DNA of 64,000 nt from Verrucomicrobiota bacterium (GCA_049513975.1 JBEKVM010000029.1:12783-76782); one strand, 5' to 3'; shown: positions 1 through 64,000, counted from the first letter of the stretch. The notes: generated by a model not told the origin, from the sequence alone. Numbers and translations: made by a program.

Positions 1-193
1 CTGGACACGACGGGGCCGCTGGTCGGGCCGGGCCACGCCGGGATAATAGTTGACAACGGCACGAACTGGTTCAGTTGCCATTTTGAAGCCGACGGGACGG
101 GGCGGCGCGGATCGGTGCTGGCCATGCTGCCGCTGCATTGGAAGGCCGACGGCTGGCCGGAACTGGACACCAAGGCGGCGAAATAATCCCACC

Positions 194-1657
194 ATGAATC
201 AGCCTCCAGCCGGATTTAGTTTTCAACAGGCCGCCCGGAACGCCCTCTTGCGGGCCGGATTCAAGCCGGATTTTCCCGCGCCCGTCCTGGCGCAGGTGAA
301 GGCGTTGCCGGATAGTCCTCCCGCCCCGTCCGGCGGTGATTTGCGCGATCGGCTCTGGTCGAGCATTGACAACCCGGACTCGCGCGATCTGGACCAGGTG
401 GAATGGGCGGAACGGCTGCCCGATGGCAACATCCGGGTGCTGGTGGGCGTCGCGGACGTGGATGCGGTGGTGAAGAGCGGCACGCCGGCCGATCTGCACG
501 CCCGGGACAACGCCACGTCGGTCTATACCGGCGGGCCGGTTTTTTCCATGCTGCCGGAAAGGCTTTCCACGGATTTGACCTCGCTGCGTCAAGATGAAGA
601 CCGGGCGGCGCTGATCATGGAGTTTGTGATGGGCGCGGAAGGGGAGGTCAAGTGCGCGGACGTCCGCACGGCGAGGTTGCGCAACAAGGCGCGGTTGAAT
701 TACGACCAAGCGGGCCAGTGGCTGGACGGAAAGGCCGGGGCTCCCTGTGAAGGCGCCGCCCCGGCGGGCCTGTGCGAACAATTGCGCTTGCAGCAGGAGG
801 CCAGCCAGCGCTTGAAGCGGTTCCGCGAGGAACGCGGCGCGCTGACGCTGGGCGACGTGGAAAGCGTGCCCATCGTGGTGGACGACCAGGTGCAGCGGTT
901 CGCGATTTTGCAGGAGAATTCGGCGCGGGACATCATCGAAAGTTTCATGATAGCGGCCAACGTGGCCATGGCGCGGTTTCTGCGGGAGCGGAATTCGCCC
1001 TGTCTGCGGCGGGTGGTGCGGACGCCCAAACGCTGGGACCGCATCCAGGAAATCGCCGGGCAACTGGGCTTCAAATTGCCGACGGATCCCGACCCGAAGG
1101 CGCTGGGGGAATTTTTGGAGCAAAGGAGGCAGGCCGATGCGATCCGTTTTCCCGAGTTGTCGCTGGCGATTTTGAAATCGCTGGGACCGGGGGTATATGT
1201 GGTGGAACGGCCGGGAACGGAGCACGAAGGGCATTTCGGACTGGCGCTCAACGATTACTCGCATTCCACGGCGCCGAACCGGCGCTACGCGGATTTGGCG
1301 ATGCAACGGCTGTTGAAGGCGAGCCTGAGCGGCGGCGCGGCGCCATATACGGAAGCCGAGCTGTCCGGTCTGGCCGATCACTGCACGGAGCGGGAGTCTG
1401 CGGCGCGGAAGGTGGAACGGTTCATGAAAAAGGTGGCGGCGGCGGCGATGCTGGCTTCGCAAATCGGGCAGGATTTTGAGGCGATTGTCACCGGCGCCTC
1501 GGAGAAGGGAACCTACGCGCGGTTGCTGAAGGTGCCGGCGGAAGGCCGGATTGTCCGTGGCGAAAGGGGGCTGGATGTGGGCGAGACAACCCGGGTGCGC
1601 CTGCTGGGGGTGAACGCGGAGCGTGGATTTATTGATTTCGAGCGCATCGCGGGTTAG
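194..1657 (+). CDS. RNB-domain 3'-5' exoribonuclease (RNase II/R family)
   Basis: ORF 50..1657. RNB-like core (HFGLALNDYSHSTAPNRRYADL) with an S1-like C-terminal tail. First ATG at 194 (MNQPPAG) preferred as start. Confidence 0.75.
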   Translation: MNQPPAGFSFQQAARNALLRAGFKPDFPAPVLAQVKALPDSPPAPSGGDLRDRLWSSIDNPDSRDLDQVEWAERLPDGNIRVLVGVADVDAVVKSGTPADLHARDNATSVYTGGPVFSMLPERLSTDLTSLRQDEDRAALIMEFVMGAEGEVKCADVRTARLRNKARLNYDQAGQWLDGKAGAPCEGAAPAGLCEQLRLQQEASQRLKRFREERGALTLGDVESVPIVVDDQVQRFAILQENSARDIIESFMIAANVAMARFLRERNSPCLRRVVRTPKRWDRIQEIAGQLGFKLPTDPDPKALGEFLEQRRQADAIRFPELSLAILKSLGPGVYVVERPGTEHEGHFGLALNDYSHSTAPNRRYADLAMQRLLKASLSGGAAPYTEAELSGLADHCTERESAARKVERFMKKVAAAAMLASQIGQDFEAIVTGASEKGTYARLLKVPAEGRIVRGERGLDVGETTRVRLLGVNAERGFIDFERIAG

Positions 1658-3768
1658 AAGCGCGCGGTGAGGGCGACGCCCCAGGTTTCCGGATCGCCGG
1701 GCTGGAGGATCAAGGAACTGAAGCCGGAGGCGGAAGCGGGGCCGGCGCCAAAGTTTTGGGCGTTGCTGAAGTAATGGCGGTCGAAAACATTTCGAGCGAA
1801 CAAACAAGCTTCAAAATTCCTGGTCTGGAAACCAATCTGCAGGTTGACCAGTTCATAGGAATCTTGCACGGTTGGCCCGGCCAGAGGGGCGCCGGTGTCG
1901 TCCAGGTGATAGCGTCCGATGCCAATGACGTCGCCGCGAACATAGGTGCGCCATGGAAGGCGATACGTGGCGGACAAATCGGCGGTAAATTCAGGGACGA
2001 AGCTGATGGGGTGGCCGGCGAGTTGGACGGGGAGGCCGCTGCTGGTGTCAAGAAAATTTTCGTAAGTGGCGCAAGTGTAACCGGCCGCGGCGCTCAACTC
2101 CAGGTCTTCCACCGGTTTGGCGGTGAGTTCCAGTTCCGCCCCGTAGCTGACGGCGCGATGGGCATTGAGCAGGCTGGCGATGAGGGGGTCCAGAGGCGAG
2201 ACCCTGATGACCTGACAGCCCCTGGTGTCGGTGTAAAACAAGGCCGCCCGGGTGGTGTATTTGTTGTCGTCACACGAGTTTTTGAGGCCCAATTCGTACT
2301 GCCAGGATCTGGCGGGCTGATAGGCATTATTGTTGATGAAGGAATTGAACCCGCCGCTTTGATAACCCTGGGCGACGCTGGCGTAGATTTCAGTTTGGGG
2401 CGTGAAATGCCAGGCGGCGGCAAACTTGGGCTGCACGGCGGAGAAGTCGGCGGAGGAATTAACGGGGGCCGGGCCGCCCAACGGGTTGACCACCGAGCCG
2501 TGGATGGACCGGTCGTCAAAAGTGGCGCGGAGTCCGGCGGTTAAATCCAGTTTTTCAAAGAGCGTGTAAGTGCCCTGTCCAAACCCGGCATAGGTTTGCC
2601 CGTCGGAATCGGTCACGCTGGGGGTGCCGCCGACGTAGCCGGAATCGGCGCGGAGGTCGTTGTCCAGGAAATAGAAGCCGGCCAGCCATTTGAAGGTGTC
2701 GGCGGTGTCGGGAGATTTCACGTGGAGCTCCTCGCCCCATTGTTCGAGGCGCGGCCGGGTGAAGCCTTCGGCGATGGGCAGGGCGGAAAAATCAAAGTCT
2801 TGCAACAGATTCTGCTTCCAATCCCGGTGGGTGGCGACCGAGGAGATGAGGGCCGGGCCGGTGTCGTAGGAAATTTTGAGGGCCTGATTGTCATCGGCGG
2901 CGTTGACGAAGCCGTCCACATTGCGATTGACGGCGAAGGGGCTGGGATCGGGCGGGACCGGCAGGGCCGGCGGAGCGGCAAAGGTAAAAGGGCCGGGGCG
3001 GTAGGTGGGGACAAATCCGTCATGGAACCGTTCCCCCGTGGCGGTGAAGGCGATTTTCCACGGTTCGCCGGGCGTCCAAATCAGTTCGGCCCGGCCGCTG
3101 AGTGTATCCTGCGTGTCCGGGTAATCATGGAGGAAGAGGTTGTGGACGTAGCCATCGCGAAAGCCGTAAAGGCCGGACAGATTCAAATAGAGTTGATTGT
3201 TGATGAGCGCGCCGCCGGCGCCGAGTTGATAACTCTGCGCGTTGTAATCGCCAAAACTGAGCGTGCCGGAGCCGTGCCAGTCGTTGCCGGGTTGCCTGGT
3301 GGTGATGTTCATGACGCCGCCCATGCCGCTCGCGCCGTAAAGCGTTCCTTGCTCGCCGCGGGCGAACTGAATGCCGGCCACGTCGTAGAGCGGCATGGCC
3401 CGGGAATTGAGATCGAAATAGGGAACATCGTCCACGTACATGCCGAGGACCGGTTCGCCGACGCCGAAACTGTTTTCGCGCAAGCCGCGGATGGAGAACT
3501 TGGGGGTGCGGTCGTCATTGGCGCCGAACACCGTGAGATTGGGCGTCTGGGCGGACAGGTCGCGGACGGAAGTGATTTCGCCGGGGCGCACCTCCTCGCC
3601 GGAGACCAGGGTGGTGGCGCTGCTGTCGGCCTGGGGAATGGGGGCGATGGAGACGCCTTCGACGGTGACGGGGGGCAATTGGCGGGTCTCGTTGGTGGGT
3701 TGGGCCGCGAGGGAAAAGAGGCCGAGATGAAGCAAGCCGGCAAGGGCGGCGGTCTTGAGATATTTCAT
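1654..3768 (-). CDS. TonB-dependent outer-membrane receptor
   Basis: ORF 1654..3828. Signal peptide from MKYLKTAALAG (ATG at 3768), plug-like N-terminus, long beta-barrel region, terminal aromatic ...LTARF. Confidence 0.85.
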   Translation of the reverse strand: MKYLKTAALAGLLHLGLFSLAAQPTNETRQLPPVTVEGVSIAPIPQADSSATTLVSGEEVRPGEITSVRDLSAQTPNLTVFGANDDRTPKFSIRGLRENSFGVGEPVLGMYVDDVPYFDLNSRAMPLYDVAGIQFARGEQGTLYGASGMGGVMNITTRQPGNDWHGSGTLSFGDYNAQSYQLGAGGALINNQLYLNLSGLYGFRDGYVHNLFLHDYPDTQDTLSGRAELIWTPGEPWKIAFTATGERFHDGFVPTYRPGPFTFAAPPALPVPPDPSPFAVNRNVDGFVNAADDNQALKISYDTGPALISSVATHRDWKQNLLQDFDFSALPIAEGFTRPRLEQWGEELHVKSPDTADTFKWLAGFYFLDNDLRADSGYVGGTPSVTDSDGQTYAGFGQGTYTLFEKLDLTAGLRATFDDRSIHGSVVNPLGGPAPVNSSADFSAVQPKFAAAWHFTPQTEIYASVAQGYQSGGFNSFINNNAYQPARSWQYELGLKNSCDDNKYTTRAALFYTDTRGCQVIRVSPLDPLIASLLNAHRAVSYGAELELTAKPVEDLELSAAAGYTCATYENFLDTSSGLPVQLAGHPISFVPEFTADLSATYRLPWRTYVRGDVIGIGRYHLDDTGAPLAGPTVQDSYELVNLQIGFQTRNFEACLFARNVFDRHYFSNAQNFGAGPASASGFSSLILQPGDPETWGVALTARF

Positions 3769-3884
3769 TTTATTGACGTGTCCTGCTTGAAACGCGCGGA
3801 TAAAACCAGCCCGGCGCGGGAATTGCAATGAATTTTTTGGCTTGATTTGGCGTGATTGGAATGGCTCATGTTTTTTGATGAATC

Positions 3885-4505
3885 ATGCCGGATAATTTCG
3901 CCCTGCTGAACGAGCCGCGCCGGCCCTGGCTGGATGCGGCGTTGCTGAAACAAAAGTTTCTCGCCCTTTCGTCTGAAATTCACCCGGACCGCGCGCACGA
4001 GGCGGGGGAAGCGGCACGGGAGGCCGCGACGCGCTGTTTTGCGGAGGTGAACGCGGCCTGGCAATGCCTGCGGGAACCGAAGGAGCGGCTGGGACATTTG
4101 CTGGAATTGGAATTGGGGGCGCGGCCCGCGGACGCGCAGGATGTGCCGGCGGCGGCGATGGATTTGTTTTTTGAAACGGGCCGGATTTGCCGGGAGACGG
4201 ACGCGTTTTTGGCGGCGAAAGGGAAAACCAGCTCGCCAGTGGTCAAGGCGCAAATGTTCGGGCGGGGAATGGAACTGGCCGGACAGTTGAACGGGCTGCA
4301 GCAAGTCATCCAACGGCGGCGGGAGGAGTTGCTGGCGGAGCTGCCGGGTCTGAATGCGGCGTGGGAGGCGGCGCCGGCGGCGGGGACGGCGGAGCGGGCG
4401 GCGGCGCTGCCGCTGGAGTCGCTGGAGCGGGTGTACCGGATGTTGAGCTACATCGCGCGCTGGACCGGACAAATCGAGGAACGGGTGGTGCAGCTTTCGT
4501 TTTGA
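3885..4505 (+). CDS. J-domain co-chaperone (HscB/DnaJ-like)
   Basis: N-terminal J-domain signature with HPD motif (SSEIHPDRAHE) in a 206-aa ORF. Confidence 0.6.
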   Translation: MPDNFALLNEPRRPWLDAALLKQKFLALSSEIHPDRAHEAGEAAREAATRCFAEVNAAWQCLREPKERLGHLLELELGARPADAQDVPAAAMDLFFETGRICRETDAFLAAKGKTSSPVVKAQMFGRGMELAGQLNGLQQVIQRRREELLAELPGLNAAWEAAPAAGTAERAAALPLESLERVYRMLSYIARWTGQIEERVVQLSF

Positions 4506-4613
4506 GCCGCAGGCGGGCAGTCAGGATATAAGGATTATTACTTGAATGTTTGGCAGGGACGTGGTTAACTAACTTTGAAGAGAGAAAGCCCTCGACTTAA
4601 GGAGAGACGCATC

Positions 4614-7600
4614 ATGCGCGCAAAAGAATTATTTGCCGGCAGGCCCGTCCATTTCCTGGTGCAGCCTAAACATCTTTTCCTTGCAGCGCTCATGCTGTTG
4701 CCGGCGGCGGCGGTTCCCAACGGCTCGGCGCAAGATGCGGCGCAGTTGATTTCCACCCATTCCAGCGCGCTGCCTTTGCCCGCCGGGGGCAACGGCGACT
4801 CGGTGGATCCGCAAATCAGCCCGGACGGACGGTTTGTGCTGTTTAACAGCACGGCGGGGAATTTGGCGCCGAATACGGGCGGGCAGTTGTGTTCCCAAGT
4901 TTATCTGCGCGACCGCGCCAGCAATACGACGACGCTGGTGAGCGTCAATCTCAATGGTTTTGGCGGGAACGGGAATTCGAGTTACGGGGGGATGACGCCG
5001 GACGGGCGCTATGTGGTGTTCACGAGCGATGCGAGCGATTTGGCGGCCGGAGAAACGAATAGATTCAGCGAGATATTTGTGCGGGACATGGCGGCCGGGA
5101 CGACGGTGCTGGCGAGCGTGTCCACCGGCGGGGTGGAAGGGAACGGAGTATCCAGTCATCCGGTCATGACGCCGGACGGGCGTTACGTGGCCTTCATCAG
5201 CACGGCGGGCAATCTGGCCGGTGGAGGCCAGGATAATCCTGACATTTTCCTGCGCGATCTGGCGGGGCAGACGACCGTGGCGATGAGCACGGCCGCCATC
5301 GGTTCCTCGTCCGGGGCAGCGATTTCCAGTCTTACGATCACGCCGAACGGGAGATATGTGGCGTTTGTCAGCACGGCGCTGAACTTGGTATCCGGCGTGA
5401 CGCAAGCCGGGGGCGAAGTCTATGTGCGCGACTTTACTGGGGGCGGGATCATTTGGGCGAGCAGCAATGCCACGACCACGGCCAAAGCGATTTTGGGAGG
5501 AAGCGCCACGCCGTCCTCCGAACACCCGGTCATCAGCGACGACGGGACGTGGGTGGCCTTCAAGACGGGGTCAAATAGCGTGTCGGGCGGCCGGGCCGTG
5601 ATTTTTGAATATAACACCGGTTCGGCGGCGCTGACGACGGTTTATACCAACGGGATATACGCGCTGCCGTGGAGCGACGATTTTTATGGGCCGGAAATGA
5701 CGCCGGACGGACGGTTCCTAGCATTCACGTCGGGAGAACAGGGGACCAACATTTATGGCAGCATCCGCCTTTGGGATTCCCAAACCGGCACCAATGCGCT
5801 GGTCAGCACGAATGGCAGCGGGGTGTATTCGGCCAACACCCTGGCGCAGGCGGCGTCGGTCACGCCGGACGGACATTATGTGGTGTTCCTGAGCAACGCG
5901 GGGGATTTGACGGGCAACACGGTTTCCAACGGCTCGCATATTTTCCGGCGCGACATGCCGGGAGGAAGCATGACGCTGGTGGATGTGGATACCAACGGGG
6001 CTGGCTCGACCGATTTCACGGGGACGTGCCCAAGTATCAGCAGCAACGGCCAGTTCATCGCCTTTTCCGGGCCGGATGGCGGACTGGTACCGTTGGACTT
6101 TAACGGCGCGAATGATGTGTTTGTAAGGGACGCGACCGGCGGGACGACGCAATTGATTTCGCAACGCAATCCATCCGTGCCGACACGGTCAGGCGACCGG
6201 TACAGTTCGGAAGATCCGCTTTCGATCAGCGCGGATGGGCGCTGGGTGGCGTTTGCCAGCTACGCCAATGATCTGGTGGCAAATGACACGAACAACGCGC
6301 GGGATGTTTTTGTGTGCGACCGCTGGAGCGGAAGCAACATTTTGGTGAGCGCCGGGCAAAGCGGAGGTTGCGCGCTGGGAGGGGACTCGATGACGCCGGT
6401 GATCAGCAGCAACGGGCAATACGTGGCGTTTGTCAGCGCGGCGACGAATCTGACCTCGGGCAATGTGATAACCAATGCCGGCACTTACAACGTTTATCGG
6501 CGAGACCTTCAGGCCCAGACGACGGTGCTGGCGAGCGTGAGCACCAATGGGGTGACGACGGGGGACAACGACTCGACCGGCCCGGTGATCAGCCAGGATG
6601 GACGGTATGTGGCGTTTCTGAGCAGGGCGCGCAACCTGGCGGCGGGGCTGACCGGAAGCGGGCCGAGCACGTTCTGGTACGATCTCGACGCGGGAACATC
6701 GCTGGCCCTGGGAGGAACAGGATGGGCGGGAGCTGCACCGACAATGAGCGCCGACGGACGTTACATTGCTTATGACATCCAACCCCAGGCGGTGTACGTT
6801 TGGGACACGCAGCAGGGGAAAAATATATTCACCAACTCCGGCGGTTTCGAGACGATCAGTCCCGACGGGTCGCGCCTGCTCTACGAATTGTTCCCCTCTG
6901 GCACGATCAAGGTCCAGGACTTGGTCAACGGAACCAACATGCTCACGGTCACGGGCGCGCCCAAGATCCGAAGTCCGGGGGTCTGGAGCGGGGACGGGCG
7001 GTTTGTCGCGCTGGTAACCTCTGTGGCGCTATCGGGACTGGACGGCAATCATACGAACGACGTTTATCTGGCCGATCTGCTTGCCGGGACGAACATTCTC
7101 GTCAGCGTGAATTCGAGTCTGACGGGGAGCGGGAATGCCGCGTCCGATTCGCCGGCGGTGAGTTGGGACGGGCGGTACGTGATCTTTCGCAGTTTTTCCA
7201 CCAATCTTGTCGCCGGGCACACCAACGCGCCCGACCTGTATCTCTACGACCGCATCAACGGCACGAACAGCCTTTTGACTCTGGAGCGACCGGCATCGGA
7301 CTGGATGCAGCGGCCGTCCAAACCGGTGATCAGCGTGGATGTCAGTTCGGCGGTGTTCCAAAGCTATGGCTCCGGACTGGGTCTCGGCCATGTCAGCCGG
7401 TTGCAGGACGTGTTCGCCGCCCTCCTGCCGCCCGCCGCGAACGCTGACAGCGACGGCGACGGCATCCCGGACTGGTGGATGATCCAGTATTTCGGGCATA
7501 TCACCGGCCAGGCCGGCGACCGGTCGCTGGCGCAGGACGATCCGAACGGCACGGGCATGACGACGTTGCAGGATTATATTGCGGGCACGAACCCGACTGA

Positions 7601-7832
7601 TCCCACGTCGGTTTTCCAAGTTTTGGTGGCGCCGCCCGGCTCGTCCGGCGGGAACGTGGCGCTGGTTTGGACCGCAGTGGCGGGGCGGAGCTACTCTGTG
7701 CAATTTAAGGACAGTCTGGATGATCCGCTCTGGCACGCCTTGGGCGGCACTCCGACGATTAACGGCAACCAGGGAGAATTTGCCGTGCCGACCGACAAGG
7801 CGAGCCGGTATTACAGGATCGTGGTGCAATAA
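4614..7832 (+). CDS. Large secreted PD40/TolB-like beta-propeller repeat protein with C-terminal Ca-binding-like DxDxDG motif
   Basis: More than 15 repeats of the type SPDGRYVAFxSxAxNL. DSDGDGIPDWW motif near the C-terminus. AAGGAG-like RBS before the ATG at 4614, followed by a hydrophobic signal region. Confidence 0.75.
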   Translation: MRAKELFAGRPVHFLVQPKHLFLAALMLLPAAAVPNGSAQDAAQLISTHSSALPLPAGGNGDSVDPQISPDGRFVLFNSTAGNLAPNTGGQLCSQVYLRDRASNTTTLVSVNLNGFGGNGNSSYGGMTPDGRYVVFTSDASDLAAGETNRFSEIFVRDMAAGTTVLASVSTGGVEGNGVSSHPVMTPDGRYVAFISTAGNLAGGGQDNPDIFLRDLAGQTTVAMSTAAIGSSSGAAISSLTITPNGRYVAFVSTALNLVSGVTQAGGEVYVRDFTGGGIIWASSNATTTAKAILGGSATPSSEHPVISDDGTWVAFKTGSNSVSGGRAVIFEYNTGSAALTTVYTNGIYALPWSDDFYGPEMTPDGRFLAFTSGEQGTNIYGSIRLWDSQTGTNALVSTNGSGVYSANTLAQAASVTPDGHYVVFLSNAGDLTGNTVSNGSHIFRRDMPGGSMTLVDVDTNGAGSTDFTGTCPSISSNGQFIAFSGPDGGLVPLDFNGANDVFVRDATGGTTQLISQRNPSVPTRSGDRYSSEDPLSISADGRWVAFASYANDLVANDTNNARDVFVCDRWSGSNILVSAGQSGGCALGGDSMTPVISSNGQYVAFVSAATNLTSGNVITNAGTYNVYRRDLQAQTTVLASVSTNGVTTGDNDSTGPVISQDGRYVAFLSRARNLAAGLTGSGPSTFWYDLDAGTSLALGGTGWAGAAPTMSADGRYIAYDIQPQAVYVWDTQQGKNIFTNSGGFETISPDGSRLLYELFPSGTIKVQDLVNGTNMLTVTGAPKIRSPGVWSGDGRFVALVTSVALSGLDGNHTNDVYLADLLAGTNILVSVNSSLTGSGNAASDSPAVSWDGRYVIFRSFSTNLVAGHTNAPDLYLYDRINGTNSLLTLERPASDWMQRPSKPVISVDVSSAVFQSYGSGLGLGHVSRLQDVFAALLPPAANADSDGDGIPDWWMIQYFGHITGQAGDRSLAQDDPNGTGMTTLQDYIAGTNPTDPTSVFQVLVAPPGSSGGNVALVWTAVAGRSYSVQFKDSLDDPLWHALGGTPTINGNQGEFAVPTDKASRYYRIVVQ

Positions 7833-7858
7833 CGAGTCCAGCGCGGCGAGGCGCCTCC

Positions 7859-8659
7859 TTACCAGAAGAAGTAAGGATCACCACCGTCGCCCGCCCTTGG
7901 CAGCATGTCGGTGAAATTCCGCCACTCGACATGGCCGTCGAGCATCCCGACATTGCCGCCGAGAGGGATCGAACCGTTCAAATGGGGACTGAGATGATGT
8001 TTTGTGTAACCACCGGGGACGACCACCCAATTGTAGGTGAGCATCGCGGCGTTAAGGGTGGGACCCGCCGGCGGAGGGACGCCATTCCCCGGGGTCAGGG
8101 TCGCGTCCGCCACAAGTGGGCGCGAGGCCGGTGTGACCGGATAATATGTGCCCAAATTGTTAACCCGCTGCATGGTCAAAGTGGCATTGATATTCGTGGA
8201 AAACAAATAGCTTCCCACCGGGGTCGTCCACATAGTGGAGACGCCTGGGACCGTGGTGGCATAACCGAGGACGCCGAACGTGCCTCCGAAATTGAAGAGG
8301 CTCCAATTATCCTGTTCCGTAAAACGCACAGATGTTCCCGGACAATATAAGGAGGTCCATTTCAGGCCGGTGTTTGTGACAAGGAAAATGTAAGCCTCCG
8401 GGGCGTCCCAAGCCCAATTGCCACCGTTAATGGTGGGAAGGTTGTCCTGGTTTTCGCCGCCATAGATTTGCAGGGCCAGGTCGTACTGCTCCAAATTGGC
8501 GGCGCACTGGGCGATGGCGGTTTTCCCGGTGACACGGCCCAGGGAGGGCAGGGCCATGACGGCCAGCAACGTCAGAACGGCCAGAAGGACCACAAGATCA
8601 ACCCGAGTGAGAGCGGAGTTGTCCGATTGCGGACGATGAAGCTTTTGGCTCATTTTCAT
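7859..8659 (-). CDS. Prepilin-type N-terminal domain / DUF1559-like (H-X9-DG-like) protein
   Basis: Hydrophobic pseudopilin-like N-terminus (LTRVDLVVLLAVLTLLAV) and C-terminal MLDGHVEW motif. AAGGAG lies 6 nt upstream of the ATG at 8659. Confidence 0.7.
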   Translation of the reverse strand: MKMSQKLHRPQSDNSALTRVDLVVLLAVLTLLAVMALPSLGRVTGKTAIAQCAANLEQYDLALQIYGGENQDNLPTINGGNWAWDAPEAYIFLVTNTGLKWTSLYCPGTSVRFTEQDNWSLFNFGGTFGVLGYATTVPGVSTMWTTPVGSYLFSTNINATLTMQRVNNLGTYYPVTPASRPLVADATLTPGNGVPPPAGPTLNAAMLTYNWVVVPGGYTKHHLSPHLNGSIPLGGNVGMLDGHVEWRNFTDMLPRAGDGGDPYFFW

Positions 8660-8744
8660 AGCACTCCTTATCAAGGATTGTTGATTCATATTCTACTTAA
8701 TTGGCTCCGCCAAAGCAAGAGGATTCGGCCAGCGGTTTCAAGCT

Positions 8745-8910
8745 CGGCCTGCGGGGAAACGCGGCGTGGGAAGCAGCGCCGGCGGCGGGTTCGGCGGGAC
8801 GGGCGGCGACGCTGCCGCTGGCGGCGTTGGAGCGGGGCTATGGGATGTTGAGCTACATCGGGCGCTGGACCGGGCAAATCGAGGAACGGGTGGCGCAGCT
8901 TTCGTTTTGA
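8745..8910 (+). pseudogene. Relic duplicate of the 3' end of the J-domain gene
   Basis: About 85% nucleotide identity to 4340..4505. Encodes LNAAWEAAPAAG...MLSYIGRWTGQIEERVAQLSF versus ...MLSYIARWTGQIEERVVQLSF, with no upstream J-domain. Confidence 0.7.
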
Positions 8911-8950
8911 CAGGGGCTATGAATTTTCTGGAAACCTCCTCTCCCCGGCC

Positions 8951-8978
8951 CTCTCCTCCACAGGTATGTGGAGGAGAG
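8951..8978 (+). terminator. 12-bp perfect hairpin after the relic gene end
   Basis: CTCTCCTCCACA-ggta-TGTGGAGGAGAG. No clear U-tract. Confidence 0.35.
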
Positions 8979-9077
8979 GGAGAAGACGCGCGGCGTTTCA
9001 AGCTTGCCGGGGAGGGGCTTAAATGAGAGGAAATGGGACGAGATTGCATGAATGAAGGTCTTTTTAGGCGGCATAGG

Positions 9078-9788
9078 ATGAGGCTGCGCGCGGCGGGGCT
9101 GGTTTTGCTGGCGCTGGCGGCCGCCCAGGCGGCGCTCCAGGCGCAAACGACCTGGCAGGAGGAGTTGGGCAAAATGCCGCTGACGAACCGCGTGGCGGAA
9201 CTGAACCGCTCGAATTGTGTGGCGGTAATGCTCGGCTCGTTTCGGCGCAATCCGGCGGTGAAGGGGTTGATTTTCATGCCGGGAGCCACGGATGAGTTTT
9301 ATTTCTTCCGGCGCGCGCGCGCCCGGCTGACCAACAGTTCGCCCACGCTGCTGGACGCGGTGGCGGCGCTGACGAACCAGACTTACATCCGCGCCACGGT
9401 GCGGGCGCCTTTTCTGCTGTTGCACACGGCGGAAGATCCGCTGGAGCCGATCGAGGTGGTGTTGGACGCGAAGGCGGCCGACGCGGCGAGGCGGCACAAA
9501 TTCGCCCGGGAGGCGCTCTATAATGACCGCGATTGGGATTACATGGAGCACCTGCTGGGGTTCTATCTCAACACCACGATGATTCCGAGGCCAAGGTCGC
9601 CTGACTCGAATCATTTCTTCCGCAACAGTTTTGTCGCGTTCGACCTGAACGGCTGGGAAGCGCTGGAGGCGTCGGCGCTGGCGGGGAAAACGAAATTTAC
9701 AGTCAAGAAGAGGTCCATTGTTTTTGAGGGGGACGCGCGGGAATTGGGCAAGCCGCCCATGGATGGGTTTTCCCTGATGCCGCATTGA
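9078..9788 (+). CDS. Hypothetical secreted protein
   Basis: ORF 9033..9788. Signal-like MRLRAAGLVLLALAAAQAALQA starts at the ATG at 9078. No recognisable domain. Confidence 0.5.
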   Translation: MRLRAAGLVLLALAAAQAALQAQTTWQEELGKMPLTNRVAELNRSNCVAVMLGSFRRNPAVKGLIFMPGATDEFYFFRRARARLTNSSPTLLDAVAALTNQTYIRATVRAPFLLLHTAEDPLEPIEVVLDAKAADAARRHKFAREALYNDRDWDYMEHLLGFYLNTTMIPRPRSPDSNHFFRNSFVAFDLNGWEALEASALAGKTKFTVKKRSIVFEGDARELGKPPMDGFSLMPH

Positions 9789-9907
9789 AGGAAGTGGGGA
9801 ATGCAGAGTGGGGAGTGCAGCGTGTAAAGTCAAAAAAAGTCCCCGGCCGCGGGATGGCCGCGGACGGGGATTGGGGACGGGGCGAATCGGATTGGGCGCA
9901 GCGTCAA

Positions 9908-10330
9908 TTACTGGTCATCCGGAGGCGGGCCGCCACCGCCAGGGCCATCCGGGCCGCCAGGACCACGGCCACCGGGACCACCAGGTCCACCTGGGCCGCC
10001 GAAGCCACCGGGGCCGCCCCGGCGCATCGGCGGGCCGAGCAAATCTTCCGGGGTCAAGGTGGTGGCGCCATTTTTGAGGAGTGTTTTCAAGGCGGCGGGA
10101 GCGTTGGCGATTTCGTTGGCATCAATCACGCCGTCGTGATTGGTGTCCAGCGCGAGGAAAACCGGCGGCAACGGGCGGCGTGCGCCCGGCCCGCCTTGCC
10201 GGCCCGGGGGCGGTCCGCCATTACCCCCCTGGCCCCCGGGGCCGGGGCCGTTATCCTGTTGGGCGATGATCACCCAGGTTGAAGCGCCGAGCGCCAACAT
10301 GGCCAGAACTGCTTTTGTCATTGTCTTCAT
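9908..10330 (-). CDS. Secreted EF-hand calcium-binding protein with Gly/Pro-rich tails
   Basis: Start MKTMTKAVLAMLALGAS (ATG at 10330). EF-hand loop DTNHDGVIDANE. GPGG-rich flanks. Confidence 0.7.
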   Translation of the reverse strand: MKTMTKAVLAMLALGASTWVIIAQQDNGPGPGGQGGNGGPPPGRQGGPGARRPLPPVFLALDTNHDGVIDANEIANAPAALKTLLKNGATTLTPEDLLGPPMRRGGPGGFGGPGGPGGPGGRGPGGPDGPGGGGPPPDDQ

Positions 10331-10721
10331 ATTTTGATTCCTTTCGTTGATTCGTTGTTTTGCGTGTTTGTCAAAGGCTGCTCCGACCACCGCGCGGGAG
10401 ACGCCGAGGTCGAAACAGAAAATTCGGTGGCCGGATAAAACCGCACTGGGAGCCGTGCGCGGCAATAGGCGGCGGGGGCCCTTTTGCCGGAGCGGCTGGA
10501 AGGGGAGAGGAGCATGAGCAGGAAGGGGGGGCCGGCGTTTTTCAGAGGCAGCATTTGAATCTTCATGCTGCCACGATACATCAGTGAACCTTAAGGGGAC
10601 GTTAAGGCTGAAATTTATTTGAAAAAAGTTTTTGGGGCGTTCTTCATGCAAACTTAAGGTTGGTTGTGAGAGAGTGACGGCGGGGCGGGGAGGTGTTAAA
10701 GTTCCCGCCGCCCGATGACGC

Positions 10722-11381
10722 ATGAGAATTCTAATTGTGGAAGATGAGCCGGATTTGCTCCGCAGCCTGGCGCAAGCGTTGCAGGAGGAGGGCTACGCCG
10801 TGGACACCGCCGCGGAGGGCGAAACGGGGCTGTTCAACGCGCAAAATTATGACTACGACGCGGTGGTGCTGGACGTGATGCTGCCCAAGGTGGACGGCTG
10901 GGAGATCTTGCGGCGGCTGCGCAAAACCAAAAAGACGCCGGTGCTGATGCTGACGGCGCGCGACCAGCCCAAAGACCGGGTGCGCGGACTGGACACGGGC
11001 GCGGACGATTACGTGGTCAAGCCGTTCGACCTGGCGGAATTGTTCGCGCGGCTGCGGGCGCTGATCCGGCGGAGCGCGGGCCGGACGAGCAACGTATTGA
11101 CGGCGGGGGACGTTGTGATTGACACGGGGGCGCGGCAGGTTTTGCGGGGCGGGCGGGAAGTGGCGCTGACGGCGCGGGAGTACGCGCTGGTGGAGTATCT
11201 GGCGCTGCACCAGGGCGAAGTGGTCACGCGCACGACGCTCTACGAGCATTTGTTCGACGAAAACGAAAGCACGCTGTCCAACTTGCTGGACGTGCATGTT
11301 TCCAACATCCGCAAGAAGCTGGGGGCGGACTTCATCATCACGCGGCGCGGGCACGGCTACTGCGTGGGAGGCGGGGCATGA
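10722..11381 (+). CDS. OmpR-family two-component response regulator
   Basis: Receiver domain (MRILIVEDEPDL...DVMLP) plus winged-helix C-terminus (...HVSNIRKKL..IITRRGHGY). Confidence 0.9.
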   Translation: MRILIVEDEPDLLRSLAQALQEEGYAVDTAAEGETGLFNAQNYDYDAVVLDVMLPKVDGWEILRRLRKTKKTPVLMLTARDQPKDRVRGLDTGADDYVVKPFDLAELFARLRALIRRSAGRTSNVLTAGDVVIDTGARQVLRGGREVALTAREYALVEYLALHQGEVVTRTTLYEHLFDENESTLSNLLDVHVSNIRKKLGADFIITRRGHGYCVGGGA

Positions 11382-12877
11382 TTTTCCGGTCCATCCGCTG
11401 GCGGCTGCAGCTTTGGTACGGCCTGGTTTTCCTGGCGCTGCTGGCGGGGTTTGGGTTGACGGCGTATGCCTTGCTGCGCAACGACCAGCTTCGCCACCTG
11501 GACGAGGAATTTCTGAGGCGGATGGGGCCGGTCTCCAACTCCTTGCGTCCACTGCGGGGCGGGCCGGGGCCGGACGGCCCCCGCATGGGCCGGGGCGGGC
11601 GGCGGGGTGACCGGGGTGATCGGGGCGGCCGGGGCGGTGACTTTCCAAACGGCGGACCACCGGAGGAGGGGATGTTTCCAGGCCCGGGCGAGCCGGGATT
11701 TCAATTTCATCTTCCATCGGAGCAGGCGGCGATGTTTGGCAGCGAGAGCAATTCTTTTTATTATGTGGTCTGGGCGCGGGACGGCAAGGAACTGGCGCGG
11801 TCGGTGGCCGCGCCGCCCGAGGTGCCGCGGCCGGAGGACACCCGGGCGCCGCAAGGACCGCCGGAGTGGCGAATGCGCGGAGTGTTCCGGGAGTTTTGGC
11901 ATCCCACGCCCGGCGGGGAAATGGTGCTGGTGGGACGTTCGATCGCGGAGGACCTGGCGGGGCTGCGGCTGCTGGCGTGGGAACTGGCGGGGGCGGGCGG
12001 GGTGGTGCTGTTGCTCGGTTTGACGGGCGGCTGGTGGGTGGCGACGCGGGCGATCCGGCCGATCGAAGACATCAGCGCCACAGCGGTGAAAATCGCGGCG
12101 GGGGATCTTTCCCAGCGCATCAGCGCGGCGGACACGGACAACGAGCTGGGCCGTTTGGCGGCGGTTTTAAATTCGACATTTGCGCGGCTGGAGGCGTCGT
12201 TCGCGCAGCAAAGGCAATTCACCTCGGACGCCGCGCATGAATTGCGCACGCCGATTACGGTGATGCTGACCCAGACGCAGACGGCGTTGAACCGGGAGCG
12301 CGGCGCGGCGGAATATCGGGCCACGGTGGAAGCCTGCCAGCGGGCGGCGCAACGGATGCGCAAGCTGATGGAATCCCTCCTGGAACTGGCGCGGCTGGAC
12401 GCGGGGCAGGAAACGCTGCAACGGGTGCCGTTTGACTTGTCGAAAACGGTGAACGAGTGCGTGGAGCTGGTGACGCCGCTGGCGGAAGCGCGGGGGCTGA
12501 GAATTCATTGCGCGGCGCCGGCGTTGCCGTGCGCAGGCGACCCGGAACGGATGGGCCAGGTCATCACCAATCTTCTGGGCAACGCCATCGAGTACAGCCA
12601 GGAATGCGGCGAGGTGCGAATCAGCGGGGAGAGACAAAGCGGGACGGTGAAATTGAGCGTGAGCAACAGCGGGCCGGGAATTGCGGTGGAGGATTTGCCG
12701 CGGATTTTCGAGCGATTTTATCGAGTGGACAAGGCGCGGTCGGGGAGCGGGGGACACACCGGGCTGGGGCTGGCGATTTCCAAGGCGATCGTGGAGGCGC
12801 ACGGGGGCAGCCTGGAAGCGGCCAGCCGGCCTGGAGAGGGGGCGACCTTCACGGTGCGGCTGCCGGAGGGGGGTTGA
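11378..12877 (+). CDS. Sensor histidine kinase (HAMP-HisKA-HATPase)
   Basis: 4-nt overlap with the regulator gene. H-box SDAAHELRTP, N/G boxes (NLLGNAIEY, GLGLAISK). Unusual Gly/Arg/Pro-rich sensor loop. Confidence 0.9.
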   Translation: MIFRSIRWRLQLWYGLVFLALLAGFGLTAYALLRNDQLRHLDEEFLRRMGPVSNSLRPLRGGPGPDGPRMGRGGRRGDRGDRGGRGGDFPNGGPPEEGMFPGPGEPGFQFHLPSEQAAMFGSESNSFYYVVWARDGKELARSVAAPPEVPRPEDTRAPQGPPEWRMRGVFREFWHPTPGGEMVLVGRSIAEDLAGLRLLAWELAGAGGVVLLLGLTGGWWVATRAIRPIEDISATAVKIAAGDLSQRISAADTDNELGRLAAVLNSTFARLEASFAQQRQFTSDAAHELRTPITVMLTQTQTALNRERGAAEYRATVEACQRAAQRMRKLMESLLELARLDAGQETLQRVPFDLSKTVNECVELVTPLAEARGLRIHCAAPALPCAGDPERMGQVITNLLGNAIEYSQECGEVRISGERQSGTVKLSVSNSGPGIAVEDLPRIFERFYRVDKARSGSGGHTGLGLAISKAIVEAHGGSLEAASRPGEGATFTVRLPEGG

Positions 12878-12977
12878 GAAGGCAGAAGGTTGAAGGTTGA
12901 AGGTTGAAGGTTGAAGGCTGAAGGCTGAAGGTTGAAGGTTGAAGGCTGAAGGCTGAAGGTTGAAGGTTGAAGGCTGA
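12874..12977. repeat. Tandem heptamer microsatellite (TTGAAGG/CTGAAGG), about 14 units
   Basis: Direct reading. Starts at the histidine-kinase stop codon. Confidence 0.9.
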
Positions 12978-13099
12978 ATCAATACGGAGGACAGGGCGGA
13001 GCGAGAGAAACCCACGTTTATTGTTGACGCTTCTGCCAGCGGTCGGGAGCTGCCGAGGAGGGTGGGCAATAGGCAACGCAGGAGGCCGTCGAGAACGAT

Positions 13100-14476
13100 T
13101 TGCAGTGCGGCGGAGGACCGGGGGGGATCAATGAATTTGCGCCTGATCCAAGCGATTACGCCGCGCTGCTACGTGCCTTGCAATTGGAGGACGGTGACGG
13201 AGCAGGGCGGGAAGGTGCGGGTGAAGGTTTTGCCCAGGCCGGTCACCTTCGCGGTCACGGGCACTATTCTTTGGGGTTCCTTGATGGAATTGGTGTCGTC
13301 CGGGCTGCTGGCGCTCAAGACGGTGGTTTGGCCGGCAGACTCGATGCCGGAAACGCCGCTGATCTCAACCTGCACATCCTGCGGCCGGCCGGCACTGTTG
13401 ACGACCTTCTGTATATTGCTGACTACAACAACAACCGCGTTCGCAAAGCGGATGCCAACGGCATCATTAGCACGGTGGGGGGCAATGGCATCCCGGGCTC
13501 TTCCGGGGACGGCGGCGCGGCCACCAATGCCAACCTGAATCATCCCCAAGGTGTGGGCTGGGACGCTTCCAGCAACCTGTATGTTGCTGACCTGGGCAAT
13601 CAGCGCATTCGCAAGGTAGGTGCCAACGGCATCATCACCACCATCGCTGGAAATGGGGGCCATATCTATTCCGGGGACGGCGGTGTCGCCACCAATGCCA
13701 GCCTGGATGCCCCTGCTGGAGTTGCGTTGGACGGCGCTGGCAATTTGTATATCGCCGACAGTTCAAACCAACGTATTCGCAAGGTGGACGCCAACGGCAT
13801 AATCACAACCGTGGCGGGCAATGGGACTTCAGGTTATATGGGAGATGGCGGTGCAGCCACCAATGGCCACCTCACCAGCCCAAACGGGGTGGCATTGGAT
13901 GCGTCGGGCAACCTGTATATCGCGGACTACAACAACAACCGCATTCGCAAGGCGGACCCGAATGGCGTTATCACCACCGTGGCGGGCGGAGGCGCGGGCG
14001 GCGACGGCGGCGCGGCCACGAACGCCAGCCTAAGCTTCCCCACCGGGGTGGCTTTGGATGTCTCTGGCAACCTATATATCGCCGACTCCGGTCACAATCG
14101 CATTCGCAAGGTGAATATTTCTGGTTCCCCGGCACTCAATTTAACCAATGTGAGTGCCAACGATGCCGGCAGGCACACCGTGGTGGTGGCAAGTTTTTAC
14201 GGCAGCGTGACCAGCGCCGTGGCCACGCTGACAGTCACCGACCCGCGCACCCCGCCGCAGATTATCGCCAGTGACGCCAGCTTCGGTTTCCTGACCAACC
14301 AGTTCGGGTTTAACCTCAGCGGCGCGGTCGGCCAGACGATTGTAGTGGATGGCTCGACGGATCTGGTGAATTGGACTCCGCTCTTCACCAATTGCTTATG
14401 CAGCAACCTGTTCTACTTCTGCGATCCGTGCTGGACCAATCCTCCGTGGCGCTTTTATCGGGCCAGGCTGCCGTGA
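13100..14476 (+). CDS. NHL-repeat beta-propeller protein with Ig-like C-terminal region
   Basis: Six repeats of the type NLYIADxxNxRIRKVxxNGIITTVAG. No signal peptide is visible, so the start is uncertain and the N-terminus may be damaged. Confidence 0.65.
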   Translation: MQCGGGPGGINEFAPDPSDYAALLRALQLEDGDGAGREGAGEGFAQAGHLRGHGHYSLGFLDGIGVVRAAGAQDGGLAGRLDAGNAADLNLHILRPAGTVDDLLYIADYNNNRVRKADANGIISTVGGNGIPGSSGDGGAATNANLNHPQGVGWDASSNLYVADLGNQRIRKVGANGIITTIAGNGGHIYSGDGGVATNASLDAPAGVALDGAGNLYIADSSNQRIRKVDANGIITTVAGNGTSGYMGDGGAATNGHLTSPNGVALDASGNLYIADYNNNRIRKADPNGVITTVAGGGAGGDGGAATNASLSFPTGVALDVSGNLYIADSGHNRIRKVNISGSPALNLTNVSANDAGRHTVVVASFYGSVTSAVATLTVTDPRTPPQIIASDASFGFLTNQFGFNLSGAVGQTIVVDGSTDLVNWTPLFTNCLCSNLFYFCDPCWTNPPWRFYRARLP

Positions 14477-14648
14477 GACACCGATGGGAAATGCTAAATG
14501 CTAAATGATAAAGTGGGTCTCCGGAGGGGAAGATGAATTGGATGGTGAGTTTTAACGGCGGTTGGGGAAGGATAAAAAGCGGCGGGCGGCGGCGGAAAGG
14601 AGTCACGGATCGAGTCTCGGCCTACCGATTTTGAATTCGGTCTTTTAA

Positions 14649-14765
14649 GGGCGCATCTTGATACAACCACCCTTGGATGGATCAAACCCCTCACCCTAAC
14701 CCTCTCCCCACTTCGTGGGGCGAGGGAATTGGCAAATCGCATGGTGGTGGTATCAAGATGCGCCC
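14649..14765. repeat. About 22-bp inverted repeat pair enclosing about 70 bp (MITE/REP-like)
   Basis: GGGCGCATCTTGATACAACCACC at 14649 versus the reverse complement of GGTGGTGGTATCAAGATGCGCCC ending at 14765. Confidence 0.55.
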
Positions 14766-14827
14766 GTTTTTTAAACGGAGGTTGTTAATGGCTCGCGCAG
14801 CGCTGGGACGCGGCTTATGTTGAGGGG

Positions 14828-15427
14828 ATGAGCAGGAAAGCGGAAAGAATTGCGGGGATGATGGCGGGGATGAAGGGGGAAGCGCCAAACGACAAGGGAG
14901 TGGACCGGCATTATGCGGGGTATTTTGAGTGTTTTAACCGGGGGCTTTTTTATGAGGCGCATGATGTGCTGGAACAGCTCTGGCTGAGGCAACGGGGCGG
15001 TCCGAACGGGCTTTTTTACAAGGGGCTGATCCAGTTGGCGGGGGCGTTTGTGCATTTGCAGAAGGACCGGAGGGGGCCGGCGGCGGCGTTGTTGAAGCTG
15101 GCGCGGAGGAATTTGCAGGGGTATCCGGCGGCGCATGAGGGGCTGGAGGTGCGGGAGGTTTTGGTTCTGATTGAAGGCTGGCTGGGAAAATTGGAGGAGG
15201 GAGTCAATCCGCTGGAGGAGGAGGGGCGGCCGAAGGAGATTAGGATTAAGATGAAGAATTGCGGCAATCCGCTGGCGGCGGAGGGTGGAGTTGTTGAAGG
15301 GGCTGGATCAAAAGGAATAATGGACGCCCGGGTAGAGGCATTGAATGGCCCCATGGTAGATGAGCCGGGCCAGGGGGCCGAAAAGTTGCCAGGCCAGGAT
15401 CATGCCGATGAAGGAGACTCCGGGTGA
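14828..15427 (+). CDS. DUF309-family protein
   Basis: YAGYFECFNRGLFYEAHDVLEQLWL...LIQLAGAFVHL signature. The 3' end overlaps the convergent gene by about 120 nt, so the true stop or extent is uncertain. Confidence 0.55.
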   Translation: MSRKAERIAGMMAGMKGEAPNDKGVDRHYAGYFECFNRGLFYEAHDVLEQLWLRQRGGPNGLFYKGLIQLAGAFVHLQKDRRGPAAALLKLARRNLQGYPAAHEGLEVREVLVLIEGWLGKLEEGVNPLEEEGRPKEIRIKMKNCGNPLAAEGGVVEGAGSKGIMDARVEALNGPMVDEPGQGAEKLPGQDHADEGDSG

Positions 15428-16021
15428 ACGCAGGAAGGCGGTGTAGCGGGCGGCGGCGGATTCGGAAAGACAGAGGAGGGGGAGGCTGGAGCCGTCGAGG
15501 GGAGGCAGTGGGATGAGGTTGAAGGCGAAGAGAAGGAGGTTGAGATAGAAAAAGACGCTGAGGAGGACGGCGGCCAGTTCGCAGAGGCCCGGGCGATTGG
15601 CCGAGACGAGGCGGGTGGCGTTGCTGATCTGTTCCGGGGCGGTAAACCAACCGAGGTGGAAGCCGAGGCGAATGAGGAGCGCGGCGGTGAGGCAGATGAG
15701 GAGGTTGGAGACCGGCCCGGCCAGGGCCATGAGGGCGGCGCGACGGGGGTGGCGACAAGCCCATTCCGGATCGTAGGGCGCGCTGGCCCAACCAATCATC
15801 CAGCCGCCCATGATGTAGGAAAGGATGGGGATAATGACCATGCCGAAGGGTTCGCGGCGGATGTGGGGAATGGGATCCAGTGTGACCTGGCCGCCGCGAT
15901 GGGCGGTGGGGTCCCCCAACTTTAAGGCGACGAGGGCATGGCTGGCTTCATGCAAGGTGGTGGAGAAGAGAAAAGCGAGGTACCAGGCGGCGCCGTTGAA
16001 GAGGGTGATTTGCGGGGACAT
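15308..16021 (-). CDS. Site-2 protease (peptidase M50) family membrane protein
   Basis: HEASHALV (HExxH) in a polytopic hydrophobic protein. Confidence 0.75.
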   Translation of the reverse strand: MSPQITLFNGAAWYLAFLFSTTLHEASHALVALKLGDPTAHRGGQVTLDPIPHIRREPFGMVIIPILSYIMGGWMIGWASAPYDPEWACRHPRRAALMALAGPVSNLLICLTAALLIRLGFHLGWFTAPEQISNATRLVSANRPGLCELAAVLLSVFFYLNLLLFAFNLIPLPPLDGSSLPLLCLSESAAARYTAFLRSPGVSFIGMILAWQLFGPLARLIYHGAIQCLYPGVHYSF

Positions 16022-16067
16022 GGTTTGGAACTGCCGGGAAGGAGGGGGCTGTCAAAAGAAGCAGACA

Positions 16068-16616
16068 TCAAGAGGGCATCATGCCGGTTTTGCGGGCGTA
16101 GTTAAAGAGGCCGCCGGCATCCACGACGGGGCGGACATCGCCGAGGGGTTTGAAGGGGTGGGTTTTTCCGGTCTTGGCAATGGTGACGGCGGCCCGGTCC
16201 AAATCCACGGTGACGACATCGCCGGTTTGCAAGGCGTCGCAGAGGCGGTCGGCGCATTCGCAGGGATAGAGTTCGCCGGTGGCCACGGAGTTGCGAAAGA
16301 AAATGCGGGCGAAACTTTCGGCGAGGACGACATGGCAGCCGGAGGAGCCGAGGGCGATGGGAGCGTGCTCGCGGGAGCTGCCGCAGCCGAAATTGCGGCC
16401 GGCGACGACGATGGGATAATCGCTTTGGAGTTTGCCTTGCTTGATGAAGCGGACGGGGTAAAGGGAGTCGGGCAGACCGGCGAGGGCGTGGCTGCCGAGT
16501 TTTTTGTATTCGGCGGGGATGGTGGGGACGAGGTTGAGGTATTGCGCGGAGATGATTTGGTCGGTGTCAATGTTGTCGCGCACGACGTAAACAGGGCCAG
16601 TAAAAACAGATTGCAT
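16068..16616 (-). CDS. Aconitase-family small subunit (LeuD-like, 3-isopropylmalate dehydratase small subunit family)
   Basis: NIDTDQIISAQYL and GRNFGCGSSREHAP motifs. No adjacent large subunit. Confidence 0.8.
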   Translation of the reverse strand: MQSVFTGPVYVVRDNIDTDQIISAQYLNLVPTIPAEYKKLGSHALAGLPDSLYPVRFIKQGKLQSDYPIVVAGRNFGCGSSREHAPIALGSSGCHVVLAESFARIFFRNSVATGELYPCECADRLCDALQTGDVVTVDLDRAAVTIAKTGKTHPFKPLGDVRPVVDAGGLFNYARKTGMMPS

Positions 16617-16747
16617 GGGTGGAATGTGCCCGAAGCGGAGGGGAATTCAAGGGTGTTGTTGCAGGGGAATGGGACGGGGGACTTATGGGACGCATGGGAA
16701 GGATAGGGCGAATGGCACGGATCGGACGCGCGGGCGGGAAGGGGCGG

Positions 16748-17848
16748 TTATTGTTGCGGGGTGGCCAGATAGGACTGCAATTGGCGGTGGCGTTCGGGGA
16801 GAGGGAGTTTGGCCAGTTGGGCGACGGCTTGGTAGAATTTTTCCAGGTCGCCGGCGTTGGCGCGGAGAAGGGAGTCGAAGGCGGGCACGAGATCGTAGTA
16901 GGCGGAGACGGTGTTGAGCTTGGCGTTGTTGATGGGCTGGTCGAACCAATCGTCGAAAGGGGATTGGCCGTCCCAGGAGGCTTTGAGAACGGAGTGGCTG
17001 GCGCGGAGTTGGGCGAGAATGTCCTGTTTGCGGGAGAGTTTGGCGGTGTCGGATAAGTTTGGGTTGTCATAGAGGGCCTGCAATTGGGCGCGGGCGGCCA
17101 TGATGAGGTCAATGAATTGATGGTCCTTGGCCAGATCGGCGCGGTAGCGGTCGCAAGCTTGGGGCGCAGAGGCAGCCAGGAGCCAGCGGCGCACGCCCTC
17201 GGACGCCACGGCGGTGGCGAAGGCTTCATTGAAGTCGGTGTCGCCGGGGACGAAGAGGCGCTGATGGGCCAGTTCGTGGAAAATAATTTCGGCAAGGGCG
17301 GAGTCGGGATCGTCTAGGAAGGTGTTGAGAACGGGGTCCCGGAACCAGCCGAGGGTGGAGTAGGTTTCGATGCCGTCCACATAGACATCCCAGCCTTTGT
17401 TGGCGAAGTCACCGGCATAACGGCGGGCGGGCTGTTCGTGAAAGTAGCCGCGATAGCTGACGCGGCCGACGATGGGGAACCACCAAGTCACGGGATCGAG
17501 GGAAAGGGCGGGGGCGATGTTGACGTTCCAGACGACAAATGGGCGGTGGAGGTCGGTGTATTTAAGGTAGCTCCGGCCGGCGGGGAGGAGGAGTTGTTGG
17601 GCGGCGAATTGGCGAATTGCCAAGATGGTTTCGAATTTGGCTTTGAGGGGGGCTGGAGTTTTTGGATCGGCGAGGAGCTTGGGGATGGACTGCTGATGGA
17701 GGAGGATTTGGCACTGGCCGGCGACGGCCTGCTGGTAGTAACCGACGGTCTGGCAGCCGGAAAGGGCGACAACCAGCAAGGCGCCAGCCAGCCCGCCGAG
17801 GCAACGGCGGAGAGTGGACCGGCGCGAACGGGGCGGGGCGTTATCCAA
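16748..17848 (-). CDS. Predicted zinc aminopeptidase (COG4324-like)
   Basis: Lipoprotein-like N-terminus (LSGCQ) and IFHELAHQ metal motif. Confidence 0.65.
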   Translation of the reverse strand: MDNAPPRSRRSTLRRCLGGLAGALLVVALSGCQTVGYYQQAVAGQCQILLHQQSIPKLLADPKTPAPLKAKFETILAIRQFAAQQLLLPAGRSYLKYTDLHRPFVVWNVNIAPALSLDPVTWWFPIVGRVSYRGYFHEQPARRYAGDFANKGWDVYVDGIETYSTLGWFRDPVLNTFLDDPDSALAEIIFHELAHQRLFVPGDTDFNEAFATAVASEGVRRWLLAASAPQACDRYRADLAKDHQFIDLIMAARAQLQALYDNPNLSDTAKLSRKQDILAQLRASHSVLKASWDGQSPFDDWFDQPINNAKLNTVSAYYDLVPAFDSLLRANAGDLEKFYQAVAQLAKLPLPERHRQLQSYLATPQQ

Positions 17849-17850
17849 GA

Positions 17851-18693
17851 TCAGTTGACGCCGAGGGCTTTTTTCACGGCCGGCTCCAAGGCTTCACCGC
17901 GGACGTTTTTGGCGATGATTTTGCCGGAGGTGTCGAGGAGGAAAGTGGCGGGGATGCTCTGGATGCCGTATTTGACCGCGAGGTCGTTCTGCCAGAACTT
18001 GCCGTCGAAATACTGGCGCCAAGGCATGTTATGGTCTTTGGTGAAGCTGATCAATTTGTCCTTGTCGCCGTCGCGATCGAGGCTGACGCCGATGATCTCG
18101 AAGCCCTTGTCGTGATATTTCTGGTAAACGGCGGCGACATTGGGGACTTCGCCGACGCAGGGGCCGCACCAAGTGGCCCAAAAATCAATCATGACCACCT
18201 TGCCTTTGTAGGCGGCGACGGACATGGGCTTGCCGTCCAGGTCCTTCACATCGAAATCGGGGAAGGCGGATTGGACGGCGAGGGCGTCTTGAATTTTTCT
18301 GGATTCTTCGCCCTTCTTGATGTTGGCGAGCATGGTGTCCACGTTTTTGGCCTGCTTGGAAGCGGGGAAGTCGCGCTGGAGTTGTTTGAGCATCTCGGAG
18401 CCTTTGTCCATTTGCTGGAAAACCTGGAGGTAAAGGGTGGCTTTCATGAAAGCGATGTTGGCCACGTCGTCGTTGGTTTCGCCTTTGTGCTTGGCGAGGA
18501 GGGCGTCGAACTCCTTGAGGTGGTCGGCCTGGTCGGCTTCGGTCCGATTCTGGCCGTCTTTGAGGCTGGCGGAGATGCGGAAGACCAAATTACTCAGTTC
18601 CAGCGCAGTGGCGCTTGGCTCGGCGGCGCGGGCGCGAAAAGAGGGAAGAAAAAGGGCGGCGACGGCGAGCATGGTGAGCAATCTGTTCTTCAT
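17851..18693 (-). CDS. TlpA-like thiol:disulfide oxidoreductase with N-terminal helical domain
   Basis: Signal peptide. Thioredoxin-fold motif FWATWCGPC. Confidence 0.8.
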   Translation of the reverse strand: MKNRLLTMLAVAALFLPSFRARAAEPSATALELSNLVFRISASLKDGQNRTEADQADHLKEFDALLAKHKGETNDDVANIAFMKATLYLQVFQQMDKGSEMLKQLQRDFPASKQAKNVDTMLANIKKGEESRKIQDALAVQSAFPDFDVKDLDGKPMSVAAYKGKVVMIDFWATWCGPCVGEVPNVAAVYQKYHDKGFEIIGVSLDRDGDKDKLISFTKDHNMPWRQYFDGKFWQNDLAVKYGIQSIPATFLLDTSGKIIAKNVRGEALEPAVKKALGVN

Positions 18694-18777
18694 AAAAGTC
18701 CTGAGTTTAAAACTGTTTGGAAATGTTCAACGACGGAGGAGAGCACGAGGCGGGGCGGAAAGCAAGGTTAATTGTCG

Positions 18778-18820
18778 GATTAAGGGATTAGGATTAGGAT
18801 TAAGAGATTAGGATTACGAA
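18778..18820. repeat. Tandem heptamer (GATTAGG/GATTAAG), about 6 units
   Basis: Direct reading between convergent gene ends. Confidence 0.85.
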
Positions 18821-19258
18821 TCAGCGTTTGGCGGCAGGGAGGGCCGGGGTCAGAAGGTCCACTTCGCCGCCATCGAGACCCAGGTGGCCGTCGCGCGGCT
18901 CGCAGCAGGATTGCATCTGGTTCCAAATGGTCTTGACGGACTCGGGGGCGTGTTCGGGCTTGGCGTGGCTGGCCCAGGTGAAAATCTCGATGAAGCGGGT
19001 CTGGCCGCCGCCATCCTTGTCGCGGACGATAACGTGGGGTTGGGCGGAAACCATGCGCTCCTTTTGATAAATGGCCCAGGCGCGCGCCAGGGTGTCTTGC
19101 AGTTGGGCTTCCTGGCCGGCTTTGACATGATAGGTGACCATGACCGTTTCAGGGGGGTCCGCTTTGGCCGGCGGAGTGCGTGGGGAATGGGACTTGGGGG
19201 TGGAACAGGCGGTCAAGGAGCCGAGGAAAAAGGCGAACCAGAGCGGGGTGATTTTCAT
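18821..19258 (-). CDS. Small lipoprotein, ABM/Dabb-like fold suspected
   Basis: MKITPLWFAFFLGSLTAC lipobox from the ATG at 19258. The upstream part of ORF 18821..19414 is Arg-rich noise. Confidence 0.5.
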   Translation of the reverse strand: MKITPLWFAFFLGSLTACSTPKSHSPRTPPAKADPPETVMVTYHVKAGQEAQLQDTLARAWAIYQKERMVSAQPHVIVRDKDGGGQTRFIEIFTWASHAKPEHAPESVKTIWNQMQSCCEPRDGHLGLDGGEVDLLTPALPAAKR

Positions 19259-19281
19259 AAGGCGGGGATAGCGGGCCGTAT

Positions 19282-19497
19282 TCATGCGAATACTAATCGG
19301 CCGCGCGGCAAGGGAATTTCCAAGCCGTCGTCTTTGGCGGTTTTGATCCAAAACTTGATGGCGTCTTCGGCGTTTTTTATGGCGGCGTGCCGTGTGGAGC
19401 CGTGGGCCATGCAACCGGGGAGCTCGGGCACATCAACCACGTAGGCTGTATCTTCCTCGCTCCACCAGACAATCATTTCATAGCGGTTGGGCTTCAT
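19282..19497 (-). CDS. hicB: HicB-family antitoxin
   Basis: YEMIVWWSEEDTAYVVDVPELPGCMAHG pattern. 4-nt overlap with the upstream hicA. Confidence 0.85.
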   Translation of the reverse strand: MKPNRYEMIVWWSEEDTAYVVDVPELPGCMAHGSTRHAAIKNAEDAIKFWIKTAKDDGLEIPLPRGRLVFA

Positions 19498-19736
19498 ATT
19501 AGTTTGTAATTTGCCAGAATTCTGCGGACTTGTCGAACTTGATAGGGCTTGGCGTTGGAGCCTTCGCGCTGGAGATTGATGCGTTCCAATACGCCTGTTT
19601 GGGTGAAAATATGATGGCTCGCCGAAACGCGCATCCGAAAACCTTTAGCCTGGAGCAGATGGCAAAGCTGGTCGAACCGGATGTTGGCGTCCGACTGGCC
19701 CCGAAGGATTTTTTCAAGGGTTTTTTCGGCACTCAT
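19494..19736 (-). CDS. hicA: HicA-family mRNA interferase toxin
   Basis: 80 aa with the ...GFRMRVSASHHIF... HicA signature. Confidence 0.85.
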   Translation of the reverse strand: MSAEKTLEKILRGQSDANIRFDQLCHLLQAKGFRMRVSASHHIFTQTGVLERINLQREGSNAKPYQVRQVRRILANYKLI

Positions 19737-19781
19737 TTTCGCATTGGATGGTATAGCTGGCGATTGTGTTTGTTCCCAATG

Positions 19782-21528
19782 TCATTGCTTTTGGGATTCC
19801 TTCGCCCATGTGTCCTTCAAGGTGATGGTGCGGTTGAAAATGAGATGGCCGGGGGCGCTCTCCTTGTCCAAGGCGAAGTAGGCCAGGCGCTCAAATTGAT
19901 AGCGGCATTCGGGCCTGGCGTCTTGCAAACCCGGCTCGCATTTGGCGGTGACGACTTCGAGGGAGCGCGGGTTGAGGTGTTGTTTGAAATCGCCGGCGGC
20001 GTCGGGTTCGGGGACGGTAAAGAGGCGGTCGTAGAGGCGGACTTGGGCGTCGGTGGCGTGGGGGGCGCTGACCCAGTGAATGGTGCCTTTGACTTTGCGG
20101 GCGGCGTTGGGGCCGCCGGTGCGGCTGTCGAAGTCGGCGGTGCAATGAAGTTGGGCGATGTTGCCGGCAGCATCTTTGACCACTTCATCGCACTTGATGA
20201 TGAAGGCGTATTTGAGGCGGACCTCGCCGCCGGGTTTGAGGCGGAAGAATTTGGGGGGCGGCGCTTCCATGAAATCGTCGCGCTCGATGAACAGTTCGCG
20301 GCTGAAGGGGATTTTGCGGGTGCCGGCGTTTTGGTCCTGGGGATTGTTGAGAGCATCGAGTTGCTCCACTTTGCCTTCGGGAAAATTGGTGATGATGAGT
20401 TTGAGGGGCCGCAGGACGGCCAGGCGGCGCAGGGCGCGCTGGTTCAAGTCCTCGCGGATGGCGTGTTCGAGGACGGCGACGTCGGTGATGCCGTTGTATT
20501 TGGTGATGCCGATGTGGTAGGCGAAATGGCGGAGGGCTTCGGGGGTGACGCCGCGGCGGCGCAGGCCGGAGATGGTGGGCATGCGGGGATCGTCCCAGCC
20601 GGTGACAATTTTATCGTTGACAAGTTGGAGGAGCTTGCGCTTGCTCATGACGGTGTAGCCGAGGCTGAGGCGGGCGAACTCGTATTGATGGGGAAGGGGC
20701 CGGGGCAGATCGAGGCTTTGCAGGAACCAATCGTAGAGGGGGCGGTGGACTTCGAATTCGAGGGTGCAGATGCTGTGGGTGATGCCTTCGAGGTAGTCGC
20801 TGAGGCAATGGGCGAAATCGTACATGGGATAAATGCACCATTTGGCGCCGGTGTGATGGTGCTCGGCGTGGCGGATGCGGTAGATGACGGGGTCGCGCAG
20901 CCAGATGTTGGGGGAGGCCATGTCAATTTTGGCGCGCAAGGTGCGGGTGCCGTTGGGAAATTCGCCGTTTTTCATGCGCTGGAGGAGGTCCAGGTTTTCG
21001 GCAATGGGACGGTCGCGAAAGGGGCTGTCCTGGCCGGGGCGGTCCGGGGCGCCGCGGTATTTGTCGGTGTCGTCGGGGGAGAGGTCGCAGATGTAGGCTT
21101 TGCCTTTTTTGACGAGGGTGACGGCGTAGTCGTAGAGTTGATCGAAATAGTCGGAGGCGTAGAAAGGCTCCTGGATTTCGGATTTCGGATTTCGGATTTC
21201 GGATTTTAAGACGGGCGGGAGATAGAAATCGGGTTTGCCGTTGCTGGTGACGGCTTCGGGGGTTTTGCCTTTGGGTTTGAGGCCCAACCGGTCGCCGGCC
21301 CAGCCGCCGATGAGCCAGTTGACGTCTTCCTGGATGGAGTCCACGTATTCGACGTCTTCCTTGGTGGGATTGGTGTCGTCCATGCGGAGGTTGCAGACGC
21401 CGCCGAATTCGCGGGAAGCGGGTGTGGATTTGGGCATAACGCTTCTCCGCCAGATGGGCGGCGACGATGTCGCGAATGAAATCGGCGGGGGCGGGCGGCG
21501 GAGTTTTATCTGGATTGGGCGTGGTCAT
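19782..21528 (-). pseudogene. glnS: Glutaminyl-tRNA synthetase with frameshift and deletion of the HIGH-motif segment
   Basis: N-terminal frame ends ...[23 protein letters not shown] (about 21426). The body continues in another frame, ...[19 protein letters not shown]... The about 25 aa PEPNGYLHIGHAKS..NFG block of GlnRS is absent. The rest (551 aa) is intact and strongly GlnRS-like, including VMSKRKL. Confidence 0.75.
21173..21207. repeat. (GGATTTC)x5 heptamer repeat inside the glnS body
   Basis: Translates as [14 protein letters not shown] within an about 45-aa insertion relative to canonical GlnRS. Confidence 0.85.
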
Positions 21529-21638
21529 GGTGCGGCGTTAAACATCATGGAGGAATATATCGGTTGTGGTTCTGTCATGGCAAGCCCGCTGGAGCGGATG
21601 GATGTTCGTGGTCAAGGCCGTCAAGGTTCAAAAATGTG

Positions 21639-21668
21639 GTTTGACCGGGTTTGACCGGGTTTGACCGG
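21639..21668. repeat. (GTTTGACCGG)x3 tandem repeat
   Basis: Direct reading. Confidence 0.85.
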
Positions 21669-21801
21669 ATGGGTTCGTTTGGCAGAATTCGACCGCGGCA
21701 GGTCGTGTTAGAGGCGGCGGTTGATTGGCCCGCCGATGGGTTGCGGCCGCGGAGCGAATTGGCCATTTTTTGCCATGTTGAGTCATAAGATTTATTTTTT
21801 T

Positions 21802-21840
21802 GCCTTTATTAACCTTTATTAGCCTTTATTAACCTTTATT
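21802..21840. repeat. (CCTTTATTAR)x4 tandem repeat
   Basis: Direct reading. Confidence 0.85.
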
Positions 21841-21923
21841 GGAATGGGGCCGGCGAATCCGGGCGCAAAGGCCAACGAGTTCAGCGCGGCCAGCCGGGAG
21901 CAAAGGAGTTGAACGACGGATAG

Positions 21924-21955
21924 AAAATGCAGAATGCAGAATGCAAAATGCAGAA
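21924..21955. repeat. Heptad repeat (GAATGCA family)
   Basis: AAAATGCAGAATGCAGAATGCAAAATGCAGAAT. Confidence 0.85.
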
Positions 21956-22069
21956 TTCCGAATCCGCTGCAATCCGCGGTAAAATCCTTGCGGAAAGTAG
22001 TGATGGCAGAGGAGGGAAGATCGTCCCTGTTGAATCGAGTGCTCCGGGATGCCGCGGCACGCTCCCCGC

Positions 22070-22180
22070 CCGCGCCTGCGCTGGCCGCATTCTCCCGGAT
22101 GCGGCCTTGGACTGTGCCTCCGTTTCTCACGCTGACGATTGAACCATAGGTTCTAATTTTTGTCAAGCCCCGGTTTGAAG
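22070..22180 (-). ncRNA. Conserved non-coding block, copy A (candidate promoter plus small RNA)
   Basis: 111 nt whose reverse complement aligns with 56510..56620. The first about 40 nt are identical (CTTCAAACCGGGGCTTGACAAAAATTAGAACCTATGGTT), then about 80% identity. No shared reading frame. Confidence 0.45.
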
Positions 22181-22181
22181 A

Positions 22182-22216
22182 AAATGCAGAATGAAGAATG
22201 CAGAATGCAGAATGAA
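22182..22216. repeat. Heptad repeat (GAATGCA/GAATGAA)
   Basis: AAATGCAGAATGAAGAATGCAGAATGCAGAATGAA. Confidence 0.85.
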
Positions 22217-22393
22217 AAATCGGCTTCCTTGGCGAATGTGACGCGCGACGAGGAAAGAGAACGGAGATGGGTGATTATGCCCCAGTGACGCGCTTTTGAC
22301 AAGTTTGTAAGCACTTACAGCGCAATCATTTGCACTTGAGATAGGGCGAAACCATAGTTTCATAATTCTCATGGCCTCCGGCGGGACACGCGG

Positions 22394-22600
22394 CCCCGAC
22401 GAGTGCATGGTCGTGAAGTCGCTGGATTCCAGCTTGCGCCCGGTGGCCGTGTGCAAACACCCCTTCGCAACATGGAATCCACCGCCATCACCACCAGGGA
22501 TTTGAAGGCATGGAGGGAAACCCGCTTTTGGAGCATCAATCTCGATTTCCACTCTCGCGGAGGGGGAAAAATCAGACGGTGCCATCACTCGCTCTCCGCC
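22394..22600. repeat. R-module copy 1 (about 200-bp non-coding module shared with the tRNA-Pro island)
   Basis: Aligns with 30581..30773 (GTGAAGTCGCTGGATTCCAGCTTGCGCC...CAACATGGAATCCACCGCCATCACCACCAGGGA...GGAGGGGGA.AAATCAGAC). Overlapping ORFs are in different frames in the two copies. Confidence 0.7.
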
Positions 22601-22637
22601 GTCTTGCCGAACGACCGGGACTCGCCTTTATACACAT

Positions 22638-23990
22638 TCAATACACTGTGGGTCGGATACGGTAGAAAGCGTTCGGAAATTGGTTCGTATCTGCCGATAC
22701 ATCAAAAAGCAAGTTGCTGCCCGCCCCCCGCAATTTGGCAACCGGTTGCCAGTTTGCCGCCAACAAATTAGTGGCTCGCTGAAGTTCGTACCAACGAAGC
22801 GGCGAAGTGTTCGACGCGCTCAGATGAAAGTTCGAGTTCCACCCTATGAGCAGGGGCGGACTTGAATTTGTGGGATTATTGCCAAGCATCCACTCTTGCA
22901 CGGTGGTGTATCCATCCGGGTCCGGAACCTGCATTTCCACGCTGTCATTAGTTGACAACCCGTAATAGTTCAACCAGCGGAAAGGGATTCCGTGCGTAGT
23001 TGTTTGCTCGATTGCGCAAATAGAATTGTCGGCTGGATTGAATGCATACAGTACATTCGTGTGGCTATCGAAAGCCATAATAGTCGTCGCAAATGGCATG
23101 CCTGCAATCTCGGTTGCATCACCATGAATCGGAAATGTCGTGGTATCCCAAATCGAGGCCTGCCCAAATGCAACAGTGCCATCGCAGTTCAGTGCGTAAA
23201 CCTGTTCCTGAAATAGACCGAACTGGTCTGAAAAATTCGTTGGATTGAAGAGTATCTGACCATAGGCCAGGCACCGGTTGTCGCCGGACACTGAATAATT
23301 GTCGTAACCCCAACCATAGGGATAAGGGCTATAATACTCGGTATCGTCCAGAGCAATCTGATCAGTGGAAACATCAAAGTCTCCCATTGCGCCGAGATTT
23401 CCATAGTACGTGTACTGCCCAAAGAGGTGAGTTTTATCCGAGAATATGACCATGTGGGTCTTTACGACGGCAAAGCTTCCCAAATCCGCGCCAGTGTCGG
23501 TATTCAGAGAATGCGCGTCGCCTCCATTCCAATCGTCAGATCCCGAGTTGTAGTAAAGCCGGCCCGGTCTGCCGGCGGTCACATTCTCGGCGACGACCGA
23601 TGTAATATACGAAGTAACTAAGGTTTGATTGATGAGCGCCACTACCCCAATGCGCCAAGAGCCGGGCAGCCCGGTTCCTGGTCCCTTATTCGCGATGTAG
23701 AGAAAGTTCCCGGTGCTATCAATGTCGAAGTCCGATGGGTCCTTTCCGACATAAATGCTGTTTTGGATCGATGCAGTCTGAAGATTAATGAAGAGAATTT
23801 CGCTGCCCTGCCGGTTGATGGCATAAACCCACGGTCGATGGGGATCGGGCAGAATTCGCACGACATTCGTGCCCAAGGGAATCTTCTCCGATATTGCCCA
23901 AGTGGCACCTGTCGCGCCACCACAACTGATGAGGAGCATGCCTGCACAAACTACTACTTCCGACATTCGATAAGGGAAATGCTTTTTCAT
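22638..23990 (-). CDS. Secreted beta-propeller (YVTN/lactonase-like) protein
   Basis: Signal-like N-terminus from MKKHFPYRM (ATG at 23990). Noticeably lower GC than the surroundings. Confidence 0.6.
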   Translation of the reverse strand: MKKHFPYRMSEVVVCAGMLLISCGGATGATWAISEKIPLGTNVVRILPDPHRPWVYAINRQGSEILFINLQTASIQNSIYVGKDPSDFDIDSTGNFLYIANKGPGTGLPGSWRIGVVALINQTLVTSYITSVVAENVTAGRPGRLYYNSGSDDWNGGDAHSLNTDTGADLGSFAVVKTHMVIFSDKTHLFGQYTYYGNLGAMGDFDVSTDQIALDDTEYYSPYPYGWGYDNYSVSGDNRCLAYGQILFNPTNFSDQFGLFQEQVYALNCDGTVAFGQASIWDTTTFPIHGDATEIAGMPFATTIMAFDSHTNVLYAFNPADNSICAIEQTTTHGIPFRWLNYYGLSTNDSVEMQVPDPDGYTTVQEWMLGNNPTNSSPPLLIGWNSNFHLSASNTSPLRWYELQRATNLLAANWQPVAKLRGAGSNLLFDVSADTNQFPNAFYRIRPTVY

Positions 23991-24000
23991 ATGTCCGACC

Positions 24001-24147
24001 TGAAGGATGTCGCCGCCAACACCCAAAATCAAACCTTTAATGCGGTTTTTCGTCTCAAATCAACAAAGGGAACAACGGCCTTGCACCAGTCTGGCGGAGC
24101 CTTGGCGCCGAACCGAGCAACGCCGGAAGGCGCTCCCTCCAAAGTGG
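24001..24147 (-). pseudogene. S-module copy 1: remnant of a Rep gene 3' end plus downstream leader
   Basis: Minus-strand translation ERLPALLGSAPRLRQTGARPLFPLLI* matches the Rep C-terminus ERIPALLGSVPRLRQAGAKRLFPLLI* at 31630... The leader up to the next start codon is also conserved. Confidence 0.65.
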
Positions 24148-24411
24148 TTTCTCGAGGTTTTCTGTGGATCTGGTCAGGCAACGGCGGATTTAGGAAGCCT
24201 GCGCGTCTCGCCGAAATTGAGTCCATGGGAAGGAATTGGCGAAGCAGTGGGGCGCGAGACGCACCCCACAGCGACCGGGACGGTCGCGCTCCCAATCCTG
24301 CCATTCTCATTGCCTGAAAGAGGCGGGCCGCGAGGGCGCGGCCCGCGGCACGCGGGGGCGCGCGCGCTCCCAGGAAGCAGGAAATATGTGCGATTAAGAT
24401 TAGGAGTAGGA

Positions 24412-25569
24412 TTAACGGTCGGACTTTAAGCCAAAGAGCCGGCGGTGTTCGAGGATGGCGTAGCGGTCGGTCATGCCGGAGAGGTAGTCGCAGATGGCGC
24501 GGAGCCAGCCGGCCCGACGGGCGCGCTTTTGGCTGGAGACGCCAATTTCCCGGGGATGTTCCAGGTAATAGGCGAAAAGGTCGCCCAGCATGGTGCCGGC
24601 GCGGTTGTTTGGCTCAAAGACGACAGGGCTGGAATAGAGATTCTGCAAAAGGTAGGCGCGGAGTTCGAGGTTCAAACGGCGGCGGCGAAGGCTGTGCTGG
24701 ACCAGGGGATGGGGCTGGAGGCGGACGTCGTCGGCGGATTGGACGCCGGAGGCGAGGATGGCGGCTTCGGTGGTCTGGACGACGTCGCGCACCTGGCGGT
24801 CAATGAGGCAGCGGATGATGAAGTAGCGGCGGGTTTCGTCGGGGAGGCGGGGGTGTTCGGCCAGGACGGCGCGGGAGGCTTCGGAAAATAGTTTGACTTC
24901 GCGGTTGAGTTTTTTTTCGGAGAGGAGGCCGGCTTCCAGGCCGTCATCGAGGTCGTGGCTGCAATAGGTGAGTTCGTCGGCGAGGTTGGCGACCTGGGCT
25001 TCGAGGGAGGGGGATTTTGGGGAGAAGCCGGGGCGGTGGCGGGGATGATCGTAGGGGGATTGGTGTTTGGCCAGGCCTTCGCGGGTTTCCCAGGTGAGGT
25101 TCAAGCCGCGGAAGGCGGGGTATTTTTCCTCGAGTTCCTCGACGATGCGGAGGCTCTGGCGGTTGTGCTCGAAGCCGCCGTGGCCGCGCATCAATTGGTC
25201 GAGGACTTCCTCGCCTTTGTGGCCGAAGGGGGCGTGGCCGAGATCATGGGCCAGGGCGATGGTTTCGGCGAGGTCCTGGTTGAGGTTGAGAGCGCTGGCG
25301 ATGTTGCGGGCGATGGCGGCGACTTCGATGGTGTGGGTGAGGCGGGTGCGAAGATGATCGCCGGTGCCGTTGAGGAAGACCTGGGTCTTGTATTCGAGGC
25401 GGCGGAAGGCGCGGGAGTGGATGACGCGGTCGCGGTCGCGCTGGTATTCGGTGCGCCAGAGGGCGCGGGGTTCGGGGTGGACGCGGCCGCGGGATTGGGC
25501 GCTGAGCTGGGCGTAAGGGGCGAGAGTCTGGCGTTCCCGTTGTTCGAGTTGTTCTCTGGAACAAGGCAT
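24412..25569 (-). CDS. dgt: dGTP triphosphohydrolase-like HD-domain protein
   Basis: RDRDRVIHSRAFRRLEYKTQVF and HDLGHAPFGH motifs. Confidence 0.85.
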   Translation of the reverse strand: MPCSREQLEQRERQTLAPYAQLSAQSRGRVHPEPRALWRTEYQRDRDRVIHSRAFRRLEYKTQVFLNGTGDHLRTRLTHTIEVAAIARNIASALNLNQDLAETIALAHDLGHAPFGHKGEEVLDQLMRGHGGFEHNRQSLRIVEELEEKYPAFRGLNLTWETREGLAKHQSPYDHPRHRPGFSPKSPSLEAQVANLADELTYCSHDLDDGLEAGLLSEKKLNREVKLFSEASRAVLAEHPRLPDETRRYFIIRCLIDRQVRDVVQTTEAAILASGVQSADDVRLQPHPLVQHSLRRRRLNLELRAYLLQNLYSSPVVFEPNNRAGTMLGDLFAYYLEHPREIGVSSQKRARRAGWLRAICDYLSGMTDRYAILEHRRLFGLKSDR

Positions 25570-25587
25570 GGCAGGCCGCCGGCGGGA

Positions 25588-26856
25588 TCAGTTGGCCAGG
25601 AGTTCCTGGACGGAGAAGCCGCGGAGTTCGAAGAGGCGGCGGATGGCGTCCTCGATGAGGTTGTTGGGGCAGGAGGCGCCGGCGGTGATGCCGACGGTGA
25701 TTTTACCCGGGGGCAGCCAGCCGAGGGTCTCGACTTCCTGCTGGAGCTGGAGGTTGTAGTGGCGGATCAATTTGTCGGAGACCATCATGGCGGCATTTTT
25801 GACAAAGTAAGTGGGGAGTTTGGCTTCGCCCATTTCGGCGAGATGGGAGGTGTTGGAGGAATTGTAGCCGCCGATGACGAGGAGGAGGTCCATGGGTTCG
25901 CAGAGCAGTTTTTCGAGGGCGTCCTGGCGTTCCTGGGTGGCGCCGCAAATGGTGTCAAAGAAGCGGAAGTGGCGGTCCAGTTGGCCGGGGCCGAAGCGGG
26001 CGATCATGGCGTTTTTGATGCGGCGCTGGACCTCTTCGGTTTCGCCGCGGAGCATGGTGGTTTGGTTGGCGACGCCGACGGCCTGGAGATGGATGTCGGG
26101 ATCGAAGCCGGCGGAATAAGCGCCGGCGAAGGTGTCGAGGAATTCCTGCTTGTTGCCGCCGTGGAGGATGTAGTTACAGACGTAATCGGTTTCGGCCAGG
26201 GTATAGACGACGAGGTAATGGCCCGGGCCGTCGGCGCCGGCCTGGGAGGTGGTGGCCTTGGTTTCCTCGTGTTTGGCCTTGCCGTGGATGATGCTGGTGA
26301 CGCGTTCCTTGGAGTATTGGCGGACGCGCTTCCAGACGCTCATGACGTCGCCGCAAGTGGTATCCACCAACCGGCAGCCCTTGGCCACCAATTTGGTGCG
26401 GGTGCCGACTTCGGTGCCGAAAGCGGGGATGATGACGACGTCGTCCTCGCGCAGACGATCCAATTCCTGTTCGGTGGGCTTGGGGGAAATGATCTGGATG
26501 CCCATGTTGTAAATCTGGTCGTTGACTTCGGGGTTGTGAATGATTTCGCCCAGGAGATAAATGGGCTGGGGCAGGGGAAAGACATTGCGGGCGGCGTAAG
26601 CGAGGTCAATGGCGCGTTCCACGCCGTAACAGAAGCCGTATTTCTTGGCCAATTTGACGGTGAGCAGGCCGTCGGCGCTGAGGACGTGGCCCTTGTCGCG
26701 AATGCGTTCGACCAGTTCGCTGCGGTAATGGGAGAGAACCTGGGCCTGGACGGCGGCCATGACATCAGGGCGGCGGAGATTGATTTTTTTTGGCGTTGAG
26801 CTGGGGTCTCCGTTGCCACGGCCATTCCCATTCCCATTTTGCGCGTTGTTGAGCAT
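25588..26856 (-). CDS. ispH: 4-hydroxy-3-methylbut-2-enyl diphosphate reductase
   Basis: FCYGVERAI, conserved Cys positions, SSNTSHL motif. Asn/Gly-rich N-terminal extension. Confidence 0.88.
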   Translation of the reverse strand: MLNNAQNGNGNGRGNGDPSSTPKKINLRRPDVMAAVQAQVLSHYRSELVERIRDKGHVLSADGLLTVKLAKKYGFCYGVERAIDLAYAARNVFPLPQPIYLLGEIIHNPEVNDQIYNMGIQIISPKPTEQELDRLREDDVVIIPAFGTEVGTRTKLVAKGCRLVDTTCGDVMSVWKRVRQYSKERVTSIIHGKAKHEETKATTSQAGADGPGHYLVVYTLAETDYVCNYILHGGNKQEFLDTFAGAYSAGFDPDIHLQAVGVANQTTMLRGETEEVQRRIKNAMIARFGPGQLDRHFRFFDTICGATQERQDALEKLLCEPMDLLLVIGGYNSSNTSHLAEMGEAKLPTYFVKNAAMMVSDKLIRHYNLQLQQEVETLGWLPPGKITVGITAGASCPNNLIEDAIRRLFELRGFSVQELLAN

Positions 26857-27022
26857 AACACCGCAAGTTTAGCATGGGTTGGGCGGGTTCAAAGGCTAAA
26901 ATATCGGCGCGCCCGATGAACGGGAATGGGACAAATAGGGCGAATGGGAGGGATCTGGACAAACACGGACGGCCACTTGGGCAGGTTTGTTGGCAAACGG
27001 CAGTGCTTAATGTGGCTGGAAT

Positions 27023-28153
27023 CTATGCCGAAGGGCGTGCGGCAACGCGGGCGGCGACGGCGCGGCAGATGTCGGCGGCGGCGGCGGGGCGGCCCAAGGC
27101 GGCGGCGGCCCGGGCCATGCCGGCGAGTTTTTTGGAGCCGAGAAGCCGGCCCAGACGAAAGGGGAGGTCTTCGACGCGATTGGCTTTGGCGGCGGCGCCG
27201 TGTTCGAGAAGGAAATCGCTGTTGGCGGCTTCCTGGCCGGGAATGGGATTGAGAATGAAGAGGGGTTTGCCCAGGGCCAGCGCCTCGGAGGTGGTCAAGC
27301 CGCCGGGTTTGGTGATGAGCAAATCGGAGACGGCCATGAGTTCGTGCATGTTGGCGACGAAGCCCAGGACGCGGGTGGGATGACGGCGGTCGGAGGAGGC
27401 CAGGTCGCGGCGAAGGCGGTCGTTGCGGCCGGCCACGACGAGGGTTTGAAAGGGGCGTTGGAGCTGATCGAGCGCGGCGAGGATTTGCGCGACCGGCCCC
27501 ATGCCGAATCCTCCGCTGAGAACGAGGAGAATGGGGAGATCGTCGCGCAGGCCAAGCTCTTTGCGCACGAGGGCGGCGTCAATGGGGCCGGAAAATTTTG
27601 CGGAGATGGGAATGCCGGTGACGAGGACCTGGGCGGCGGGGGCGCCGCGGGCGACAAGACGGGCCTTGGTTTCCTCGGCGGCGACGCAATAGAGGTCCAC
27701 GTTGGGGTCCATCCAGAGGGCGTGGGCCTCAAAATCGGTGACGATGCTGACGGTGAGAGGGGGAGGGCCGGGCCACTTTTTGCGGAGTCCGCCGAGGAGT
27801 TCGACGGGGAGGTAATGGGTGCAGAGGACGGCGTCGGGGGCGAATTGTTTGACGAAGCGGGCGAATTTGCGGGAGCTGTTCGAGCCGATGGCGTTTTTCC
27901 AGTGGGCCAGTTTTGCGACGAGGCTGGGGTTGTCCATTGTGTTGAAGACCAGACCCCAGAGTTCGGGGGCGTGGGCGATCAATTTGACGTAGCCATCGCT
28001 ATAGATTTTTTTGTGAAGCGGGGAAAAGAAGGTGAGGAGATCGAGGCGCTGGACGACGTCCTGGGGCCGGGCCTGAAGCCAGGTTTCATGGAGTGCGGCG
28101 GCGGCCTGGAGATGGCCTGCGCCGGCGGTAATGGTGGCGAGGAGAATGCGCAT
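27023..28153 (-). CDS. GT28-family glycosyltransferase (MGDG synthase / UgtP-like)
   Basis: MRILLATITAGAGHLQAA N-terminus and LITKPGGLTTSEALA C-terminal motif. Confidence 0.8.
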   Translation of the reverse strand: MRILLATITAGAGHLQAAAALHETWLQARPQDVVQRLDLLTFFSPLHKKIYSDGYVKLIAHAPELWGLVFNTMDNPSLVAKLAHWKNAIGSNSSRKFARFVKQFAPDAVLCTHYLPVELLGGLRKKWPGPPPLTVSIVTDFEAHALWMDPNVDLYCVAAEETKARLVARGAPAAQVLVTGIPISAKFSGPIDAALVRKELGLRDDLPILLVLSGGFGMGPVAQILAALDQLQRPFQTLVVAGRNDRLRRDLASSDRRHPTRVLGFVANMHELMAVSDLLITKPGGLTTSEALALGKPLFILNPIPGQEAANSDFLLEHGAAAKANRVEDLPFRLGRLLGSKKLAGMARAAAALGRPAAAADICRAVAARVAARPSA

Positions 28154-28296
28154 TAGGTCTGAGGGTTGTAATCGGAAGCCGGTGTTTAGTCCAACCGGAA
28201 AGGGCGGGGCTGGTGGAAGGCGTGCGGGCGTGCGGAACGGGCTGCCGTTGGCCTTGCATCAGTGGAAAGATGTGCCATGATGGAGGGCCGGTCGCG

Positions 28297-28373
28297 CCGG
28301 AGCGTAGCTCAGCCTGGTAGAGCACTTGGTTTGGGACCAAGACGTCGCAGGTTCAAATCCTGTCGCTCCGACC
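28297..28373 (+). tRNA. tRNA-Pro(TGG), canonical, CCA encoded
   Basis: CGGAGCG-TA-GCTC-AGCCTGGTA-GAGC-A-CTTGG-TTTGGGA-CCAAG-ACGTC-GCAGG-TTCAAAT-CCTGT-CGCTCCG-A-CCA. D-loop GG and T-loop TTCAAAT are present. Confidence 0.95.
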
Positions 28374-29637
28374 ATTTTGCCACTTTTGACCCATTGTGAC
28401 AGACAGGGACAAAAGGGGACTTTACCCCCGTAAACAAAGGACTTTTTTCACTTTCCGCCATCACCGGCAAAGTGACAATCGTTGACAGCAAATGACCCGC
28501 TTTGACCAGAGTTTGTGTGTCTAGTTGTGTGTCATCCGCCCCAGGGGTTTCCGCGCGATGGAAGCTCAGTTTCTGAATGGCCTCTTTCAACGGCAGCATT
28601 CGCGCATCGGTGTATGTCTTCGCCGTCTGGCTTGGGTCACGGTGCCTCATCAGCGCCATCCGCACGCGCTCGCTCGGTGTCCCTGGCGCAAGCTGCGTGC
28701 AGAACGTGACGCGGAAGCTGTGGAAGTCCAGCCGCCCGTCACCAGTGTCTTTCCAGTCAATTCCCGCCGCCTGCAAGTCCGCATAAAAGCGTTTGTAACC
28801 GGGGAACATCCCCTTGAAAATCAGTTGGTCCTGACTGCACGACGCGGGCTTGAGCTTCATCAATGCCGCCACAAGGTCAGGATGCAACGGCAGATCATCC
28901 TCGTAATGATTCTTGGAGATAGTCGCAGAGACGGTGATTCTCGGGTCCGCACCATCCAGCACCACGTCAGCCCACCGCAATTGCTTGATTTCGCCTCTGC
29001 GAATGCCCGTCAGCACCGCCAACAAGTAAATCGCCGCACGGCTCCCGGCGACGGCCAGCAGGCGCTGAATCTCCTCTGCCGTGTAAGACCGCCGCGCCCG
29101 TTTCTGGCGGCCTTGCACCCGCAGCAGTTCCACTTTCGCCAGCGGATTCCGTGCGATAAAACCCAAACGCTCCGCCCACTTGAGAAACGCCCGCATTGCC
29201 ACGAGATATTCGTTCAGGGTCTTTGGCGCTTTCTCCTGCTTTTGCCGCCACAGTTGAAACGACTCCGCGTTCACATCTTTGAAGTGTTCCCAGGCGCAAT
29301 CCCTCATCAGCGAGCCGACATAATTTTCCACGCCTTGCACGTATCGTTTCACACAACCGCTGGTTTTAAGCTCTTGGACGAAAACCGCAAAATGCCCCGC
29401 CAGGGGTCTTCCCGCCGCTTCCCGCATTTTCTCCGGCGCAATCAAGCCAACCGATTCTTGACTGTGATCTTTCAATATCTGTTGAAGTTTCTGGTCCGCC
29501 GAGCGCGGTTCCGTGACCTCAAGCGGAATGTCCCTCATCCTGTGTTCGCCGGGAAAGCGGACACGCGCCCGATATAACCGGGCATAAACCACCTTGCCGT
29601 TGCGCCGACGTTTTGGCCGATAAATGTAGGCAATCAT
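28309..29637 (-). CDS. Tyrosine recombinase / phage integrase
   Basis: R..HxxR..Y pattern (HSFRVTF..., LMRHRD...KTYTD). The last about 25 codons are read-through across the tRNA (WSERQDLNL), so the true 3' end is uncertain. Confidence 0.85.
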   Translation of the reverse strand: MIAYIYRPKRRRNGKVVYARLYRARVRFPGEHRMRDIPLEVTEPRSADQKLQQILKDHSQESVGLIAPEKMREAAGRPLAGHFAVFVQELKTSGCVKRYVQGVENYVGSLMRDCAWEHFKDVNAESFQLWRQKQEKAPKTLNEYLVAMRAFLKWAERLGFIARNPLAKVELLRVQGRQKRARRSYTAEEIQRLLAVAGSRAAIYLLAVLTGIRRGEIKQLRWADVVLDGADPRITVSATISKNHYEDDLPLHPDLVAALMKLKPASCSQDQLIFKGMFPGYKRFYADLQAAGIDWKDTGDGRLDFHSFRVTFCTQLAPGTPSERVRMALMRHRDPSQTAKTYTDARMLPLKEAIQKLSFHRAETPGADDTQLDTQTLVKAGHLLSTIVTLPVMAESEKSPLFTGVKSPFVPVCHNGSKVAKWSERQDLNLRRLGPKPSALPG

Positions 29638-29861
29638 ATTTTGCTCCTCTGGGGGAAATTCCCCCTTTGCTCGCGCATCCGCTCAAGAAACGCCTCAATA
29701 TCGCTTTGCATCAATCCCACCGCGCGGCCCACCCTCACCAAATGCGGCAGTTCGCCCCGGTCCGTCATCCGCCGCACCGACCGCACGCAAACACCCAGGC
29801 TGGCCGCAACCTCTCGCAATCTCATAACCCGGTCCAGTTTCTTTTCGCCTTCACCATTCAT
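29634..29861 (-). CDS. AlpA/excisionase-like helix-turn-helix protein
   Basis: MRLREVAASLGVCVRSVRRMTDRGELPHLVRVGRAV.. Overlaps the integrase start by 4 nt. Confidence 0.7.
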   Translation of the reverse strand: MNGEGEKKLDRVMRLREVAASLGVCVRSVRRMTDRGELPHLVRVGRAVGLMQSDIEAFLERMREQRGNFPQRSKI

Positions 29862-29877
29862 TTTTATCCTTTCATAC

Positions 29878-30393
29878 TCAAACCACCAGCCGACTTTCCA
29901 GATACGGCTTGGCCTTCTGCCGGGTTTCCGTGTTGATACAAAACCACTTCGCCCGAAGAATTCTGTCCGCCGACACGACATCCTCTTTCAGGAACAGCTT
30001 GGCACCCAGCCGGCCAAGCGGATTCCCAATGGCCTTGTCAATGTGACTCTCGTAAGCGACCCGGCTCTTGAACAAAAAGGCGAATGCCTCGGATTTCACC
30101 CAATTGGCAATGATCCGCGCGGAAGGCTCGATTGTGTCAAAAAACGCATTCCAACTCTTTTTGGGGTCGTTGAGCGCCTTCGTGATCGTGACGGCGCTTA
30201 ATTTGACGCCCTGTTCTTCCAGCAGGAACCGGCTGATTGCCCGCGCACTCATTCTTTGCGACGCCTCGAAAAGAAACGGGAACATTTCGATCACCAGCCC
30301 GCGATGGGCGGTGAACTCTGTTGATTTTGCGTGCCCGACCAATTTCAGGCCGATGTCAGTCGCACTCGTTGTTTTTTGATGGTCTTGTGCCAT
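29878..30393 (-). CDS. Hypothetical protein (island cargo)
   Basis: 171-aa ORF on the same strand as the island genes. No motif recognised. Confidence 0.45.
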   Translation of the reverse strand: MAQDHQKTTSATDIGLKLVGHAKSTEFTAHRGLVIEMFPFLFEASQRMSARAISRFLLEEQGVKLSAVTITKALNDPKKSWNAFFDTIEPSARIIANWVKSEAFAFLFKSRVAYESHIDKAIGNPLGRLGAKLFLKEDVVSADRILRAKWFCINTETRQKAKPYLESRLVV

Positions 30394-30580
30394 ATTGTTG
30401 GTGATCTTAACACCCTTATCAACCTTGTCAACCCCCTATTTTCAACAATTTTAAACACCGAGACCATGCCGCCACCCCCACCTCTGATAAAGGCATTTTC
30501 CCCGCGGCTCGTTCCCGTGTCGTCATCCGGCTTGCTAAAGGCAAGAAGGCCAAGCCGGATGCCAACACGCGAACGCTCCG

Positions 30581-30773
30581 CCCCGACAAGTGCCTGGTGG
30601 TGAAGTCGCTGGATTCCAGCTTGCGCCCTGTTTCCCCTTCGCAACATGGAATCCACCGCCATCACCACCAGGGAGTTGAAGGCAGCGCGGGCAGGCCGCT
30701 TTTGCGGGTCTCAATGATGTTTTCCGCTGTCGCGGAGGGGGAGAAATCAGACTGTGCCGTCACTCCATCTCCG
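30581..30773. repeat. R-module copy 2
   Basis: See 22394..22600. Confidence 0.7.
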
Positions 30774-30922
30774 AGGCCGCGAGGGACGATAACGCACGGA
30801 TGACGCCTAACACGGAAAGCTGAACCACCGCCGACTCGCGACGTGAGCCGCGTTAGCGAAACGGCAAGCGCCACCGGCGGTTCGCTCCGGCGACTTCGTT
30901 AGCCCACGGTGTCTTCACATTT

Positions 30923-31165
30923 CTAATGTCTCTTCCGCTCCCGGTCATAGTGCAGCTTCGTCGCAAAAGCCGCGACCACCAGAATCGGAACAGTGGCGAG
31001 AAGCCAAGGCAGTTCACGAGCGCCGAAGAGGGCCAGTGCGGCGAAGACGCCGATGACAAAATAGACACTCTCCCGACGATAACAGCACTGGCGATAGCTG
31101 CGACCGGAAGAACAAGCACAAGGCTCAATGAACTTCTTCGCCAGCCATGCCTTCGGACTTTTCAT
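30923..31165 (-). CDS. Small membrane protein with SEC-C-type Cys motif
   Basis: CACSSGRSYRQCC followed by two hydrophobic helices. Confidence 0.45.
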   Translation of the reverse strand: MKSPKAWLAKKFIEPCACSSGRSYRQCCYRRESVYFVIGVFAALALFGARELPWLLATVPILVVAAFATKLHYDRERKRH

Positions 31166-31287
31166 TGCAGTGTGCTTGGTGGCCTAAAGAAAAAAGCTGA
31201 ACCACCGCCGACCCGTGACGTGAACCGCGACAGCAGCACGAAAAGCGCCAACGGCGGTTGGCTCCGGCGACTTGTTTGGCGATGGGG

Positions 31288-31563
31288 TCATGACCTGAGT
31301 TCCGTGATGGCATAATAACCATACCTACCCAGTAAAATAATGGGGAAAACGCATAGGAGGCCTGCAACAACTCGCTGCCACATCACACCGTGGCGTAGCA
31401 CCGGAGCAACAAATAGCAATGCGAGACCGGCAAGTCCAAGATTCTCAAAATACCAAGAATCCGGATTTCTGTAGTCCTTAATGATGTAGCTAATGCGGCT
31501 CCAAAGAAACCACTGAACCGCGATGGCCCCAACGAACGCGAAAAGTGGATAGTTCTTTCTCAT
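31288..31563 (-). CDS. Small polytopic membrane protein
   Basis: 91 aa with three hydrophobic segments, AT-richer sequence. Confidence 0.45.
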   Translation of the reverse strand: MRKNYPLFAFVGAIAVQWFLWSRISYIIKDYRNPDSWYFENLGLAGLALLFVAPVLRHGVMWQRVVAGLLCVFPIILLGRYGYYAITELRS

Positions 31564-31566
31564 CCC

Positions 31567-31722
31567 AGAAGGATGTCGCCGCCGGCACCCAAAATCAAGC
31601 CTTTAATGCCGTTAATGCAGTTGTTCGTTTCAAATCAGCAGAGGGAACAACCGCTTTGCACCGGCCTGCCGAAGCCGGGGCACCGAACCGAGCAACGCCG
31701 GAATCCGCTCCATCCAAAATTC
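31567..31722. repeat. S-module copy 2 (Rep 3' end plus conserved leader)
   Basis: See 24001..24147. Confidence 0.7.
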
Positions 31723-32937
31723 AACGCCAGCAAATAGTTTGACAGTGAAATCCCGCGAGAACAACTGCCCCTTCCGCATCTTCGCCCGTTTCTCCTTCGG
31801 ACAGGTCGCCATGCGGTAACGGCGCATCACCCGGCGCAGTTTCAACGCCTGCCCGTTCGTCAACTCCAGTACATCCCGCCGACCGAGAGGCAGATTCTTG
31901 CGGCCAACAATGCCCCAAAACCGACCCGGCTTCGCGGACCAAATGCACTCGCCAATCTTCGCAACATACTTCTTCGCCGCGTACGCGAAGGCCCCACGCT
32001 TCGAGCCAAGCGTCTGAACCGACGTGCCCGCACGATAATGCTTCACCTCGCCGCTCCCAACCACGTCAAACCAATTCCGCGCAAACCAATTCGCAATCGA
32101 ATCTCCGTTCACCACAGACGGACACTTGCCATGCGGCTCCACACGAATGGCACACCATTCCTCGCGCTCATCCACCAAGGCACTGTGACCCTCCACCCAT
32201 TCGCCCCCGGCCAAAACATCCTCATCCCACACAACCACAAGTCCAATCATTCGGCGGCGCAAACGAACTTGCTCGGTCCGCATGGTCTTCCACTCGAAAC
32301 CCCACGGCACGCCCCAGACAAACGCATGGATATGCGGCGCGATCTTCCCCTTGTTCACCCCGCTTTTGCGAGGTTGAAATTCTAGCTTCCACATCAAACA
32401 GCCGTCAGGAAACCGACGGGCGAACCGCTTTGACATCGTATCAATGTGCCGCTTCACCTGTTCGCCATCCCAGGCGTAACGGTCAAACTCATCAGGATAC
32501 GTCAGACCCGCCATGAACGGCACCGCGCCATCTTCCACCTTCGCCAAGTAATCCAACATCCGCCGCCGTGACGCCGCCGTGAACTCCTCAATTTCGCCAC
32601 GCTCACCACCGCGACGCTCAGGCCCGCGCAAATGTCCCTCAGAACGGCACCGCAATTCCATGAAGCTCGCGTTGCGATAAACTTGCAACATGCCCTTGCT
32701 CGTATTTCGCGGTGAATTATGCACCTTAGACAAGCCAGGGCGAACGCATGTGGTCGGCGGCCAGGCGGCCGGTGAACCGTCCACCTGGCCACCGACCCGC
32801 ATTGCGGCGACAACGGCGGCAGCCTGCTCGAATGTAGTGACCGGGGAGGAATCGAAGGAATCATTGCGCACAATCCACCCCCAAACGCGACGCCCCAAGG
32901 AAAGTTGGCCCTCCCGCATCGTCCGTTGACACCACAT
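31630..32937 (-). CDS. Putative HUH-type rolling-circle replication initiator
   Basis: HUH-like APHIHAFVWG and Tyr motif AFAYAAKKYVAK. The start codon is not resolved. Confidence 0.55.
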   Translation of the reverse strand: MWCQRTMREGQLSLGRRVWGWIVRNDSFDSSPVTTFEQAAAVVAAMRVGGQVDGSPAAWPPTTCVRPGLSKVHNSPRNTSKGMLQVYRNASFMELRCRSEGHLRGPERRGGERGEIEEFTAASRRRMLDYLAKVEDGAVPFMAGLTYPDEFDRYAWDGEQVKRHIDTMSKRFARRFPDGCLMWKLEFQPRKSGVNKGKIAPHIHAFVWGVPWGFEWKTMRTEQVRLRRRMIGLVVVWDEDVLAGGEWVEGHSALVDEREEWCAIRVEPHGKCPSVVNGDSIANWFARNWFDVVGSGEVKHYRAGTSVQTLGSKRGAFAYAAKKYVAKIGECIWSAKPGRFWGIVGRKNLPLGRRDVLELTNGQALKLRRVMRRYRMATCPKEKRAKMRKGQLFSRDFTVKLFAGVEFWMERIPALLGSVPRLRQAGAKRLFPLLI

Positions 32938-33193
32938 TCCGCCGCAGAACCGGCGAGCAAAATGGCTCGCTGTCCGGTTCTGCTCGTTCTATTTCGCCGC
33001 CGTGCCGCCCTGGTATCACTGGCCCCCCTTGTCTGTGGCCGTGCTGGCAATGGCGAGGATTGCCACTTTGAGCGCCGCGTTGAGCCGGGGCCATGCCTTG
33101 ACTACTTGGGACAGGTCATGTAAGGAAGTGACCGGAGTTTGTGAGTCTCCTTGTGAGTCTCGCGTTGTAACTCCTTGATTATCAGCAGGCGGA

Positions 33194-33221
33194 GGCAGGT
33201 TCAAATCCTGTCGCTCCGACC
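33194..33221 (+). repeat. attR: duplicated tRNA-Pro 3' end
   Basis: Identical 28 bp to 28346..28373. Confidence 0.9.
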
Positions 33222-33346
33222 ACTTCATGACCCAGGGCTGGGGTTGGATTACCGGGTCGCCCGATCTGCAAATTCGCTCTTGCAGTTGGGTCGCTTTGAA
33301 TTGACAGCTTGGGAGAGCGAGCTTTTTGGCCCGCCCTCCCGGTGTT

Positions 33347-33931
33347 TTATTCCTTCACGAACAGCCTCCATTCGGGAATGCGGTGGGCGTTGCGGATGAG
33401 GGCGGAGGCCGGCAGCTCCTTGGGCGCGCGCGGCACGCGGAGCAATTTCAAGCCGGCTTCGTGGGGAAGGCGGTTGCCTTTGCGGGCGTTGACGTCTTTG
33501 CCGGCCCAAACCAGATTTTCCCAGGCGTTCTTGCCGCCGCGCGAACGGGGCAGGACGTGATCGAGGCTGCCATCTTCAGGGCGCAGGACGCGGCCGGTGT
33601 ATTGGCAGCGGTTGCCGTCGCGCTCGCGGATGGCGCGGGCGCAGAGCTTCGGGCGCTTCTTGGGCACCTTGGCGTAATTGACCGCGACGATGACCGTGGG
33701 CACACGGACCGGACCGCGGACGGTCCGCACGGCGTTGTCCTGCGGACGAATGGGCAGCGTGATCCACTCGTCCCAGGTCACGGGACGGATGTGGTTTTGG
33801 CCTTCGATGTCCAGAGCGGTCGCCACGTTGGTGGCCATCATGCAGAAGGCCTCCTGCGGCGTGCGAACGTTGACGGCCTGCCAGTTGCGGTTGAGCACCA
33901 GCACGAGCGATTTGTTCAGTATGTCATTCAT
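33347..33931 (-). CDS. HNH endonuclease
   Basis: Start MNDILNKS (ATG at 33931). HNH core CQYTG....LDHVLPRSRGGKNAWENLVWAGKDVNARKGN. Same strand as, and immediately downstream of, the tRNA-like array. Confidence 0.8.
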   Translation of the reverse strand: MNDILNKSLVLVLNRNWQAVNVRTPQEAFCMMATNVATALDIEGQNHIRPVTWDEWITLPIRPQDNAVRTVRGPVRVPTVIVAVNYAKVPKKRPKLCARAIRERDGNRCQYTGRVLRPEDGSLDHVLPRSRGGKNAWENLVWAGKDVNARKGNRLPHEAGLKLLRVPRAPKELPASALIRNAHRIPEWRLFVKE

Positions 33932-33937
33932 AAATTC

Positions 33938-34027
33938 AGTGATGAGTGGAGAGTGGAGAGTGATGAATGAAAAACCCGGCACTCCGCATTTCCCACTCTG
34001 CGCCCTGCACTCCCGACTCTGCATTTT
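33938..34027. repeat. Heptad-repeat hairpin a
   Basis: GAGTGGA/GAGTGAT/GAATGAA heptads face CACTCTG/CACTCCC/GACTCTG heptads. Confidence 0.7.
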
Positions 34028-34072
34028 CTTCCGGTGTTTGTTCTTTGTTGGTGCTTGCGCACAATTGGGAAT

Positions 34073-34147
34073 TGGCTGCCCCGCCTGGTTTTGCTCCAGG
34101 TCCTCCGGTTTCAGAGACCGGCGCACTCCTGAGTATGCAACGAGGCA
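34073..34147 (-). tRNA. tRNA-like Gln(CTG), CCA encoded
   Basis: TGCCTCG-TT-GCAT-ACTCAGGA-GTGC-G-CCGGT-CTCTGAA-ACCGG-AGGA-CCTGG-AGCAAAA-CCAGG-CGGGGCA-G-CCA. U1:A72 and G73. Confidence 0.7.
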
Positions 34148-34148
34148 A

Positions 34149-34222
34149 TGGTCGCCCGGGAAGGTTCTGCCCCTTCGATTTCTGGGTGTAGGCCGGACGT
34201 GATTCTATTTCACCACCGGGCG
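34149..34222 (-). tRNA. tRNA-like Val(TAC), CCA encoded
   Basis: CGCCCGG-TG-GTGA-AATAGAA-TCAC-G-TCCGG-CCTACAC-CCAGA-AATC-GAAGG-GGCAGAA-CCTTC-CCGGGCG-A-CCA. C33. Confidence 0.65.
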
Positions 34223-34240
34223 ATTTTGAGTTAAGAATTT

Positions 34241-34304
34241 GGAATGCGGAGTGCGGAATGAAGACGCCCCACTCTGCATTCTGCATTCTTCATTCTGCAT
34301 TTCC
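34241..34304. repeat. Heptad-repeat hairpin b
   Basis: GGAATGCGGAGTGCGGAATGAAGA...CTCTGCATTCTGCATTCTTCATTCTGCATTTCC. Confidence 0.75.
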
Positions 34305-34307
34305 GAG

Positions 34308-34381
34308 TGGCTGCCGGGGCTGGAGTTGCACCAACATATGCGCCTTCAAAGGGCGCTGTCCTACGATTAGACGACCCGGCA
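34308..34381 (-). tRNA. tRNA-like Gln(TTG), CCA encoded
   Basis: TGCCGGG-TC-GTCT-AATCGTA-GGAC-A-GCGCC-CTTTGAA-GGCGC-ATAT-GTTGG-TGCAACT-CCAGC-CCCGGCA-G-CCA. U1:A72 and G73. Confidence 0.75.
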
Positions 34382-34390
34382 AATGGGAAA

Positions 34391-34469
34391 TGATGAAGGA
34401 TGGAGGATGAAGGAAGAATTGAGGGCCGCTGCGATGTTTTGACTTCATCCTTCTTCCTTCATCCTTCTT
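34391..34469. repeat. Heptad-repeat hairpin c
   Basis: GATGAAGGATGGAGGATGAAGGAAGAA...TTCATCCTTCTTCCTTCATCCTTCTT. Confidence 0.75.
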
Positions 34470-34479
34470 ACTGGAAGAG

Positions 34480-34553
34480 TGGTGGCCCGCCAGGGTAACG
34501 CTCCCTGTTCAACGGCTTAAAAGACCGTTGCATCACTTTAATGCTTGCAGGCC
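34480..34553 (-). tRNA. tRNA-like Lys(TTT), CCA encoded
   Basis: GGCCTGC-AA-GCAT-TAAAGTG-ATGC-A-ACGGT-CTTTTAA-GCCGT-TGAA-CAGGG-AGCGTTA-CCCTG-GCGGGCC-A-CCA. A8. Confidence 0.75.
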
Positions 34554-34557
34554 ATGA

Positions 34558-34651
34558 CGATTGCGGATTGGCGATTGCGGATTGCGGATTTGAAGACAAA
34601 GGTCCGGCTGTCCGGGCGCGCTCTCAATTCGCAATTCGCAATCCGCAATTG
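34558..34651. repeat. Heptad-repeat hairpin d
   Basis: GATTGCGGATTGGCGATTGCGGATTGCGGATT...AATTCGCAATTCGCAATCCGCAATT. Confidence 0.75.
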
Positions 34652-34656
34652 AAAGA

Positions 34657-34728
34657 TGGAGCCTCCAGCCGGTGCTGCCCCGGCACGAATTCTTTACAAA
34701 AGAAATCCACAGGCTGCTGCATGGAGGC
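34657..34728 (-). tRNA. tRNA-like Thr(TGT), CCA encoded, reduced D-arm
   Basis: GCCTCCA-TG-CAGCAGCCTGTGGA-TTTCT-TTTGTAA-AGAAT-TCGT-GCCGG-GGCAGCA-CCGGC-TGGAGGC-T-CCA. Confidence 0.55.
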
Positions 34729-34766
34729 GCATTGGCTCGACGGGCCGTAGCTCGAAGAGCGAAGGC

Positions 34767-34838
34767 TGGTCGCAGTCCCCAGTGCTGCCCTGGGCAGAGC
34801 GGGCGTATGAAACCTGCCTGAGCGCTGGCTCGACTGCG
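34767..34838 (-). tRNA. tRNA-like with CAT anticodon (Met/Ile2 type), weak anticodon stem
   Basis: CGCAGTC-GA-GCCAGCGCTCAGG-CAGGT-TTCATAC-GCCCG-CTCTG-CCCAG-GGCAGCA-CTGGG-GACTGCG-A-CCA. Confidence 0.45.
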
Positions 34839-34883
34839 GTGGGCGAATGGCCGTCTTGGGGAAGGGCTTCACACGACCGAAAT

Positions 34884-34993
34884 TGGCGTCCCTGACCGGC
34901 TTTGCTCCCGCCTACGTTCAGATGCTACGGCGGGCAAGCCGGTGATCTCCTGCATGAGAGGCAGGCGTGTTGGCTGGGCTACACTACAGGGAT
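34884..34993 (-). tRNA. tRNA-like Glu(CTC) with about 39-nt hairpin insertion in the T-loop
   Basis: ATCCCTG-TA-GTGT-AGCCCAGCCA-ACAC-G-CCTGC-CTCTCAT-GCAGG-AGATC-ACCGG-[39 nt, CCCGCC..GGCGGG hairpin]-CCGGT-CAGGGAC-G-CCA. Confidence 0.4.
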
Positions 34994-34998
34994 GGAAT

Positions 34999-35090
34999 TG
35001 GTGCGCGCGTCCGGTAACGCTCCGGAACCCGGCACTGATCTAGTGCGATGCGGGGTATAAAGCCGCCGGCTCTCTTTGAGCTACGCGCGC
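34999..35090 (-). tRNA. Class II (long variable arm) tRNA-like, anticodon ambiguous (TAT best fit, TTA alternative)
   Basis: GCGCGCG-TA-GCTC-AAAGA-GAGC-CG-GCGGC-TTTATAC-CCCGC-ATC-GCACT-AGATC-AGTGC-CGGGT-TCCGG-AGCGTTA-CCGGA-CGCGCGC-A-CCA. Confidence 0.5.
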
Positions 35091-35095
35091 GCAAA

Positions 35096-35183
35096 TGGCG
35101 GAATGCCGTGGAGTTGCGCCACATGCCCGAAGGCACGCACTCGTTAGCACCGAGGCCCGGCTCGCTCGTCCGGTTGACATTCC
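35096..35183 (-). tRNA. tRNA-like Ser(GCT), class II, CCA encoded
   Basis: GGAATGT-CAA-CCGG-ACGAGCGAG-CCGG-GC-CTCG-GTGCTAA-CGAG-TGC-GTGCC-TTCG-GGCA-TGTGG-CGCAACT-CCACG-GCATTCC-G-CCA. Confidence 0.65.
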
Positions 35184-35186
35184 AAA

Positions 35187-35261
35187 TGGTGCCCGTGGCA
35201 GGACTTGCGCCTGCACTGTCGAAGGTTTGAGCTTCGCGCCTCTGCCTTGGGCTACACGGGC
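35187..35261 (-). tRNA. tRNA-like Leu(CAA) with short (class I) variable loop
   Basis: GCCCGTG-TA-GCCC-AAGGCAG-AGGC-G-CGAAG-CTCAAAC-CTTCG-ACAGT-GCAGG-CGCAAGT-CCTGC-CACGGGC-A-CCA. Confidence 0.75.
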
Positions 35262-35264
35262 TGT

Positions 35265-35339
35265 TGGTGCCCACGGCCGGATTTGCACCGACACTGGGCG
35301 CGTTTTAAGTGCGCTGTCTCTGCGTTGGACTACATGGGC
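35265..35339 (-). tRNA. tRNA-like Leu(TAA) with short variable loop
   Basis: GCCCATG-TA-GTCC-AACGCAG-AGAC-A-GCGCA-CTTAAAA-CGCGC-CCAGT-GTCGG-TGCAAAT-CCGGC-CGTGGGC-A-CCA. Confidence 0.7.
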
Positions 35340-35343
35340 AAGT

Positions 35344-35419
35344 TGGTACCGCGTGAAGGAATTGCACCCTCAACCTTCCCGTTCTGAGCGGGACGCCTCT
35401 GCTGTTGGGCTAACGCGGC
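35344..35419 (-). tRNA. tRNA-like Leu(CAG) with short variable loop
   Basis: GCCGCGT-TA-GCCC-AACAGCAG-AGGC-G-TCCCG-CTCAGAA-CGGGA-AGGTT-GAGGG-TGCAATT-CCTTC-ACGCGGT-A-CCA. Confidence 0.75.
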
Positions 35420-35425
35420 CTGGAT

Positions 35426-35501
35426 TGGCACTCCCGGAAGGACTCTCACCCTCATCTTCGACGTTCGAAGCGTCGCGCTCTGGTGATTGAGCTACGGGAG
35501 C
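35426..35501 (-). tRNA. tRNA-like Arg(TCG), CCA encoded
   Basis: GCTCCCG-TA-GCTC-AATCACCA-GAGC-G-CGACG-CTTCGAA-CGTCG-AAGAT-GAGGG-TGAGAGT-CCTTC-CGGGAGT-G-CCA. Confidence 0.75.
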
Positions 35502-35503
35502 GG

Positions 35504-35610
35504 GAAGAAGTGCAAAATGCGGAATGCAGAATGCAGAATGAAATGCCGCACACCATGCCTTGCCTTCGGGATGGTCTCACTCTGCATTCTTCACTCTCAA
35601 TTCTCCATTC
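35504..35610. repeat. Heptad-repeat hairpin e
   Basis: GAAGTGCAAAATGCGGAATGCAGAATGCAGAATGAAATG...CACTCTGCATTCTTCACTCTCAATTCTCCATTC. Confidence 0.75.
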
Positions 35611-35614
35611 GAAA

Positions 35615-35689
35615 TGGTGGGTTGCCGCGGAATTGCACCGCGTTCTCGCCGGTTAAGAGCCGGGACTTCACTGTAAAAGTTTGCAACCC
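35615..35689 (-). tRNA. tRNA-like Lys(CTT), CCA encoded
   Basis: GGGTTGC-AA-ACTT-TTACAGTG-AAGT-CCCGG-CTCTTAA-CCGGC-GAGAA-CGCGG-TGCAATT-CCGCG-GCAACCC-A-CCA. A8. Confidence 0.7.
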
Positions 35690-35691
35690 GG

Positions 35692-35768
35692 ACGCGACGC
35701 GATGGCGGAGTTGAACCGCCGCAGCCAGGTCTGTGAGGCCCTTGCCGGCACCGGTGTTCGCGTCGCGT
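35692..35768 (-). other. Hairpin element: 11-bp closing stem enclosing a T-arm with a canonical-type loop, not a cloverleaf
   Basis: Plus-strand arms ACGCGACGCGA (35692..35702) and TCGCGTCGCGT (35758..35768) pair. The minus sense contains GGCGG-TTCAACT-CCGCC. No anticodon arm could be found. Confidence 0.4.
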
Positions 35769-35819
35769 AAGTAATAATCGTCGTTGTTGATTGTCTCCAA
35801 AGGACGTAACAATCCAGGC

Positions 35820-36581
35820 ATGACGATTCCGGCTGAATTGCTGCAACGCCTGGCCGCCGCCAAAAGCGTGACGGTGCTGACGGGCGCCGGCGTGTCGGCG
35901 GAAAGCGGGGTCCCCACATTTCGCGATGCCCAGACCGGGCTGTGGGCGAAATTCAGTCCCGAAGAACTGGCCACGCCGCGCGCCTTCCGGCGAAATCCCC
36001 GCCTGGTTTGGGAATGGTATGAATGGCGGCGTGAGCTTGTCGCCGCCGCCAAGCCAAACCCGGCGCACCTCGCCCTGGCAGAAATGGAGAAGGTCTTTCC
36101 GCGGTTCCATCTCATCACGCAAAACGTGGACGGTCTGCATCAACGCGCTGGAAGCCGGCGGGTCATCGAACTGCACGGCAATATCATGCGCACGAAATGT
36201 TTTGACGAGGGCACGCTGGTTTCGAGTTGGAAAGACACCGGCGATGTCCCGCCGAAATGCCCGGCCTGTGGCGGCTGGTTGCGCCCCGACGTGGTTTGGT
36301 TTGAAGAGGCAATGCCGGAAGCGGAGATGGCACAGGCCGCGACGGCGAGCACGCATTGCGACGTCTTTTTTTCCATCGGCACGTCCACTGTTGTTTATCC
36401 CGCGGCCGCCCTGCCAGCGGAAGCGTTGCGCAGCGGGGCGACCGTGGCGGAGATCAATCCGCAACCCACACCATTCACGCCGCAGGCGCATTTTGCTCTG
36501 GCTGGGGCGGCCGGGGTTGTGTTGCCCGAATTGATGGAGGGCCTCAACGCCGTGCGTGGCGGGCTGCGCGCGTCGTCGTAG
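35820..36581 (+). CDS. cobB: Sir2-family NAD-dependent protein deacylase (CobB-like)
   Basis: GAGVSAESGVPTFRD, QNVDGLHQRAG, Zn ribbon C..C...CPACGG, FFSIGTS. Start MTIPAELL at 35820. Opposite strand to the array. Confidence 0.85.
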   Translation: MTIPAELLQRLAAAKSVTVLTGAGVSAESGVPTFRDAQTGLWAKFSPEELATPRAFRRNPRLVWEWYEWRRELVAAAKPNPAHLALAEMEKVFPRFHLITQNVDGLHQRAGSRRVIELHGNIMRTKCFDEGTLVSSWKDTGDVPPKCPACGGWLRPDVVWFEEAMPEAEMAQAATASTHCDVFFSIGTSTVVYPAAALPAEALRSGATVAEINPQPTPFTPQAHFALAGAAGVVLPELMEGLNAVRGGLRASS

Positions 36582-36636
36582 GCCCACCTCCGCTCTACGA
36601 GCTACGGCGGCCAACCTTCGCCGCGGCGAAGGTTGG
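36582..36636 (-). repeat. Partial E-type repeat with a perfect 12-bp hairpin that pairs the CCA of the Cys tRNA-like
   Basis: CCAACCTTCGCC-GC-GGCGAAGGTTGG (36611..36636) followed by CCGCCGTAGCTCGTAGAGCGG, homologous to the E repeats. Abuts the sirtuin stop codon. Confidence 0.55.
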
Positions 36637-36708
36637 AATCCCGTGCTGGAATTGCACCAGCCTTTGCGGTTCTGCAGACCGCCGCCTGAGCTGCTCGGCC
36701 AACGGGAC
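36634..36708 (-). tRNA. tRNA-like Cys(GCA), CCA encoded
   Basis: GTCCCGT-TG-GCCG-AGCAGCTCA-GGC-G-GCGGT-CTGCAGA-ACCGC-AAAG-GCTGG-TGCAATT-CCAGC-ACGGGAT-T-CCA. U73. Confidence 0.75.
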
Positions 36709-36720
36709 GCACTTCAAAAT

Positions 36721-36795
36721 TGGGGTGACCAACCGGAGTTGCACCGGCACAAACGCCGTCACGGGGCGTGATGCTGCTGTTACATCATGATCACC
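36721..36795 (-). tRNA. tRNA-like His(GTG) with encoded G-1 and C73
   Basis: (G-1)GTGATCA-TG-ATGT-AACAGCA-GCAT-C-ACGCC-CCGTGAC-GGCGT-TTGT-GCCGG-TGCAACT-CCGGT-TGGTCAC-C-CCA. C33. Confidence 0.75.
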
Positions 36796-36798
36796 ATG

Positions 36799-36892
36799 GC
36801 AAAAGTGCAAAGTTGTGAACGCAAAGTGCAGAGTGGAAGGCACCATGTTCGCGTCCTTCCATTCTTCACTCTGCATTCTGCCTTCTTCACTC
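36799..36892. repeat. Heptad-repeat hairpin f
   Basis: AAAGTGCAAAGTTGTGAACGCAAAGTGCAGAGTGGAAGG...CCTTCCATTCTTCACTCTGCATTCTGCCTTCTTCAC. Confidence 0.7.
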
Positions 36893-36895
36893 AAA

Positions 36896-36971
36896 TGGAG
36901 CCCCTGGCCGGACTCGCACCGGCGGATACGAGTTTACGAAACTCGCCCTGTTGCTGCTGAGGCACGGGGGC
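36896..36971 (-). tRNA. tRNA-like Thr(CGT), CCA encoded
   Basis: GCCCCCG-TG-CCTC-AGCAGCAAC-AGGG-CGAGT-TTCGTAA-ACTCG-TATCC-GCCGG-TGCGAGT-CCGGC-CAGGGGC-T-CCA. U73, as in the other Thr unit. Confidence 0.65.
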
Positions 36972-36973
36972 GG

Positions 36974-37099
36974 GAAAGAAAGGATGAAGGATGAAGGCTG
37001 AAGGCTAAAGTAAAGGCAAAAGCGAGCGATCAACAAGAGATTCTAATGCTCGCTGAGCAATCTTTTCCTTCATCCTTCATACTTCTTCCTTCTTACTTC
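36974..37099. repeat. Heptad-repeat hairpin g
   Basis: AAGGATGAAGGATGAAGGCTGAAGGCTAAAG...CCTTCATCCTTCATACTTCTTCCTTCTTACTTC. Confidence 0.7.
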
Positions 37100-37104
37100 A
37101 AAAC

Positions 37105-37150
37105 TGGCGCTCTCACATGGATTTGCACCATGAGGTTCTGGCTTCGTTAC
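37105..37150 (-). pseudogene. 3' fragment of a tRNA-like unit (CCA, acceptor strand, T-arm CATGG-TGCAAAT-CCATG), truncated at the adjacent CDS
   Basis: Plus strand TGG-C-GCTCTCA-CATGG-ATTTGCA-CCATG. No matching 5' acceptor strand. The region beyond 37147 is the 3' end of the ORF. Confidence 0.45.
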
Positions 37151-37719
37151 GGCCAAACACTCGCCCGGTTTGTCGCCAGGTTGTCGAGAATCCAGGTTTT
37201 GTTGCGAAGCGGAAAAAGAGTTAATCTCGACATGTTGTCAACATTACTGGCGGCCTCCCGGACCTCGGCCATATTCGGCAGGCGGACGTAATTGCTGCCT
37301 TCGATCATCACCTGGGGTGCTCGGTGCTCCATGTAGTCCCGTACGTAGCTGCCCAGGGAGCCGCTGTTCGGCGGCCAGTCCGAGGACCGTGGAAGATTCG
37401 TGGAACCACTCCGAAGATCAACGACAAATACCAACATGGACGTGTCGTCGTCGTCCACACACAAGAAGCGTTTGCCGTCCGCAAAAGCATAGAGACAAAG
37501 AGGACAATCAAAAAAGTCGCCCCATATACTGAACAACTTGGTTTCGCCGGCATAGACGGGATATTCCTTGTCCCCCCACCACAGAGGTGCTGGGAGCTTG
37601 ACAGCCGCCACGACTTTCCCGTTTGCGCGAAGCTTCACACTGCGCGTTCCCAATAGCTGCCATAGCGCCAAGCCAATGGCGGCGACTATGAGAATAAGAA
37701 TGACGATTCGTCGTTTCAC
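37147..37719 (-). CDS. Hypothetical membrane-anchored protein
   Basis: MKRRIVILILIVAAIGLALW anchor. Lower GC. Sits inside the array on the array strand. Confidence 0.5.
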   Translation of the reverse strand: MKRRIVILILIVAAIGLALWQLLGTRSVKLRANGKVVAAVKLPAPLWWGDKEYPVYAGETKLFSIWGDFFDCPLCLYAFADGKRFLCVDDDDTSMLVFVVDLRSGSTNLPRSSDWPPNSGSLGSYVRDYMEHRAPQVMIEGSNYVRLPNMAEVREAASNVDNMSRLTLFPLRNKTWILDNLATNRASVWP

Positions 37720-37810
37720 GATGTGCAGCGCCTGGAATCTATAAGCCTGGAACGCCCCTCGTAGCCATCATAAATTCGGGCTGACTCAGTTTCTTGCATT
37801 TAGAGCAAAT

Positions 37811-37888
37811 TGGCATCCGTGATCGGACTCGCACCGATTAGGCCCGGCTTGAAAGACCGGCTGCTCGATCTGCTTTGCATTCACGGAC
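37811..37888 (-). tRNA. tRNA-like Glu(TTC), CCA encoded, enlarged D-loop
   Basis: GTCCGTG-AA-TGC-AAAGCAGATCGA-GCA-G-CCGGT-CTTTCAA-GCCGG-GCCTA-ATCGG-TGCGAGT-CCGAT-CACGGAT-G-CCA. Confidence 0.65.
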
Positions 37889-37909
37889 TAATTGCGCAGG
37901 ACTGAGAAT

Positions 37910-37984
37910 TGGCCCCCGAGGTTGGTATCGCGCCAACGTCTCCTCCTCTTCAGGGAGGCGCTAATCTTCCTCAGCTACCCGGGG
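37910..37984 (-). tRNA. tRNA-like Phe(GAA), CCA encoded
   Basis: CCCCGGG-TA-GCTG-AGGAAGATT-AGC-G-CCTCC-CTGAAGA-GGAGG-AGAC-GTTGG-CGCGATA-CCAAC-CTCGGGG-G-CCA. Confidence 0.75.
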
Positions 37985-37990
37985 AATGAA

Positions 37991-38062
37991 TGGCCCGGTA
38001 GAGGGAGACTCTGTCGAGCTGTGACTAAATCGAGTCAGGGTTCGACGGAGTCTCCCTACCGG
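37991..38062 (-). ncRNA. CCA-terminated rod-like hairpin (acceptor-like stem stacked on a 7-bp stem, no cloverleaf)
   Basis: CCGGTAG-G-GAGACTC-C-GTCGA-ACCC-TGACT-CGATTT-AGTCA-CAGC-TCGAC-A-GAGTCTC-CCT-CTACCGG-G-CCA. Confidence 0.4.
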
Positions 38063-38070
38063 GAAAAGTA

Positions 38071-38141
38071 TCGTCCCGGCAGGTAATGCTCCTGCGTCTT
38101 CCGGTTATCAGCCGGGCGCTCTGCTCTTGAGCTACAGGACG
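38071..38141 (-). tRNA. tRNA-like Ile(GAT), the only member without an encoded CCA
   Basis: CGTCCTG-TA-GCTC-AAGAGCA-GAGC-G-CCCGG-CTGATAA-CCGGA-AGAC-GCAGG-AGCATTA-CCTGC-CGGGACG-A, followed by TAC. Confidence 0.7.
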
Positions 38142-38287
38142 GTGGTTAGTTGCGGTTTCAGGCCGAAGCGTTTGGCGGGGCGGAACACGATGTTCAGCTT
38201 GCCGATTGGCCGGATGCGCATGGCCCGATTTAGTTGGCAGCGCTTGCGAAAGAGCAACTGGCTTTGACAGCGGACAATGGGTTTCAT
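38132..38287 (-). CDS. Possible 51-aa very basic small ORF (below the ORF-track cutoff)
   Basis: ATG at 38287 with AAAGG 8 nt upstream. MKPIVRCQSQLLFRKRCQLNRAMRIRPIGKLNIVFRPAKRFGLKPQLTTVL*. The stop codon lies inside the 5' end of the Ile tRNA-like. Confidence 0.25.
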   Translation of the reverse strand: MKPIVRCQSQLLFRKRCQLNRAMRIRPIGKLNIVFRPAKRFGLKPQLTTVL

Positions 38288-38316
38288 GGGATTACCTTTC
38301 GTTAAGGGTTTGGAAT

Positions 38317-38418
38317 TGGCTTGCCGGGCCGAAGCCGCTTCCGGGAGGAGACATGGCCCGTCTTGGCTTCGCTTCGACGCGGCAGCCTGCGCCGCCCGCT
38401 GATGGAGGCGGCGAAAGC
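38317..38418 (-). repeat. E repeat copy 1 (CCA-terminated structured repeat plus hairpin)
   Basis: Family shared with 38919.., 39193.. and 39468... The plus strand starts AATTGGC(C/T)TGCC and ends GGCGAA(A/G)GCTGG. Confidence 0.6.
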
Positions 38419-38509
38419 TGGCGGAAGGCGTCGGTAACGCTCCGACCTCGGGTTTGAGCCGATCCTGTTTTCGGGACAGGCGCAGCCAGCTTATATCTGC
38501 CTGCCTTCC
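38419..38509 (-). tRNA. tRNA-like Ser(CGA), class II, CCA encoded
   Basis: GGAAGGC-AG-GCAG-ATATAAGCTGG-CTGC-G-CCTGT-CCCGAAA-ACAGG-A-TCGG-CTCAAAC-CCGA-G-GTCGG-AGCGTTA-CCGAC-GCCTTCC-G-CCA. C33. Confidence 0.7.
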
Positions 38510-38513
38510 TTAA

Positions 38514-38588
38514 GTGGAGAGTTGGGAGTAAAGAGTGTAGAATCGAAAATGCCTGTATTCTGCACTCTGCACTTTGCACTCTGCATTC
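38514..38588. repeat. Heptad-repeat hairpin h
   Basis: GTGGAGAGTTGGGAGTAAAGAGTGTAGAATCG...TATTCTGCACTCTGCACTTTGCACTCTGCATTC. Confidence 0.7.
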
Positions 38589-38592
38589 AAAA

Positions 38593-38666
38593 TGGCTGCC
38601 AGACTTGGACTCGCACCAAGACAAGCGGCTTAACAGGCCGCCGTGCTACTTTGACACCACCTGGCA
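38593..38666 (-). tRNA. tRNA-like Asn(GTT), CCA encoded
   Basis: TGCCAGG-TG-GTGT-CAAAGTAG-CAC-G-GCGGC-CTGTTAA-GCCGC-TTGT-CTTGG-TGCGAGT-CCAAG-TCTGGCA-G-CCA. Confidence 0.75.
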
Positions 38667-38668
38667 AT

Positions 38669-38745
38669 TGGCGCTGCCGGCAGGATTTGCACCCGCATAA
38701 GTTCGTTTAGAAGACGAACGCCTCATCTCGTTCGGCCACGGCAGC
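38669..38745 (-). tRNA. tRNA-like Arg(TCT), CCA encoded
   Basis: GCTGCCG-TG-GCCG-AACGAGATGA-GGC-G-TTCGT-CTTCTAA-ACGAA-CTTAT-GCGGG-TGCAAAT-CCTGC-CGGCAGC-G-CCA. Confidence 0.75.
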
Positions 38746-38754
38746 TTTTGGAAA

Positions 38755-38830
38755 TGGTCGGAATGGCAGGGTTTTCACCTGCGGCCTCCCGGTCCCAAGC
38801 CGGGTGCTCTAAAGACTGAGCTACATTCCG
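38755..38830 (-). tRNA. tRNA-like Pro(TGG), CCA encoded
   Basis: CGGAATG-TA-GCTC-AGTCTTTA-GAGC-A-CCCGG-CTTGGGA-CCGGG-AGGCC-GCAGG-TGAAAAC-CCTGC-CATTCCG-A-CCA. Confidence 0.75.
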
Positions 38831-38837
38831 TGAAGAA

Positions 38838-38913
38838 TGGCGGACCCGAAGGGAGTTGCACCCTCAACCCTCCCGCAGACAACGGGGCGCTCTGCTGATT
38901 GAGCTACGAGTCC
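38838..38913 (-). tRNA. tRNA-like Asp(GTC), CCA encoded
   Basis: GGACTCG-TA-GCTC-AATCAGCA-GAGC-G-CCCCG-TTGTCTG-CGGGA-GGGTT-GAGGG-TGCAACT-CCCTT-CGGGTCC-G-CCA. Confidence 0.7.
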
Positions 38914-38918
38914 GAAAT

Positions 38919-39019
38919 TGGCCTGCCCGCCGAAGCTGCGCAGGACGAGGCGTAAAGCCCGCCTTCGCTAAAGCTACGGCGCGGCAGCCTTCGCCCGCCG
39001 TTGCACAGCGGGCGAAGGC
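38919..39019 (-). repeat. E repeat copy 2
   Basis: Minus sense: GCCTTCGCCCGC-TGTGCAACG-GCGGGCGAAGGC hairpin, then CTGCCGCGCCGTAGCTTTAGCGAAGGCGGGCTTTACGCCTCGTCCTGCGCAGCTTCGGCGGGCAG-G-CCA. Confidence 0.65.
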
Positions 39020-39107
39020 TGGTGGGAAGTGCTGGTAACGCTCCAGTCGTCGCTTCCGACATGTTTTGAGACGTCCGGGTTACGGCCGGATTGCCGGATC
39101 ACTTCCC
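39020..39107 (-). tRNA. tRNA-like Tyr(GTA)?, 88 nt, D-arm reduced, long extra arm
   Basis: GGGAAGT-GA-TCCGGCAA-TCCGG-CCGTAAC-CCGGA-CGTCTCAAAACATGTCGGAAGCGACG-ACTGG-AGCGTTA-CCAGC-ACTTCCC-A-CCA. C33. Alternative folds are possible. Confidence 0.45.
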
Positions 39108-39113
39108 TGAAAT

Positions 39114-39186
39114 TGGTAGCGGGGGTGGGAGTTGCGCCCACGGAGGCAGAGCTTATGAGGCTCGCCTGAATCTCATTCTCCCCGCA
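39114..39186 (-). tRNA. tRNA-like Met-type (CAT), 1:72 mismatch, tiny D-loop
   Basis: TGCGGGG-A-GAAT-GAG-ATTC-AGGC-GAGC-CTCATAA-GCTC-TGCCTCC-GTGGG-CGCAACT-CCCAC-CCCCGCT-A-CCA. Confidence 0.55.
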
Positions 39187-39192
39187 GTGAAA

Positions 39193-39293
39193 TGGCCTGC
39201 CAGCCGTAGCTGTGCAGGACGAGGCGTAACGTCGGCCTTCGCTAAAGCTACGGCGCGGCAGCCTTCGCCCGCCGTTGCACAGCGGGCGAAGGC
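39193..39293 (-). repeat. E repeat copy 3
   Basis: Near-identical to copy 2 over the hairpin and the CGGCGCGGCAGCCTTCGCCCGCCGTTGCACAGCGGGCGAAGGCTGG block. Confidence 0.65.
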
Positions 39294-39368
39294 TGGTGGA
39301 GTCGGTGGGTAACGCTCCCACATCGGCTTGCTTGCAGGGCAAGTGCATTGCTTGTCTGCCACGACCCC
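39294..39368 (-). tRNA. tRNA-like Ala(TGC) with G3:U70
   Basis: GGGGTCG-TG-GCA-GACAAGCAA-TGC-A-CTTGC-CCTGCAA-GCAAG-CCGAT-GTGGG-AGCGTTA-CCCAC-CGACTCC-A-CCA. Position 3 G pairs with position 70 T. C33. Confidence 0.75.
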
Positions 39369-39383
39369 ATAAAGTCAAAAGAA

Positions 39384-39457
39384 TGGCAAGCCGCCCTGGT
39401 GCTGCCCCAGGCAAGCTGAGTTTTGGAGACTCTGCTGCACAGGCTGGTGCGCGACTT
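39384..39457 (-). tRNA. tRNA-like Trp(CCA), CCA encoded
   Basis: AAGTCGC-GCAC-CAGCCT-GTGC-AGCA-GAGT-CTCCAAA-ACTC-AGCTTG-CCTGG-GGCAGCA-CCAGG-GCGGCTT-G-CCA. Confidence 0.6.
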
Positions 39458-39467
39458 GTTTTGGAAT

Positions 39468-39567
39468 TGGCCTGCCAGCCGCAGCCGCGCAGGAGGAAAC
39501 GAAAAGCCCGCCTTCGCTGAAGCTGCGGCGGGCAGCCTTCACCCGTTGACATGCAGCGGGGGAAGGC
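39468..39567 (-). repeat. E repeat copy 4 (most diverged)
   Basis: The plus strand starts AATTGGCCTGCCAGCCGCAGCCGCGCAGG and ends GCAGCGGGGGAAGGCTGG. Confidence 0.55.
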
Positions 39568-39641
39568 TGGTGCGGTTGCCGGGAGTTGCGCCCGGACTTC
39601 CTCCGTGGCGGGGAGGCATTCTGCTGTTAAATCACAACCGC
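39568..39641 (-). tRNA. tRNA-like Gly(GCC), CCA encoded
   Basis: GCGGTTG-TG-ATTT-AACAGCAG-AAT-G-CCTCC-CCGCCAC-GGAGG-AAGT-CCGGG-CGCAACT-CCCGG-CAACCGC-A-CCA. C33. Confidence 0.75.
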
Positions 39642-39651
39642 GAAATTAGAA

Positions 39652-39679
39652 GGGCCGGGAGCGTTGCTGCTCCCGGCCC
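39652..39679. other. 11-bp perfect GC-rich hairpin 10 nt upstream of the first array unit
   Basis: GGGCCGGGAGC-gttgct-GCTCCCGGCCC. Confidence 0.6.
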
Positions 39680-39989
39680 ATGCCATTTCAACAAAGAACA
39701 AACACCTCTTGGCGATCTAAGCGATCCCAACCCGCGGTTTCACGGCGGCTGTTTCGGTGTTTAGGGGCACACCTCCTGCAAAGCCCTTAATATGTAAATC
39801 TAAAATTCGTCCTGTTCGTCCTGGGGACGTTGTCTTCCGGTCGTGGGCAGACCCCGCCGGTGAGGCTTCTCTGCTCGTCCCCGCCAAATTCAATTTGTCG
39901 CCAGAAGACATCACCTGGATGTCGCGTTATTCTTGTTCACAGATTGTCCATTTATCGTTGTTAATCGTTCACAGTCATGCTTTTCAGGG

Positions 39990-40026
39990 AAAATAAAAAA
40001 CCCTGCTTGCATGTCGGCAAGCAGGG
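39990..40026 (-). terminator. Rho-independent terminator (minus strand)
   Basis: CCCTGCTTGC-atgtcg-GCAAGCAGGG, with the A-run AAAATAAAAAA on the plus side, which is a U-tract on the minus strand. Confidence 0.6.
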
Positions 40027-40444
40027 TTGAGGAAGTTCTATTTCGTTCGTTACCTGCTTGCCATGAGTCTATCCAACTTGACCTGTTGTTCCGGGGCTGC
40101 GGTGGATAGACCAAGGCTAAACACACTACCCGGGTTATACCGGCTATGACGTGTCCCAATGGTCATTGGGGCCGCCGTCATCGGCCAACTCGCGGCTGAT
40201 ATGTTTAAGCAAGTTTTCATTGAACTTATAACACAGGTATCACGGAGTGTTCATTGCGTCAACTACTATTTAAAAATATTTTGAGATTTTTTTATTGCGC
40301 CCGGATTCATATATTCGGATAGGTTGATGTGAAATTCCTGACGCCCCGCGCAGTTTTTGCGCTGACGCCGTGAGATTGACGCGGGCCTGCCGCTTCTGTT
40401 TCTCCGGGATGATGAAGGAGCCGGCGGCAGGGTTTGGCCTCGCG

Positions 40445-40473
40445 TTGACTGAATGGCAAAATGATTTTAAAAT
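40445..40473 (+). promoter_or_regulatory. Sigma70-like promoter for the downstream hydrolase gene
   Basis: TTGACT, 17-nt spacer, TAAAAT. GAGGAAG RBS before the ATG at 40495. Confidence 0.5.
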
Positions 40474-40494
40474 AAAAAACTTAGAGGAAGCCTT

Positions 40495-43266
40495 ATGCGA
40501 ACCATGACCCTGATCGAAGGCGCGATGTCCCTGCTATTTGCCGCCACGGCACTGGCCGGGCCACACTGGACCGAACGCTACAACGTCGTCTGGACCACCC
40601 CGAGCAAGGATGCGGCCGGTTCGATGCCGCTGGGCAACGGCGAGGCCGGCATCAATCTGTGGGTGGAGGAGAACGGGGATCTGCTGTTCTACATCGGCCG
40701 AAGCGACTCGTTGAGCGAGATCTCCCGGCTTCTGAAAGTCGGGCAGGTGCGCGTGTCGCTGTCCCCCAATCCGTTTGTCACGGGCGCCCCGTTCCGCCAG
40801 GAGTTGAAACTGAGCGATGGCGTGTGCGAAATCACCGCCGGCGAGGGCGGGAAGAAGGTGACGCTGCGGGTCTTCGTGGGCAGCGATCGTCCGGTGGTGC
40901 ATGTGACGGGGCAGTCCGCCTCGCCGCTGACCGTGAAGGCAAGGGCTGAGTGCTGGCGCACGCAGCGCCGCGCGCTGCCCAAGGGAGACGAACAAGGTTC
41001 GGCCTGGACCCTGCGGGATGCGCCATTCGAACTTTATGAATCGGCGGATGTTTTCCCAGCCGGATTGGAAGGGGCGGCGGCCTGGTATCACCGCAACGAG
41101 GAATCCGTCGCTTTTCCATCCACCATCAAACACCAGTCGCTGGAGTCCGTGGCGGACCAGGCTCACGATCCGTTGTGGCATCGCACCTTCGGCGGGTGGC
41201 TGACCGGGGCGGAATTCAAGCCGGTGGATGGACACTCGATCCAGACCATTGCACCCGGCAGGTCGTTTGCGCTGCGCGTAGCGGCGCCGTGCGGCCAGAC
41301 GCCGACAGCGCAGGCCTGGATGGATGAGGCGAAACAACTCGCAGCCGAGGCTGCGGACGCCCCCGCCGCCCTGGGCCGCACCACGGCTTGGTGGCGGGAA
41401 TTCTGGGACCGCTCCTGGGTCATTACCGATGCCGGGATGGGAGGGCGGGTTGGCGGGGAACAGCATCCGCTGCGCATCGGCTACGACTCCAATAAACAGA
41501 ACCCGTTCCCCGGCGCCATCGGTCGCACGGCGGTCTTCAGCCGGCCACTCCCGCCGGAGGAAATCGCCCGGCTGGCCGCCGCCGCTCGTGACCAGACCAC
41601 TCCGATACAGGATGGTCTGCTGGCCGCCGGCGATGGAACTCCGCGCGAAATCCCCAAGGACAAATTGAACTTCAAACGCGGCTTCAGTCTGGAAGCCTGG
41701 ATCAAACTTGATCGGACTGAACCGGGCCGCATATTTGACAAGATAACCGCCGGCGGTTCGGATGGATTCCTTTTCGATACGCATCCCGGCGATACGCTGC
41801 GCCTGATCGTCGGCAGCAAAGTTCTGAGCGCTCCTCCCCGCACGATCCAAGCGGACGGCTGGCATCATGTGGCGGCCACCTTCGACAGCGGCACCGGCGC
41901 GGCAAGTATATATCTGGACGGGAAACTCCTGGCCGGGCAATCCGGGGATGACGTTTCCCCCATTGCGCGGGGCTACACCCTGCAACGCTACATGCAGGCC
42001 TGCGGCGGCCGCGGCGCCTATCCCATCAAGTTCAACGGCGGCATCTTCACGGTTGAACCCGAAGCCGTGGGCCGGCCGTACAACCCTGATTGGCGCGCCT
42101 GGGGCGACCCCCACTGGTTCCAGAACGTCCGCCACATGTATCACCCGATGCTGGCCGGCGGTGATTTCGAGATGATGGGCCCCTTCTTCCGAATGTACGA
42201 AACCGCCCGCCCCTTGTGCGAGGCGCGGGCCAGGCTCTATTACGGCGCGGAAGGCTGTTACTTTCCCGAAACCATGACGGTTTGGGGCGCCTATGCCAAC
42301 GGCGACTATGGCTGGCAGCGCGGCGATCATCCGCCCGGGGACATCCTGTGCAACTACTGGCGCTACGCCTGGAACCAGGGGCCGGAACTGGTCAGCCTGA
42401 TGCTCGACTACTGGGACTACACCCGCGATGAAGCCTTCCTGAGGCAGCAGGCTTTGCCGATGGCCGTTGCCGTGCTGAAGTACTTCGATACGCGCTTCAA
42501 GAAAGATGAAAAGGGCACGATTATTCTGGACCCCACCCAGTCGGTGGAAACCTTTTGGTGGGAGGTGGTCAACGACATGCCGAGCGTGGCGGGATTGAAC
42601 GACATCACGGCGCGGCTGAGCGCATTGCCGGAAAGACTGACCGCGGCGCCAGAGCGTGAGTTCTTCGCGAAGATGAAAGCGGCCTGCCCCGCGGTGCCGG
42701 TGGAGCAGGGCCGTCTGGCTCCCGCGCAGCAATACAAGGACCAGCGCAGCAACTGTGAGAATCCCGAACTCTACGCGGTTTGGCCCTTCCGGCTTTACGG
42801 CTTGGGCAAGCCGGGATTGGAAGAAGCCCGCGCCGCCTACGCCCACCGTGCCAACCACTTGGATGCGGGCTGGGGCTACGACGGCAACTGCGCCGCGTTA
42901 TTGGGCTTGACGGGGGAGGCCGCCCGCATTCTCCGGGTCAAATGCGCCAACTCCAACCCGGCCTACCGCTGGCCCGCCACCTGGGGACCGAATTTCGATT
43001 GGCTGCCCGATCAAAACCACGGGGGCAACCTGCTGAATACCACCCAGCTTATGCTGCTGCAAAGCCAGGGCGGCAAGCTCCGCCTGCTCCCCGCCTGGCC
43101 GAAGGATTGGGACGTGAGCTTCAAGTTGCACGCGCCCTGCAACACGACCGTCGAATGTGTGTATCGCGGTGGCAAGGTGGAGAAACTCACGGTGACGCCG
43201 TCCGCACGGGCGTCGGATGTCATACAGCCTGACAGCGAGACCGCAGAGGAGAGGGGGCAGCCATGA
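40495..43266 (+). CDS. Secreted LamG-domain-containing glycoside-hydrolase-like protein (DUF5703/GH95-like architecture suspected)
   Basis: Signal peptide. LamG-like block (FSLEAWIKLD...WHHVAATFDSGTGAASIYLDGKL). Large C-terminal alpha/alpha-toroid-like region. Confidence 0.65.
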   Translation: MRTMTLIEGAMSLLFAATALAGPHWTERYNVVWTTPSKDAAGSMPLGNGEAGINLWVEENGDLLFYIGRSDSLSEISRLLKVGQVRVSLSPNPFVTGAPFRQELKLSDGVCEITAGEGGKKVTLRVFVGSDRPVVHVTGQSASPLTVKARAECWRTQRRALPKGDEQGSAWTLRDAPFELYESADVFPAGLEGAAAWYHRNEESVAFPSTIKHQSLESVADQAHDPLWHRTFGGWLTGAEFKPVDGHSIQTIAPGRSFALRVAAPCGQTPTAQAWMDEAKQLAAEAADAPAALGRTTAWWREFWDRSWVITDAGMGGRVGGEQHPLRIGYDSNKQNPFPGAIGRTAVFSRPLPPEEIARLAAAARDQTTPIQDGLLAAGDGTPREIPKDKLNFKRGFSLEAWIKLDRTEPGRIFDKITAGGSDGFLFDTHPGDTLRLIVGSKVLSAPPRTIQADGWHHVAATFDSGTGAASIYLDGKLLAGQSGDDVSPIARGYTLQRYMQACGGRGAYPIKFNGGIFTVEPEAVGRPYNPDWRAWGDPHWFQNVRHMYHPMLAGGDFEMMGPFFRMYETARPLCEARARLYYGAEGCYFPETMTVWGAYANGDYGWQRGDHPPGDILCNYWRYAWNQGPELVSLMLDYWDYTRDEAFLRQQALPMAVAVLKYFDTRFKKDEKGTIILDPTQSVETFWWEVVNDMPSVAGLNDITARLSALPERLTAAPEREFFAKMKAACPAVPVEQGRLAPAQQYKDQRSNCENPELYAVWPFRLYGLGKPGLEEARAAYAHRANHLDAGWGYDGNCAALLGLTGEAARILRVKCANSNPAYRWPATWGPNFDWLPDQNHGGNLLNTTQLMLLQSQGGKLRLLPAWPKDWDVSFKLHAPCNTTVECVYRGGKVEKLTVTPSARASDVIQPDSETAEERGQP

Positions 43267-43373
43267 GTCAAGCAGAGGGAAATGGTTTGTTCGTTTTTTG
43301 TTTGGAAAGCGAGCTGGGGATTGCCGGCAGAGGGCCGGCAACCGGGCGGCATACCCACCCCTTTGGGGGTCTG

Positions 43374-43468
43374 GACCCGTTAACCCGTTAGGACCGTTGT
43401 CAATGAAGGACTTACATGAGGTCCGACCCGTTAGGTGACCCGTTAGAACCCGTTAGGAACCCGTTAGG
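43374..43468. repeat. Seven dispersed/tandem copies of CCGTTAR (iteron-like)
   Basis: GGACCCGTTAACCCGTTAGGACCGTT...GACCCGTTAGGTGACCCGTTAGAACCCGTTAGGAACCCGTTAGGGG. Confidence 0.8.
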
Positions 43469-43506
43469 GGCAAATGCAAAATTATAAATTATGAATTATA
43501 AATGAA

Positions 43507-43680
43507 GACGGTCGGGAAATGCGGAATGCAAAATGAAGAAGGGGGGCAGGATTAAGATAAGGATTATGATTAGGATACTGAGGATTTGGCTTGGTTCCAA
43601 AAACGGGTCGGCAGACTGGCAGGCGGGGGAAATGCAAAGTGCTGAATGCAGAATGAAGAATGAAGAAGGGGGCCGGCGGG
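43507..43680. repeat. Mixed heptad repeats (GAATGCA and GATTAGG families), same orientation
   Basis: GAAATGCGGAATGCAAAATGAAGAAG; GATTAAGATAAGGATTATGATTAGGATACTGAGGATT; AAATGCAAAGTGCTGAATGCAGAATGAAGAATGAAGAAG. Confidence 0.8.
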
Positions 43681-43891
43681 TGTGGAACGGAAACGTGGTT
43701 TTGATCTCGCCGTCTTTTGTGCAAACTGAGCGGGCTTTAACCGCGGATTTCGCGGATTTCACGGATAAGATTTGGGCAACCGCGCCGTCGCGCCGTTCCA
43801 ATCCGGGCTGAACCATCCGGCTAGGCATGTCAAGAATAAATGTGGCATCGTTAGGAACCGACCACTTTACCACTTTACGACCACTTTAGCT

Positions 43892-46800
43892 TTACGGCCT
43901 GCGGGCCGACTGGCGGGCGATTTCTTCGGCGAGCTTTTGTGGCTCGTGGCAGACGAGGAAATCCCATTGGCCGAGACGGCCCCAGTGGTTCACGGCGGAC
44001 AGCCAGCGGCGCGCGGCCTGGTGCTTGGCCTCCGTGTCCTCGTGGCTCTGGCCTTTTATTTCCAGAATGAGGGTGACGCCGCTGGCGAGTTTGACGAGGA
44101 AATCCGGCTCGTAAACGTGCGGGTTGCCGTACAGTTCATACGGGATGTTGAACTCGAGGCGGTCATTGCGGGCGTAGCAGGTGACAATTCCTTCTTTGGC
44201 GAGTTTTTCGAGCTGGAATACGGCGGCTTGTTCCCATGAATTGGTGTCGCACGCCACAAGATTTAAATGGCTTGCCTCGGTTATGAGGACCGGCTTGACG
44301 GTTTTGAAGTGGACGCTTTCGGTGCTGCCGATGGGCTTGTACCGGTTCAGCCTTGGCAAAAGGGGCGTCTCTCCCTTGGCGTCGTCGGGTGTGATGGCCG
44401 CAACCAAAAGTGAAACGATGCGCTGGGCGTAGGTTTGCAGGCCGATCTCGCATGGGTGGCAGCCGCAAAACTCCACTCTGGTGCCGATGTAATCCTGCAC
44501 AATCTTGAGGACCTGGGGAAATAATGTGACGCGGCTCTGGCGTTTCAAGCTTTCCTTCCCGGCATGGGCGGTCTCGGTCAGTTCCCGCACGATTTCCCGC
44601 GCGATTTCAAACGCGATGGTCTGCGGGTGAACCGAGGCATAATACTCGTGCCGGTTCACTTCCGTGAATCCGAAGCCGCCGTGCGCGCTCGGGTGTCCAA
44701 TTTGGTAGCCAACTTGCGGGCGGACAAAGGCGGCGGTCGGGGTGTTCCATGGGTCAAGCCCTGTGCGCTCGACCTGGCGGACGTCGCATTGAATCAGGTT
44801 CCGCTTTAGGTCCACCACGTAGCCTTCCACTATCGGGAAGCGGATTTCAAATTGTTTCCGGGCTGGCAGTGCCATGATTTCGTGTTTGGGGCGGTCTTCG
44901 GGCGGCGGGCCTCCGCCTGGTTCCCGGCCCTTGAACGGGATGAGCGAAAACGGCACGCCGAAAATGTCAACGTATTCGGCGGTGAGCAGACCGGTTTGGG
45001 GGTCGGGCGTGTAATCCATCCGGCGCAATCCCCGGCCAACAACCTGCTCGCAGAGGAGCTGGCTGTGAAAGGCGCGCAAGCCGAGGATCTGGGTCACGTT
45101 GTCGGCATCCCATCCTTCGCTCAGCATGTTAACGCTGACAACGCAGCGGATGCGCTCGCCGGGTTCCCCTACCTTTCCGACCGTGGAAACGATTTTTCGC
45201 AATTCTTCCGCCGCCTCTTTTCTGGTCGCTTTGGGGTCTTCGTTCTCGGCGGCCCTGAGGAGTTCTGAATCAATGCGGAGCGTGACCTCGGCGCCCTTTT
45301 GATTCCAAAGTTGCGGGAAACCATTGAGCCCGCTGCTGTAGGCTTTCTGCGGCTTGGCTATTTTCTTTCGCTTTGGGGAATCCTCATCCTCCTCTTCATC
45401 CGGGGAGTCGGCTGCAATCGTTTCCTCGCCGGAAATCATGCGGTGGAAGTGCTCGGCGATGTCCGTGTTATCGCAGACAATGATCATGACGGGCGGCTTG
45501 CGTTCCTGGCCGGGTGTTGCTTTCTGCATAACGTCGTATCGCTGTTTCCATTCGCCGGTGAGCGTGAGCAATGCGTCCTCGGCTTTGCGATAAACGACTT
45601 CGGGTTTGACTTTTCCTCCCGTGAATTTTTCGCCCGCTTTGAGGTCGCGGGTGATGTGCTCCCACAATTTGAAATACTTGGGGTCCGGCCGGCCGGTGTT
45701 GTCGATGGCCGGCAGGCGCGGAATTTTGGTGATGCCGCTTTCGATGGCGTCAACCAAGCTGAAATCGCTGACAATCCACGGGAAGGGCGAGCCTTCGGGG
45801 TAGCCGCTGCCGTGGATATAAAAGGGGGTGGCGGACATATCCACACAGAGGGCAATGCCGCACGCCGAATTGATCTTGTCCAGTCCCGATACCCACACCG
45901 TCGCGTCTTCTCTTTCCTTTTTTTCCTCTGGCGTGAGTTTTTCATCTTCGCCGACTGGCGCGGGCCGATAGGCGTGGTGGCCTTCATCGTTCAAGACCAT
46001 CAATGGCTCGGTTTCCCAAAGATCGCCAAGCCGATTTTGGGCAAAGGCTTCGGGCGTTTCTGGTCCGAGTTTTCCGACTGTGGCGCTGCCGACTTTGATG
46101 ACTTCGGACTCCGGCCCCAACCAGTGCCAGTTTGTCACCAAGACTTTCCCCTTGGCCAGTTCGCCGCGCAAGGTGGTGGGAACCAGATCGAATTGTTCGT
46201 AATAATTATCCACGTCGCCCGGGTACAGCACGGCAAGGCGTTCCTTGATCGTGAGATTTGGACACAGAACCAGGGCACGGCGGGGAAAGCGGGGATCGCC
46301 TGGCTTAGTGCCGCGGTTGCAGAAAGCCCATGAAATGAGCATCGCCATGAGAACGGTTTTGCCGCTTCCGGTGGCCATTTTGCAGGCGAAGCGCGGAATG
46401 GATTTTAGTCCTTGCTCGTTCGGGATGTCCGCCAGCTTGGGATGCTGCGCGATTTTCGTTATCCATTCGTGCGGGCGGGGATTCTGGCCTTGGCAAAGAG
46501 CGCGGTATTCCTCCGGGGCGAGCTTGGGCGTCCAGCGCGGTTTTTTGCCCTGGGCGAGAATTTCCCGCAAGTAGATGATCGTCTCAGCGGCTTCGATCTG
46601 GCAAAAAAACAGCCTTCGCGCTCTGTCTTGGCGCCACCAATGGCGAAGCAGTTGCTTCGTTGTTTCCGATCCGTTTTCCCAGCCTGATTCGCGCCAGCGT
46701 TTTACGTCTTCACGCAAGGCGTTCACCAGCGGCAGGTCGTCGCGTTCCTCCTCTGCGAGCAGGGACATTTGGGCGCTGCCGGTGCGTTCGCTTTTGAACC

Positions 46801-46945
46801 AATAACTTGCTGGCCGGCGATTGGGTGTTTTGCTGGGGATGCCGGTCTGCGTGTCGTAGAGCCAGTGGTGCTCCGGCTCGGTGTAGGGCGAGCAGAGAAT
46901 GGGATTCTCGACCGGCTGAATCGGGATTTGTTCTTCTTTGCTCAT
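43892..46945 (-). CDS. Type III restriction enzyme, Res subunit
   Basis: SF2 helicase motifs (MATGSGKT, VLNDEGHH, SEGWDA) plus a C-terminal nuclease region. 4-nt overlap with mod. Confidence 0.85.
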   Translation of the reverse strand: MSKEEQIPIQPVENPILCSPYTEPEHHWLYDTQTGIPSKTPNRRPASYWFKSERTGSAQMSLLAEEERDDLPLVNALREDVKRWRESGWENGSETTKQLLRHWWRQDRARRLFFCQIEAAETIIYLREILAQGKKPRWTPKLAPEEYRALCQGQNPRPHEWITKIAQHPKLADIPNEQGLKSIPRFACKMATGSGKTVLMAMLISWAFCNRGTKPGDPRFPRRALVLCPNLTIKERLAVLYPGDVDNYYEQFDLVPTTLRGELAKGKVLVTNWHWLGPESEVIKVGSATVGKLGPETPEAFAQNRLGDLWETEPLMVLNDEGHHAYRPAPVGEDEKLTPEEKKEREDATVWVSGLDKINSACGIALCVDMSATPFYIHGSGYPEGSPFPWIVSDFSLVDAIESGITKIPRLPAIDNTGRPDPKYFKLWEHITRDLKAGEKFTGGKVKPEVVYRKAEDALLTLTGEWKQRYDVMQKATPGQERKPPVMIIVCDNTDIAEHFHRMISGEETIAADSPDEEEDEDSPKRKKIAKPQKAYSSGLNGFPQLWNQKGAEVTLRIDSELLRAAENEDPKATRKEAAEELRKIVSTVGKVGEPGERIRCVVSVNMLSEGWDADNVTQILGLRAFHSQLLCEQVVGRGLRRMDYTPDPQTGLLTAEYVDIFGVPFSLIPFKGREPGGGPPPEDRPKHEIMALPARKQFEIRFPIVEGYVVDLKRNLIQCDVRQVERTGLDPWNTPTAAFVRPQVGYQIGHPSAHGGFGFTEVNRHEYYASVHPQTIAFEIAREIVRELTETAHAGKESLKRQSRVTLFPQVLKIVQDYIGTRVEFCGCHPCEIGLQTYAQRIVSLLVAAITPDDAKGETPLLPRLNRYKPIGSTESVHFKTVKPVLITEASHLNLVACDTNSWEQAAVFQLEKLAKEGIVTCYARNDRLEFNIPYELYGNPHVYEPDFLVKLASGVTLILEIKGQSHEDTEAKHQAARRWLSAVNHWGRLGQWDFLVCHEPQKLAEEIARQSARRP

Positions 46946-49900
46946 GGCAGCTCCATGACGCGCATTCCTTCGTTGCCGCGCGGGTCAATGACCTTGACTG
47001 CCACACGCCATTTCTCGCCCTTCTTTAGCCGGGGTGGTCGCGGAAAGGGCAGGCTCTCCAGGCCGCTCAATGCGGAAAACGCGTCTTCCTCAATTATGCC
47101 CCGGTCGCCCAGCGCCCTGGCCAGCTTGTCCCATTTGGTCTTGTCCGGGAAAAATGCCTGGCAAATGCAGAACGTCCGTCCGTCGTAATCGCTGTCCAGC
47201 CACCATGCGGCGATGCGTTCCTTGTTGGTCGGGAAAAGAGTATTGGTGACCGGGTCATAGACATCCATGCCCTCAACTTCGATGGTGTATGTGCCGTCCG
47301 ATTGTTTTGCCGGGCCTTTGATGCGCGGGGCGCTGAAAACGGTGAAAAGCTGGCTGCCGGGCTGGGTTTTTAGCAAGTCGCCCATCGCCACATCGGGGCG
47401 AATGAGCGCCATGTGCAATCGCAATTTCGGGTGGCTGCCGCCTGCAATGGCGTCCTGGGCGGCTGCGTCGAAGCCAAAGGCGGCAAATACAACGTCGTCA
47501 TAGGCTTTGCGGTTTGCATCGCGAATAACGTCCTCCACTTGGTAGGCGGTGAGGTTGCCGACGTCGGGGCCGATGGTTACTGCGACGTGGCGTTGTCTCT
47601 GGTCGCCGTTGGCCCATTCGCCCTCGGCATGGATGAGAGAGGCGCCGGTGATTGGTTCAAGGCGGCCGAATTTCATGTTTTTGTTTCCGGGGAAATCCAC
47701 GCCGCTGGCTTTCAGGAGACGGATGACTTTATCAAGGTGGGCCTCCACGTTCTGAACCTCGGCGGCGGATGTGGGCTGGCTCGCGTCGGCGGTGGGAATG
47801 AACGTTTCCAGCGGCTCCGGTGCGCCGCCGATGGGTGTCTCTAGCCCTTCTTCCACGGCGATGACACCTTCCACGGTGAATGGGCCGCTGACGCGGACAA
47901 TGCCCGGCACTTCTTCCGGTTTGTCCACGAGTTCTTCCATCTCGGCGTTGGCTGCAATGCACTGATTGACCTCGTCCATTTTTGAACGCCAGGCTTGGCG
48001 GTATTGCTTCAAGGCTTCCTGCAATGGTTTGGGCCAGTCGGGATCGGTGTCGAACGGGACTTCCCACTCCTGCCATTGCTGTTGGCGAGTTGGGGATTGT
48101 GGATTGCCGGGAAGCAACCAACGGCGGCGGTCGGCTTCGGTGATACTTTTCTTTCCCTCTTCCCGTTCCTTCCGCTTGAGTTTTTCGGCCACGAGGGCCG
48201 ATTGCTCAGGCGTCACTTGCTTGAGAGCGGCGTTCAGTTCCTGGAGGCGCTGGGCGAGAATTGGCCCGTGTTTGGCGAAGATGGGGTCCAGCGATGTGTT
48301 GCGGGCGATGCTTTTGAGTGTAACGTGTGGCAGGGTTGTACAGGAAAAAGTTTTCGGTTGATCTCCTGCGTTTTTCAGCCAGGTGCCTTTCGGGTTGCGG
48401 GTCAGGTCCTCGGCGCTCAGTTCGCGCAGTTTGAAATAGGGGAAGCGGGCCGTGAGAAGCCGTTGCTTGGCCAATGCTAGTGCGACACGGCTTGTGTCGA
48501 GTGTAATCCATCGGCGTCCCCATTGCTCGGCCACATAAGCCGTGGTCCCGCTGCCGCATGTTGGGTCTAACACCAAATCCCCGGGATCTGTCGTCATTAG
48601 GAGACAGCGCTGAACCACTTTGGTTGTGGTTTGAACCACGTATATCTTGTCTTGCTCGGCGGTCCCCATTGTGTCAGCCCATAAGTTTCCGAGGACGCTC
48701 GCGGAAAAGTCGTGGAAATACTTCTTGAAGTTCGCGAATTCGCGCGTCTTAAGAAGTCGCTCGGCATTCTTCAACCGCTGCATCCCTGTGGCGTTCGTTT
48801 TCCAGCCGCCCTTCTTGGGGCGTCTTACTTGCTCACCGTCAAGTCCAAAGTCGAACGTAGTGGATTCGCTTGCTGTTTCTGATGTCAGGGGATCGCCCCT
48901 CCATGCGCGGGCGTTTTTCGGGACACTCTCGGGGTCTTCGCGCTCTTCGTCTAAAATCGGACGGGACCATCCTTCGGGAAGCTCGATGCGCGCGAATCTC
49001 GCTCCGGCACCCTCCCGGAGGTCCTTCGTGACGTAAAGGGGATTGTATTTCATTCCATCGAAGTCGCGGGAGTACCAGAGGAGATAATCGGAGACGTTGT
49101 CGAGTCTCGCCTCGCCCATGCCGCCAGTCTTTTTAACCGTGATGAGGGAGATGAAGTTGTCGGCGCGGAAGACCTCATCCATGAGGCAGCGCACGCGGTG
49201 GATGTTCTCGTCGCTGATTTGAACGAAAATTGATCCTGTGTTGGCAAGTAATTCTTTTGCCATCGCCAAGCGGTCGCGGAGATAAGCCAGATAGGAATGG
49301 ATTCCAAGCGTCCAAGTATCGCGGTAGGCTTTGACCATTTCCGGCTCGCGCGTCAGGTCTTGCTCGCGGTCTTTCACGTCGCGCTGCCCGAGCTGCGGCT
49401 GGAAATTGGAACTGAATTTGATTCCGTAGGGCGGATCGAAATAGATCATCTGCACCTTGCCGGCCAGGTCTTCGCGGCGGGCCAGGCTCGCCATGACTTG
49501 CAGGGAGTCGCCCAAAATGAGCCGGTTGGACCAATCCACGTCGTATTTGTAAAACTGGACGGCCTCGGCGTAGGATTGCTGCGGGTCGGCAAAAAGTTCG
49601 CGCTGCACGTCCTGCCTGGCCAGCACGCGCAAGATGGCTTGGGTGGAAACGCGCTCGTGGATGTGAAGGGCGACCGGTTCGACTTCAAACCACGGCTTTT
49701 CGCGTTTGCCGGACCATTCAAGCCAAGGCTCGTGGTTGCGGAGAGCGGCAGCAAGGGTGCGGGCTTCGTCCTCCGTCAATGCCCGTTTGCGCGAAGTTTG
49801 GAGAAGTTCGGGCAGGCGGTCAGTTTCCGTCGCGTCCGTGGCGGAGCGGAGCGTAGGTGGCAAGTGCGGATTGTACTCGTACCTGAGCTTGGGCGCTTCT

Positions 49901-50016
49901 TGCAGGATGCCCTGGGACTCAAGCCCGGCCGGCGGGATGTTCTTCCGTTTGGTTGGGTATTTGTACGACGCGACATCCCCGCTGGCGGCGGGCGGCCCGA
50001 CATTTTTGCGCGGCAT
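46942..50016 (-). CDS. Type III DNA methyltransferase, Mod subunit (long form)
   Basis: IYFDPPYGIKF catalytic motif and DPTCGSGTTA SAM motif. About 400-aa C-terminal extension. Confidence 0.85.
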   Translation of the reverse strand: MPRKNVGPPAASGDVASYKYPTKRKNIPPAGLESQGILQEAPKLRYEYNPHLPPTLRSATDATETDRLPELLQTSRKRALTEDEARTLAAALRNHEPWLEWSGKREKPWFEVEPVALHIHERVSTQAILRVLARQDVQRELFADPQQSYAEAVQFYKYDVDWSNRLILGDSLQVMASLARREDLAGKVQMIYFDPPYGIKFSSNFQPQLGQRDVKDREQDLTREPEMVKAYRDTWTLGIHSYLAYLRDRLAMAKELLANTGSIFVQISDENIHRVRCLMDEVFRADNFISLITVKKTGGMGEARLDNVSDYLLWYSRDFDGMKYNPLYVTKDLREGAGARFARIELPEGWSRPILDEEREDPESVPKNARAWRGDPLTSETASESTTFDFGLDGEQVRRPKKGGWKTNATGMQRLKNAERLLKTREFANFKKYFHDFSASVLGNLWADTMGTAEQDKIYVVQTTTKVVQRCLLMTTDPGDLVLDPTCGSGTTAYVAEQWGRRWITLDTSRVALALAKQRLLTARFPYFKLRELSAEDLTRNPKGTWLKNAGDQPKTFSCTTLPHVTLKSIARNTSLDPIFAKHGPILAQRLQELNAALKQVTPEQSALVAEKLKRKEREEGKKSITEADRRRWLLPGNPQSPTRQQQWQEWEVPFDTDPDWPKPLQEALKQYRQAWRSKMDEVNQCIAANAEMEELVDKPEEVPGIVRVSGPFTVEGVIAVEEGLETPIGGAPEPLETFIPTADASQPTSAAEVQNVEAHLDKVIRLLKASGVDFPGNKNMKFGRLEPITGASLIHAEGEWANGDQRQRHVAVTIGPDVGNLTAYQVEDVIRDANRKAYDDVVFAAFGFDAAAQDAIAGGSHPKLRLHMALIRPDVAMGDLLKTQPGSQLFTVFSAPRIKGPAKQSDGTYTIEVEGMDVYDPVTNTLFPTNKERIAAWWLDSDYDGRTFCICQAFFPDKTKWDKLARALGDRGIIEEDAFSALSGLESLPFPRPPRLKKGEKWRVAVKVIDPRGNEGMRVMELP

Positions 50017-50504
50017 GGTTCAGCCTTGGTTTTGGCAGCCCGGGCCGTTGTCGGGATGGCTTGCGTTCTGTGAAAGGGATTCCGTGCCGAAAAATGAAGG
50101 GGCGTGACCTACACACGCTCCTTCACAGGCACGGAGATGCCCTTTACGGAACGCTTTCGGGCACGCCCGAGTGGGCATGCCTTCGAGCGCCGTCCGTAAA
50201 GTCGAAATTCTCCGTTTCGTGAAGGACAGCAGCCGAAGCTACGCGAATTGATTCTTGTTAAAAATTCTGGTCGTTTTTGCTCTTGTCTGAAAACGCGAGA
50301 CTATGCCGTGAGCTTCCGCGATGCAATCACTGAGTTTTCGCCGCGCTCATTTTCAGCGGAGGCAAGTCGGCTTCGGGCGATTTGGGCAATCGCTGGCATG
50401 TCGGCTGTGGTGCGATGGGTGTTTGGGCGCAACACGGGCGATTTGCCAACGCGACCGCGGAGTCCGTCACCGCCCTGCCCACTCATGACTGACGGATCAT
50501 AAAC

Positions 50505-52505
50505 TCACCCCAACTCCGGTTTCCGGGTCAAAACCCAGATGTGGCTGCGAACGGCTTCGACTAATGGGTCCGCACTCGTCTGGTCAAGGCGGCGCAGGAT
50601 TTTTTCCCAGCGGTAGGCGAAGCTGCCGCCGGTGTCGTACTTGCAATGTTGGAAGAGGGTGTCGAAGGAGCGGCGGCGTTTGCGATAGTCTTCCTGGATG
50701 TGAACAAACCGCTCACGAAATGCGGTGAGATAGACCCGGGCGAATCCGGTTCCGTTGGACAGGAGTTTGGCCCGGGTGTTGACGGGCCGGGCGTAATGTT
50801 CGGCAAAGGCGTCCAACGGACGTTCGTATTCGCCGAAAGCGCCACTGTGATCGCTGACCAGAATCTCCGCCGGCAGCCCCTCCTCGTCTTCCCGGATGAC
50901 TTCGTCGCCATCGTCGAAGACCGGGGAGGCGCCCTGGTACAAAGCCCGGCCGACGATCATGTTGGAGGCGGCGGCCTTGCCAAGCAGGGTGGCCAGCCGG
51001 ATGGCGTAGTCGGCCCGCGCCAGTTTTTCCATGGGCACTTTGTCGCTGGCGACGCCTTCCAGATAGTCGCGCTCGAAGTAGGTGGTGCGAATGAGCTGCC
51101 CGCGATACTTTCCCGCCAGGCCAGTGTAGGTTTCGTTCAGGCGCCGCATGACGACACGGGAGGGCAGGTTCATGCCCAACTGGCGGCAGCCGAGCCTTCG
51201 ATCCAGCCAGTAATCGGTGTAATCGTCGCTTTCCTCGATGGATTGAAGAAGCTCCTTGCCTTCGTCCAGATGCTCCCACACGCCCCACTTGAGCAAGCGC
51301 ATGAAGCGTTTGATGGGCTGGTGCTCGCCGTGCGAGCGCAGTTCGGCCAGGTAAACGCCGCGGCGGCCCACCTTCTGCGGACGTTCCTTGGAGAGGGATT
51401 CGGGGAGGCGGCCGAGATTGATATATTCGATGTCTCCGTATTCCCGGATCATGTTGAAAATGATGCCTTTGGCTCGCGGATCAAACAGCTTTTGCAGGGC
51501 CTGATCCTCGGGATGACGGGCCGCCTCTTCGAAGAGGGGATCCAGGAGAAACTCGCCTTCCTCGAAACGGCCGCCGGGCAGCCACTCCACATGCAGATAG
51601 AATTCGGGGCTTAGTCCGCTGAGGATCTGGTCGGTCTGGGTTTCGCTGCCCTCGAGAAAGAGGGTCGCGATCATGCGATGGCCCCAGGCTTCATTGGCGC
51701 CATTATCCCGCTGGAAGGCCTCATGCACGGCGGAAATGAAATGGCGTTTGAGCGCCTCATATTGGGCGCGCAATTCAGCGGCGGCGAGCTGCCCGAAGAC
51801 CACGCCGGCAAAAAGGGCCGGGCCGCAATGCCGCAAATCCGCGGCAAAAAAATCCAGTTCCAGACGCCCCAGATGGTTGCGGCGGATCGAGTAGTTGGCA
51901 ATTTCCTGAAGCTGCCGCGCCAAGGCGGCGTCATCCAGAGCGCCCAGATTTGCGAACTCCGCGCAGGTCAGCCAGCGCGTGCCGGTCAGCCGGTTGTAGA
52001 AGTAAATGGGCAGCTCTTCAATCGCCACCTTGGAACTCAAGATCAGCCTGGCTTGCTCCTCCTTCGTCGTCGGGATGGCGCTGAGCCGCCAACACTCGCC
52101 CCGCCGCTTGATCGCCTCCCGCACGCGCCGGTCCGCCACCGAGAGGAACATAATCCGCCGCTTGGAAACCAGCTCCTGCAACAGTTCATCGGCGGCGAAG
52201 GCCAAATCCATCCGGGCGGGATTGGGGCGGATCAGGACCTGGCCGGGATCGAAAATGAGATCCACCGAGTTGCGGCAAATCTTTTCCTCTTCCTCCAGGC
52301 TGAGCGGTGCGAGCGCGTCTTTGGCCCGCTGGCGGTTGATCGACTCGAGGAAAGCAGACCGCTGGCACGCATGAACGTCCGGCGGCAGCGTGTAGAGCGT
52401 CTTCTGGCCCACAAACAAAGTCCCGATCCGCACCTTCTGCCGGCCCTGTTCGTCCCGTTCGAACGGAGGGGGCCCAATTAGTTCCAGTTCCAAATCCATG
52501 CTCAC
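50505..52505 (-). CDS. Large hypothetical protein (orphan), upstream of and co-directional with the Type III R-M operon
   Basis: 666-aa ORF with good coding texture. I recognise no family. Any resemblance to atypical (AceK-like) kinases is weak. Confidence 0.6.
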   Translation of the reverse strand: MSMDLELELIGPPPFERDEQGRQKVRIGTLFVGQKTLYTLPPDVHACQRSAFLESINRQRAKDALAPLSLEEEEKICRNSVDLIFDPGQVLIRPNPARMDLAFAADELLQELVSKRRIMFLSVADRRVREAIKRRGECWRLSAIPTTKEEQARLILSSKVAIEELPIYFYNRLTGTRWLTCAEFANLGALDDAALARQLQEIANYSIRRNHLGRLELDFFAADLRHCGPALFAGVVFGQLAAAELRAQYEALKRHFISAVHEAFQRDNGANEAWGHRMIATLFLEGSETQTDQILSGLSPEFYLHVEWLPGGRFEEGEFLLDPLFEEAARHPEDQALQKLFDPRAKGIIFNMIREYGDIEYINLGRLPESLSKERPQKVGRRGVYLAELRSHGEHQPIKRFMRLLKWGVWEHLDEGKELLQSIEESDDYTDYWLDRRLGCRQLGMNLPSRVVMRRLNETYTGLAGKYRGQLIRTTYFERDYLEGVASDKVPMEKLARADYAIRLATLLGKAAASNMIVGRALYQGASPVFDDGDEVIREDEEGLPAEILVSDHSGAFGEYERPLDAFAEHYARPVNTRAKLLSNGTGFARVYLTAFRERFVHIQEDYRKRRRSFDTLFQHCKYDTGGSFAYRWEKILRRLDQTSADPLVEAVRSHIWVLTRKPELG

Positions 52506-52656
52506 GCCCCAGTTTTAGCAGCAGACGGCGGAGACGGCAAGCAAGCGAAAGCGACGCCAGGCCGGAAAAAAGAAAAATGCGCGGCGAGGCATAATGAGAT
52601 TGGCGCTCCCGCAAGCGGGATGACTGCTCATAGAGCACTCTGGACGCCCCGGCACA

Positions 52657-52872
52657 ATGATCTCGAAACCGGTACTTAGAGCGATGCTCTTCGCCGCGCG
52701 ATGGTATTTATGCCACCCCGCTGAAAAAAAGCCAGCCGAAGTTATGGCCCTGTATTTCATGCACTACAATTTCGTCCGCATTCACCAGACCTTGCGGGTC
52801 ACGCCAGCGATGGAGGCGGGGATTGCCGACCACGTTTGGGGCATGGAAGAAATTGTGGCTCTCCTGCCTTGA
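52657..52872 (+). pseudogene. C-terminal fragment of a DDE transposase
   Basis: ALYFMHYNFVRIHQTLRVTPAMEAGIADHVW is typical of a transposase C-terminus. No catalytic N-terminal part is present. Confidence 0.6.
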
Positions 52873-52896
52873 TTTTCAGACGCGGCGGGTTCAGGT

Positions 52897-53277
52897 TTGT
52901 GTGGCGTTAATCCATCATTCATCATGCGTATCATTTTATTGCTTTTCATTACGGCTGCATTGCCAATCGCGTGGTTGGTTGCAGATTTCAAGGCCCCTCC
53001 AATCATCCGCCGCATTCTGGGCATTGTGACAATTTTATGGTCATTCGGGGTCGCCTCGTTGGTTGGGATTTTACAGGTCTTTGACGCCAATATCTATTTT
53101 ACAGGAGCCACTAAGGATTTGCTCACCAACTCGGTTCAGGCACTCAAGGCTGGTAAAACGGAGACAGTGATTCGGGAATGGGTGCGCGCTGATGACCAGT
53201 TTCACCCTACTTACGAAAATCGTGCGGCATACCAACAGATTGTGGATGGGGCAATCGAAGGGATGAAAAAACCATAA
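52897..53277 (+). CDS. Small membrane protein, AT-rich
   Basis: 126 aa with three hydrophobic helices. Composition differs clearly from the flanks. Confidence 0.5.
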   Translation: MCGVNPSFIMRIILLLFITAALPIAWLVADFKAPPIIRRILGIVTILWSFGVASLVGILQVFDANIYFTGATKDLLTNSVQALKAGKTETVIREWVRADDQFHPTYENRAAYQQIVDGAIEGMKKP

Positions 53278-53324
53278 ACGCCTCTTCGATTCAAATTGAT
53301 ACACTACCGAAGTTATTCACAAAA

Positions 53325-55196
53325 CTATTCACCGTCCCGCCCGCCGCCGTCCCCGGGAGGCGGATGGGCGGGTTCGTCCGGCTGCTTGTGAAACTGGAGG
53401 CTGTGCAGCTTGTGATAAACGCCGCCCAGGGCCAGCAGTTCGGCGTGGCGGCCCGTTTCCACAATCCGTCCCTCGTCAAGAACAAGGATAACGTCGGCGT
53501 GCTGCACGGTGGAAAGGCGGTGGGCGATGCAAATGGTGGTCCGCCCTTTCATCAGTTCATCCAGCGCGGCCTGCACCATGCGCTCCGATTCGCTGTCCAG
53601 CGAACTGGTGGCTTCATCCAGGACGAGGATGGGCGCGTTTTTCAAAATGGCCCGGGCAATGGAAAGCCGCTGCCGCTGCCCGCCGGAAAGGGTCACGCCT
53701 TTCTCCCCAATCCCCGCTTCATAGCCGCCCGTCTTCTCCATGATGAATTCGTGGGCATGGGCGTGTCTGGCCGCTTCCTCCACTTCGCCGGCGCTGGCGC
53801 CGGGCCGCCCGCAGGCGATGTTGTTGCGAATGGTGTCGTTGAAAAGAATGACCTCCTGGGTGACGACGGCGATCTGGGAGTGAAGGTCGTGCAGGGCCAC
53901 CTCGCGCAAGTCCACCCCGCCGATGCGCACGGCGCCCGCCGTGGGATCGTAGAAGCGCAAGAGCAGGTTGGTCAGCGTGGTTTTGCCGGAGCCGGTCCGG
54001 CCGACCAGGGCCACCATCCGGCCGGGTTTGACTTTCAACTGGATGTCGCGCAGGACCAGACCGGCTCCATAGCCGAAGCTGACGTTGTCAAAATGAATTT
54101 CCGCGCCGGCGGCGCGCAGCGGCGCCGGTTGGGCGGCGTCGGTCAGGGTGTTGGGGATGGCGAGCAGTTCAAAGACCCGCTGGGTGGCGGCCTGGGCCTG
54201 GGTCATCTGGCTGTGCAGGCGGATCAGGTTTTTAATGGGGGCGTAGAGCATGAGCAGCGCGGTGACAAAAGTGAGAAATTCGAGCGAGGTCGAACGGCCG
54301 GCCATATAGAGAAACATTCCGGCGATGCCGAGGGAGCCTGCGAATTCAATCAACGGTCCCGGAGATTCGGTGGCGCGGACCACCCGCATGCAGTTGCTGC
54401 GGAAGATACTCACGCTGGCTTTGAACTGGTTGACCACCACCGCTTCCAGATTGTAAGCCTTGATGATGCGGTTGCCGGTGAAGGATTCGTGCATGACTTT
54501 GCCCAGCGCGGCCAGTTCGGTTTGGATGGCCGCGCCGGCCCGCCGGACTTTGCGGCTGTAAACCGTAATCGGAATCATGCACAACGGAAACACCAGCAAA
54601 GAGATGACTGTCAATTTCGGTTCCACCTTGACCATCATGTATAAATAGGTCAGGAGGGTGACGGGACAAGAAATCAGGGTGACCAGGGAGACGGCGATCA
54701 TATTCTGCAGGACCAGAACGTCGCTGTTGCGCGAGATCAATTCACCCGTGCTGTTTTTTGTGAAGAAACTCAGGGGCAGGTTGAGCAGATGCTCGAACAG
54801 CCGGACGCGCAAATCGCAGATGGTGCGCAACGCCACCCAGGCCATGAGATACGAACTGAGATAGGCCACGATGCCGCGCACCAACACCACCAAAGGGATC
54901 AGGCTCACGATCAGGATCTTCCAAGTCATGGAGCCGGCCGTCTGGGCGGCGACCCACTGTTTCATCTGGATAAACATTTCGCGCACCCAGCCCGGCACCC
55001 AATGCGGCACGGCGCCGGCCAGTTTTTGCAAATCCTCCGGGTGATTATTCGTAAACATCACGCAGAAAACAAATGCCGCCGTTCCCAGGACCAGCGGCTG
55101 GCCAAGCCCGTTCAAAATTCCAAAAAACACCCCCAGGAGGAACCGTCCCTTGTAGGGCCGGTTTAATTCCCACAGCTTAAAAAGAAATTTAATCAT
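53325..55196 (-). CDS. msbA: ABC transporter permease/ATPase fusion (MsbA-like lipid exporter)
   Basis: Six TM segments plus Walker A GRTGSGKTT, LSGGQRQR and Walker B ILVLDEATS. Start MIKFLFKLW at 55196. Confidence 0.8.
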   Translation of the reverse strand: MIKFLFKLWELNRPYKGRFLLGVFFGILNGLGQPLVLGTAAFVFCVMFTNNHPEDLQKLAGAVPHWVPGWVREMFIQMKQWVAAQTAGSMTWKILIVSLIPLVVLVRGIVAYLSSYLMAWVALRTICDLRVRLFEHLLNLPLSFFTKNSTGELISRNSDVLVLQNMIAVSLVTLISCPVTLLTYLYMMVKVEPKLTVISLLVFPLCMIPITVYSRKVRRAGAAIQTELAALGKVMHESFTGNRIIKAYNLEAVVVNQFKASVSIFRSNCMRVVRATESPGPLIEFAGSLGIAGMFLYMAGRSTSLEFLTFVTALLMLYAPIKNLIRLHSQMTQAQAATQRVFELLAIPNTLTDAAQPAPLRAAGAEIHFDNVSFGYGAGLVLRDIQLKVKPGRMVALVGRTGSGKTTLTNLLLRFYDPTAGAVRIGGVDLREVALHDLHSQIAVVTQEVILFNDTIRNNIACGRPGASAGEVEEAARHAHAHEFIMEKTGGYEAGIGEKGVTLSGGQRQRLSIARAILKNAPILVLDEATSSLDSESERMVQAALDELMKGRTTICIAHRLSTVQHADVILVLDEGRIVETGRHAELLALGGVYHKLHSLQFHKQPDEPAHPPPGDGGGRDGE

Positions 55197-55233
55197 GCGC
55201 GCTTCGGCCAGTATGCCCCGTGGGGCGCAAACT

Positions 55234-56319
55234 TCAAAGTTTAAGGTGCTGGGCGGAAATGGGCCACAGGGGGCGAATGGCATCAAACACCTCGGTCACA
55301 GAAATGGAGGCCAGACACTCGGCCCCGCCCCGGGCCTGGCAATCGTTCCGGCCCGTTTCAATGCAACGGCAGCCCGCCGCCAGAAACTTGTGCTGGAGTG
55401 TCGCGGGCGGCAGCCATTCCTTCAACCCGGGATATTTGCGGAAGAGGGTGAAGGTGGAAACGCCCAGGGCCACGGCCAGATGCAAGACGCCGGAATCCGC
55501 GCCGAGGTGCAGCCGGCAGCGTTGCAGCAACGCCGCCAATTGTCCGAGGCTCAGGCCCGGCAGACACAGCAGCCGCGCATCGGGCACGGCGTCGCCCAGC
55601 CGGTCCAGCCGTTCCGACTCACGGGCGTTGGCCGCGGCGGTGGCCACCAGTTGCACGGCCGGGTCGCTCTCCAGAATCATCCTGGCCAGTTCCACCCAGT
55701 TTTCCAGCGGCCATTCCTTGAGCGGCGTGCTGGCGTTGATGGAAAGGTGAATGGCATTGGCCGGGATGTTGGCCGCGGCCGATTCCCGCGCTTTCTCCGG
55801 CACGCGCAAATCAAACCGGGGCGGCTCCAGCGAGAAACCCGCCGCCGCCAGCACGTTCCGCCGTTGCGCGTAAACCGGGAGATCCCGCCCTTGCCGCGGC
55901 ACCCAATTCCCAATCACCCACCGGTTCCAAAAATGGCGGCGCCCGCCCTCCTGCGCCAACTGCCACTTCGCGCCCGTCAACGCCGTCAGGAAAATCGTGC
56001 GGTCCGATCCGCTGAAATTAAAGGCCGCGTCATACTTTTCCCGACGCAACGCGCCGATAATGTCCCAATGCCGCCACCAGGCCGGGCTTTGCGGCGTCAG
56101 CGGAAACGCCCAGGCCCGGTCCACACACGGGGCCAAACCGAGCAATTCCGCCCCGACCGCGGCGGACAAAGTATGAAGCTGCGCCGCCGGATAATGCCGT
56201 TTGATTTCCCACAACGCCGGAACCAGATGGACCGAATCGCCGAGGAAGCCCAAATCCACCACGATGATTTTGCGCGCCGATTTGGTTTGCTCGTAAAAAT
56301 TTGCGCCCACAGCCTGCAT
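55234..56319 (-). CDS. GT9-family glycosyltransferase (LPS heptosyltransferase-like)
   Basis: KIIVVDLGFLGDSVHLVPAL and C-terminal GADSGVLHLAVALG motifs. Confidence 0.8.
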   Translation of the reverse strand: MQAVGANFYEQTKSARKIIVVDLGFLGDSVHLVPALWEIKRHYPAAQLHTLSAAVGAELLGLAPCVDRAWAFPLTPQSPAWWRHWDIIGALRREKYDAAFNFSGSDRTIFLTALTGAKWQLAQEGGRRHFWNRWVIGNWVPRQGRDLPVYAQRRNVLAAAGFSLEPPRFDLRVPEKARESAAANIPANAIHLSINASTPLKEWPLENWVELARMILESDPAVQLVATAAANARESERLDRLGDAVPDARLLCLPGLSLGQLAALLQRCRLHLGADSGVLHLAVALGVSTFTLFRKYPGLKEWLPPATLQHKFLAAGCRCIETGRNDCQARGGAECLASISVTEVFDAIRPLWPISAQHLKL

Positions 56320-56509
56320 GTCGTCCTCTACTTAATGGCAACCCGCCGGATTGGCGAGAGCAAAATCATCCGGGACAGACGCATCCCAATTGACGGCATG
56401 GGGCATACCCATAAATGTCTTTTCTGTCGCCGACCTCATCCACCACCAGGCACGCGCCTTCCAGTGCAAGAAGCCGCTTCTTCATTTTGCATTCTTCATT
56501 CTGCCTTTT

Positions 56510-56620
56510 CTTCAAACCGGGGCTTGACAAAAATTAGAACCTATGGTTGAATTGCCAGCGTGAGACACGTAGGCAGAGTCCAAGGCCGCCTCCGGGAGGA
56601 TGCGCCCAGCGCAGGCGCGG
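56510..56620 (+). ncRNA. Conserved non-coding block, copy B
   Basis: See 22070..22180. Contains TTGACA at 56524..56529. Preceded by a heptad-repeat arm (56480..56508). Confidence 0.45.
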
Positions 56621-57007
56621 AGCGAAAGGCGGCGTCCCAAACCAGGAGAAGATTTCTGCCACAAACGAACGCAAGCAACACAGAGACAAGAGGTTATGCT
56701 GTTTTTTTCTTTGGGATTCTTAACGCAAAGTCGCAAGGGCGCGGCGCAAAGAGTTTTTTCCGCCTTGGCCTCTTGGCGTCTTGGCGACTCTTGCCCCGAA
56801 AGCTCTCGGGGTTGACAGTTGAACACTCTTTTTTAGCCGTGGAATCCGCGGTTCAATTTGTTTGTTTGAGCCTCCGTCGCGCTGTGCTCTTTTGTGGCAA
56901 ATTCGTTTTGATTGCGGCCCCTTGCGTGGCGCCTTTTGCGCCTTTTTGCGGTGAATCAACACAAGCGCCTCTCCATGAACAACTTGCGCGCAAAAACGAG
57001 CTTTCCC

Positions 57008-57050
57008 AATCAAGGCCAATCAAGTCCAATCAAGGTAAATCAAGGTATTT
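57008..57050. repeat. (CAATCAAGKY)x4 tandem repeat
   Basis: CAATCAAGGCCAATCAAGTCCAATCAAGGTAAATCAAGGT. Confidence 0.8.
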
Positions 57051-57328
57051 TCCATGGCCTCTGCGTCATCAAAATGGTTGAATTCGCGCCATCACGAAGC
57101 CCCTCCCGATCCGGGTTCACCTCCATCCCTGTATGGCTAAATATGAGTAAACACGACCAAATACGACCAAATACGACCCATGCACAAATCCCCAACGGAA
57201 AAATCTCCCGGCTTCCCCGCGACATTCGTGAGCAGACCCACTCCCAGTTGCGCGACGGCCATTCCGCCGGGCCAATCGTTCAGAACTGTGAATTATGACT
57301 GACTTGGGCGGACGGAACTGGTAAAATA

Positions 57329-57565
57329 ATGAGCATGAAAATGGCGACAACCCCGGCGGAGCAGCGGCGCTGGATGCGACAATGGCGCGAGGCGGCCATT
57401 ATGCTGGATGAGGTTAAGCGGGATGAATTGGCCAACCTCACCGAGCATGAGGCGTGGCGGCAAATCGAGGGGCTGCTTTCCCTCGCTCCTTACTACCGCC
57501 GCCTCTCGCGCACCTCCGGCCTGGTCAAACAGCAGGCTTGGTTTCACAAACGGAACAGGAAATGA
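57329..57565 (+). CDS. Small helical protein, putative antitoxin partner
   Basis: 78 aa. Its stop overlaps the next start (ATGA). Confidence 0.45.
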   Translation: MSMKMATTPAEQRRWMRQWREAAIMLDEVKRDELANLTEHEAWRQIEGLLSLAPYYRRLSRTSGLVKQQAWFHKRNRK

Positions 57566-58173
57566 ACAATGTCATCGCCGCCGCGCTTGAGTTACAGGCA
57601 GTTTGCCAGCAGCACGGCTGGCGATTTTGTTTTATTGGCGGAATCGCGGTGCAGCGCTGGAGCGAACCCAGATTCACGAACGATGCGGACCTTACTTTGC
57701 TGACCGGTTTTGGCTCGGAGAACGCCTTTATCCGGCCTCTGCTCGAGGTCTTTGTCCCCAGGAGACCCGATGCCGCTGAGTTTGCGTTGCGCAGCCGCGT
57801 TCTGCTCCTCAAGAATTCCGAAGGCGTTGGTCTGGATGTTGCCTTGGGCGCGTCCCCGTTTGAAACGCACACCATTGAGCGATCCTCGCCGTTTGTGTTT
57901 CCCACCGGCCAGTCTCTTATTACCTGCTCGGCTGAAGATTTGCTGGTGCATAAATGCTTCGCCAACCGCGACAAGGATTGGCTGGATGTGGACGGCATCC
58001 TGGCGCGGCAGTGGAATAAACTGAATTTAAAACTGGTGCGGACGGAATTGAAGCCGCTGGCGGAGTTGAAGGAGGAGCCGGAGATTATCGCCCGGCTCGA
58101 AGAAAAGATCGCCCGCCACAACCAGCCCTTCACCCGCATCAAACCCACCAAACCGAGGAAAAAACGACGGTGA
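57562..58173 (+). CDS. Nucleotidyltransferase-fold protein (AbiEii/MNT-like)
   Basis: Start MNNVIAAALE at 57562. GGIAVQRW...TNDADL pattern typical of minimal nucleotidyltransferases. Confidence 0.55.
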   Translation: MNNVIAAALELQAVCQQHGWRFCFIGGIAVQRWSEPRFTNDADLTLLTGFGSENAFIRPLLEVFVPRRPDAAEFALRSRVLLLKNSEGVGLDVALGASPFETHTIERSSPFVFPTGQSLITCSAEDLLVHKCFANRDKDWLDVDGILARQWNKLNLKLVRTELKPLAELKEEPEIIARLEEKIARHNQPFTRIKPTKPRKKRR

Positions 58174-58961
58174 ATAAATTGCCCATCTCGGTCTGCATGA
58201 TTTCCGGCGCGGAAGCCCAACGGATCGGCCATGCCCTGGCCAGCGTGGCGGGATGGACTTCCGAGATTATTGTCGTGCTGAACGAGGATGTGGCCGACGG
58301 CACGGACCAGATCGCGGCCTCCCATGGCGCCAGGGTTTTTCGCGAGGCGTGGAAGGGCCACATCGCCCAAAAGAATTCCGCCATGCAAAAGGCAACCCAA
58401 CCCTGGATTCTGGGATTGGACGCCGACGAAGCAGTTTCGGAGGAATTGCGCGACGAAATTCTGGCTCTCCAACTCCCGTTCTCAAACTGTGCCGCCTACA
58501 GTTTTCCGCGCCGCACTTTTTTTCTTGGCCGGTGGATTCGTCATGGCGACTGGTATCCAGACCGTTGCGCCCGGCTGTGGCAGCAGGGGAAAGCCCGCTG
58601 GGAGGGCGTTGATCCCCATGATTCCTTGCGGGTGGACGGCGCCACCGGCAAGTTGCGTCACGACCTGCTCCATTATTCCAATCCCAACATCAGCAGCTAC
58701 GTGCGGAAAATCAATTACTTCGCCGATCTGCATCTGCAACGGCAACTGGCCGAAAAGGCGCGCTGGTCCGCCGCCGGCGCCATTTTTCGCGCAGCCTGGC
58801 GCTTTGTGCGCGCGTATTTTTTCCGCCTGGGATTCCTGGATGGGTATCCCGGCTTTTTCATCGCGGCTTCCACCGCCTATTCCACCCTCGTCCGGCACAG
58901 CCGCCTCTTCGAGCATTTGCAAACCGCCCAGCCGCCATGCGCGCCCCCTCAATCTCGTTGA
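58170..58961 (+). CDS. GT2-family glycosyltransferase
   Basis: ISVCMISGAEAQRI..., LGLDADE (DxD). Confidence 0.8.
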   Translation: MNKLPISVCMISGAEAQRIGHALASVAGWTSEIIVVLNEDVADGTDQIAASHGARVFREAWKGHIAQKNSAMQKATQPWILGLDADEAVSEELRDEILALQLPFSNCAAYSFPRRTFFLGRWIRHGDWYPDRCARLWQQGKARWEGVDPHDSLRVDGATGKLRHDLLHYSNPNISSYVRKINYFADLHLQRQLAEKARWSAAGAIFRAAWRFVRAYFFRLGFLDGYPGFFIAASTAYSTLVRHSRLFEHLQTAQPPCAPPQSR

Positions 58962-59749
58962 TCATTTCCACCTACGAGCGGCCCGGCCCGCTGGAGCAGG
59001 TCTTGCAGGGCGTCCGGCGCCAGTCGGAAATGCCGCTGGAGATTTTGATTGCGGACGACGGCTCCGGCCCCGCCACCCGCGCCTTGATCAGCCAATGGCA
59101 GGCACGGCTGGCCGCCCCCTTGCGCCACCTCTGGCAGCCCGACCAGGGCTTCCGCAAAACCCTCATTCTCAACCAGGCGGTCGCGGCGGCCAAAGGCGAT
59201 TACATCGTCCTGCTCGACGGGGATTGCGTGCCGCATGCAAAATTCATCGCCGACCACGGCGCGCTGGCGGAAAAAAATTTCTGGGTGCAGGGCCGCCGCT
59301 GTTTTGTGCGGGAAAAGTTCGCCCCGGCCTTTTCCGCCGCCGCCACGCCCGTCTGCCAATGGATGCTGGCTGGACGAATCACCGGCCTGGCCAAGGCGGT
59401 TCACCTTCCCTTTCCGCTGGTGCGCCGCAACACCGGCCAGCGCGGCATCATCGGCTGCAACATGGGATTCTGGCGCGAGGACCTTCTCGCCATCAACGGG
59501 TTCGACGAGGAATATACCGGGTGGGGCATTGGCGAGGACTCCGACCTGGGCACGCGGCTTTACCATCTGGGCCGGCCGCGCAAATTTGTTTATGGCCACG
59601 CCATTGTTTATCATCTGAACCACCCCATGCTCGGTCGCAGCCACCTCGAAGCCAGCCGCCAGCGCCTGGCCGAAACCATCCGCTCCGGCAAAATCCGTTG
59701 TGCGCGCGGGATCGAACCATATCTTCCCAACGCCGCCCGGCCCGCATGA
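58937..59749 (+). CDS. GT2-family glycosyltransferase
   Basis: ISLIISTYERP..., LLDGDCVP (DxD). Confidence 0.8.
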   Translation: MRAPSISLIISTYERPGPLEQVLQGVRRQSEMPLEILIADDGSGPATRALISQWQARLAAPLRHLWQPDQGFRKTLILNQAVAAAKGDYIVLLDGDCVPHAKFIADHGALAEKNFWVQGRRCFVREKFAPAFSAAATPVCQWMLAGRITGLAKAVHLPFPLVRRNTGQRGIIGCNMGFWREDLLAINGFDEEYTGWGIGEDSDLGTRLYHLGRPRKFVYGHAIVYHLNHPMLGRSHLEASRQRLAETIRSGKIRCARGIEPYLPNAARPA

Positions 59750-60957
59750 AATCCACCCTTGAAGCGGACCGCGTGAAATTGCGGATTTTGCATCTCAATT
59801 CCCTCCTCACCGGCGGCGGGACTGACGACCAATGCGTCCAACTGGCGGCCGGGCTGCAGCAACTGGGCCAGCACGTCATGCTCGCCGGTCCGGGCGGGCG
59901 GGATTTTTCCAAAATCATCGCCGCTGCCGGGCTGCCGTTCCTGGACACGGGAAATGATGCGTCCAAGTTTAGATATATACTGCGCGCGGCCCGTTGGATT
60001 CGCCTGGAAAAAATTCAAATTGTCCACGGCCACCACGGACGCGACCTGTGGCCCGCGATTTTCGCCGCAAAAATGTCCGGCGCAAAACCGAAGATTGTCC
60101 TCACCCGCCACCTGGCGAAAAGCCCCGCCTCCTTCGCCAGCCGCCGTTTCTTGCTCGGCCAATGCGACGCGCTCATCGCCGTTTCCGAATTCGTGGCGCG
60201 CGTCCTGCGCGAAGGGATTTATGAGCCGGATTCGCCGGAGAAGGAACGGCGCCGCCGTCCGCCGCTGCGCGGGGATTTTAGCAAGATTCATGTCATTTAC
60301 GGCGGGATTGACACCGGCCGGTTCCGCCCCTCCGGCGCGGCGGAGAAAAGGCGCGAGCTGGGGTTGGAGCCCGGGCATTTCGCGTTTGCCGTGGTGGGCG
60401 GTTATGATTTGCCGCGCGGCAAAGGCCAGCGCGAGTTTTTGATGGCCGCGGCCCGGGTGCATGAGAAAATTCCGCGGGCGCGGTTTCTCATCATTGGCCG
60501 CGGCAGCATGGCGGGGATTTTGCGGGCGGACATCGCGCGCCTCGGACTGGCCGGCAAAGCGTGGCTGACGCCGTACGCGGCGGACATGCCTTCCGTTATG
60601 AACGCCATTGATTGCCTGGTGCATCCGCAGATTGGCACCGAAGCGCTGGGGTTGGTCATCTGCGAAGCGCACGCCTGCGGCAAACCGGTCATCGCGTCCG
60701 CGCTGGACGGAATTCCGGAGGCCTTTCGCGCCGGCAATTATGGGCGGCTGGTGGCGCCCGAAAACGTCGCCGAACTGGCCGGGGCGATGGAGGCGCAGGC
60801 GGCCCAGCCGGGGCTGGACGCCGCCGCCGCCGCCGCCCTCCACGAAAAAGTGACGCGCGTCTTCTCCCTGGAACGCTCCGCCAAAGAGGTCTTGCGGCTC
60901 TATGGTGATTTGTTATCGTGCGCCAGTTTTACCGCCAGCCCGCCGCCAGGCGGTTGA
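59746..60957 (+). CDS. GT4-family glycosyltransferase
   Basis: ATG at 59746 overlaps the previous stop. LRILHLNSLLTGGGTD... and E..GLVICEAHACGKPVIAS motif. Confidence 0.8.
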   Translation: MKSTLEADRVKLRILHLNSLLTGGGTDDQCVQLAAGLQQLGQHVMLAGPGGRDFSKIIAAAGLPFLDTGNDASKFRYILRAARWIRLEKIQIVHGHHGRDLWPAIFAAKMSGAKPKIVLTRHLAKSPASFASRRFLLGQCDALIAVSEFVARVLREGIYEPDSPEKERRRRPPLRGDFSKIHVIYGGIDTGRFRPSGAAEKRRELGLEPGHFAFAVVGGYDLPRGKGQREFLMAAARVHEKIPRARFLIIGRGSMAGILRADIARLGLAGKAWLTPYAADMPSVMNAIDCLVHPQIGTEALGLVICEAHACGKPVIASALDGIPEAFRAGNYGRLVAPENVAELAGAMEAQAAQPGLDAAAAAALHEKVTRVFSLERSAKEVLRLYGDLLSCASFTASPPPGG

Positions 60958-60964
60958 AAAGAAC

Positions 60965-61885
60965 ATGAAAATTCGCCTGGATTTTTGCGATTTTTGGCCG
61001 GGGTTTCCCAAGACGGATAATTTTTTTTATCACCTTCTGCGCGAACGGTTCGAGGTGGAAATCTGCGACCGGCCGGACTTTTTGATCTTCGCCGACCCCG
61101 GACAGCATGTCCACCGGGTGCATAATTGCGTGAAGATTTTTGTGGCCATCGAGGTGTTCCTGCCGGATTTCCGCTGGTGCGATTATGCCTTCACCTGCCA
61201 TTATCTGGATGACCCGCGCCACCTGCGGCTGCCCTATTACGCCTGGAGCCCATGTCCGCCGTCGCCGGGAAGCGGGGAAGAAATCGCGCGGGTGATGGCG
61301 GCCAAGACCAAGTTTTGCAGTTTCATCGTCACCAACGCGAAACGGAAGAAAACCCATAAGCGCGTCGAATTCTTCCATCGCCTTTCCCAATATAAAAAGG
61401 TGGATTCCGGGGGCGCGGCCTGGAACAACATCGGGCGCGTCATTCCAAGAGGGGCCAACCATAAACTGGAATTTAACCTTCCCTACAAATTCAGCATCGC
61501 CTTTGAAAACGGGTCAACGCCGGGTTATACGACGGAGAAAATTGTGGATGCCATCAAGGCGCGGTGCGTGCCGATTTATTGGGGAAATCCGCGGATCGGA
61601 GAAGAGTTCAACCCCAAAAGCTTTCTCAATTATTTCGATTTTCCGAGCGAAGAGGCGCTGATTGAAAAGATCATCGAACTGGACCGTGACGACGCCAAGT
61701 ACCTGGAGTATCTGCGCCAGCCTTTTTTTCACAACAACCAGCCCAATGAATTCTTCAGCCACGAACGGCTGCTGAATCAGTTTGAAAAGATATTCACCAC
61801 CCCGATCACGCCGGTCTCGGCCCGGCGCTATCCGCTGCAAATTGACCGTTGGATTCCGGTGCTGAAGAACCGGTCCAATCAATGA
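60965..61885 (+). CDS. GT10-family alpha-1,3-fucosyltransferase-like
   Basis: MKIRLDFCDFWPGF N-terminus, FCSFIVTNA and FSIAFENGSTPGYTTEKI motifs. Confidence 0.75.
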   Translation: MKIRLDFCDFWPGFPKTDNFFYHLLRERFEVEICDRPDFLIFADPGQHVHRVHNCVKIFVAIEVFLPDFRWCDYAFTCHYLDDPRHLRLPYYAWSPCPPSPGSGEEIARVMAAKTKFCSFIVTNAKRKKTHKRVEFFHRLSQYKKVDSGGAAWNNIGRVIPRGANHKLEFNLPYKFSIAFENGSTPGYTTEKIVDAIKARCVPIYWGNPRIGEEFNPKSFLNYFDFPSEEALIEKIIELDRDDAKYLEYLRQPFFHNNQPNEFFSHERLLNQFEKIFTTPITPVSARRYPLQIDRWIPVLKNRSNQ

Positions 61886-61924
61886 CAATGCTTCAGTCAT
61901 GGGTGGGCTATATCAGATAGGGCC

Positions 61925-62000
61925 GGCAGTCCTCTGCCCGCCGCACGAAGGTGGTGTGAGGTGGATTCTACCAATGCCCGACGGCGGGCAGAGGACTGCC
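61925..62000. terminator. 19-bp inverted repeat between convergent genes
   Basis: GGCAGTCCTCTGCCCGCCG ... CGGCGGGCAGAGGACTGCC. Confidence 0.5.
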
Positions 62001-62028
62001 CGCCCTACCACCCCACGACGCATTGCCA

Positions 62029-63021
62029 TCAATGATACTGGGCTGGCGCACCGGCCAGGACACGGCGGGTGATTTGGCTGATTTTGCGCCGGGCCTGGCC
62101 CCGGGCCAGGCGCGCCCGCCAGGCGGAGGGTTGGAGAATCCACGGGGTTTTAGCGCGGCGCAGCCTGTCCAGCTCGTCCTGCGCCAGGGCGGCCATGTTC
62201 AGCGCCGGCTCCAGTTCGGCCCAGTGGACCGCCTCCAGTATTGCGGGCAGCGCCGGGTTGCGGGAGCGCTGCTGCGCGATGACGTTCTGGGCCAGCCGAA
62301 ACATTTTCAAGGCCAGGGAGTCAACGTGATAACCCGCCAGCGAATAGGCCTTGGGGTGCAGGCGAAAGGTGGAGAAACGTTGCGGCGTCACGGCAATTTT
62401 GAAGTCGAAAATATTTTGCACTCCCCAGGCGCCGTCGCCGGCGGTTCCGAACTCCAGGGGAAAGGGGCGTTGCCGGAGACAATCGGTCCGATACAGGTTG
62501 CTGGCTGAACTGCCGGGCAGGGCGCACCACAGGTGCGTCACCGTGAACAGAAATTGGTCGGCGGTGGAAAGCAACTCGGGCCGGACCATTTTTCGTCCTT
62601 CCAGGATTTCATCAATCAACCACCGGCTGTCCGGCAGCGCGTGGCCGGCGGCGTTGACGAAACGGGGCTTGCTGATCACCAGGTCGCATTGGAACTCCTC
62701 CGCCACTTGCAAAAGATGTTCCAGGCCGGGGCGGGTGATGGCATCGCCCACCGTGGCGATATACACATATTTGGCGCTGACCTTTTGAATCCCGTAGTTC
62801 CAGGATTGGTACAAACCGGGAGGATGCGTCCAATAAGTCGTGCAGGCAGGCGGCAGACTGGCTCTTAACATTTCCACCGTCCCATCTTGCGAGTCGCTGT
62901 CCACCACCACAATTTCCTGCGCCCGGTCAATCCAGGGCAGGAGAGAGGCGATATGTTCGGGCAGGAGGGGGGCGCAATTGCGGGTGGGGATCAGCACCCC
63001 GATGGTTGGAGTGGCGCTCAT
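62029..63021 (-). CDS. GT2-family glycosyltransferase
   Basis: IGVLIPTRNCAPLL..., VVDSDSQDGT. Confidence 0.8.
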   Translation of the reverse strand: MSATPTIGVLIPTRNCAPLLPEHIASLLPWIDRAQEIVVVDSDSQDGTVEMLRASLPPACTTYWTHPPGLYQSWNYGIQKVSAKYVYIATVGDAITRPGLEHLLQVAEEFQCDLVISKPRFVNAAGHALPDSRWLIDEILEGRKMVRPELLSTADQFLFTVTHLWCALPGSSASNLYRTDCLRQRPFPLEFGTAGDGAWGVQNIFDFKIAVTPQRFSTFRLHPKAYSLAGYHVDSLALKMFRLAQNVIAQQRSRNPALPAILEAVHWAELEPALNMAALAQDELDRLRRAKTPWILQPSAWRARLARGQARRKISQITRRVLAGAPAQYH

Positions 63022-63025
63022 GGAT

Positions 63026-63913
63026 TTAGCCCGAAACCGGCGGATCATTCAGGACCATCAGGCGCGCCAGTTGGTCGAGAGTGACGCGAGGTTGCCAGCC
63101 GAGGGAGCGGATGCGGGACGGATTGCTGACCAGGCGCGAGTACTCGGGCGCGAAGCCCGGCTTCTCCACGACATATTCACGCCAGTCGCAATGGACGGCG
63201 GCAAAACAGGCCTTGGCCCAGTCGGCGATGCTGTAAGCGATGCCGCTGCCGAGGTTGGCCTCGAGGATGGCGTCTTGTTGGGTCAGGGCCAGGATGGCTT
63301 CCACCATGTCGCCGGCAAAAGTCCATTCTTTCTCGACCGACAGGTCCCCCAGTTCCAGGCGGAACTTTTCGCCCGCGCCGGCCCGCCGCGCCGCCGTGGC
63401 AATGGTTTGGCTGACATGGCCCGGCTTGCGCAGCGGGCTTTCGTGGTGGAAAAGATAGCCAAAGAAAACGTTGACCCCCAGTTGGCGGTAGTAACGCGCC
63501 AGGAAGTTGGAATAATTGCGCACGGCGGCATAGGCGCTGGCCGCATCCATCGGATCATCCTCTGAAATCGGCCGGCCGCGATTGACAAATTGGAGGGCGC
63601 TGCCCGCCAGGAAAACCCTCGAACCCCGGCTGTGGCGATGGACCGCCTCCAGGATGTTCAAGGTGCCGGTGCCGATGGTGGCGTGGTTCTCCGCCGCCGC
63701 TTCATGGCCGGTGCTGGAACGCGCCGCCAGATGGAAAATCATCTCCGGCCGGCGCTCGCCAATGAGCCGGCTGACCAGGCTGGCATCGGCCACATCGCCG
63801 ATAATCGGGGCCTGTTGCCGGGCCACCGCCGCCACCCTCCAGCCGCGCTCCTGTGCCAGCCGCCGCAGATATTGGCCATCCTGGCCGTTGGCGCCGAAAA
63901 TGAGGATTTCCAT
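63026..63913 (-). CDS. NAD-dependent epimerase/dehydratase (short GDP-sugar dehydratase-like)
   Basis: MEILIFGANGQDGQYL Rossmann N-terminus and YAAVRNY (YxxxK-like) region. Confidence 0.75.
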   Translation of the reverse strand: MEILIFGANGQDGQYLRRLAQERGWRVAAVARQQAPIIGDVADASLVSRLIGERRPEMIFHLAARSSTGHEAAAENHATIGTGTLNILEAVHRHSRGSRVFLAGSALQFVNRGRPISEDDPMDAASAYAAVRNYSNFLARYYRQLGVNVFFGYLFHHESPLRKPGHVSQTIATAARRAGAGEKFRLELGDLSVEKEWTFAGDMVEAILALTQQDAILEANLGSGIAYSIADWAKACFAAVHCDWREYVVEKPGFAPEYSRLVSNPSRIRSLGWQPRVTLDQLARLMVLNDPPVSG

Positions 63914-64000
63914 CTGACTCCAATGGGCGCGCCCTGGCCCTGCTACTTTTGTTGGATGACTTCGATGGCCGGCAGCGGAAAAATAAAGCCGGCCCCTTTT

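Follow-up and report, generated by a model that had tools for sequence, protein, structure and literature searches.

Positions 34073-39641 of the window (the whole 64,000-nucleotide stretch analysed here, from the Verrucomicrobiota bacterium assembly GCA_049513975.1) carry a minus-strand array of 30 tRNA-like genes, together with one truncated unit and a tRNA-like unit that lacks CCA, in agreement with the original prediction of about 32 units. Judged by its sequence, the stretch is a member of the known long tRNA array (L-array) class, to which the Anabaena trn operon also belongs, and we consider it probable (roughly 70%) that about 30 supernumerary tRNA genes here form one co-oriented operon, with a leader before them and an HNH endonuclease gene after them, and serve as a normally silent backup for use under translational stress or when tRNAs are damaged.

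Detection and composition of the array

With default settings ARAGORN found 16 minus-strand tRNAs within 34073-39641, while Rfam RF00005 found 17 above the gathering score and one more at 28.2 bits, the two together giving about 20 tRNAs; relaxed ARAGORN thresholds added Lys-CTT, His and Gly. Cloverleaf folding was also assessed with a lineage covariance model (R1), whose 138 training tRNAs all came from arrays in other genomes, with the window sequence excluded; run over the whole window with filters off, it scored 25 units at E≤2e-4. There were 24 minus-strand matches at E≤1.2e-5 across the window, followed by Ser-CGA (1.6e-4), Glu-CTC (0.01), the truncated unit (0.011), the second of two CAT units (0.027) and Trp (0.035); the weakest were Ser-GCT (E=0.6) and a Tyr-like unit (E=1.3), which score poorly because their long arms are penalised. 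The weakly scoring units are 83-100% identical in 12-42 related loci and show compensatory changes. Outside the array, the single further strong R1 match in 64 kb was the host tRNA-Pro at 28298-28374.

All array units lie on the minus strand. Those recovered by ARAGORN, Rfam and R1 alike are Asp(GTC) (38838..38913; R1 67.7 bits), the array copy of Pro(TGG) (38755..38830; T loop TGAAAAC with A56, T-rich D loop), Arg(TCT) (38669..38745; R1 71.2 bits), Asn(GTT) (38593..38666), Ile(GAT) (38071..38141), Phe(GAA) (37910..37984; T loop CGCGATA), Thr(CGT) (36896..36971), Cys(GCA) (36634..36708; U73), Arg(TCG) (35426..35501; T loop TGAGAGT, R1 74.3 bits), Gln(TTG) (34308..34381; U1:A72, G73) and three Leu tRNAs of class I length with A73, namely CAG (35344..35419, in which the long variable arm is absent), TAA (35265..35339) and CAA (35187..35261). 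Short Leu tRNAs are likewise found in the Anabaena array, and the Leu-CAA of a Microcystis phage array is similar to the one described here. A class II tRNA with a UAU anticodon (34999..35090; long variable arm, A73) was called Ile(tat) by ARAGORN, scored 28.2 bits with Rfam and E=1.2e-5 with R1, and occurs in 26 loci.

Rfam and R1 both detected Gly(GCC) (39568..39641; T loop CGCAACT, G1:C72, C2:G71 and G3:C70, CCA encoded, 50.8 and 64.6 bits, respectively), His(GTG) (36721..36795; G-1 encoded, C73; also relaxed ARAGORN), Val(TAC) (34149..34222; C33, 38 and 53.9 bits, 37 loci) and Gln(CTG), the last array tRNA (34073..34147), whereas ARAGORN and R1 detected Ala(TGC) (39294..39368; G3:U70, T loop AGCGTTA, 63.1 bits), Lys(TTT) (34480..34553; T loop AGCGTTA) and, at relaxed ARAGORN thresholds, Lys(CTT) (35615..35689; 47.9 bits). 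R1 further scored Glu(TTC) (37811..37888; 50.1 bits, 32 loci), Thr(TGT) (34657..34728; 39 bits, 19 loci) and the first CAT unit (39114..39186; 31.7 bits, 12 loci), the latter with a 3-nt D loop, an extended anticodon stem and a U1:U72 mismatch. After the second CAT unit (34767..34838; T loop GGCAGCA, 19 loci) a short E-like remnant reaches to about 34735, and Trp(CCA) (39384..39457; T loop GGCAGCA, A1:U72, G73) shows compensatory D-stem and T-stem changes over 18 loci. The two Ser tRNAs, CGA (38419..38509; 22 loci) and GCT (35096..35183; 42 loci, read by eye), are class II with G73.

The remaining units are irregular. In the Tyr-like unit with a GTA anticodon (39020..39107; 21 loci) a normal D arm is absent, two crossing helices both covary, and the window copy has C33. 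Glu(CTC) (34884..34993), compared with intact orthologues, is probably a pseudogene, since a 32-nt hairpin is inserted in its T loop and A1:C72 is mismatched. The truncated unit (37105..37191) consists of just a T arm, a 3' acceptor strand and CCA, and no full-length orthologue of it was found in related loci. Deviant units count against the backup-set reading, and they comprise Leu tRNAs lacking a long arm, the Tyr-like unit lacking a D arm, the class II tRNA with UAU, some units with C33, the Glu-CTC insertion and the one truncated copy.

The predicted coverage of all 20 amino acids by the anticodons is borne out, as are the spacers of 1-6 nt (e.g., 34149/34147 and 35265/35261). The proposal that a single unit lacks an encoded CCA stood in part: Ile(GAT) indeed lacks CCA, which is present in its orthologues, but so does the tRNA-like unit at 35690..35766. 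This latter unit has an 8-bp acceptor stem, a canonical TTCAACT T loop and a 6-bp stem whose 10-nt loop contains TCACAG; it is kept in 30 loci with compensatory changes and gives a weak tRNA-Sec match in Rfam (20 bits).

Other CCA-ended units are not cloverleaves, being double or long hairpins that end in N-CCA. Four are E elements of 100 nt on the minus strand: the first (39468..39567) begins right after the tRNA-Gly CCA and comprises a 15-bp hairpin and a long imperfect hairpin ending G-CCA, the second and third lie at 39193..39293 and 38919..39019, and the fourth (38317..38418) is a diverged copy. A long, nearly perfect hairpin on the same strand (37991..38062; fold z-score -6.4), also ending G-CCA, was found in one related locus only. 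An E-like element at about 36580-36633 is truncated by a plus-strand SIR2-family (CobB-like) gene (35820..36581; Pfam 1.2e-52), which thus lies within the array on the opposite strand; the gene occupies the same position beside tRNA-Cys in two related loci (L010 and L011) and is also found in a third (L012). A minus-strand ORF of 190 aa (37147..37719) without a domain match is probably an insertion; it was not found in 84 related loci and is present on a near-identical contig (L002). By comparison, a conserved basic 51-aa ORF (38132..38287, minus strand), which has an AAAGG ribosome-binding site and overlaps the 5' end of tRNA-Ile, has tblastn matches in 16 related loci (differences 130/114/214, with a third-position excess) and no Pfam match.

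Conserved tRNA features and an altered elbow

Across the 138 tRNAs behind model R1, 96.7% of the cells in cloverleaf stems are paired, as against 36-44% in slid controls, and double changes are seen at 20 of 21 pairs. U33 is present in 89% and R37 in 97% of array tRNAs, and aminoacylation identity elements are kept: among relatives G3:U70 occurs in all 16 Ala orthologues, U73 in 38 of 39 Cys and A73 in 94 of 95 Leu tRNAs, while Gly retains G1:C72, C2:G71 and G3:C70, Thr G1:C72 and C2:G71, Pro C1:G72 with A73, and both Gln and Asn U1:A72 with G73. From this covariation in the stems and at pair 19:56, together with U33, the purine at 37 and the identity elements, the array tRNAs look functional.

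The elbow of these molecules is nevertheless altered. U55 is near-universal in functional tRNAs, so its replacement by G55 could impair function; G55 is found in all 29 window units with a regular 5-bp T stem, most window units lack G18G19, and G55 recurs in 583 of 603 array tRNAs from 65 related Verrucomicrobiota loci, whereas tRNAs outside the arrays in related loci have canonical U55 (10/10) and never G55 (0/10). A D-loop GG occurs in 45 of 583 G55 tRNAs versus 23 of 30 U55 tRNAs. Pair 19:56 covaries, with C56 accompanying AG, G56 accompanying AC and A56 accompanying AT or TT. In 91% of D loops an A stands directly before the Watson-Crick partner of 56, compared with 67% of shuffled ones; at 54:58 there are 462 UA and 72 AU pairs. 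G18 and U55 give way to A18 and G55 in the array elbow, usually in the pattern N54-G55-N56-R57-A58, a difference by which array tRNAs can be told apart at the molecular level from the housekeeping tRNAs. In the literature we found no description of this elbow, of all-G55 phage arrays, of an array-RtcB/Ro60 linkage in relatives or of the leader RNA discussed below.

Leader RNA and proposed role

Ahead of the array lies a conserved structured leader of about 550 nt, on the minus strand. Its block A (39989..40196) is conserved, non-coding and ends with a terminator-like hairpin (40028-39999) and a T run; nhmmer found it in 34 loci, where it always precedes the array and shares its strand, with no Rfam match. 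Block B1 (39803..39969), also conserved and non-coding, was found by nhmmer in 28 loci, and the alignment contains no conserved reading frame. Block B2 (39642..39802) comprises hairpin H1, whose loop carries an invariant GGAGGUG, along with a three-way junction and a second terminator-like hairpin (39679-39652), the latter followed by TTCTAATTTC; the block ends 1 nt before tRNA-Gly, the first array tRNA. A model of B2 (R2) matched 37 loci at E≤1.5e-26, as well as viral loci (L125 and L155); 95.4% of its cells are paired, with double changes at 19 of 34 pairs versus 10.5±1.6 in shuffled and 3-8 in slid controls, and no Rfam family matched. No promoter for the array was recognised. The two terminator-like hairpins suggest conditional read-through, although they could instead end separate small RNAs rather than act as attenuators.

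Directly downstream on the same strand is an HNH endonuclease gene (33347..33931; Pfam HNH_4 and HNH_5), whose product is 42% identical (E=5e-22) to the HNH protein beside the Anabaena trn operon. This family is conserved beside cyanobacterial L-arrays (PMC8421152). Charging is documented for 23 of the 26 array tRNAs in Anabaena, where translation inhibitors induce the operon and the operon promotes survival (PMC8421152); TrcR represses it together with the HNH gene and rtcB (PMC10272220).

We therefore propose an operon that would be off by default, its leader hairpins permitting conditional read-through, and that translational stress or tRNA damage would switch on. RNase P and exonucleases would cut the CCA-encoded tRNAs out of the tightly packed precursor, and the induced set could then serve as replacement tRNAs, alongside the RtcB ligase and Ro60. 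Both are linked to arrays in relatives, RtcB lying within 10 kb of the array in at least 45 of 84 related loci and Ro60/TROVE occurring in 19, mostly inside arrays; neither gene is present in the window itself. The G55/A18 elbow might allow escape from factors that recognise a canonical T loop, for example TruB or those tRNases of toxins, phages or defence systems that target the T loop or elbow, with the 19:56 face presumably retained for the ribosome and RNase P.

It is conceivable, but in our view unlikely, that these RNAs are tRNA-shaped or aminoacylated and work outside ribosomal translation, either as substrates of RNA repair or defence, decoys or sensors (Ro60/Y-RNA-like RNAs, RtcB substrates, tRNase decoys) or as aminoacyl donors for non-ribosomal reactions. 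The linkage of Ro60, RtcB, a PIN toxin and HNH in relatives would fit such roles, as would the oddest units (CCA-less, Tyr-like with crossing helices, CCA-ended hairpins) and an elbow that could lower use by the ribosome or EF-Tu, and non-canonical roles of L-array tRNAs were left open in PMC8421152. A non-redundant and nearly complete anticodon set, canonical 7-nt anticodon loops with U33 and R37, a retained outer 19:56 pair that fits decoding and the Anabaena precedent nonetheless favour translational use.

Neighbouring integrative element and origin of the array

The array had been predicted to be accessory, probably horizontally acquired and linked to a neighbouring integrative element. 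Its accessory nature is upheld: the array is supernumerary and decodes all 20 amino acids, a canonical tRNA-Pro(TGG) belonging to the host lies 6 kb away (28298..28374, plus strand, with a canonical GGTTCAAATCC T arm), and off-array tRNAs of relatives keep U55. The link to the element fails. This 4.85-kb element (28347-33225; integrase, HTH protein and Rep-like ORF) uses the host tRNA-Pro as its attachment site. Both its ends are marked by the 3' end of tRNA-Pro, repeated directly with a match of 30/31 (28347-28377 and 33195-33225), and it stops 850 bp short of the array, which lies outside the att repeats and is thus not its cargo.

That the array entered recently at tRNA-Pro as cargo of a prophage or integrative island is consequently quite improbable, even though an integrase and att repeats adjoin it, flanking genes vary among genomes, some MAGs hold two array copies, and on phage contigs arrays with the G55 signature have terminase, portal and TROVE genes as neighbours. 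The flanks of the array contain neither phage nor conjugation genes and equal it in GC content, and a search for syntenic arrays recovered the same array with the same gene order and the same HNH gene after it: at least 47 fetched Verrucomicrobiota loci carry at least five array tRNAs, and leader, gene order and HNH are kept in at least 47 related loci, mostly Verrucomicrobiota MAGs. An ancient mobile origin is plausible, because flanking genes vary and all-G55 arrays with the same unusual T loops adjoin terminase and portal genes on real phage contigs.

A reading of the units as tRNA pseudogenes in decay, or as selfish repeats derived from tRNAs, that serve no function as RNA, to which the low Rfam scores (38-64 bits), the loss of a near-universal base to G55, the truncated and insertion-bearing copies and the interspersed repeats (E elements, heptamer hairpins) might point, is strongly disfavoured by compensatory changes in all four stems, covariation of the tertiary 19:56 pair, the kept identity elements, U33 and R37, and orthologues that remain 83-100% identical while the HNH proteins of the same genomes differ by up to 40%.

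The HNH protein has 5718 homologues; in species-representative genomes there are at least 576 matches, and the 80 loci listed among them are nearly all from Verrucomicrobiota. Across the phylum the protein is 60-95% identical, which is odd for a selfish homing endonuclease.

Composition of the array and its unusual members

Sixteen minus-strand tRNA genes between window positions 34073 and 39641, together with one plus-strand tRNA-Pro at 28298-28374, were detected by ARAGORN at default settings, and relaxed settings added Lys-CTT, His and Gly; the intron mode and the -ps80 setting of the same program gave spurious plus-strand and intron calls, which were disregarded. A whole-window scan with the Rfam model RF00005 placed 14 units above the gathering score, and a scan of the array region with permissive filters placed 17, with an 18th at 28.2 bits. 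Every unit listed in the original prediction was recovered by a scan for 7-bp acceptor stems before CCA. Standard tRNA finders miss about one third of the array genes.

A test of the weak units that did not depend on the window was provided by a covariance model trained on 138 array tRNAs, taken only from related genomes and including no window sequence, which was searched against all 64 kb with filters off. It matched 24 array units on the minus strand at E<=1.2e-5 and Ser-CGA at E=1.6e-4, with weaker matches to Glu-CTC (0.01), a truncated unit (0.011), the second CAT-anticodon tRNA at 34767-34838 (0.027) and Trp (0.035); the E-values of two units with long arms were 0.6 (Ser-GCT) and 1.3 (a Tyr-like unit). 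The sole other strong match in 64 kb was the host tRNA-Pro. Each of the weak units is kept at 83–100% identity in 12–42 related loci, with compensatory changes, and these matches, taken together with this conservation, therefore bring the tally of tRNA-like genes to 30, besides which there are a single 3' fragment and a single tRNA-like unit that lacks CCA. The agreement of ARAGORN, RF00005 and the covariance model, and the conservation of the weak units, establish the predicted array as real.

The array anticodons cover all 20 amino acids, as had been proposed, and the very short spacers, down to 1 nt, were also confirmed; encoded CCA ends were found in nearly all units, the number of exceptions being two and not the predicted one. 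With 5.4 tRNA-like genes per kb (30 in 5.57 kb) the array exceeds the thresholds set for long tRNA arrays, or L-arrays, namely 20 or more genes and 2 or more per kb (Tran et al. 2016), and it resembles them in having all units on one strand (minus) with the shortest spacers of 1–6 nt. The units fold as cloverleaves with covarying stems, 17 of them scoring above the Rfam gathering score. The array Pro(TGG) duplicates a canonical tRNA-Pro(TGG) present in the same window, and 10/10 non-array tRNAs of the related loci are canonical.

Some units depart from the cloverleaf. Four E elements of 100 nt each, lying between array tRNAs, consist of a 15-bp hairpin followed by a long imperfect hairpin ending in N-CCA, and a further long hairpin, ending in G-CCA, lies at 37991-38062; neither type forms a cloverleaf. 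The E elements always begin directly after the CCA of a tRNA and themselves end in CCA, and they are confined to arrays. Their classification as core array components was rejected, since no more than about 13 related loci have them and their sequences have diverged further, and they were treated as an array-specific repeat; they may be such repeats or processing aids. The CCA-less tRNA-like unit (35690-35766, minus strand) is conserved in 30 loci; its acceptor stem is 8 bp long, and a second stem, of 6 bp, closes a 10-nt loop that includes TCACAG. It alone among the array members carries a canonical TTCAACT T loop, and its single Rfam match is a weak one to tRNA-Sec (20 bits), beyond which the E elements, this unit and the leader described below matched no Rfam family at permissive thresholds.

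Two further units on the minus strand are of class II length. The Tyr-like unit (39020-39107), with a GTA anticodon, is without a D arm and has two mutually crossing helices, both of them covarying, and the unit at 34999-35090 combines a UAU anticodon with a long variable arm and A73; the latter would decode AUA with no need of lysidine, and its identity may be Leu- or Tyr-like. Many array spacers are filled by long hairpins made of tandem 7-nt units (AATGCAG, GGATGAA, GATTGCG), located at 33980-34025, 34243-34301, 34389-34472, 34560-34649, 35511-35607, 36817-36885, 36980-37097 and 38556-38587. Since such hairpins are also found outside the array (43487-43672 and 56476-56507), they resemble a repeat or terminator family of the whole genome, not an array component.

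The altered elbow and its occurrence in phage arrays

U55 (pseudouridine 55) of the T loop and G18 of the D loop are among the most invariant nucleotides in biology. When the T arm was read from the 3' end, G55 was found in 29/29 array units with a regular 5-bp T stem, the T loops being TGCRANT, CGCAANT, AGCGTTA, GGCAGCA, TGAAAAC or TGAGAGT; the T arm of the host tRNA-Pro is canonical (GGTTCAAATCC). The low Rfam scores are explained by this divergence of the T loops, and the array tRNAs lack the canonical elbow of RF00005 (G18, G19, U54, U55, C56, A58). In the related loci G55 is present in 583/603 array tRNAs (97%), as opposed to 0/10 non-array tRNAs of the same loci. The D-loop GG was found in 45/583 G55 tRNAs versus 23/30 U55 tRNAs, making it absent from 92% of D loops, and the D loop of G55 tRNAs typically has A-G-Y-A instead.

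The tertiary pair 19:56 covaries within the orthologous groups Leu-CAG, Arg-TCT, Pro and Arg-TCG, C56 occurring with "AG", G56 with "AC" and A56 with "AT" or "TT", and an A directly before the partner of position 56 is seen in 91% of D loops compared with 67% after shuffling. Positions 54:58 are UA in 462 cases and AU in 72, and positions 55–58 form GNRA in 504/583. In the stems of the 138-sequence alignment, 96.7% of cells are standard pairs, against 57% in shuffles and 36–44% in slid controls, and double changes occur in 20/21 pairs.

Identity elements are likewise kept: Ala has G3:U70 in 16/16, Cys has U73 in 38/39 and Leu has A73 in 94/95; Gly retains G1:C72, C2:G71 and G3:C70, and Thr retains G1:C72 and C2:G71; Pro carries C1:G72 with A73, Gln and Asn carry U1:A72 with G73, and Asp carries G73. 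His G-1:C73 is present in the window and in 11/26 relatives, and the anticodon loop has U33 in 89% and R37 in 97%. Judged from these sequence features, the array units are folded and probably chargeable tRNAs with a rebuilt elbow, in which A18/G55 replaces G18/Psi55.

T-loop motifs outside tRNA, in rRNA and RNase P, tolerate G at the second position. The turn can be formed there with a G in place of U55, so that G55 seems feasible on structural grounds in tRNA as well; the motifs themselves are not tRNAs. To our knowledge there is no solved tRNA structure with both A18 and G55. Full-text searches on G55, T loop, elbow, arrays and phage tRNAs, in which subscription journals are thinly covered, returned no description of G55 array tRNAs.

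The tRNA clusters of phages (Mycobacterium phage Alice/Bxz1-like, Mesorhizobium phage Cp1R7A-A1, Microcystis phage Mwe-JY26) resemble the array in being dense, in having HNH genes alongside, in containing short Leu tRNAs (e.g., in the Microcystis phage) and, in some cases, in encoding CCA. They differ in that G55 is found in 0/22 (Alice), 0/26 (Cp1R7A-A1) and 0/7 (Microcystis phage) tRNAs of these cultured phages, and the window array is chromosomal with no phage genes around it. The pattern of two adjacent G55 T arms is present in at least 120 IMG/VR contigs, many of which have arrays that are entirely or mostly G55 and without GG; the G55 counts in four such viral contigs are 18/18 (L115), 18/18 (L157), 15/15 (L150) and 13/13 (L202). 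All-G55 arrays thus occur on uncultured phage contigs, including L150, a real phage with a GpA terminase, a lambda-type portal and an S49 protease, and L193, likewise a real phage, with a T4-type portal and a TROVE gene. An ancient origin of the array in phages is plausible. Comparison with plasmid and phage collections by blastn returned no syntenic array, only similarity at the level of single tRNAs or SIR2. The viral relatives of the HNH protein (35–45% identity) adjoin canonical arrays.

The leader RNA, related arrays and a possible function

Upstream of tRNA-Gly, the first tRNA of the array, lies a conserved non-coding leader of about 550 nt (39642-40196, minus strand) without a conserved reading frame and with two terminator-like hairpins. 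Its block A, ending in the terminator-like hairpin 40028-39999, was found in 34 loci, block B1 in 28 loci and block B2 (39642-39802, minus strand) in 39 loci by nhmmer and in 37 at E<=1.5e-26 by its covariance model. The 3' end of B2 is 0–1 nt before the first tRNA. B2 comprises a hairpin with an invariant GGAGGUG, fully complementary to the 16S 3' end, in its loop (the H1 loop), a three-way junction and a terminator-like hairpin (39679-39652) followed by a T-rich run. Column-wise pair counting on a MAFFT alignment was dropped, as two helices were misaligned between clades; in the model-based alignment used instead, which is fitted to the structure and therefore leans towards it, 95.4% of cells are paired and 19/34 pairs show double changes, compared with 10.5±1.6 in shuffles and 3–8 in slid controls.

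No family, whether riboswitch, T-box or other leader, was matched by the leader in Rfam 15 up to E=10, and B2 is a candidate attenuator or riboswitch, a new conserved regulatory RNA candidate upstream of the array. Promoter-scan sites were no more frequent than in shuffles and therefore no promoter was assigned; inspection of the leader by eye found no convincing sigma-54 or sigma-70 site. Candidate leader peptides were rejected because their reading frames are broken by 1-nt indels, as was a 150-aa ORF called upstream of the array in the related contig L008, which is antisense to tRNA-Gly and not conserved. In two viral contigs, too, tRNA-Gly has the core of the leader ahead of it. In L155 (IMG/VR, 41% GC) it lies at 9358-9534, without the terminator hairpin and directly before the tRNA-Gly of a mostly canonical (U55) phage array; the motif is therefore not confined to G55 arrays or to Verrucomicrobiota.

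On the other side of the array, on the same (minus) strand, is an HNH endonuclease gene (33347-33931) whose product has 5718 homologues at E<=1e-10. The best 120 of these are 78–94% identical, one of them being named as Verrucomicrobiae bacterium, and three homologue contigs that were examined carry syntenic arrays upstream of the HNH gene, with RtcB following in two genomes and Ro60/TROVE, a PIN toxin and SIR2 also present in one neighbourhood. A scan with the HNH alignment, restricted to one genome per species, gave at least 576 relatives, the best 80 of which are almost all Verrucomicrobiota MAGs (Limisphaerales, Pedosphaera, "subdivision 3"); among the matches listed, those at 60% identity reach Chthoniobacterales, Luteolibacter and Akkermansiaceae, and a few labelled as other phyla (75–84% identity) are probably binning errors. 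A PDB sequence search with the HNH protein matched the HNH domain only (IscB/Cas9-like), leaving the N-terminal 90 aa without a match, and AlphaFold2 with a 24-sequence alignment gave no usable model (mean pLDDT 38.8).

In 65/84 related loci, ARAGORN placed tRNAs on the HNH strand ahead of that gene; 47 of these loci contain 5 or more and 28 contain 10 or more, and in the majority of the remaining loci the upstream sequence is missing. The order is largely conserved: Gly, (Trp), Ala, (CAT), (Tyr-like), Asp, Pro, Arg-TCT, Asn, (Ser), Ile-GAT, Phe, (Glu-TTC), (Arg-GCG), Thr, His and Cys, continuing with Arg-TCG, Leu-CAG, Leu-TAA, Leu-CAA, (Ser), the class II UAU unit, Arg-CCT, Gly, Val, Glu-CTC, Thr-GGT, Leu-GAG, Lys, Gln-TTG, (Val-TAC) and Gln-CTG, and then HNH. 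In several genomes the vicinity of tRNA-Cys is the insertion place of variable cargo genes. RtcB lies within 10 kb in at least 45/84 related loci and Ro60/TROVE is found in 19/84, mostly inside arrays, neither of them being present in the window. In two related contigs, a PIN (VapC-like) toxin with a small partner ORF (L010 6013-6737), Ro60/TROVE (L010 828-2591) and RtcB (L008 10671-12083) lie in or beside the arrays.

Several phyla, among them Verrucomicrobia and Planctomycetes, are known to have L-arrays, which are thought to spread horizontally, adding redundant isodecoders (PMC8421152; PMC4758250). One of them, the trn operon of Anabaena, has 23/26 array tRNAs charged in vivo, is induced by translation inhibitors and favours survival, and the HNH homing endonuclease all8564, conserved beside such arrays, is co-induced (PMC8421152); the array operon, all8564 and rtcB are co-repressed by TrcR (PMC10272220). 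In the delta plasmid of Anabaena PCC 7120 the array occupies the last 6 kb, the first 50 kb being without tRNAs. This array and that of the window are alike in comprising over 20 tRNA genes of one orientation, packed at a density above 2 per kb and separated by 1–10-nt spacers (PMC8421152; PMC4758250), in their class I-length Leu tRNAs (75–78 nt in Anabaena), in their embedded cargo ORFs, in a neighbouring HNH protein of the same subfamily (BLASTP, 42% identity over 99 aa, in the catalytic half, E=5e-22) and in their association with RtcB, which is co-regulated in Anabaena and adjacent in relatives of the window array; like that of Anabaena, the window array is probably supernumerary to the housekeeping tRNAs. 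The HNH likeness and the short Leu tRNAs therefore place the region in the L-array class, of which class I-length Leu tRNAs are a trait and not an oddity of the window array.

The two arrays also differ: the Anabaena elbow is canonical (23/24 with U55 and GG, 1/24 with G55), whereas in the window all are G55 and G18G19 is lost; the HNH gene is downstream of the array here and upstream in cyanobacteria; gene order differs; a conserved structured leader with terminators is present in the window, and Anabaena relies on the TrcR repressor; and the window array is kept across a large part of the phylum, apparently not sporadically. The type of array is already known, while we found no description of a universal A18/G55 elbow shared with uncultured phage arrays, of the linkage to RtcB/Ro60 or of the leader RNA. 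The rsr-yrlA-rtcBA operon and Y RNAs are comparable in that relatives of the window array have Ro60/TROVE and RtcB in or beside tRNA-shaped RNAs (PMC4201824; PMC7790460). A Y RNA module of this kind would be expected to have a Ro60 gene within about 4 kb and a Y RNA bearing a Ro-binding stem. The window itself differs in having no match to a TROVE (Ro60) gene, no RtcB gene and no Rfam match to a Y RNA such as YrlA, whose T loop is a canonical Psi55 one, and the array members have full anticodon arms.

The analysis shows an operon-like array that is conserved and whose tRNAs are structurally constrained, keep the identity elements of their cognate amino acids and share a distinctive elbow; a structured leader with terminator-like hairpins and an HNH gene, itself conserved, accompany it. 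In the account that we prefer and regard as likely, which follows the Anabaena case, the array would normally be silent. Translational stress or tRNA damage would bring about its read-through or induction, and replacement tRNAs would then be supplied alongside RtcB and Ro60, with RNase P and 3' exonucleases releasing the CCA-ended tRNAs. T-loop-cleaving CdiA toxins exist, and the A18/G55 elbow could hide the backup set from enzymes or toxins that recognise a canonical T loop, while the 19:56 face, of which the ribosome and RNase P make use, would be retained. A bolder reading, with a probability of roughly one in three, is that the G55/A18 arrays may form a distinct, undescribed class of tRNAs with an orthogonal elbow in Verrucomicrobiota and uncultured phages, switched on by a new riboswitch-like or ribosome-sensing leader and serving backup translation together with RtcB and Ro60, blind to nucleases and modification enzymes and including as recoded or unusual members the Leu tRNAs of class I length, the class II tRNA with a UAU anticodon and the crossing-helix Tyr-like tRNA.

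If so, a complete, conserved and apparently chargeable G55/A18 set would show that the tRNA elbow can be rebuilt, would tie tRNA arrays to the RtcB/Ro60 RNA-repair machinery and would suggest why phages and bacteria keep accessory arrays, namely as backup tRNAs distinguishable from the housekeeping pool. The long-debated function of L-arrays and phage tRNA clusters would thereby become testable by comparing defined G55 and U55 variants. A role outside translation, as decoys, repair substrates or aminoacyl donors, is unlikely, even though the CCA-less unit with its canonical T loop, the crossing-helix Tyr-like unit and the class II UAU tRNA speak in its favour.

Genes beside and within the array

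To the left of the array, a 4.85-kb integrative element (28347-33225) in the host tRNA-Pro encodes a tyrosine integrase, an HTH_17 protein and a Rep-like ORF, and is bounded by att direct repeats of the tRNA-Pro 3' end (28347-28377 and 33195-33225, 30/31 match); a 99-nt sequence is directly repeated within it (30805-30903 and 31182-31280). The closest relative, contig L011, shares much of the element at 91–94% identity. The idea of a horizontally acquired island next to an integrative element proved only partly right: the element is there, but the array, which starts at 34073, lies outside the att repeats. That the array is recent cargo of a mobile element is unlikely, being contradicted by the att boundaries, by the composition (GC is about 60% across the window, with no break at the array) and by phylum-wide synteny. 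The array units are not pseudogenes, decay being excluded by the covariation and our estimate for it being close to nil.

Three protein-coding genes or ORFs are embedded in the array: a CobB-like SIR2 gene that runs against the array (35820-36581), a 190-aa ORF present in none of the related loci, and a very basic 51-aa ORF (38132-38287, minus strand) that has a ribosome-binding site and overlaps the start of tRNA-Ile. The last of these (MKPIxRYQSQLLFRKSYKP...RFGxKPQL) has no Pfam match; it is found in 16 related loci with an excess of substitutions at third positions. To the right of the array lie a DUF5703/GH95-like gene and a type III-like restriction-modification pair (43892-50016, minus strand), consisting of a ResIII helicase/nuclease of 1017 aa and an N6/N4 methylase of 1024 aa.

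What the first reader, a model, noticed from the sequence alone, without database searches (positions are those of the whole stretch)
34149..39641. Six array members carry C33 instead of the near-invariant U33, and several carry A8
Six anticodon loops start CC rather than CU or YU:
- Val: CCTACAC
- His: CCGTGAC
- Ser-CGA: CCCGAAA
- Tyr?: CCGTAAC
- Ala: CCTGCAA
- Gly: CCGCCAC

Both Lys units and the Glu(TTC) unit have AA at positions 8-9 instead of U8. U33 (the U-turn) and U8 are among the most conserved tRNA nucleotides. Recurrent deviation in well-paired cloverleaves is unusual. It could change decoding behaviour or recognition by anticodon-loop nucleases and modification enzymes.
Basis: partly seen in the sequence, partly recalled or inferred. 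Interest (0 to 1): 0.65.

Follow-up and report, generated by a model that had tools for sequence, protein, structure and literature searches.

The report
C33 tRNAs in a mobile array
A horizontally spread block of about 31 spare tRNA genes really does contain six tRNAs with C instead of the near-universal U next to the anticodon, and this proves to be a recurring, anticodon-specific habit of phage-type tRNA arrays rather than a one-off oddity.

Summary
Confirmed. On the minus strand, 39641-34073, lie about 31 tRNA-like units covering all 20 amino acids. Six have C33 in an unambiguous 5-bp stem / 7-nt loop: Gly-GCC, Ala-TGC, Tyr-GTA, Ser-CGA, His-GTG and Val-TAC. Four have A8: Lys-TTT, Lys-CTT, Glu-TTC and also Ser-CGA. 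No convincing alternative register restores U33. The only host-type tRNA available (Pro, 28298-28374) is canonical.

The trait is not unique to this window:
- In 46 related arrays from genomes, 109 of 732 units have C33 and 110 have A8.
- In 59 arrays on viral contigs, 59 of 907 units have C33.
- Two housekeeping Firmicute arrays have none.

Position 33 flips only between C and U among close orthologues. It is concentrated in certain isoacceptors (Val, Ile-GAT, Leu-GAG, Gly-GCC, Ala, His) and in anticodons with a purine at 35. It is absent from Lys, Asn, Met, Gln and others. A8 is fixed within families and changes together with position 21.

Best reading: these are functional spare tRNAs of a phage/mobile "L-array" lineage. 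In them, position 33 needs only a pyrimidine where other contacts hold the U-turn. Escape from anticodon nucleases, or C-to-U editing, remains possible but untested. This is a new variant of a known kind.

The parts
39568..39641 (-). tRNA-Gly(GCC), C33 (loop CCGCCAC), T-loop CGCAACT, CCA encoded
   Evidence: C33 is present in all 4 close orthologues and in the distant arrays L055, L106 and L081.
39468..39567 (-). Copy 1 of a ~100-nt two-hairpin repeat ending GGCAGGCCA
39384..39457 (-). tRNA-Trp(CCA)-like, U33, T-loop GGCAGCA, no 8-9 linker, extended anticodon stem
   Evidence: 11 orthologues covary
39294..39368 (-). tRNA-Ala(TGC), C33 (CCTGCAA), G3·U70 present, T-loop AGCGTTA
   Evidence: The near-identical L082 orthologue has U33.
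39193..39293 (-). Copy 2 of the two-hairpin repeat
39114..39186 (-). tRNA-Met(CAT)-like with a 1·72 mismatch and a short D-arm, U33
39020..39107 (-). tRNA-Tyr(GTA), C33 (CCGTAAC), 8-bp acceptor / 4-bp T stem. Strand 10-16 pairs with a strand inside the long variable region.
   Evidence: Five orthologues have U33.
38919..39019 (-). Copy 3 of the two-hairpin repeat
38838..38913 (-). tRNA-Asp(GTC), U33
38755..38830 (-). tRNA-Pro(TGG), U33, T-loop TGAAAAC
38669..38745 (-). tRNA-Arg(TCT), U33
38593..38666 (-). tRNA-Asn(GTT), U33
38419..38509 (-). tRNA-Ser(CGA), class II, with both C33 (CCCGAAA) and A8 (AG). T-loop AGCGTTA.
   Evidence: Orthologues L080 and L027 have U33.
38320..38418 (-). Copy 4 (diverged) of the two-hairpin repeat
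38071..38141 (-). tRNA-Ile(GAT), U33 here, no encoded CCA, T-loop AGCATTA
   Evidence: 6 of 16 orthologues have C33.
37910..37984 (-). tRNA-Phe(GAA), U33
37811..37888 (-). tRNA-Glu(TTC), A8A9 with G21, U33
   Evidence: All 6 orthologues have A8 and 3 have C33.
36896..36971 (-). tRNA-Thr(CGT), U33
36721..36795 (-). tRNA-His(GTG), C33 (CCGTGAC), with encoded G-1 (36795) and C73
36634..36708 (-). tRNA-Cys(GCA), U33
35690..35766 (-). tRNA-like unit: 8-9-bp acceptor, canonical TTCAACT T-loop, 10-nt loop with conserved TCACAG, no CCA
35615..35689 (-). tRNA-Lys(CTT), A8A9 with U14 and G21, U33
35426..35501 (-). tRNA-Arg(TCG), U33
35187..35419 (-). Three tRNA-Leu units (CAG, TAA, CAA) of class-I size, with no long variable arm. 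A73, U33.
35096..35183 (-). tRNA-Ser(GCT), 8/4 architecture, U33
   Evidence: The 8th acceptor pair covaries in 13 orthologues.
34999..35090 (-). tRNA-Ile(TAT)-like with an extra hairpin in the variable region, U33, T-loop AGCGTTA
34884..34993 (-). tRNA-Glu(CTC)-like with a ~39-nt insertion in the T-arm
   Evidence: weak, 13.9 bits
34767..34838 (-). Weak tRNA-like unit with a CAT loop, T-loop GGCAGCA
   Evidence: 11.4 bits
34657..34728 (-). tRNA-Thr(TGT)-like, U33, T-loop GGCAGCA
34480..34553 (-). tRNA-Lys(TTT), A8A9 with U14 and G21, U33, T-loop AGCGTTA
34308..34381 (-). tRNA-Gln(TTG), U33
34149..34222 (-). tRNA-Val(TAC), C33 (CCTACAC), T-loop GGCAGAA
34073..34147 (-). tRNA-Gln(CTG), U33
39652..39999 (-). 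Conserved non-coding leader just upstream of the first tRNA. It has three covarying hairpins and ends in a terminator-like hairpin (39679-39652).
33347..34126 (-). HNH endonuclease gene at the 3' end of the array (reading frame from the first GTG; the true start may lie further in, as the frame overlaps the last tRNA). It is conserved beside related arrays, and an HNH gene also flanks the Anabaena trn operon.
28298..28374 (+). Host-type canonical tRNA-Pro(TGG) used as comparator: U8, G18G19, U33, TTCAAAT T-loop

Best explanation
The region is a long supernumerary tRNA operon (an 'L-array' or tRNA array unit) of a lineage shared between phage genomes and bacterial chromosomal islands. Its tRNAs are working adaptors whose 'universal' nucleotides follow different rules from housekeeping tRNAs.

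Position 33: it needs only a pyrimidine, and only in some isoacceptors, chiefly those with a purine at position 35. There the sequence-independent 2'-OH(33)-N7(R35) contact can hold the U-turn when the U33 N3-H to phosphate-36 bond is lost. In those tRNAs, C and U interchange almost freely over short evolutionary distances. On this reading the six C33 genes here are tolerated, nearly neutral variants, not special-purpose devices.

Position 8: A8 is a different case. It is a fixed, family-specific alternative of the 8-14-21 core triple (A8 with G21, and U14 in the Lys tRNAs).

Shown: the sequences, their registers, their recurrence, the C/U-only flipping, the anticodon bias, the co-changes, and the retention of stems and identity elements.

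Inferred: that the tRNAs are expressed, charged and used; that C33 is near-neutral; and the structural reason for its tolerance.
For: Array nature:
- About 31 units lie in 5.6 kb and cover 20 amino acids.
- Homologous arrays occur in many Verrucomicrobiota and other genomes assembled from metagenomes.
- They also occur on IMG/VR viral contigs.

Recurrence:
- C33 is in 109 of 732 units of genomic arrays and 59 of 907 units of viral arrays.
- 35 of 59 viral arrays have at least one C33 unit.
- The isolated Microcystis phage Mwe-JY26 has a tRNA-Ile(GAT) with loop CCGATAA.

Constraint at position 33:
- Among 585 orthologue pairs, position 33 differs in 16.6%, and all 97 differences are C<->U. Positions 8, 53, 55 and 61 differ in 0-1.5%.
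- In permissive families it differs in 30.6% of close pairs, similar to the free positions 57 and 59.

Isoacceptor bias, counted on clusters of tRNA sequences sharing an anticodon and at least 75% identity, which stand for roughly independent lineages:
- C33 occurs in 6 of 9 Val-TAC, 7 of 11 Leu-GAG, 5 of 8 Val-GAC and 5 of 9 Ile-GAT clusters.
- It occurs in none of the clusters of 14 families (heterogeneity p=5e-10).
- A purine at 35 is enriched: odds ratio (OR) 4.1, p=4e-6. This replicates in viral arrays: OR 2.7, p=0.001.
- The structural basis for a stronger U33(O2')-R35(N7) contact is given in PMC5041475.

Functionality:
- Compensatory stem changes occur in every orthologue group (98% pairing on A4).
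- Identity elements and ends are kept: G3·U70 in Ala, G-1/C73 in His, A73 in the Leu units, encoded CCA.
- In the Anabaena L-array, 23 of 26 tRNAs are aminoacylated in vivo. They include Ile-GAU (PMC8421152), which by my parse carries A8 and a GGCAGTA T-loop.

A8: it co-occurs with G21 and is stable within families.
Against: - There are no expression, charging or decoding data for this array or for any C33 member.
- Position 33 is among the fastest-changing sites in permissive families. That also fits diversifying selection.
- Gly-GCC and His-GTG carry C33 although they have a pyrimidine at 35, so the purine-35 rule is only statistical.
- The family-box association (OR 3.9 in genomes) does not replicate in viral arrays (OR 1.6, p=0.12).
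- My counts rest on a home-made cloverleaf parser that demands pairing, so it is biased toward well-formed units.
- Orthologue pairs are not phylogenetically independent.
- Only one host tRNA was available for comparison.
Confidence: 0.5

Rival explanations
1. C33 is an adaptive escape from host or competitor enzymes that act on the anticodon loop. These include anticodon nucleases cutting at 32/33 or 33/34, or modification enzymes that read U33, such as tRNA-guanine transglycosylase (Tgt), which recognises U33-G34-U35. The rapid C/U flipping would then be an arms race.
For: - Arrays of this type are abundant on viral contigs and beside mobile and defence genes. Here these are an HNH gene, an integrase element and a type III restriction-modification system.
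- The published hypothesis that phage tRNAs carry anticodon-loop changes to resist nucleases: PMC10264068.
- A toxin that cuts between C32 and U33 exists: CdiA-CT EC536, PMC11724271.
- Position 33 is the second-fastest site in permissive families.
- From my own knowledge: PrrC cuts 5' of the wobble base, and bacterial Tgt requires U33-G34-U35, so C33 in His and Tyr would block queuosine insertion.
Against: - C33 is absent or rare in most classic nuclease targets: Lys 0 of 31, Asn 0 of 35, Met 0 of 28, Arg-TCT 0 of 23, Gln 2 of 41, Asp 2 of 34. His is an exception (8 of 29).
- It reverts to U in near-identical orthologues.
- No candidate nuclease was found near the array. The PADLOC scan covered only six proteins.
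- The bias follows the base at position 35, a structural variable.
Confidence: 0.22
2. C33 changes decoding in a useful way. It would loosen the U-turn so that a single tRNA reads more codons of a four-codon box, allowing a minimal tRNA set to serve all codons.
For: - The array has one tRNA each for Val, Ala, Pro and Gly.
- Four of the six C33 units serve four-codon boxes.
- Family-box enrichment in genomic arrays: OR 3.9, p=5e-6.
Against: - The enrichment is not significant in viral arrays (OR 1.6, p=0.12).
- Many C33 tRNAs have G34 (GCC, GAC, GAG, GAT, GTG). From general wobble rules, loosening could not easily make these read purine-ending codons.
- The C/U flipping among close relatives argues against a fixed functional role.
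Confidence: 0.1
3. The encoded C33 is deaminated to U33 after transcription. The gene-level C/T difference would then be invisible to the ribosome.
For: - Only C and T alternate at position 33 (97 of 97 differences), at about the rate of free positions. That is expected if the two are functionally equivalent.
- From my own knowledge there is a precedent for C-to-U tRNA editing: C8 to U8 by CDAT8 in Methanopyrus.
Against: - No deaminase domain appeared among the proteins I scanned near the array.
- I know of no bacterial or phage precedent at position 33.
- Editing would not explain the link with the base at position 35, nor A8.
Confidence: 0.06
4. The C33 and A8 units are decaying pseudogenes in a rarely used array.
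For: - Some units in the array are clearly irregular or weak: 34993-34884, 34838-34767 and 37191-37108.
- ARAGORN at default settings misses five of the six C33 units.
- Three of 26 Anabaena operon genes are pseudogenes (PMC8421152).
Against: - The C33 units score 50-72 bits against a model built from other genomes.
- They keep all four stems through compensatory changes and keep identity elements and CCA.
- Position 33 never drifts to a purine.
- The same isoacceptors carry C33 in arrays from different phyla and in phages.
Confidence: 0.05

Closest known systems
[quoted passage not shown] 2021, PMC8421152) and tRNA array units (Tran et al. 2015, PMC4758250)
   Same: - Dozens of same-strand tRNA genes at high density, covering nearly all amino acids.
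- Supernumerary and spread horizontally; reported in Verrucomicrobia and Planctomycetes.
- An HNH gene flanks both this array and the Anabaena trn operon.
- The Anabaena operon shares class-I-size Leu tRNAs, A8 in some members and a GGCAGTA T-loop.
   Different: - The Anabaena operon has no C33, and almost all its T-loops are canonical.
- Neither paper mentions C33, A8 or altered T-loops.
- Induction by translational stress is shown only for Anabaena.
Phage tRNAs with anticodon-loop changes proposed to resist anticodon nucleases (van den Berg et al. 2023, PMC10264068)
   Same: Large tRNA sets on phage or mobile DNA with non-host anticodon-loop sequences. Related arrays occur on viral contigs.
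   Different: - That work concerns changes at known VapC, PrrC or colicin cleavage sites in the targeted tRNAs. U33, C33 and position numbers are not mentioned.
- Here C33 largely avoids most classic target tRNAs (His is an exception), and no nuclease is known.
Eukaryotic cytoplasmic initiator tRNA-Met with C33, and Candida tRNA-Ser(CAG) with G33 (exceptions listed in PMC5041475)
   Same: Natural, functional tRNAs that lack U33.
   Different: Those are single special-purpose tRNAs (an initiator and a reassigned codon). Here C33 sits in ordinary elongator isoacceptors of bacteria and phages, and it is polymorphic.
(8/4) tRNA-Ser in phage tRNA gene clusters, and allo-tRNAs (Mukai et al. 2017, PMC5389517)
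   Same: Ser-GCT (35183-35096) and Tyr-GTA have an 8-bp acceptor and a 4-bp T stem. For Ser-GCT the eighth pair covaries. Irregular tRNAs occur in polycistrons.
   Different: That paper deals with acceptor/T-stem geometry and suppressor anticodons. U33 and C33 are not mentioned.

Membership tests
tRNA array unit / L-array | At least 20 tRNA genes at a density of 2 or more per kb, on the same strand (Tran et al. 2015 definition) | tested here: met
   About 31 units lie in 39641-34073 (5.6 kb). Model R1 finds 22 of them at E<1e-7 and several weaker ones. ARAGORN at default settings finds only 16.
tRNA array unit / L-array | Supernumerary, horizontally disseminated, and homologous arrays found in unrelated hosts | tested here: met
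   Syntenic, 70-98% identical tRNA blocks occur in many genomes labelled Verrucomicrobiota and one labelled Limnocylindrales, and on viral contigs. A canonical host tRNA-Pro duplicates the array's Pro-TGG anticodon.
tRNA array unit / L-array | Silent under normal growth, induced by translational stress, with tRNAs charged and on polysomes | not testable with these tools
   Shown only for Anabaena (PMC8421152). Here there is only a conserved leader with a terminator-like hairpin.
Nuclease-resistant phage tRNAs | Encoded by a phage or mobile element | tested here: inconclusive
   Related arrays are on IMG/VR contigs. In this window the array lies outside the 4.85-kb integrase element bounded by 28-bp repeats. 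It is flanked only by an HNH gene.
Nuclease-resistant phage tRNAs | The loop differs from the host isoacceptor at the nuclease's cleavage or recognition site | not testable with these tools
   Host isoacceptors for the six C33 tRNAs are not available, because the source is a metagenome contig.
Nuclease-resistant phage tRNAs | A cognate tRNA-targeting nuclease exists in the host or a competitor | not tested
   Only six neighbouring proteins were scanned against PADLOC. Hits: type III restriction-modification, and a weak HNH/PtuB motif hit at E 4e-4.
Eukaryote-type initiator tRNA (C33) | CAT anticodon with initiator features | tested here: not met
   The C33 units have GCC, TGC, GTA, CGA, GTG and TAC anticodons. 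CAT units never have C33 (0 of 28).
tRNA pseudogenes | Broken stems, lost identity elements, unconstrained drift | tested here: not met
   - Stems are kept through compensatory changes.
- G3·U70, G-1/C73 and CCA are kept.
- Position 33 is limited to C or U.
(8/4) tRNA-Ser (Mukai 2017) | 8-bp acceptor stem and 4-bp T stem with Ser identity (long variable arm) | tested here: met
   In Ser-GCT (35183-35096), the 8th pair changes from C-G to G-C in L090 and L108, the T stem is 4 bp, and the variable arm is long. Ser-GCT is one of the U33 units.

The most novel reading that the evidence does not exclude
C33, A8/G21, A18·G55 and the A54·U58 or G54·G58 variants together may mark a parallel 'alternative-core' tRNA lineage carried by phages and mobile islands.

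From my own knowledge, every replaced nucleotide is a site read or modified by a universal bacterial tRNA enzyme:
- U8: ThiI
- G18: TrmH
- U54: TrmA
- U55: TruB
- U33-G34-U35: Tgt

The set would therefore be built to work on the ribosome while staying invisible to host tRNA modification, surveillance and tRNA-targeting defence. C33 would be one adaptive element of that design.
Probability: 0.18. Interest if true: 0.85.

Novelty: new variant of a known kind. Interest (0 to 1): 0.6.

Why it matters
U33 is treated as nearly invariant and as the defining base of the anticodon U-turn. This locus and its roughly 100 relatives give hundreds of natural bacterial and phage elongator tRNAs with C33. They are confined to particular anticodons and linked to a purine at position 35.

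- This is a ready-made natural mutagenesis series for asking when the U-turn really needs U.
- It shows that common tRNA finders can under-call such genes. ARAGORN at default settings found one of the six here.
- Any study of what phage and island tRNA arrays are for has to take it into account. The candidate roles are back-up translation, anti-defence, and evasion of modification.
- The co-changing core positions (8 with 21, 18 with 55, 54 with 58) suggest an alternative tRNA core worth solving structurally.

Tried and rejected
- **Alternative anticodon-stem registers.** I enumerated shifts of -3 to +3 and loops of 6-9 nt. None restores U33, apart from a weak Tyr shift that the orthologues contradict.
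- **The array as cargo of the integrase element at tRNA-Pro.** Rejected. The 28-bp direct repeats (28347-28374 and 33195-33222) bound only a 4.85-kb integrase plus Rep-like element, and the array lies outside it.
- **C33 tied to the ~100-nt two-hairpin repeat.** The repeat follows four of the six C33 units. Rejected, because in L082 the repeat follows an Ala orthologue that has U33.
- **C33 tied to the G55 T-loop type.** Rejected. Arrays in which most T-loops are canonical TTCRA (L081, L106, L110) also have C33, in the same isoacceptors for L081 and L106.
- **The conserved 600 bp upstream as a protein gene.** Rejected. Similarity appears equally in several frames and on both strands.
- **Homologous arrays in deposited phages and plasmids.** None found, only single-tRNA or Sir2 hits.
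- **The host's full tRNA set.** Not obtainable. The window is part of an 84-kb metagenome contig, and the extra flank holds no tRNA.
- **MAFFT alignments A2 and A3.** They misplaced gaps, in the T stem and at the 5' end respectively, so I discarded them for model building. The gap-free A4 was used instead.
- **Literature.** Searches for C33 together with tRNA arrays, and for A18/G55, found nothing relevant.

Full report
**What is there.** The coordinates 34149-39641 run exactly from the 3' end of a tRNA-Val to the 5' end of a tRNA-Gly on the minus strand.
- ARAGORN finds 16 tRNAs in this stretch. Rfam's tRNA model finds 19 at relaxed threshold, one of them just beyond the Val end at 34076.
- A cloverleaf parser, acceptor-stem/CCA scanning and folding raise the count to about 31 tRNA-like units between 39641 and 34073. 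Their anticodons cover all 20 amino acids, and almost all have an encoded CCA.
- A covariance model (R1) built only from array tRNAs of other genomes recovers 22 of them at E<1e-7.
- The window is part of an 84-kb metagenome contig.
- A canonical tRNA-Pro lies at 28298-28374. A 28-bp direct repeat of its 3' end (28347-28374 and 33195-33222) bounds a 4.85-kb integrase plus Rep-like element. The array lies just outside that element.
- An HNH endonuclease gene (33347-34126) flanks the array on one side. A conserved non-coding leader (39999-39652) flanks it on the other.

**Checking the observation.**
- Each sits between 5-bp stems: five pairs in Gly, Ala, Ser, His and Tyr, and four in Val.
- Model R1, trained without any window sequence, aligns the C of Gly (71.9 bits), His (64.6), Val (62.6) and Ala (50.7) to nucleotide 33.
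- Ser-CGA and Tyr-GTA are long-arm tRNAs outside that model. Their registers are fixed by orthologues whose stems covary around the same loop.
- I enumerated shifted registers and other loop sizes. None restores U33, apart from a 4-of-5-pair alternative in Tyr that the orthologues contradict.
- AA at positions 8-9 is confirmed for Lys-TTT, Lys-CTT and Glu-TTC. Ser-CGA also has A8.
- The only host-type tRNA available (Pro) has U8, G18G19, U33 and a TTCAAAT T-loop.
- U33 is described as almost invariant. The listed exceptions are eukaryotic initiators and a Candida tRNA-Ser (PMC5041475).

**Relatives.** The array T-loops read TGCAAnT rather than TTCRAnY. A pattern of two such T-arms one tRNA apart retrieved 119 stretches from species-representative genomes.
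- About 45 of these hold arrays, mostly in genomes labelled Verrucomicrobiota, Planctomycetota or Acidobacteriota.
- Ten loci carry clearly homologous, partly syntenic arrays, with 70-98% identity per tRNA. Several also carry the HNH gene and the leader.
- The same pattern retrieved at least 120 stretches from IMG/VR viral contigs, including contigs of 100-480 kb. Some carry blocks homologous to this array.
- No deposited phage or plasmid carries a homologous array.
- The array therefore belongs to the known class of long, horizontally spread tRNA arrays (PMC8421152, PMC4758250), in a lineage shared with phages.

**C33 and A8 across the class.**
- In 46 genomic arrays, 732 parsed units have T 612, C 109, G 7 and A 4 at position 33. 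At position 8 they have T 577, A 110, G 39 and C 6.
- Two housekeeping Firmicute arrays picked up by the same scan have no C33 and no A8 in 33 units.
- In 59 viral arrays, 907 units include 59 with C33 and 126 with A8. 35 of the 59 arrays have at least one C33 unit.
- Arrays in which most T-loops are canonical also carry C33. In L081 and L106 it sits in the same isoacceptors.
- The isolated Microcystis phage Mwe-JY26 has a tRNA-Ile(GAT) with loop CCGATAA.
- The experimentally studied Anabaena trn operon has no C33. It does have A8 in His and Ile-GAT.

**How position 33 evolves.**
- Among 585 pairs of related orthologues, position 33 differs in 16.6%, and all 97 differences are C<->U. Positions 8, 53, 55 and 61 differ in 0-1.5%.
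- Close relatives of the window's own genes flip:
  - Ala is C33 in five arrays but U33 in the near-identical L082 gene.
  - Ser-CGA is U33 in L080 and L027.
  - His and Val-TAC each occur in both states.
  - Tyr is C33 only in the window.
  - Gly-GCC is C33 in all four close copies and in three distant arrays.
- Conversely, some units that are U33 here are C33 elsewhere: Ile-GAT in 6 of 16, Glu-TTC in 3 of 6.
- In families that allow C33, position 33 differs in 30.6% of close pairs. That is on a par with the unconstrained positions 57 and 59.
- The distribution over anticodons is far from random. I counted clusters of tRNA sequences that share an anticodon and at least 75% identity, as a stand-in for independent lineages. 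C33 occurs in 6 of 9 Val-TAC, 7 of 11 Leu-GAG, 5 of 8 Val-GAC, 5 of 8 Pro-TGG and 5 of 9 Ile-GAT clusters. It occurs in none of the Asn, Lys, Met, Gln-TTG, Gly-TCC, Arg-TCT/TCG, Trp or Leu-CAG/CAA/TAA clusters (p=5e-10).
- C33 is enriched where position 35 is a purine: odds ratio (OR) 4.1, p=4e-6. This replicates in viral arrays: OR 2.7, p=0.001.
- An association with four-codon boxes (OR 3.9) does not replicate (OR 1.6, p=0.12).

**A8 and the rest of the core.**
- A8 is stable within orthologue families.
- It comes with G21 instead of A21, and with U14 in the Lys tRNAs. This replicates in viral arrays. It is therefore a coordinated change of the 8-14-21 triple, not erosion.
- The elbow is also rewired:
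  - G55 goes with an AG dinucleotide (A18 G19) in the D-loop in 446 of 536 units.
  - T55 goes with GG in 174 of 189 units.
  - The 54-58 pair appears as T·A, A·T, G·G or C·A (viral replicate).

**Are they working tRNAs?**
- All orthologue groups show compensatory stem changes. On alignment A4, 98% of cells pair and 20 of 21 pairs change on both sides. The sequences were chosen by a parser that demands pairing, so this is partly circular.
- Identity elements are kept: G3·U70 in Ala, encoded G-1 with C73 in His, and A73 in the Leu units.
- In Anabaena, 23 of 26 array tRNAs are aminoacylated in vivo and found on polysomes. They include Ile-GAU (PMC8421152), which by my parse has A8 and a GGCAGTA T-loop.
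- No such data exist for any C33 tRNA.

**Mechanism.**
- I favour tolerated, nearly neutral Y33 in functional spare tRNAs (confidence 0.5).
  - The base must be a pyrimidine.
  - It flips at about the rate of free positions.
  - It is allowed mainly where R35 offers the stronger 2'-OH(33)-N7(35) contact (PMC5041475).
- Adaptive escape from loop-directed enzymes is the main rival (0.22).
  - For it: the phage context, the fast turnover, a toxin that cuts at 32/33 (PMC11724271), and the phage-tRNA evasion hypothesis (PMC10264068).
  - Against it: C33 avoids most classic nuclease targets (His is an exception) and reverts readily.
- Smaller rivals are expanded decoding in family boxes (0.10), C-to-U editing (0.06) and pseudogenes (0.05).

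**Novelty.** The array type is known. I found no paper linking C33 (or A8, or G55/A18) with tRNA arrays or phage tRNAs. The library I could search is incomplete. I rate this a new variant of a known kind: an 'invariant' base that is class-wide polymorphic and anticodon-specific, set within a rewired tRNA core.

**Limits.**
- The parser is home-made and biased toward paired units.
- Pairs and clusters are not fully independent.
- The retrieval pattern selected for G55-type arrays.
- Only one host tRNA was available.
- There are no expression data.

Noticed in passing
Whole array 34073-39641; related loci L003-L114 and viral loci L123-L242: The tRNA elbow is rewired.
- Most T-loops read TGCAAnT, with G55 in 536 of 732 units.
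- The D-loop then has A18 G19 (446 of 536) instead of G18 G19. T55 units keep GG (174 of 189).
- The 54-58 pair also appears as A·U (AGCGTTA loops), G·G (GGCAGCA loops) or C·A.
- This replicates in viral arrays.
- I found no description of it in the searchable literature.
   Followed up: partly
39652-39999 (minus strand): A conserved non-coding leader lies just upstream of the first tRNA.
- It is 82-92% identical in seven related arrays, and its 40-nt core appears in about a dozen more.
- It has three hairpins with compensatory changes, an AGGAGG motif and a possible 17-codon reading frame.
- The segment GGTGTTT could pair alternatively with AAACACC.
- It ends in an 11-bp terminator-like hairpin (39679-39652).
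- It has no Rfam match.
- It may be an attenuator or small RNA controlling the array.
   Followed up: partly
39468-39567, 39193-39293, 38919-39019, 38320-38418; partial copies at 36560-36633 and 34729-34766: A ~100-nt repeat made of two long hairpins follows Gly, Ala, Tyr and Ser-CGA. The three best-conserved copies end in GGCAGGCCA. It is also present in L082, L095, L092 and L027. Its function is unknown. It is not tied to C33.
   Followed up: partly
39020-39107: In the Tyr unit, the strand at positions 10-16 (TCCGGCA) pairs with a strand inside the long variable region (TGTCGGA), not with a normal D-stem partner. Compensatory changes in all six orthologues support this. It is an unusual topology, combined with an 8/4 acceptor/T geometry.
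   Followed up: partly
35187-35419; also L121 (Anabaena trn operon): The three tRNA-Leu units (CAG, TAA, CAA) are class-I size. They lack the long variable arm that bacterial Leu tRNAs normally have, but keep A73. The same is seen in the Anabaena operon.
   Followed up: no
35690-35766: A conserved tRNA-like unit with an 8-9-bp acceptor stem, a canonical TTCAACT T-loop and a 10-nt loop holding an invariant TCACAG. It has no encoded CCA. Rfam tRNA-Sec scores only 20 bits. It could be an opal-reading or regulatory tRNA-like RNA.
   Followed up: partly
39384-39457: The Trp(CCA) unit lacks the 8-9 linker and has an extended anticodon stem with an internal mismatch. Covariation across 11 orthologues supports the fold.
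   Followed up: partly
28347-33222: A 4.85-kb integrative element sits in tRNA-Pro, bounded by 28-bp direct repeats. It carries a tyrosine integrase (28309-29637) and a protein with a weak Rep ORF2/G2P hit (31630-32937).
   Followed up: yes
35784-36581 (+), inside the array: A Sir2-family NAD-dependent deacylase gene lies on the opposite strand in the middle of the array. It is absent from the related genomic arrays I compared. It gave no PADLOC hit and resembles ordinary CobB-type genes.
   Followed up: partly
37108-37719: A 190-codon reading frame with no family match (37147-37719) sits in the array and is absent from related arrays. Its 3' end overlaps a degenerate tRNA-like stretch (37191-37108, R1 12.7 bits) that contains CCGTAAC and a good TGCAAAT T-arm with CCA.
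   Followed up: no
33347-34126; L121 3367-3903: An HNH endonuclease gene sits at the end of the array here, in at least nine related genomic arrays, and next to the Anabaena trn operon. This suggests a conserved association, perhaps a homing or mobility function.
   Followed up: partly
43892-50016 (minus strand): A type III restriction-modification pair lies a few kb from the array: a methyltransferase at 46942-50016 and a Res-like helicase at 43892-46945.
   Followed up: no
Related arrays: The arrays use Arg-GCG (28 units) far more than the usual bacterial Arg-ACG (3 units). Arrays whose other T-loops are G55-type often give their Met(CAT) units canonical TTCGAAT T-loops and GG D-loops.
   Followed up: no
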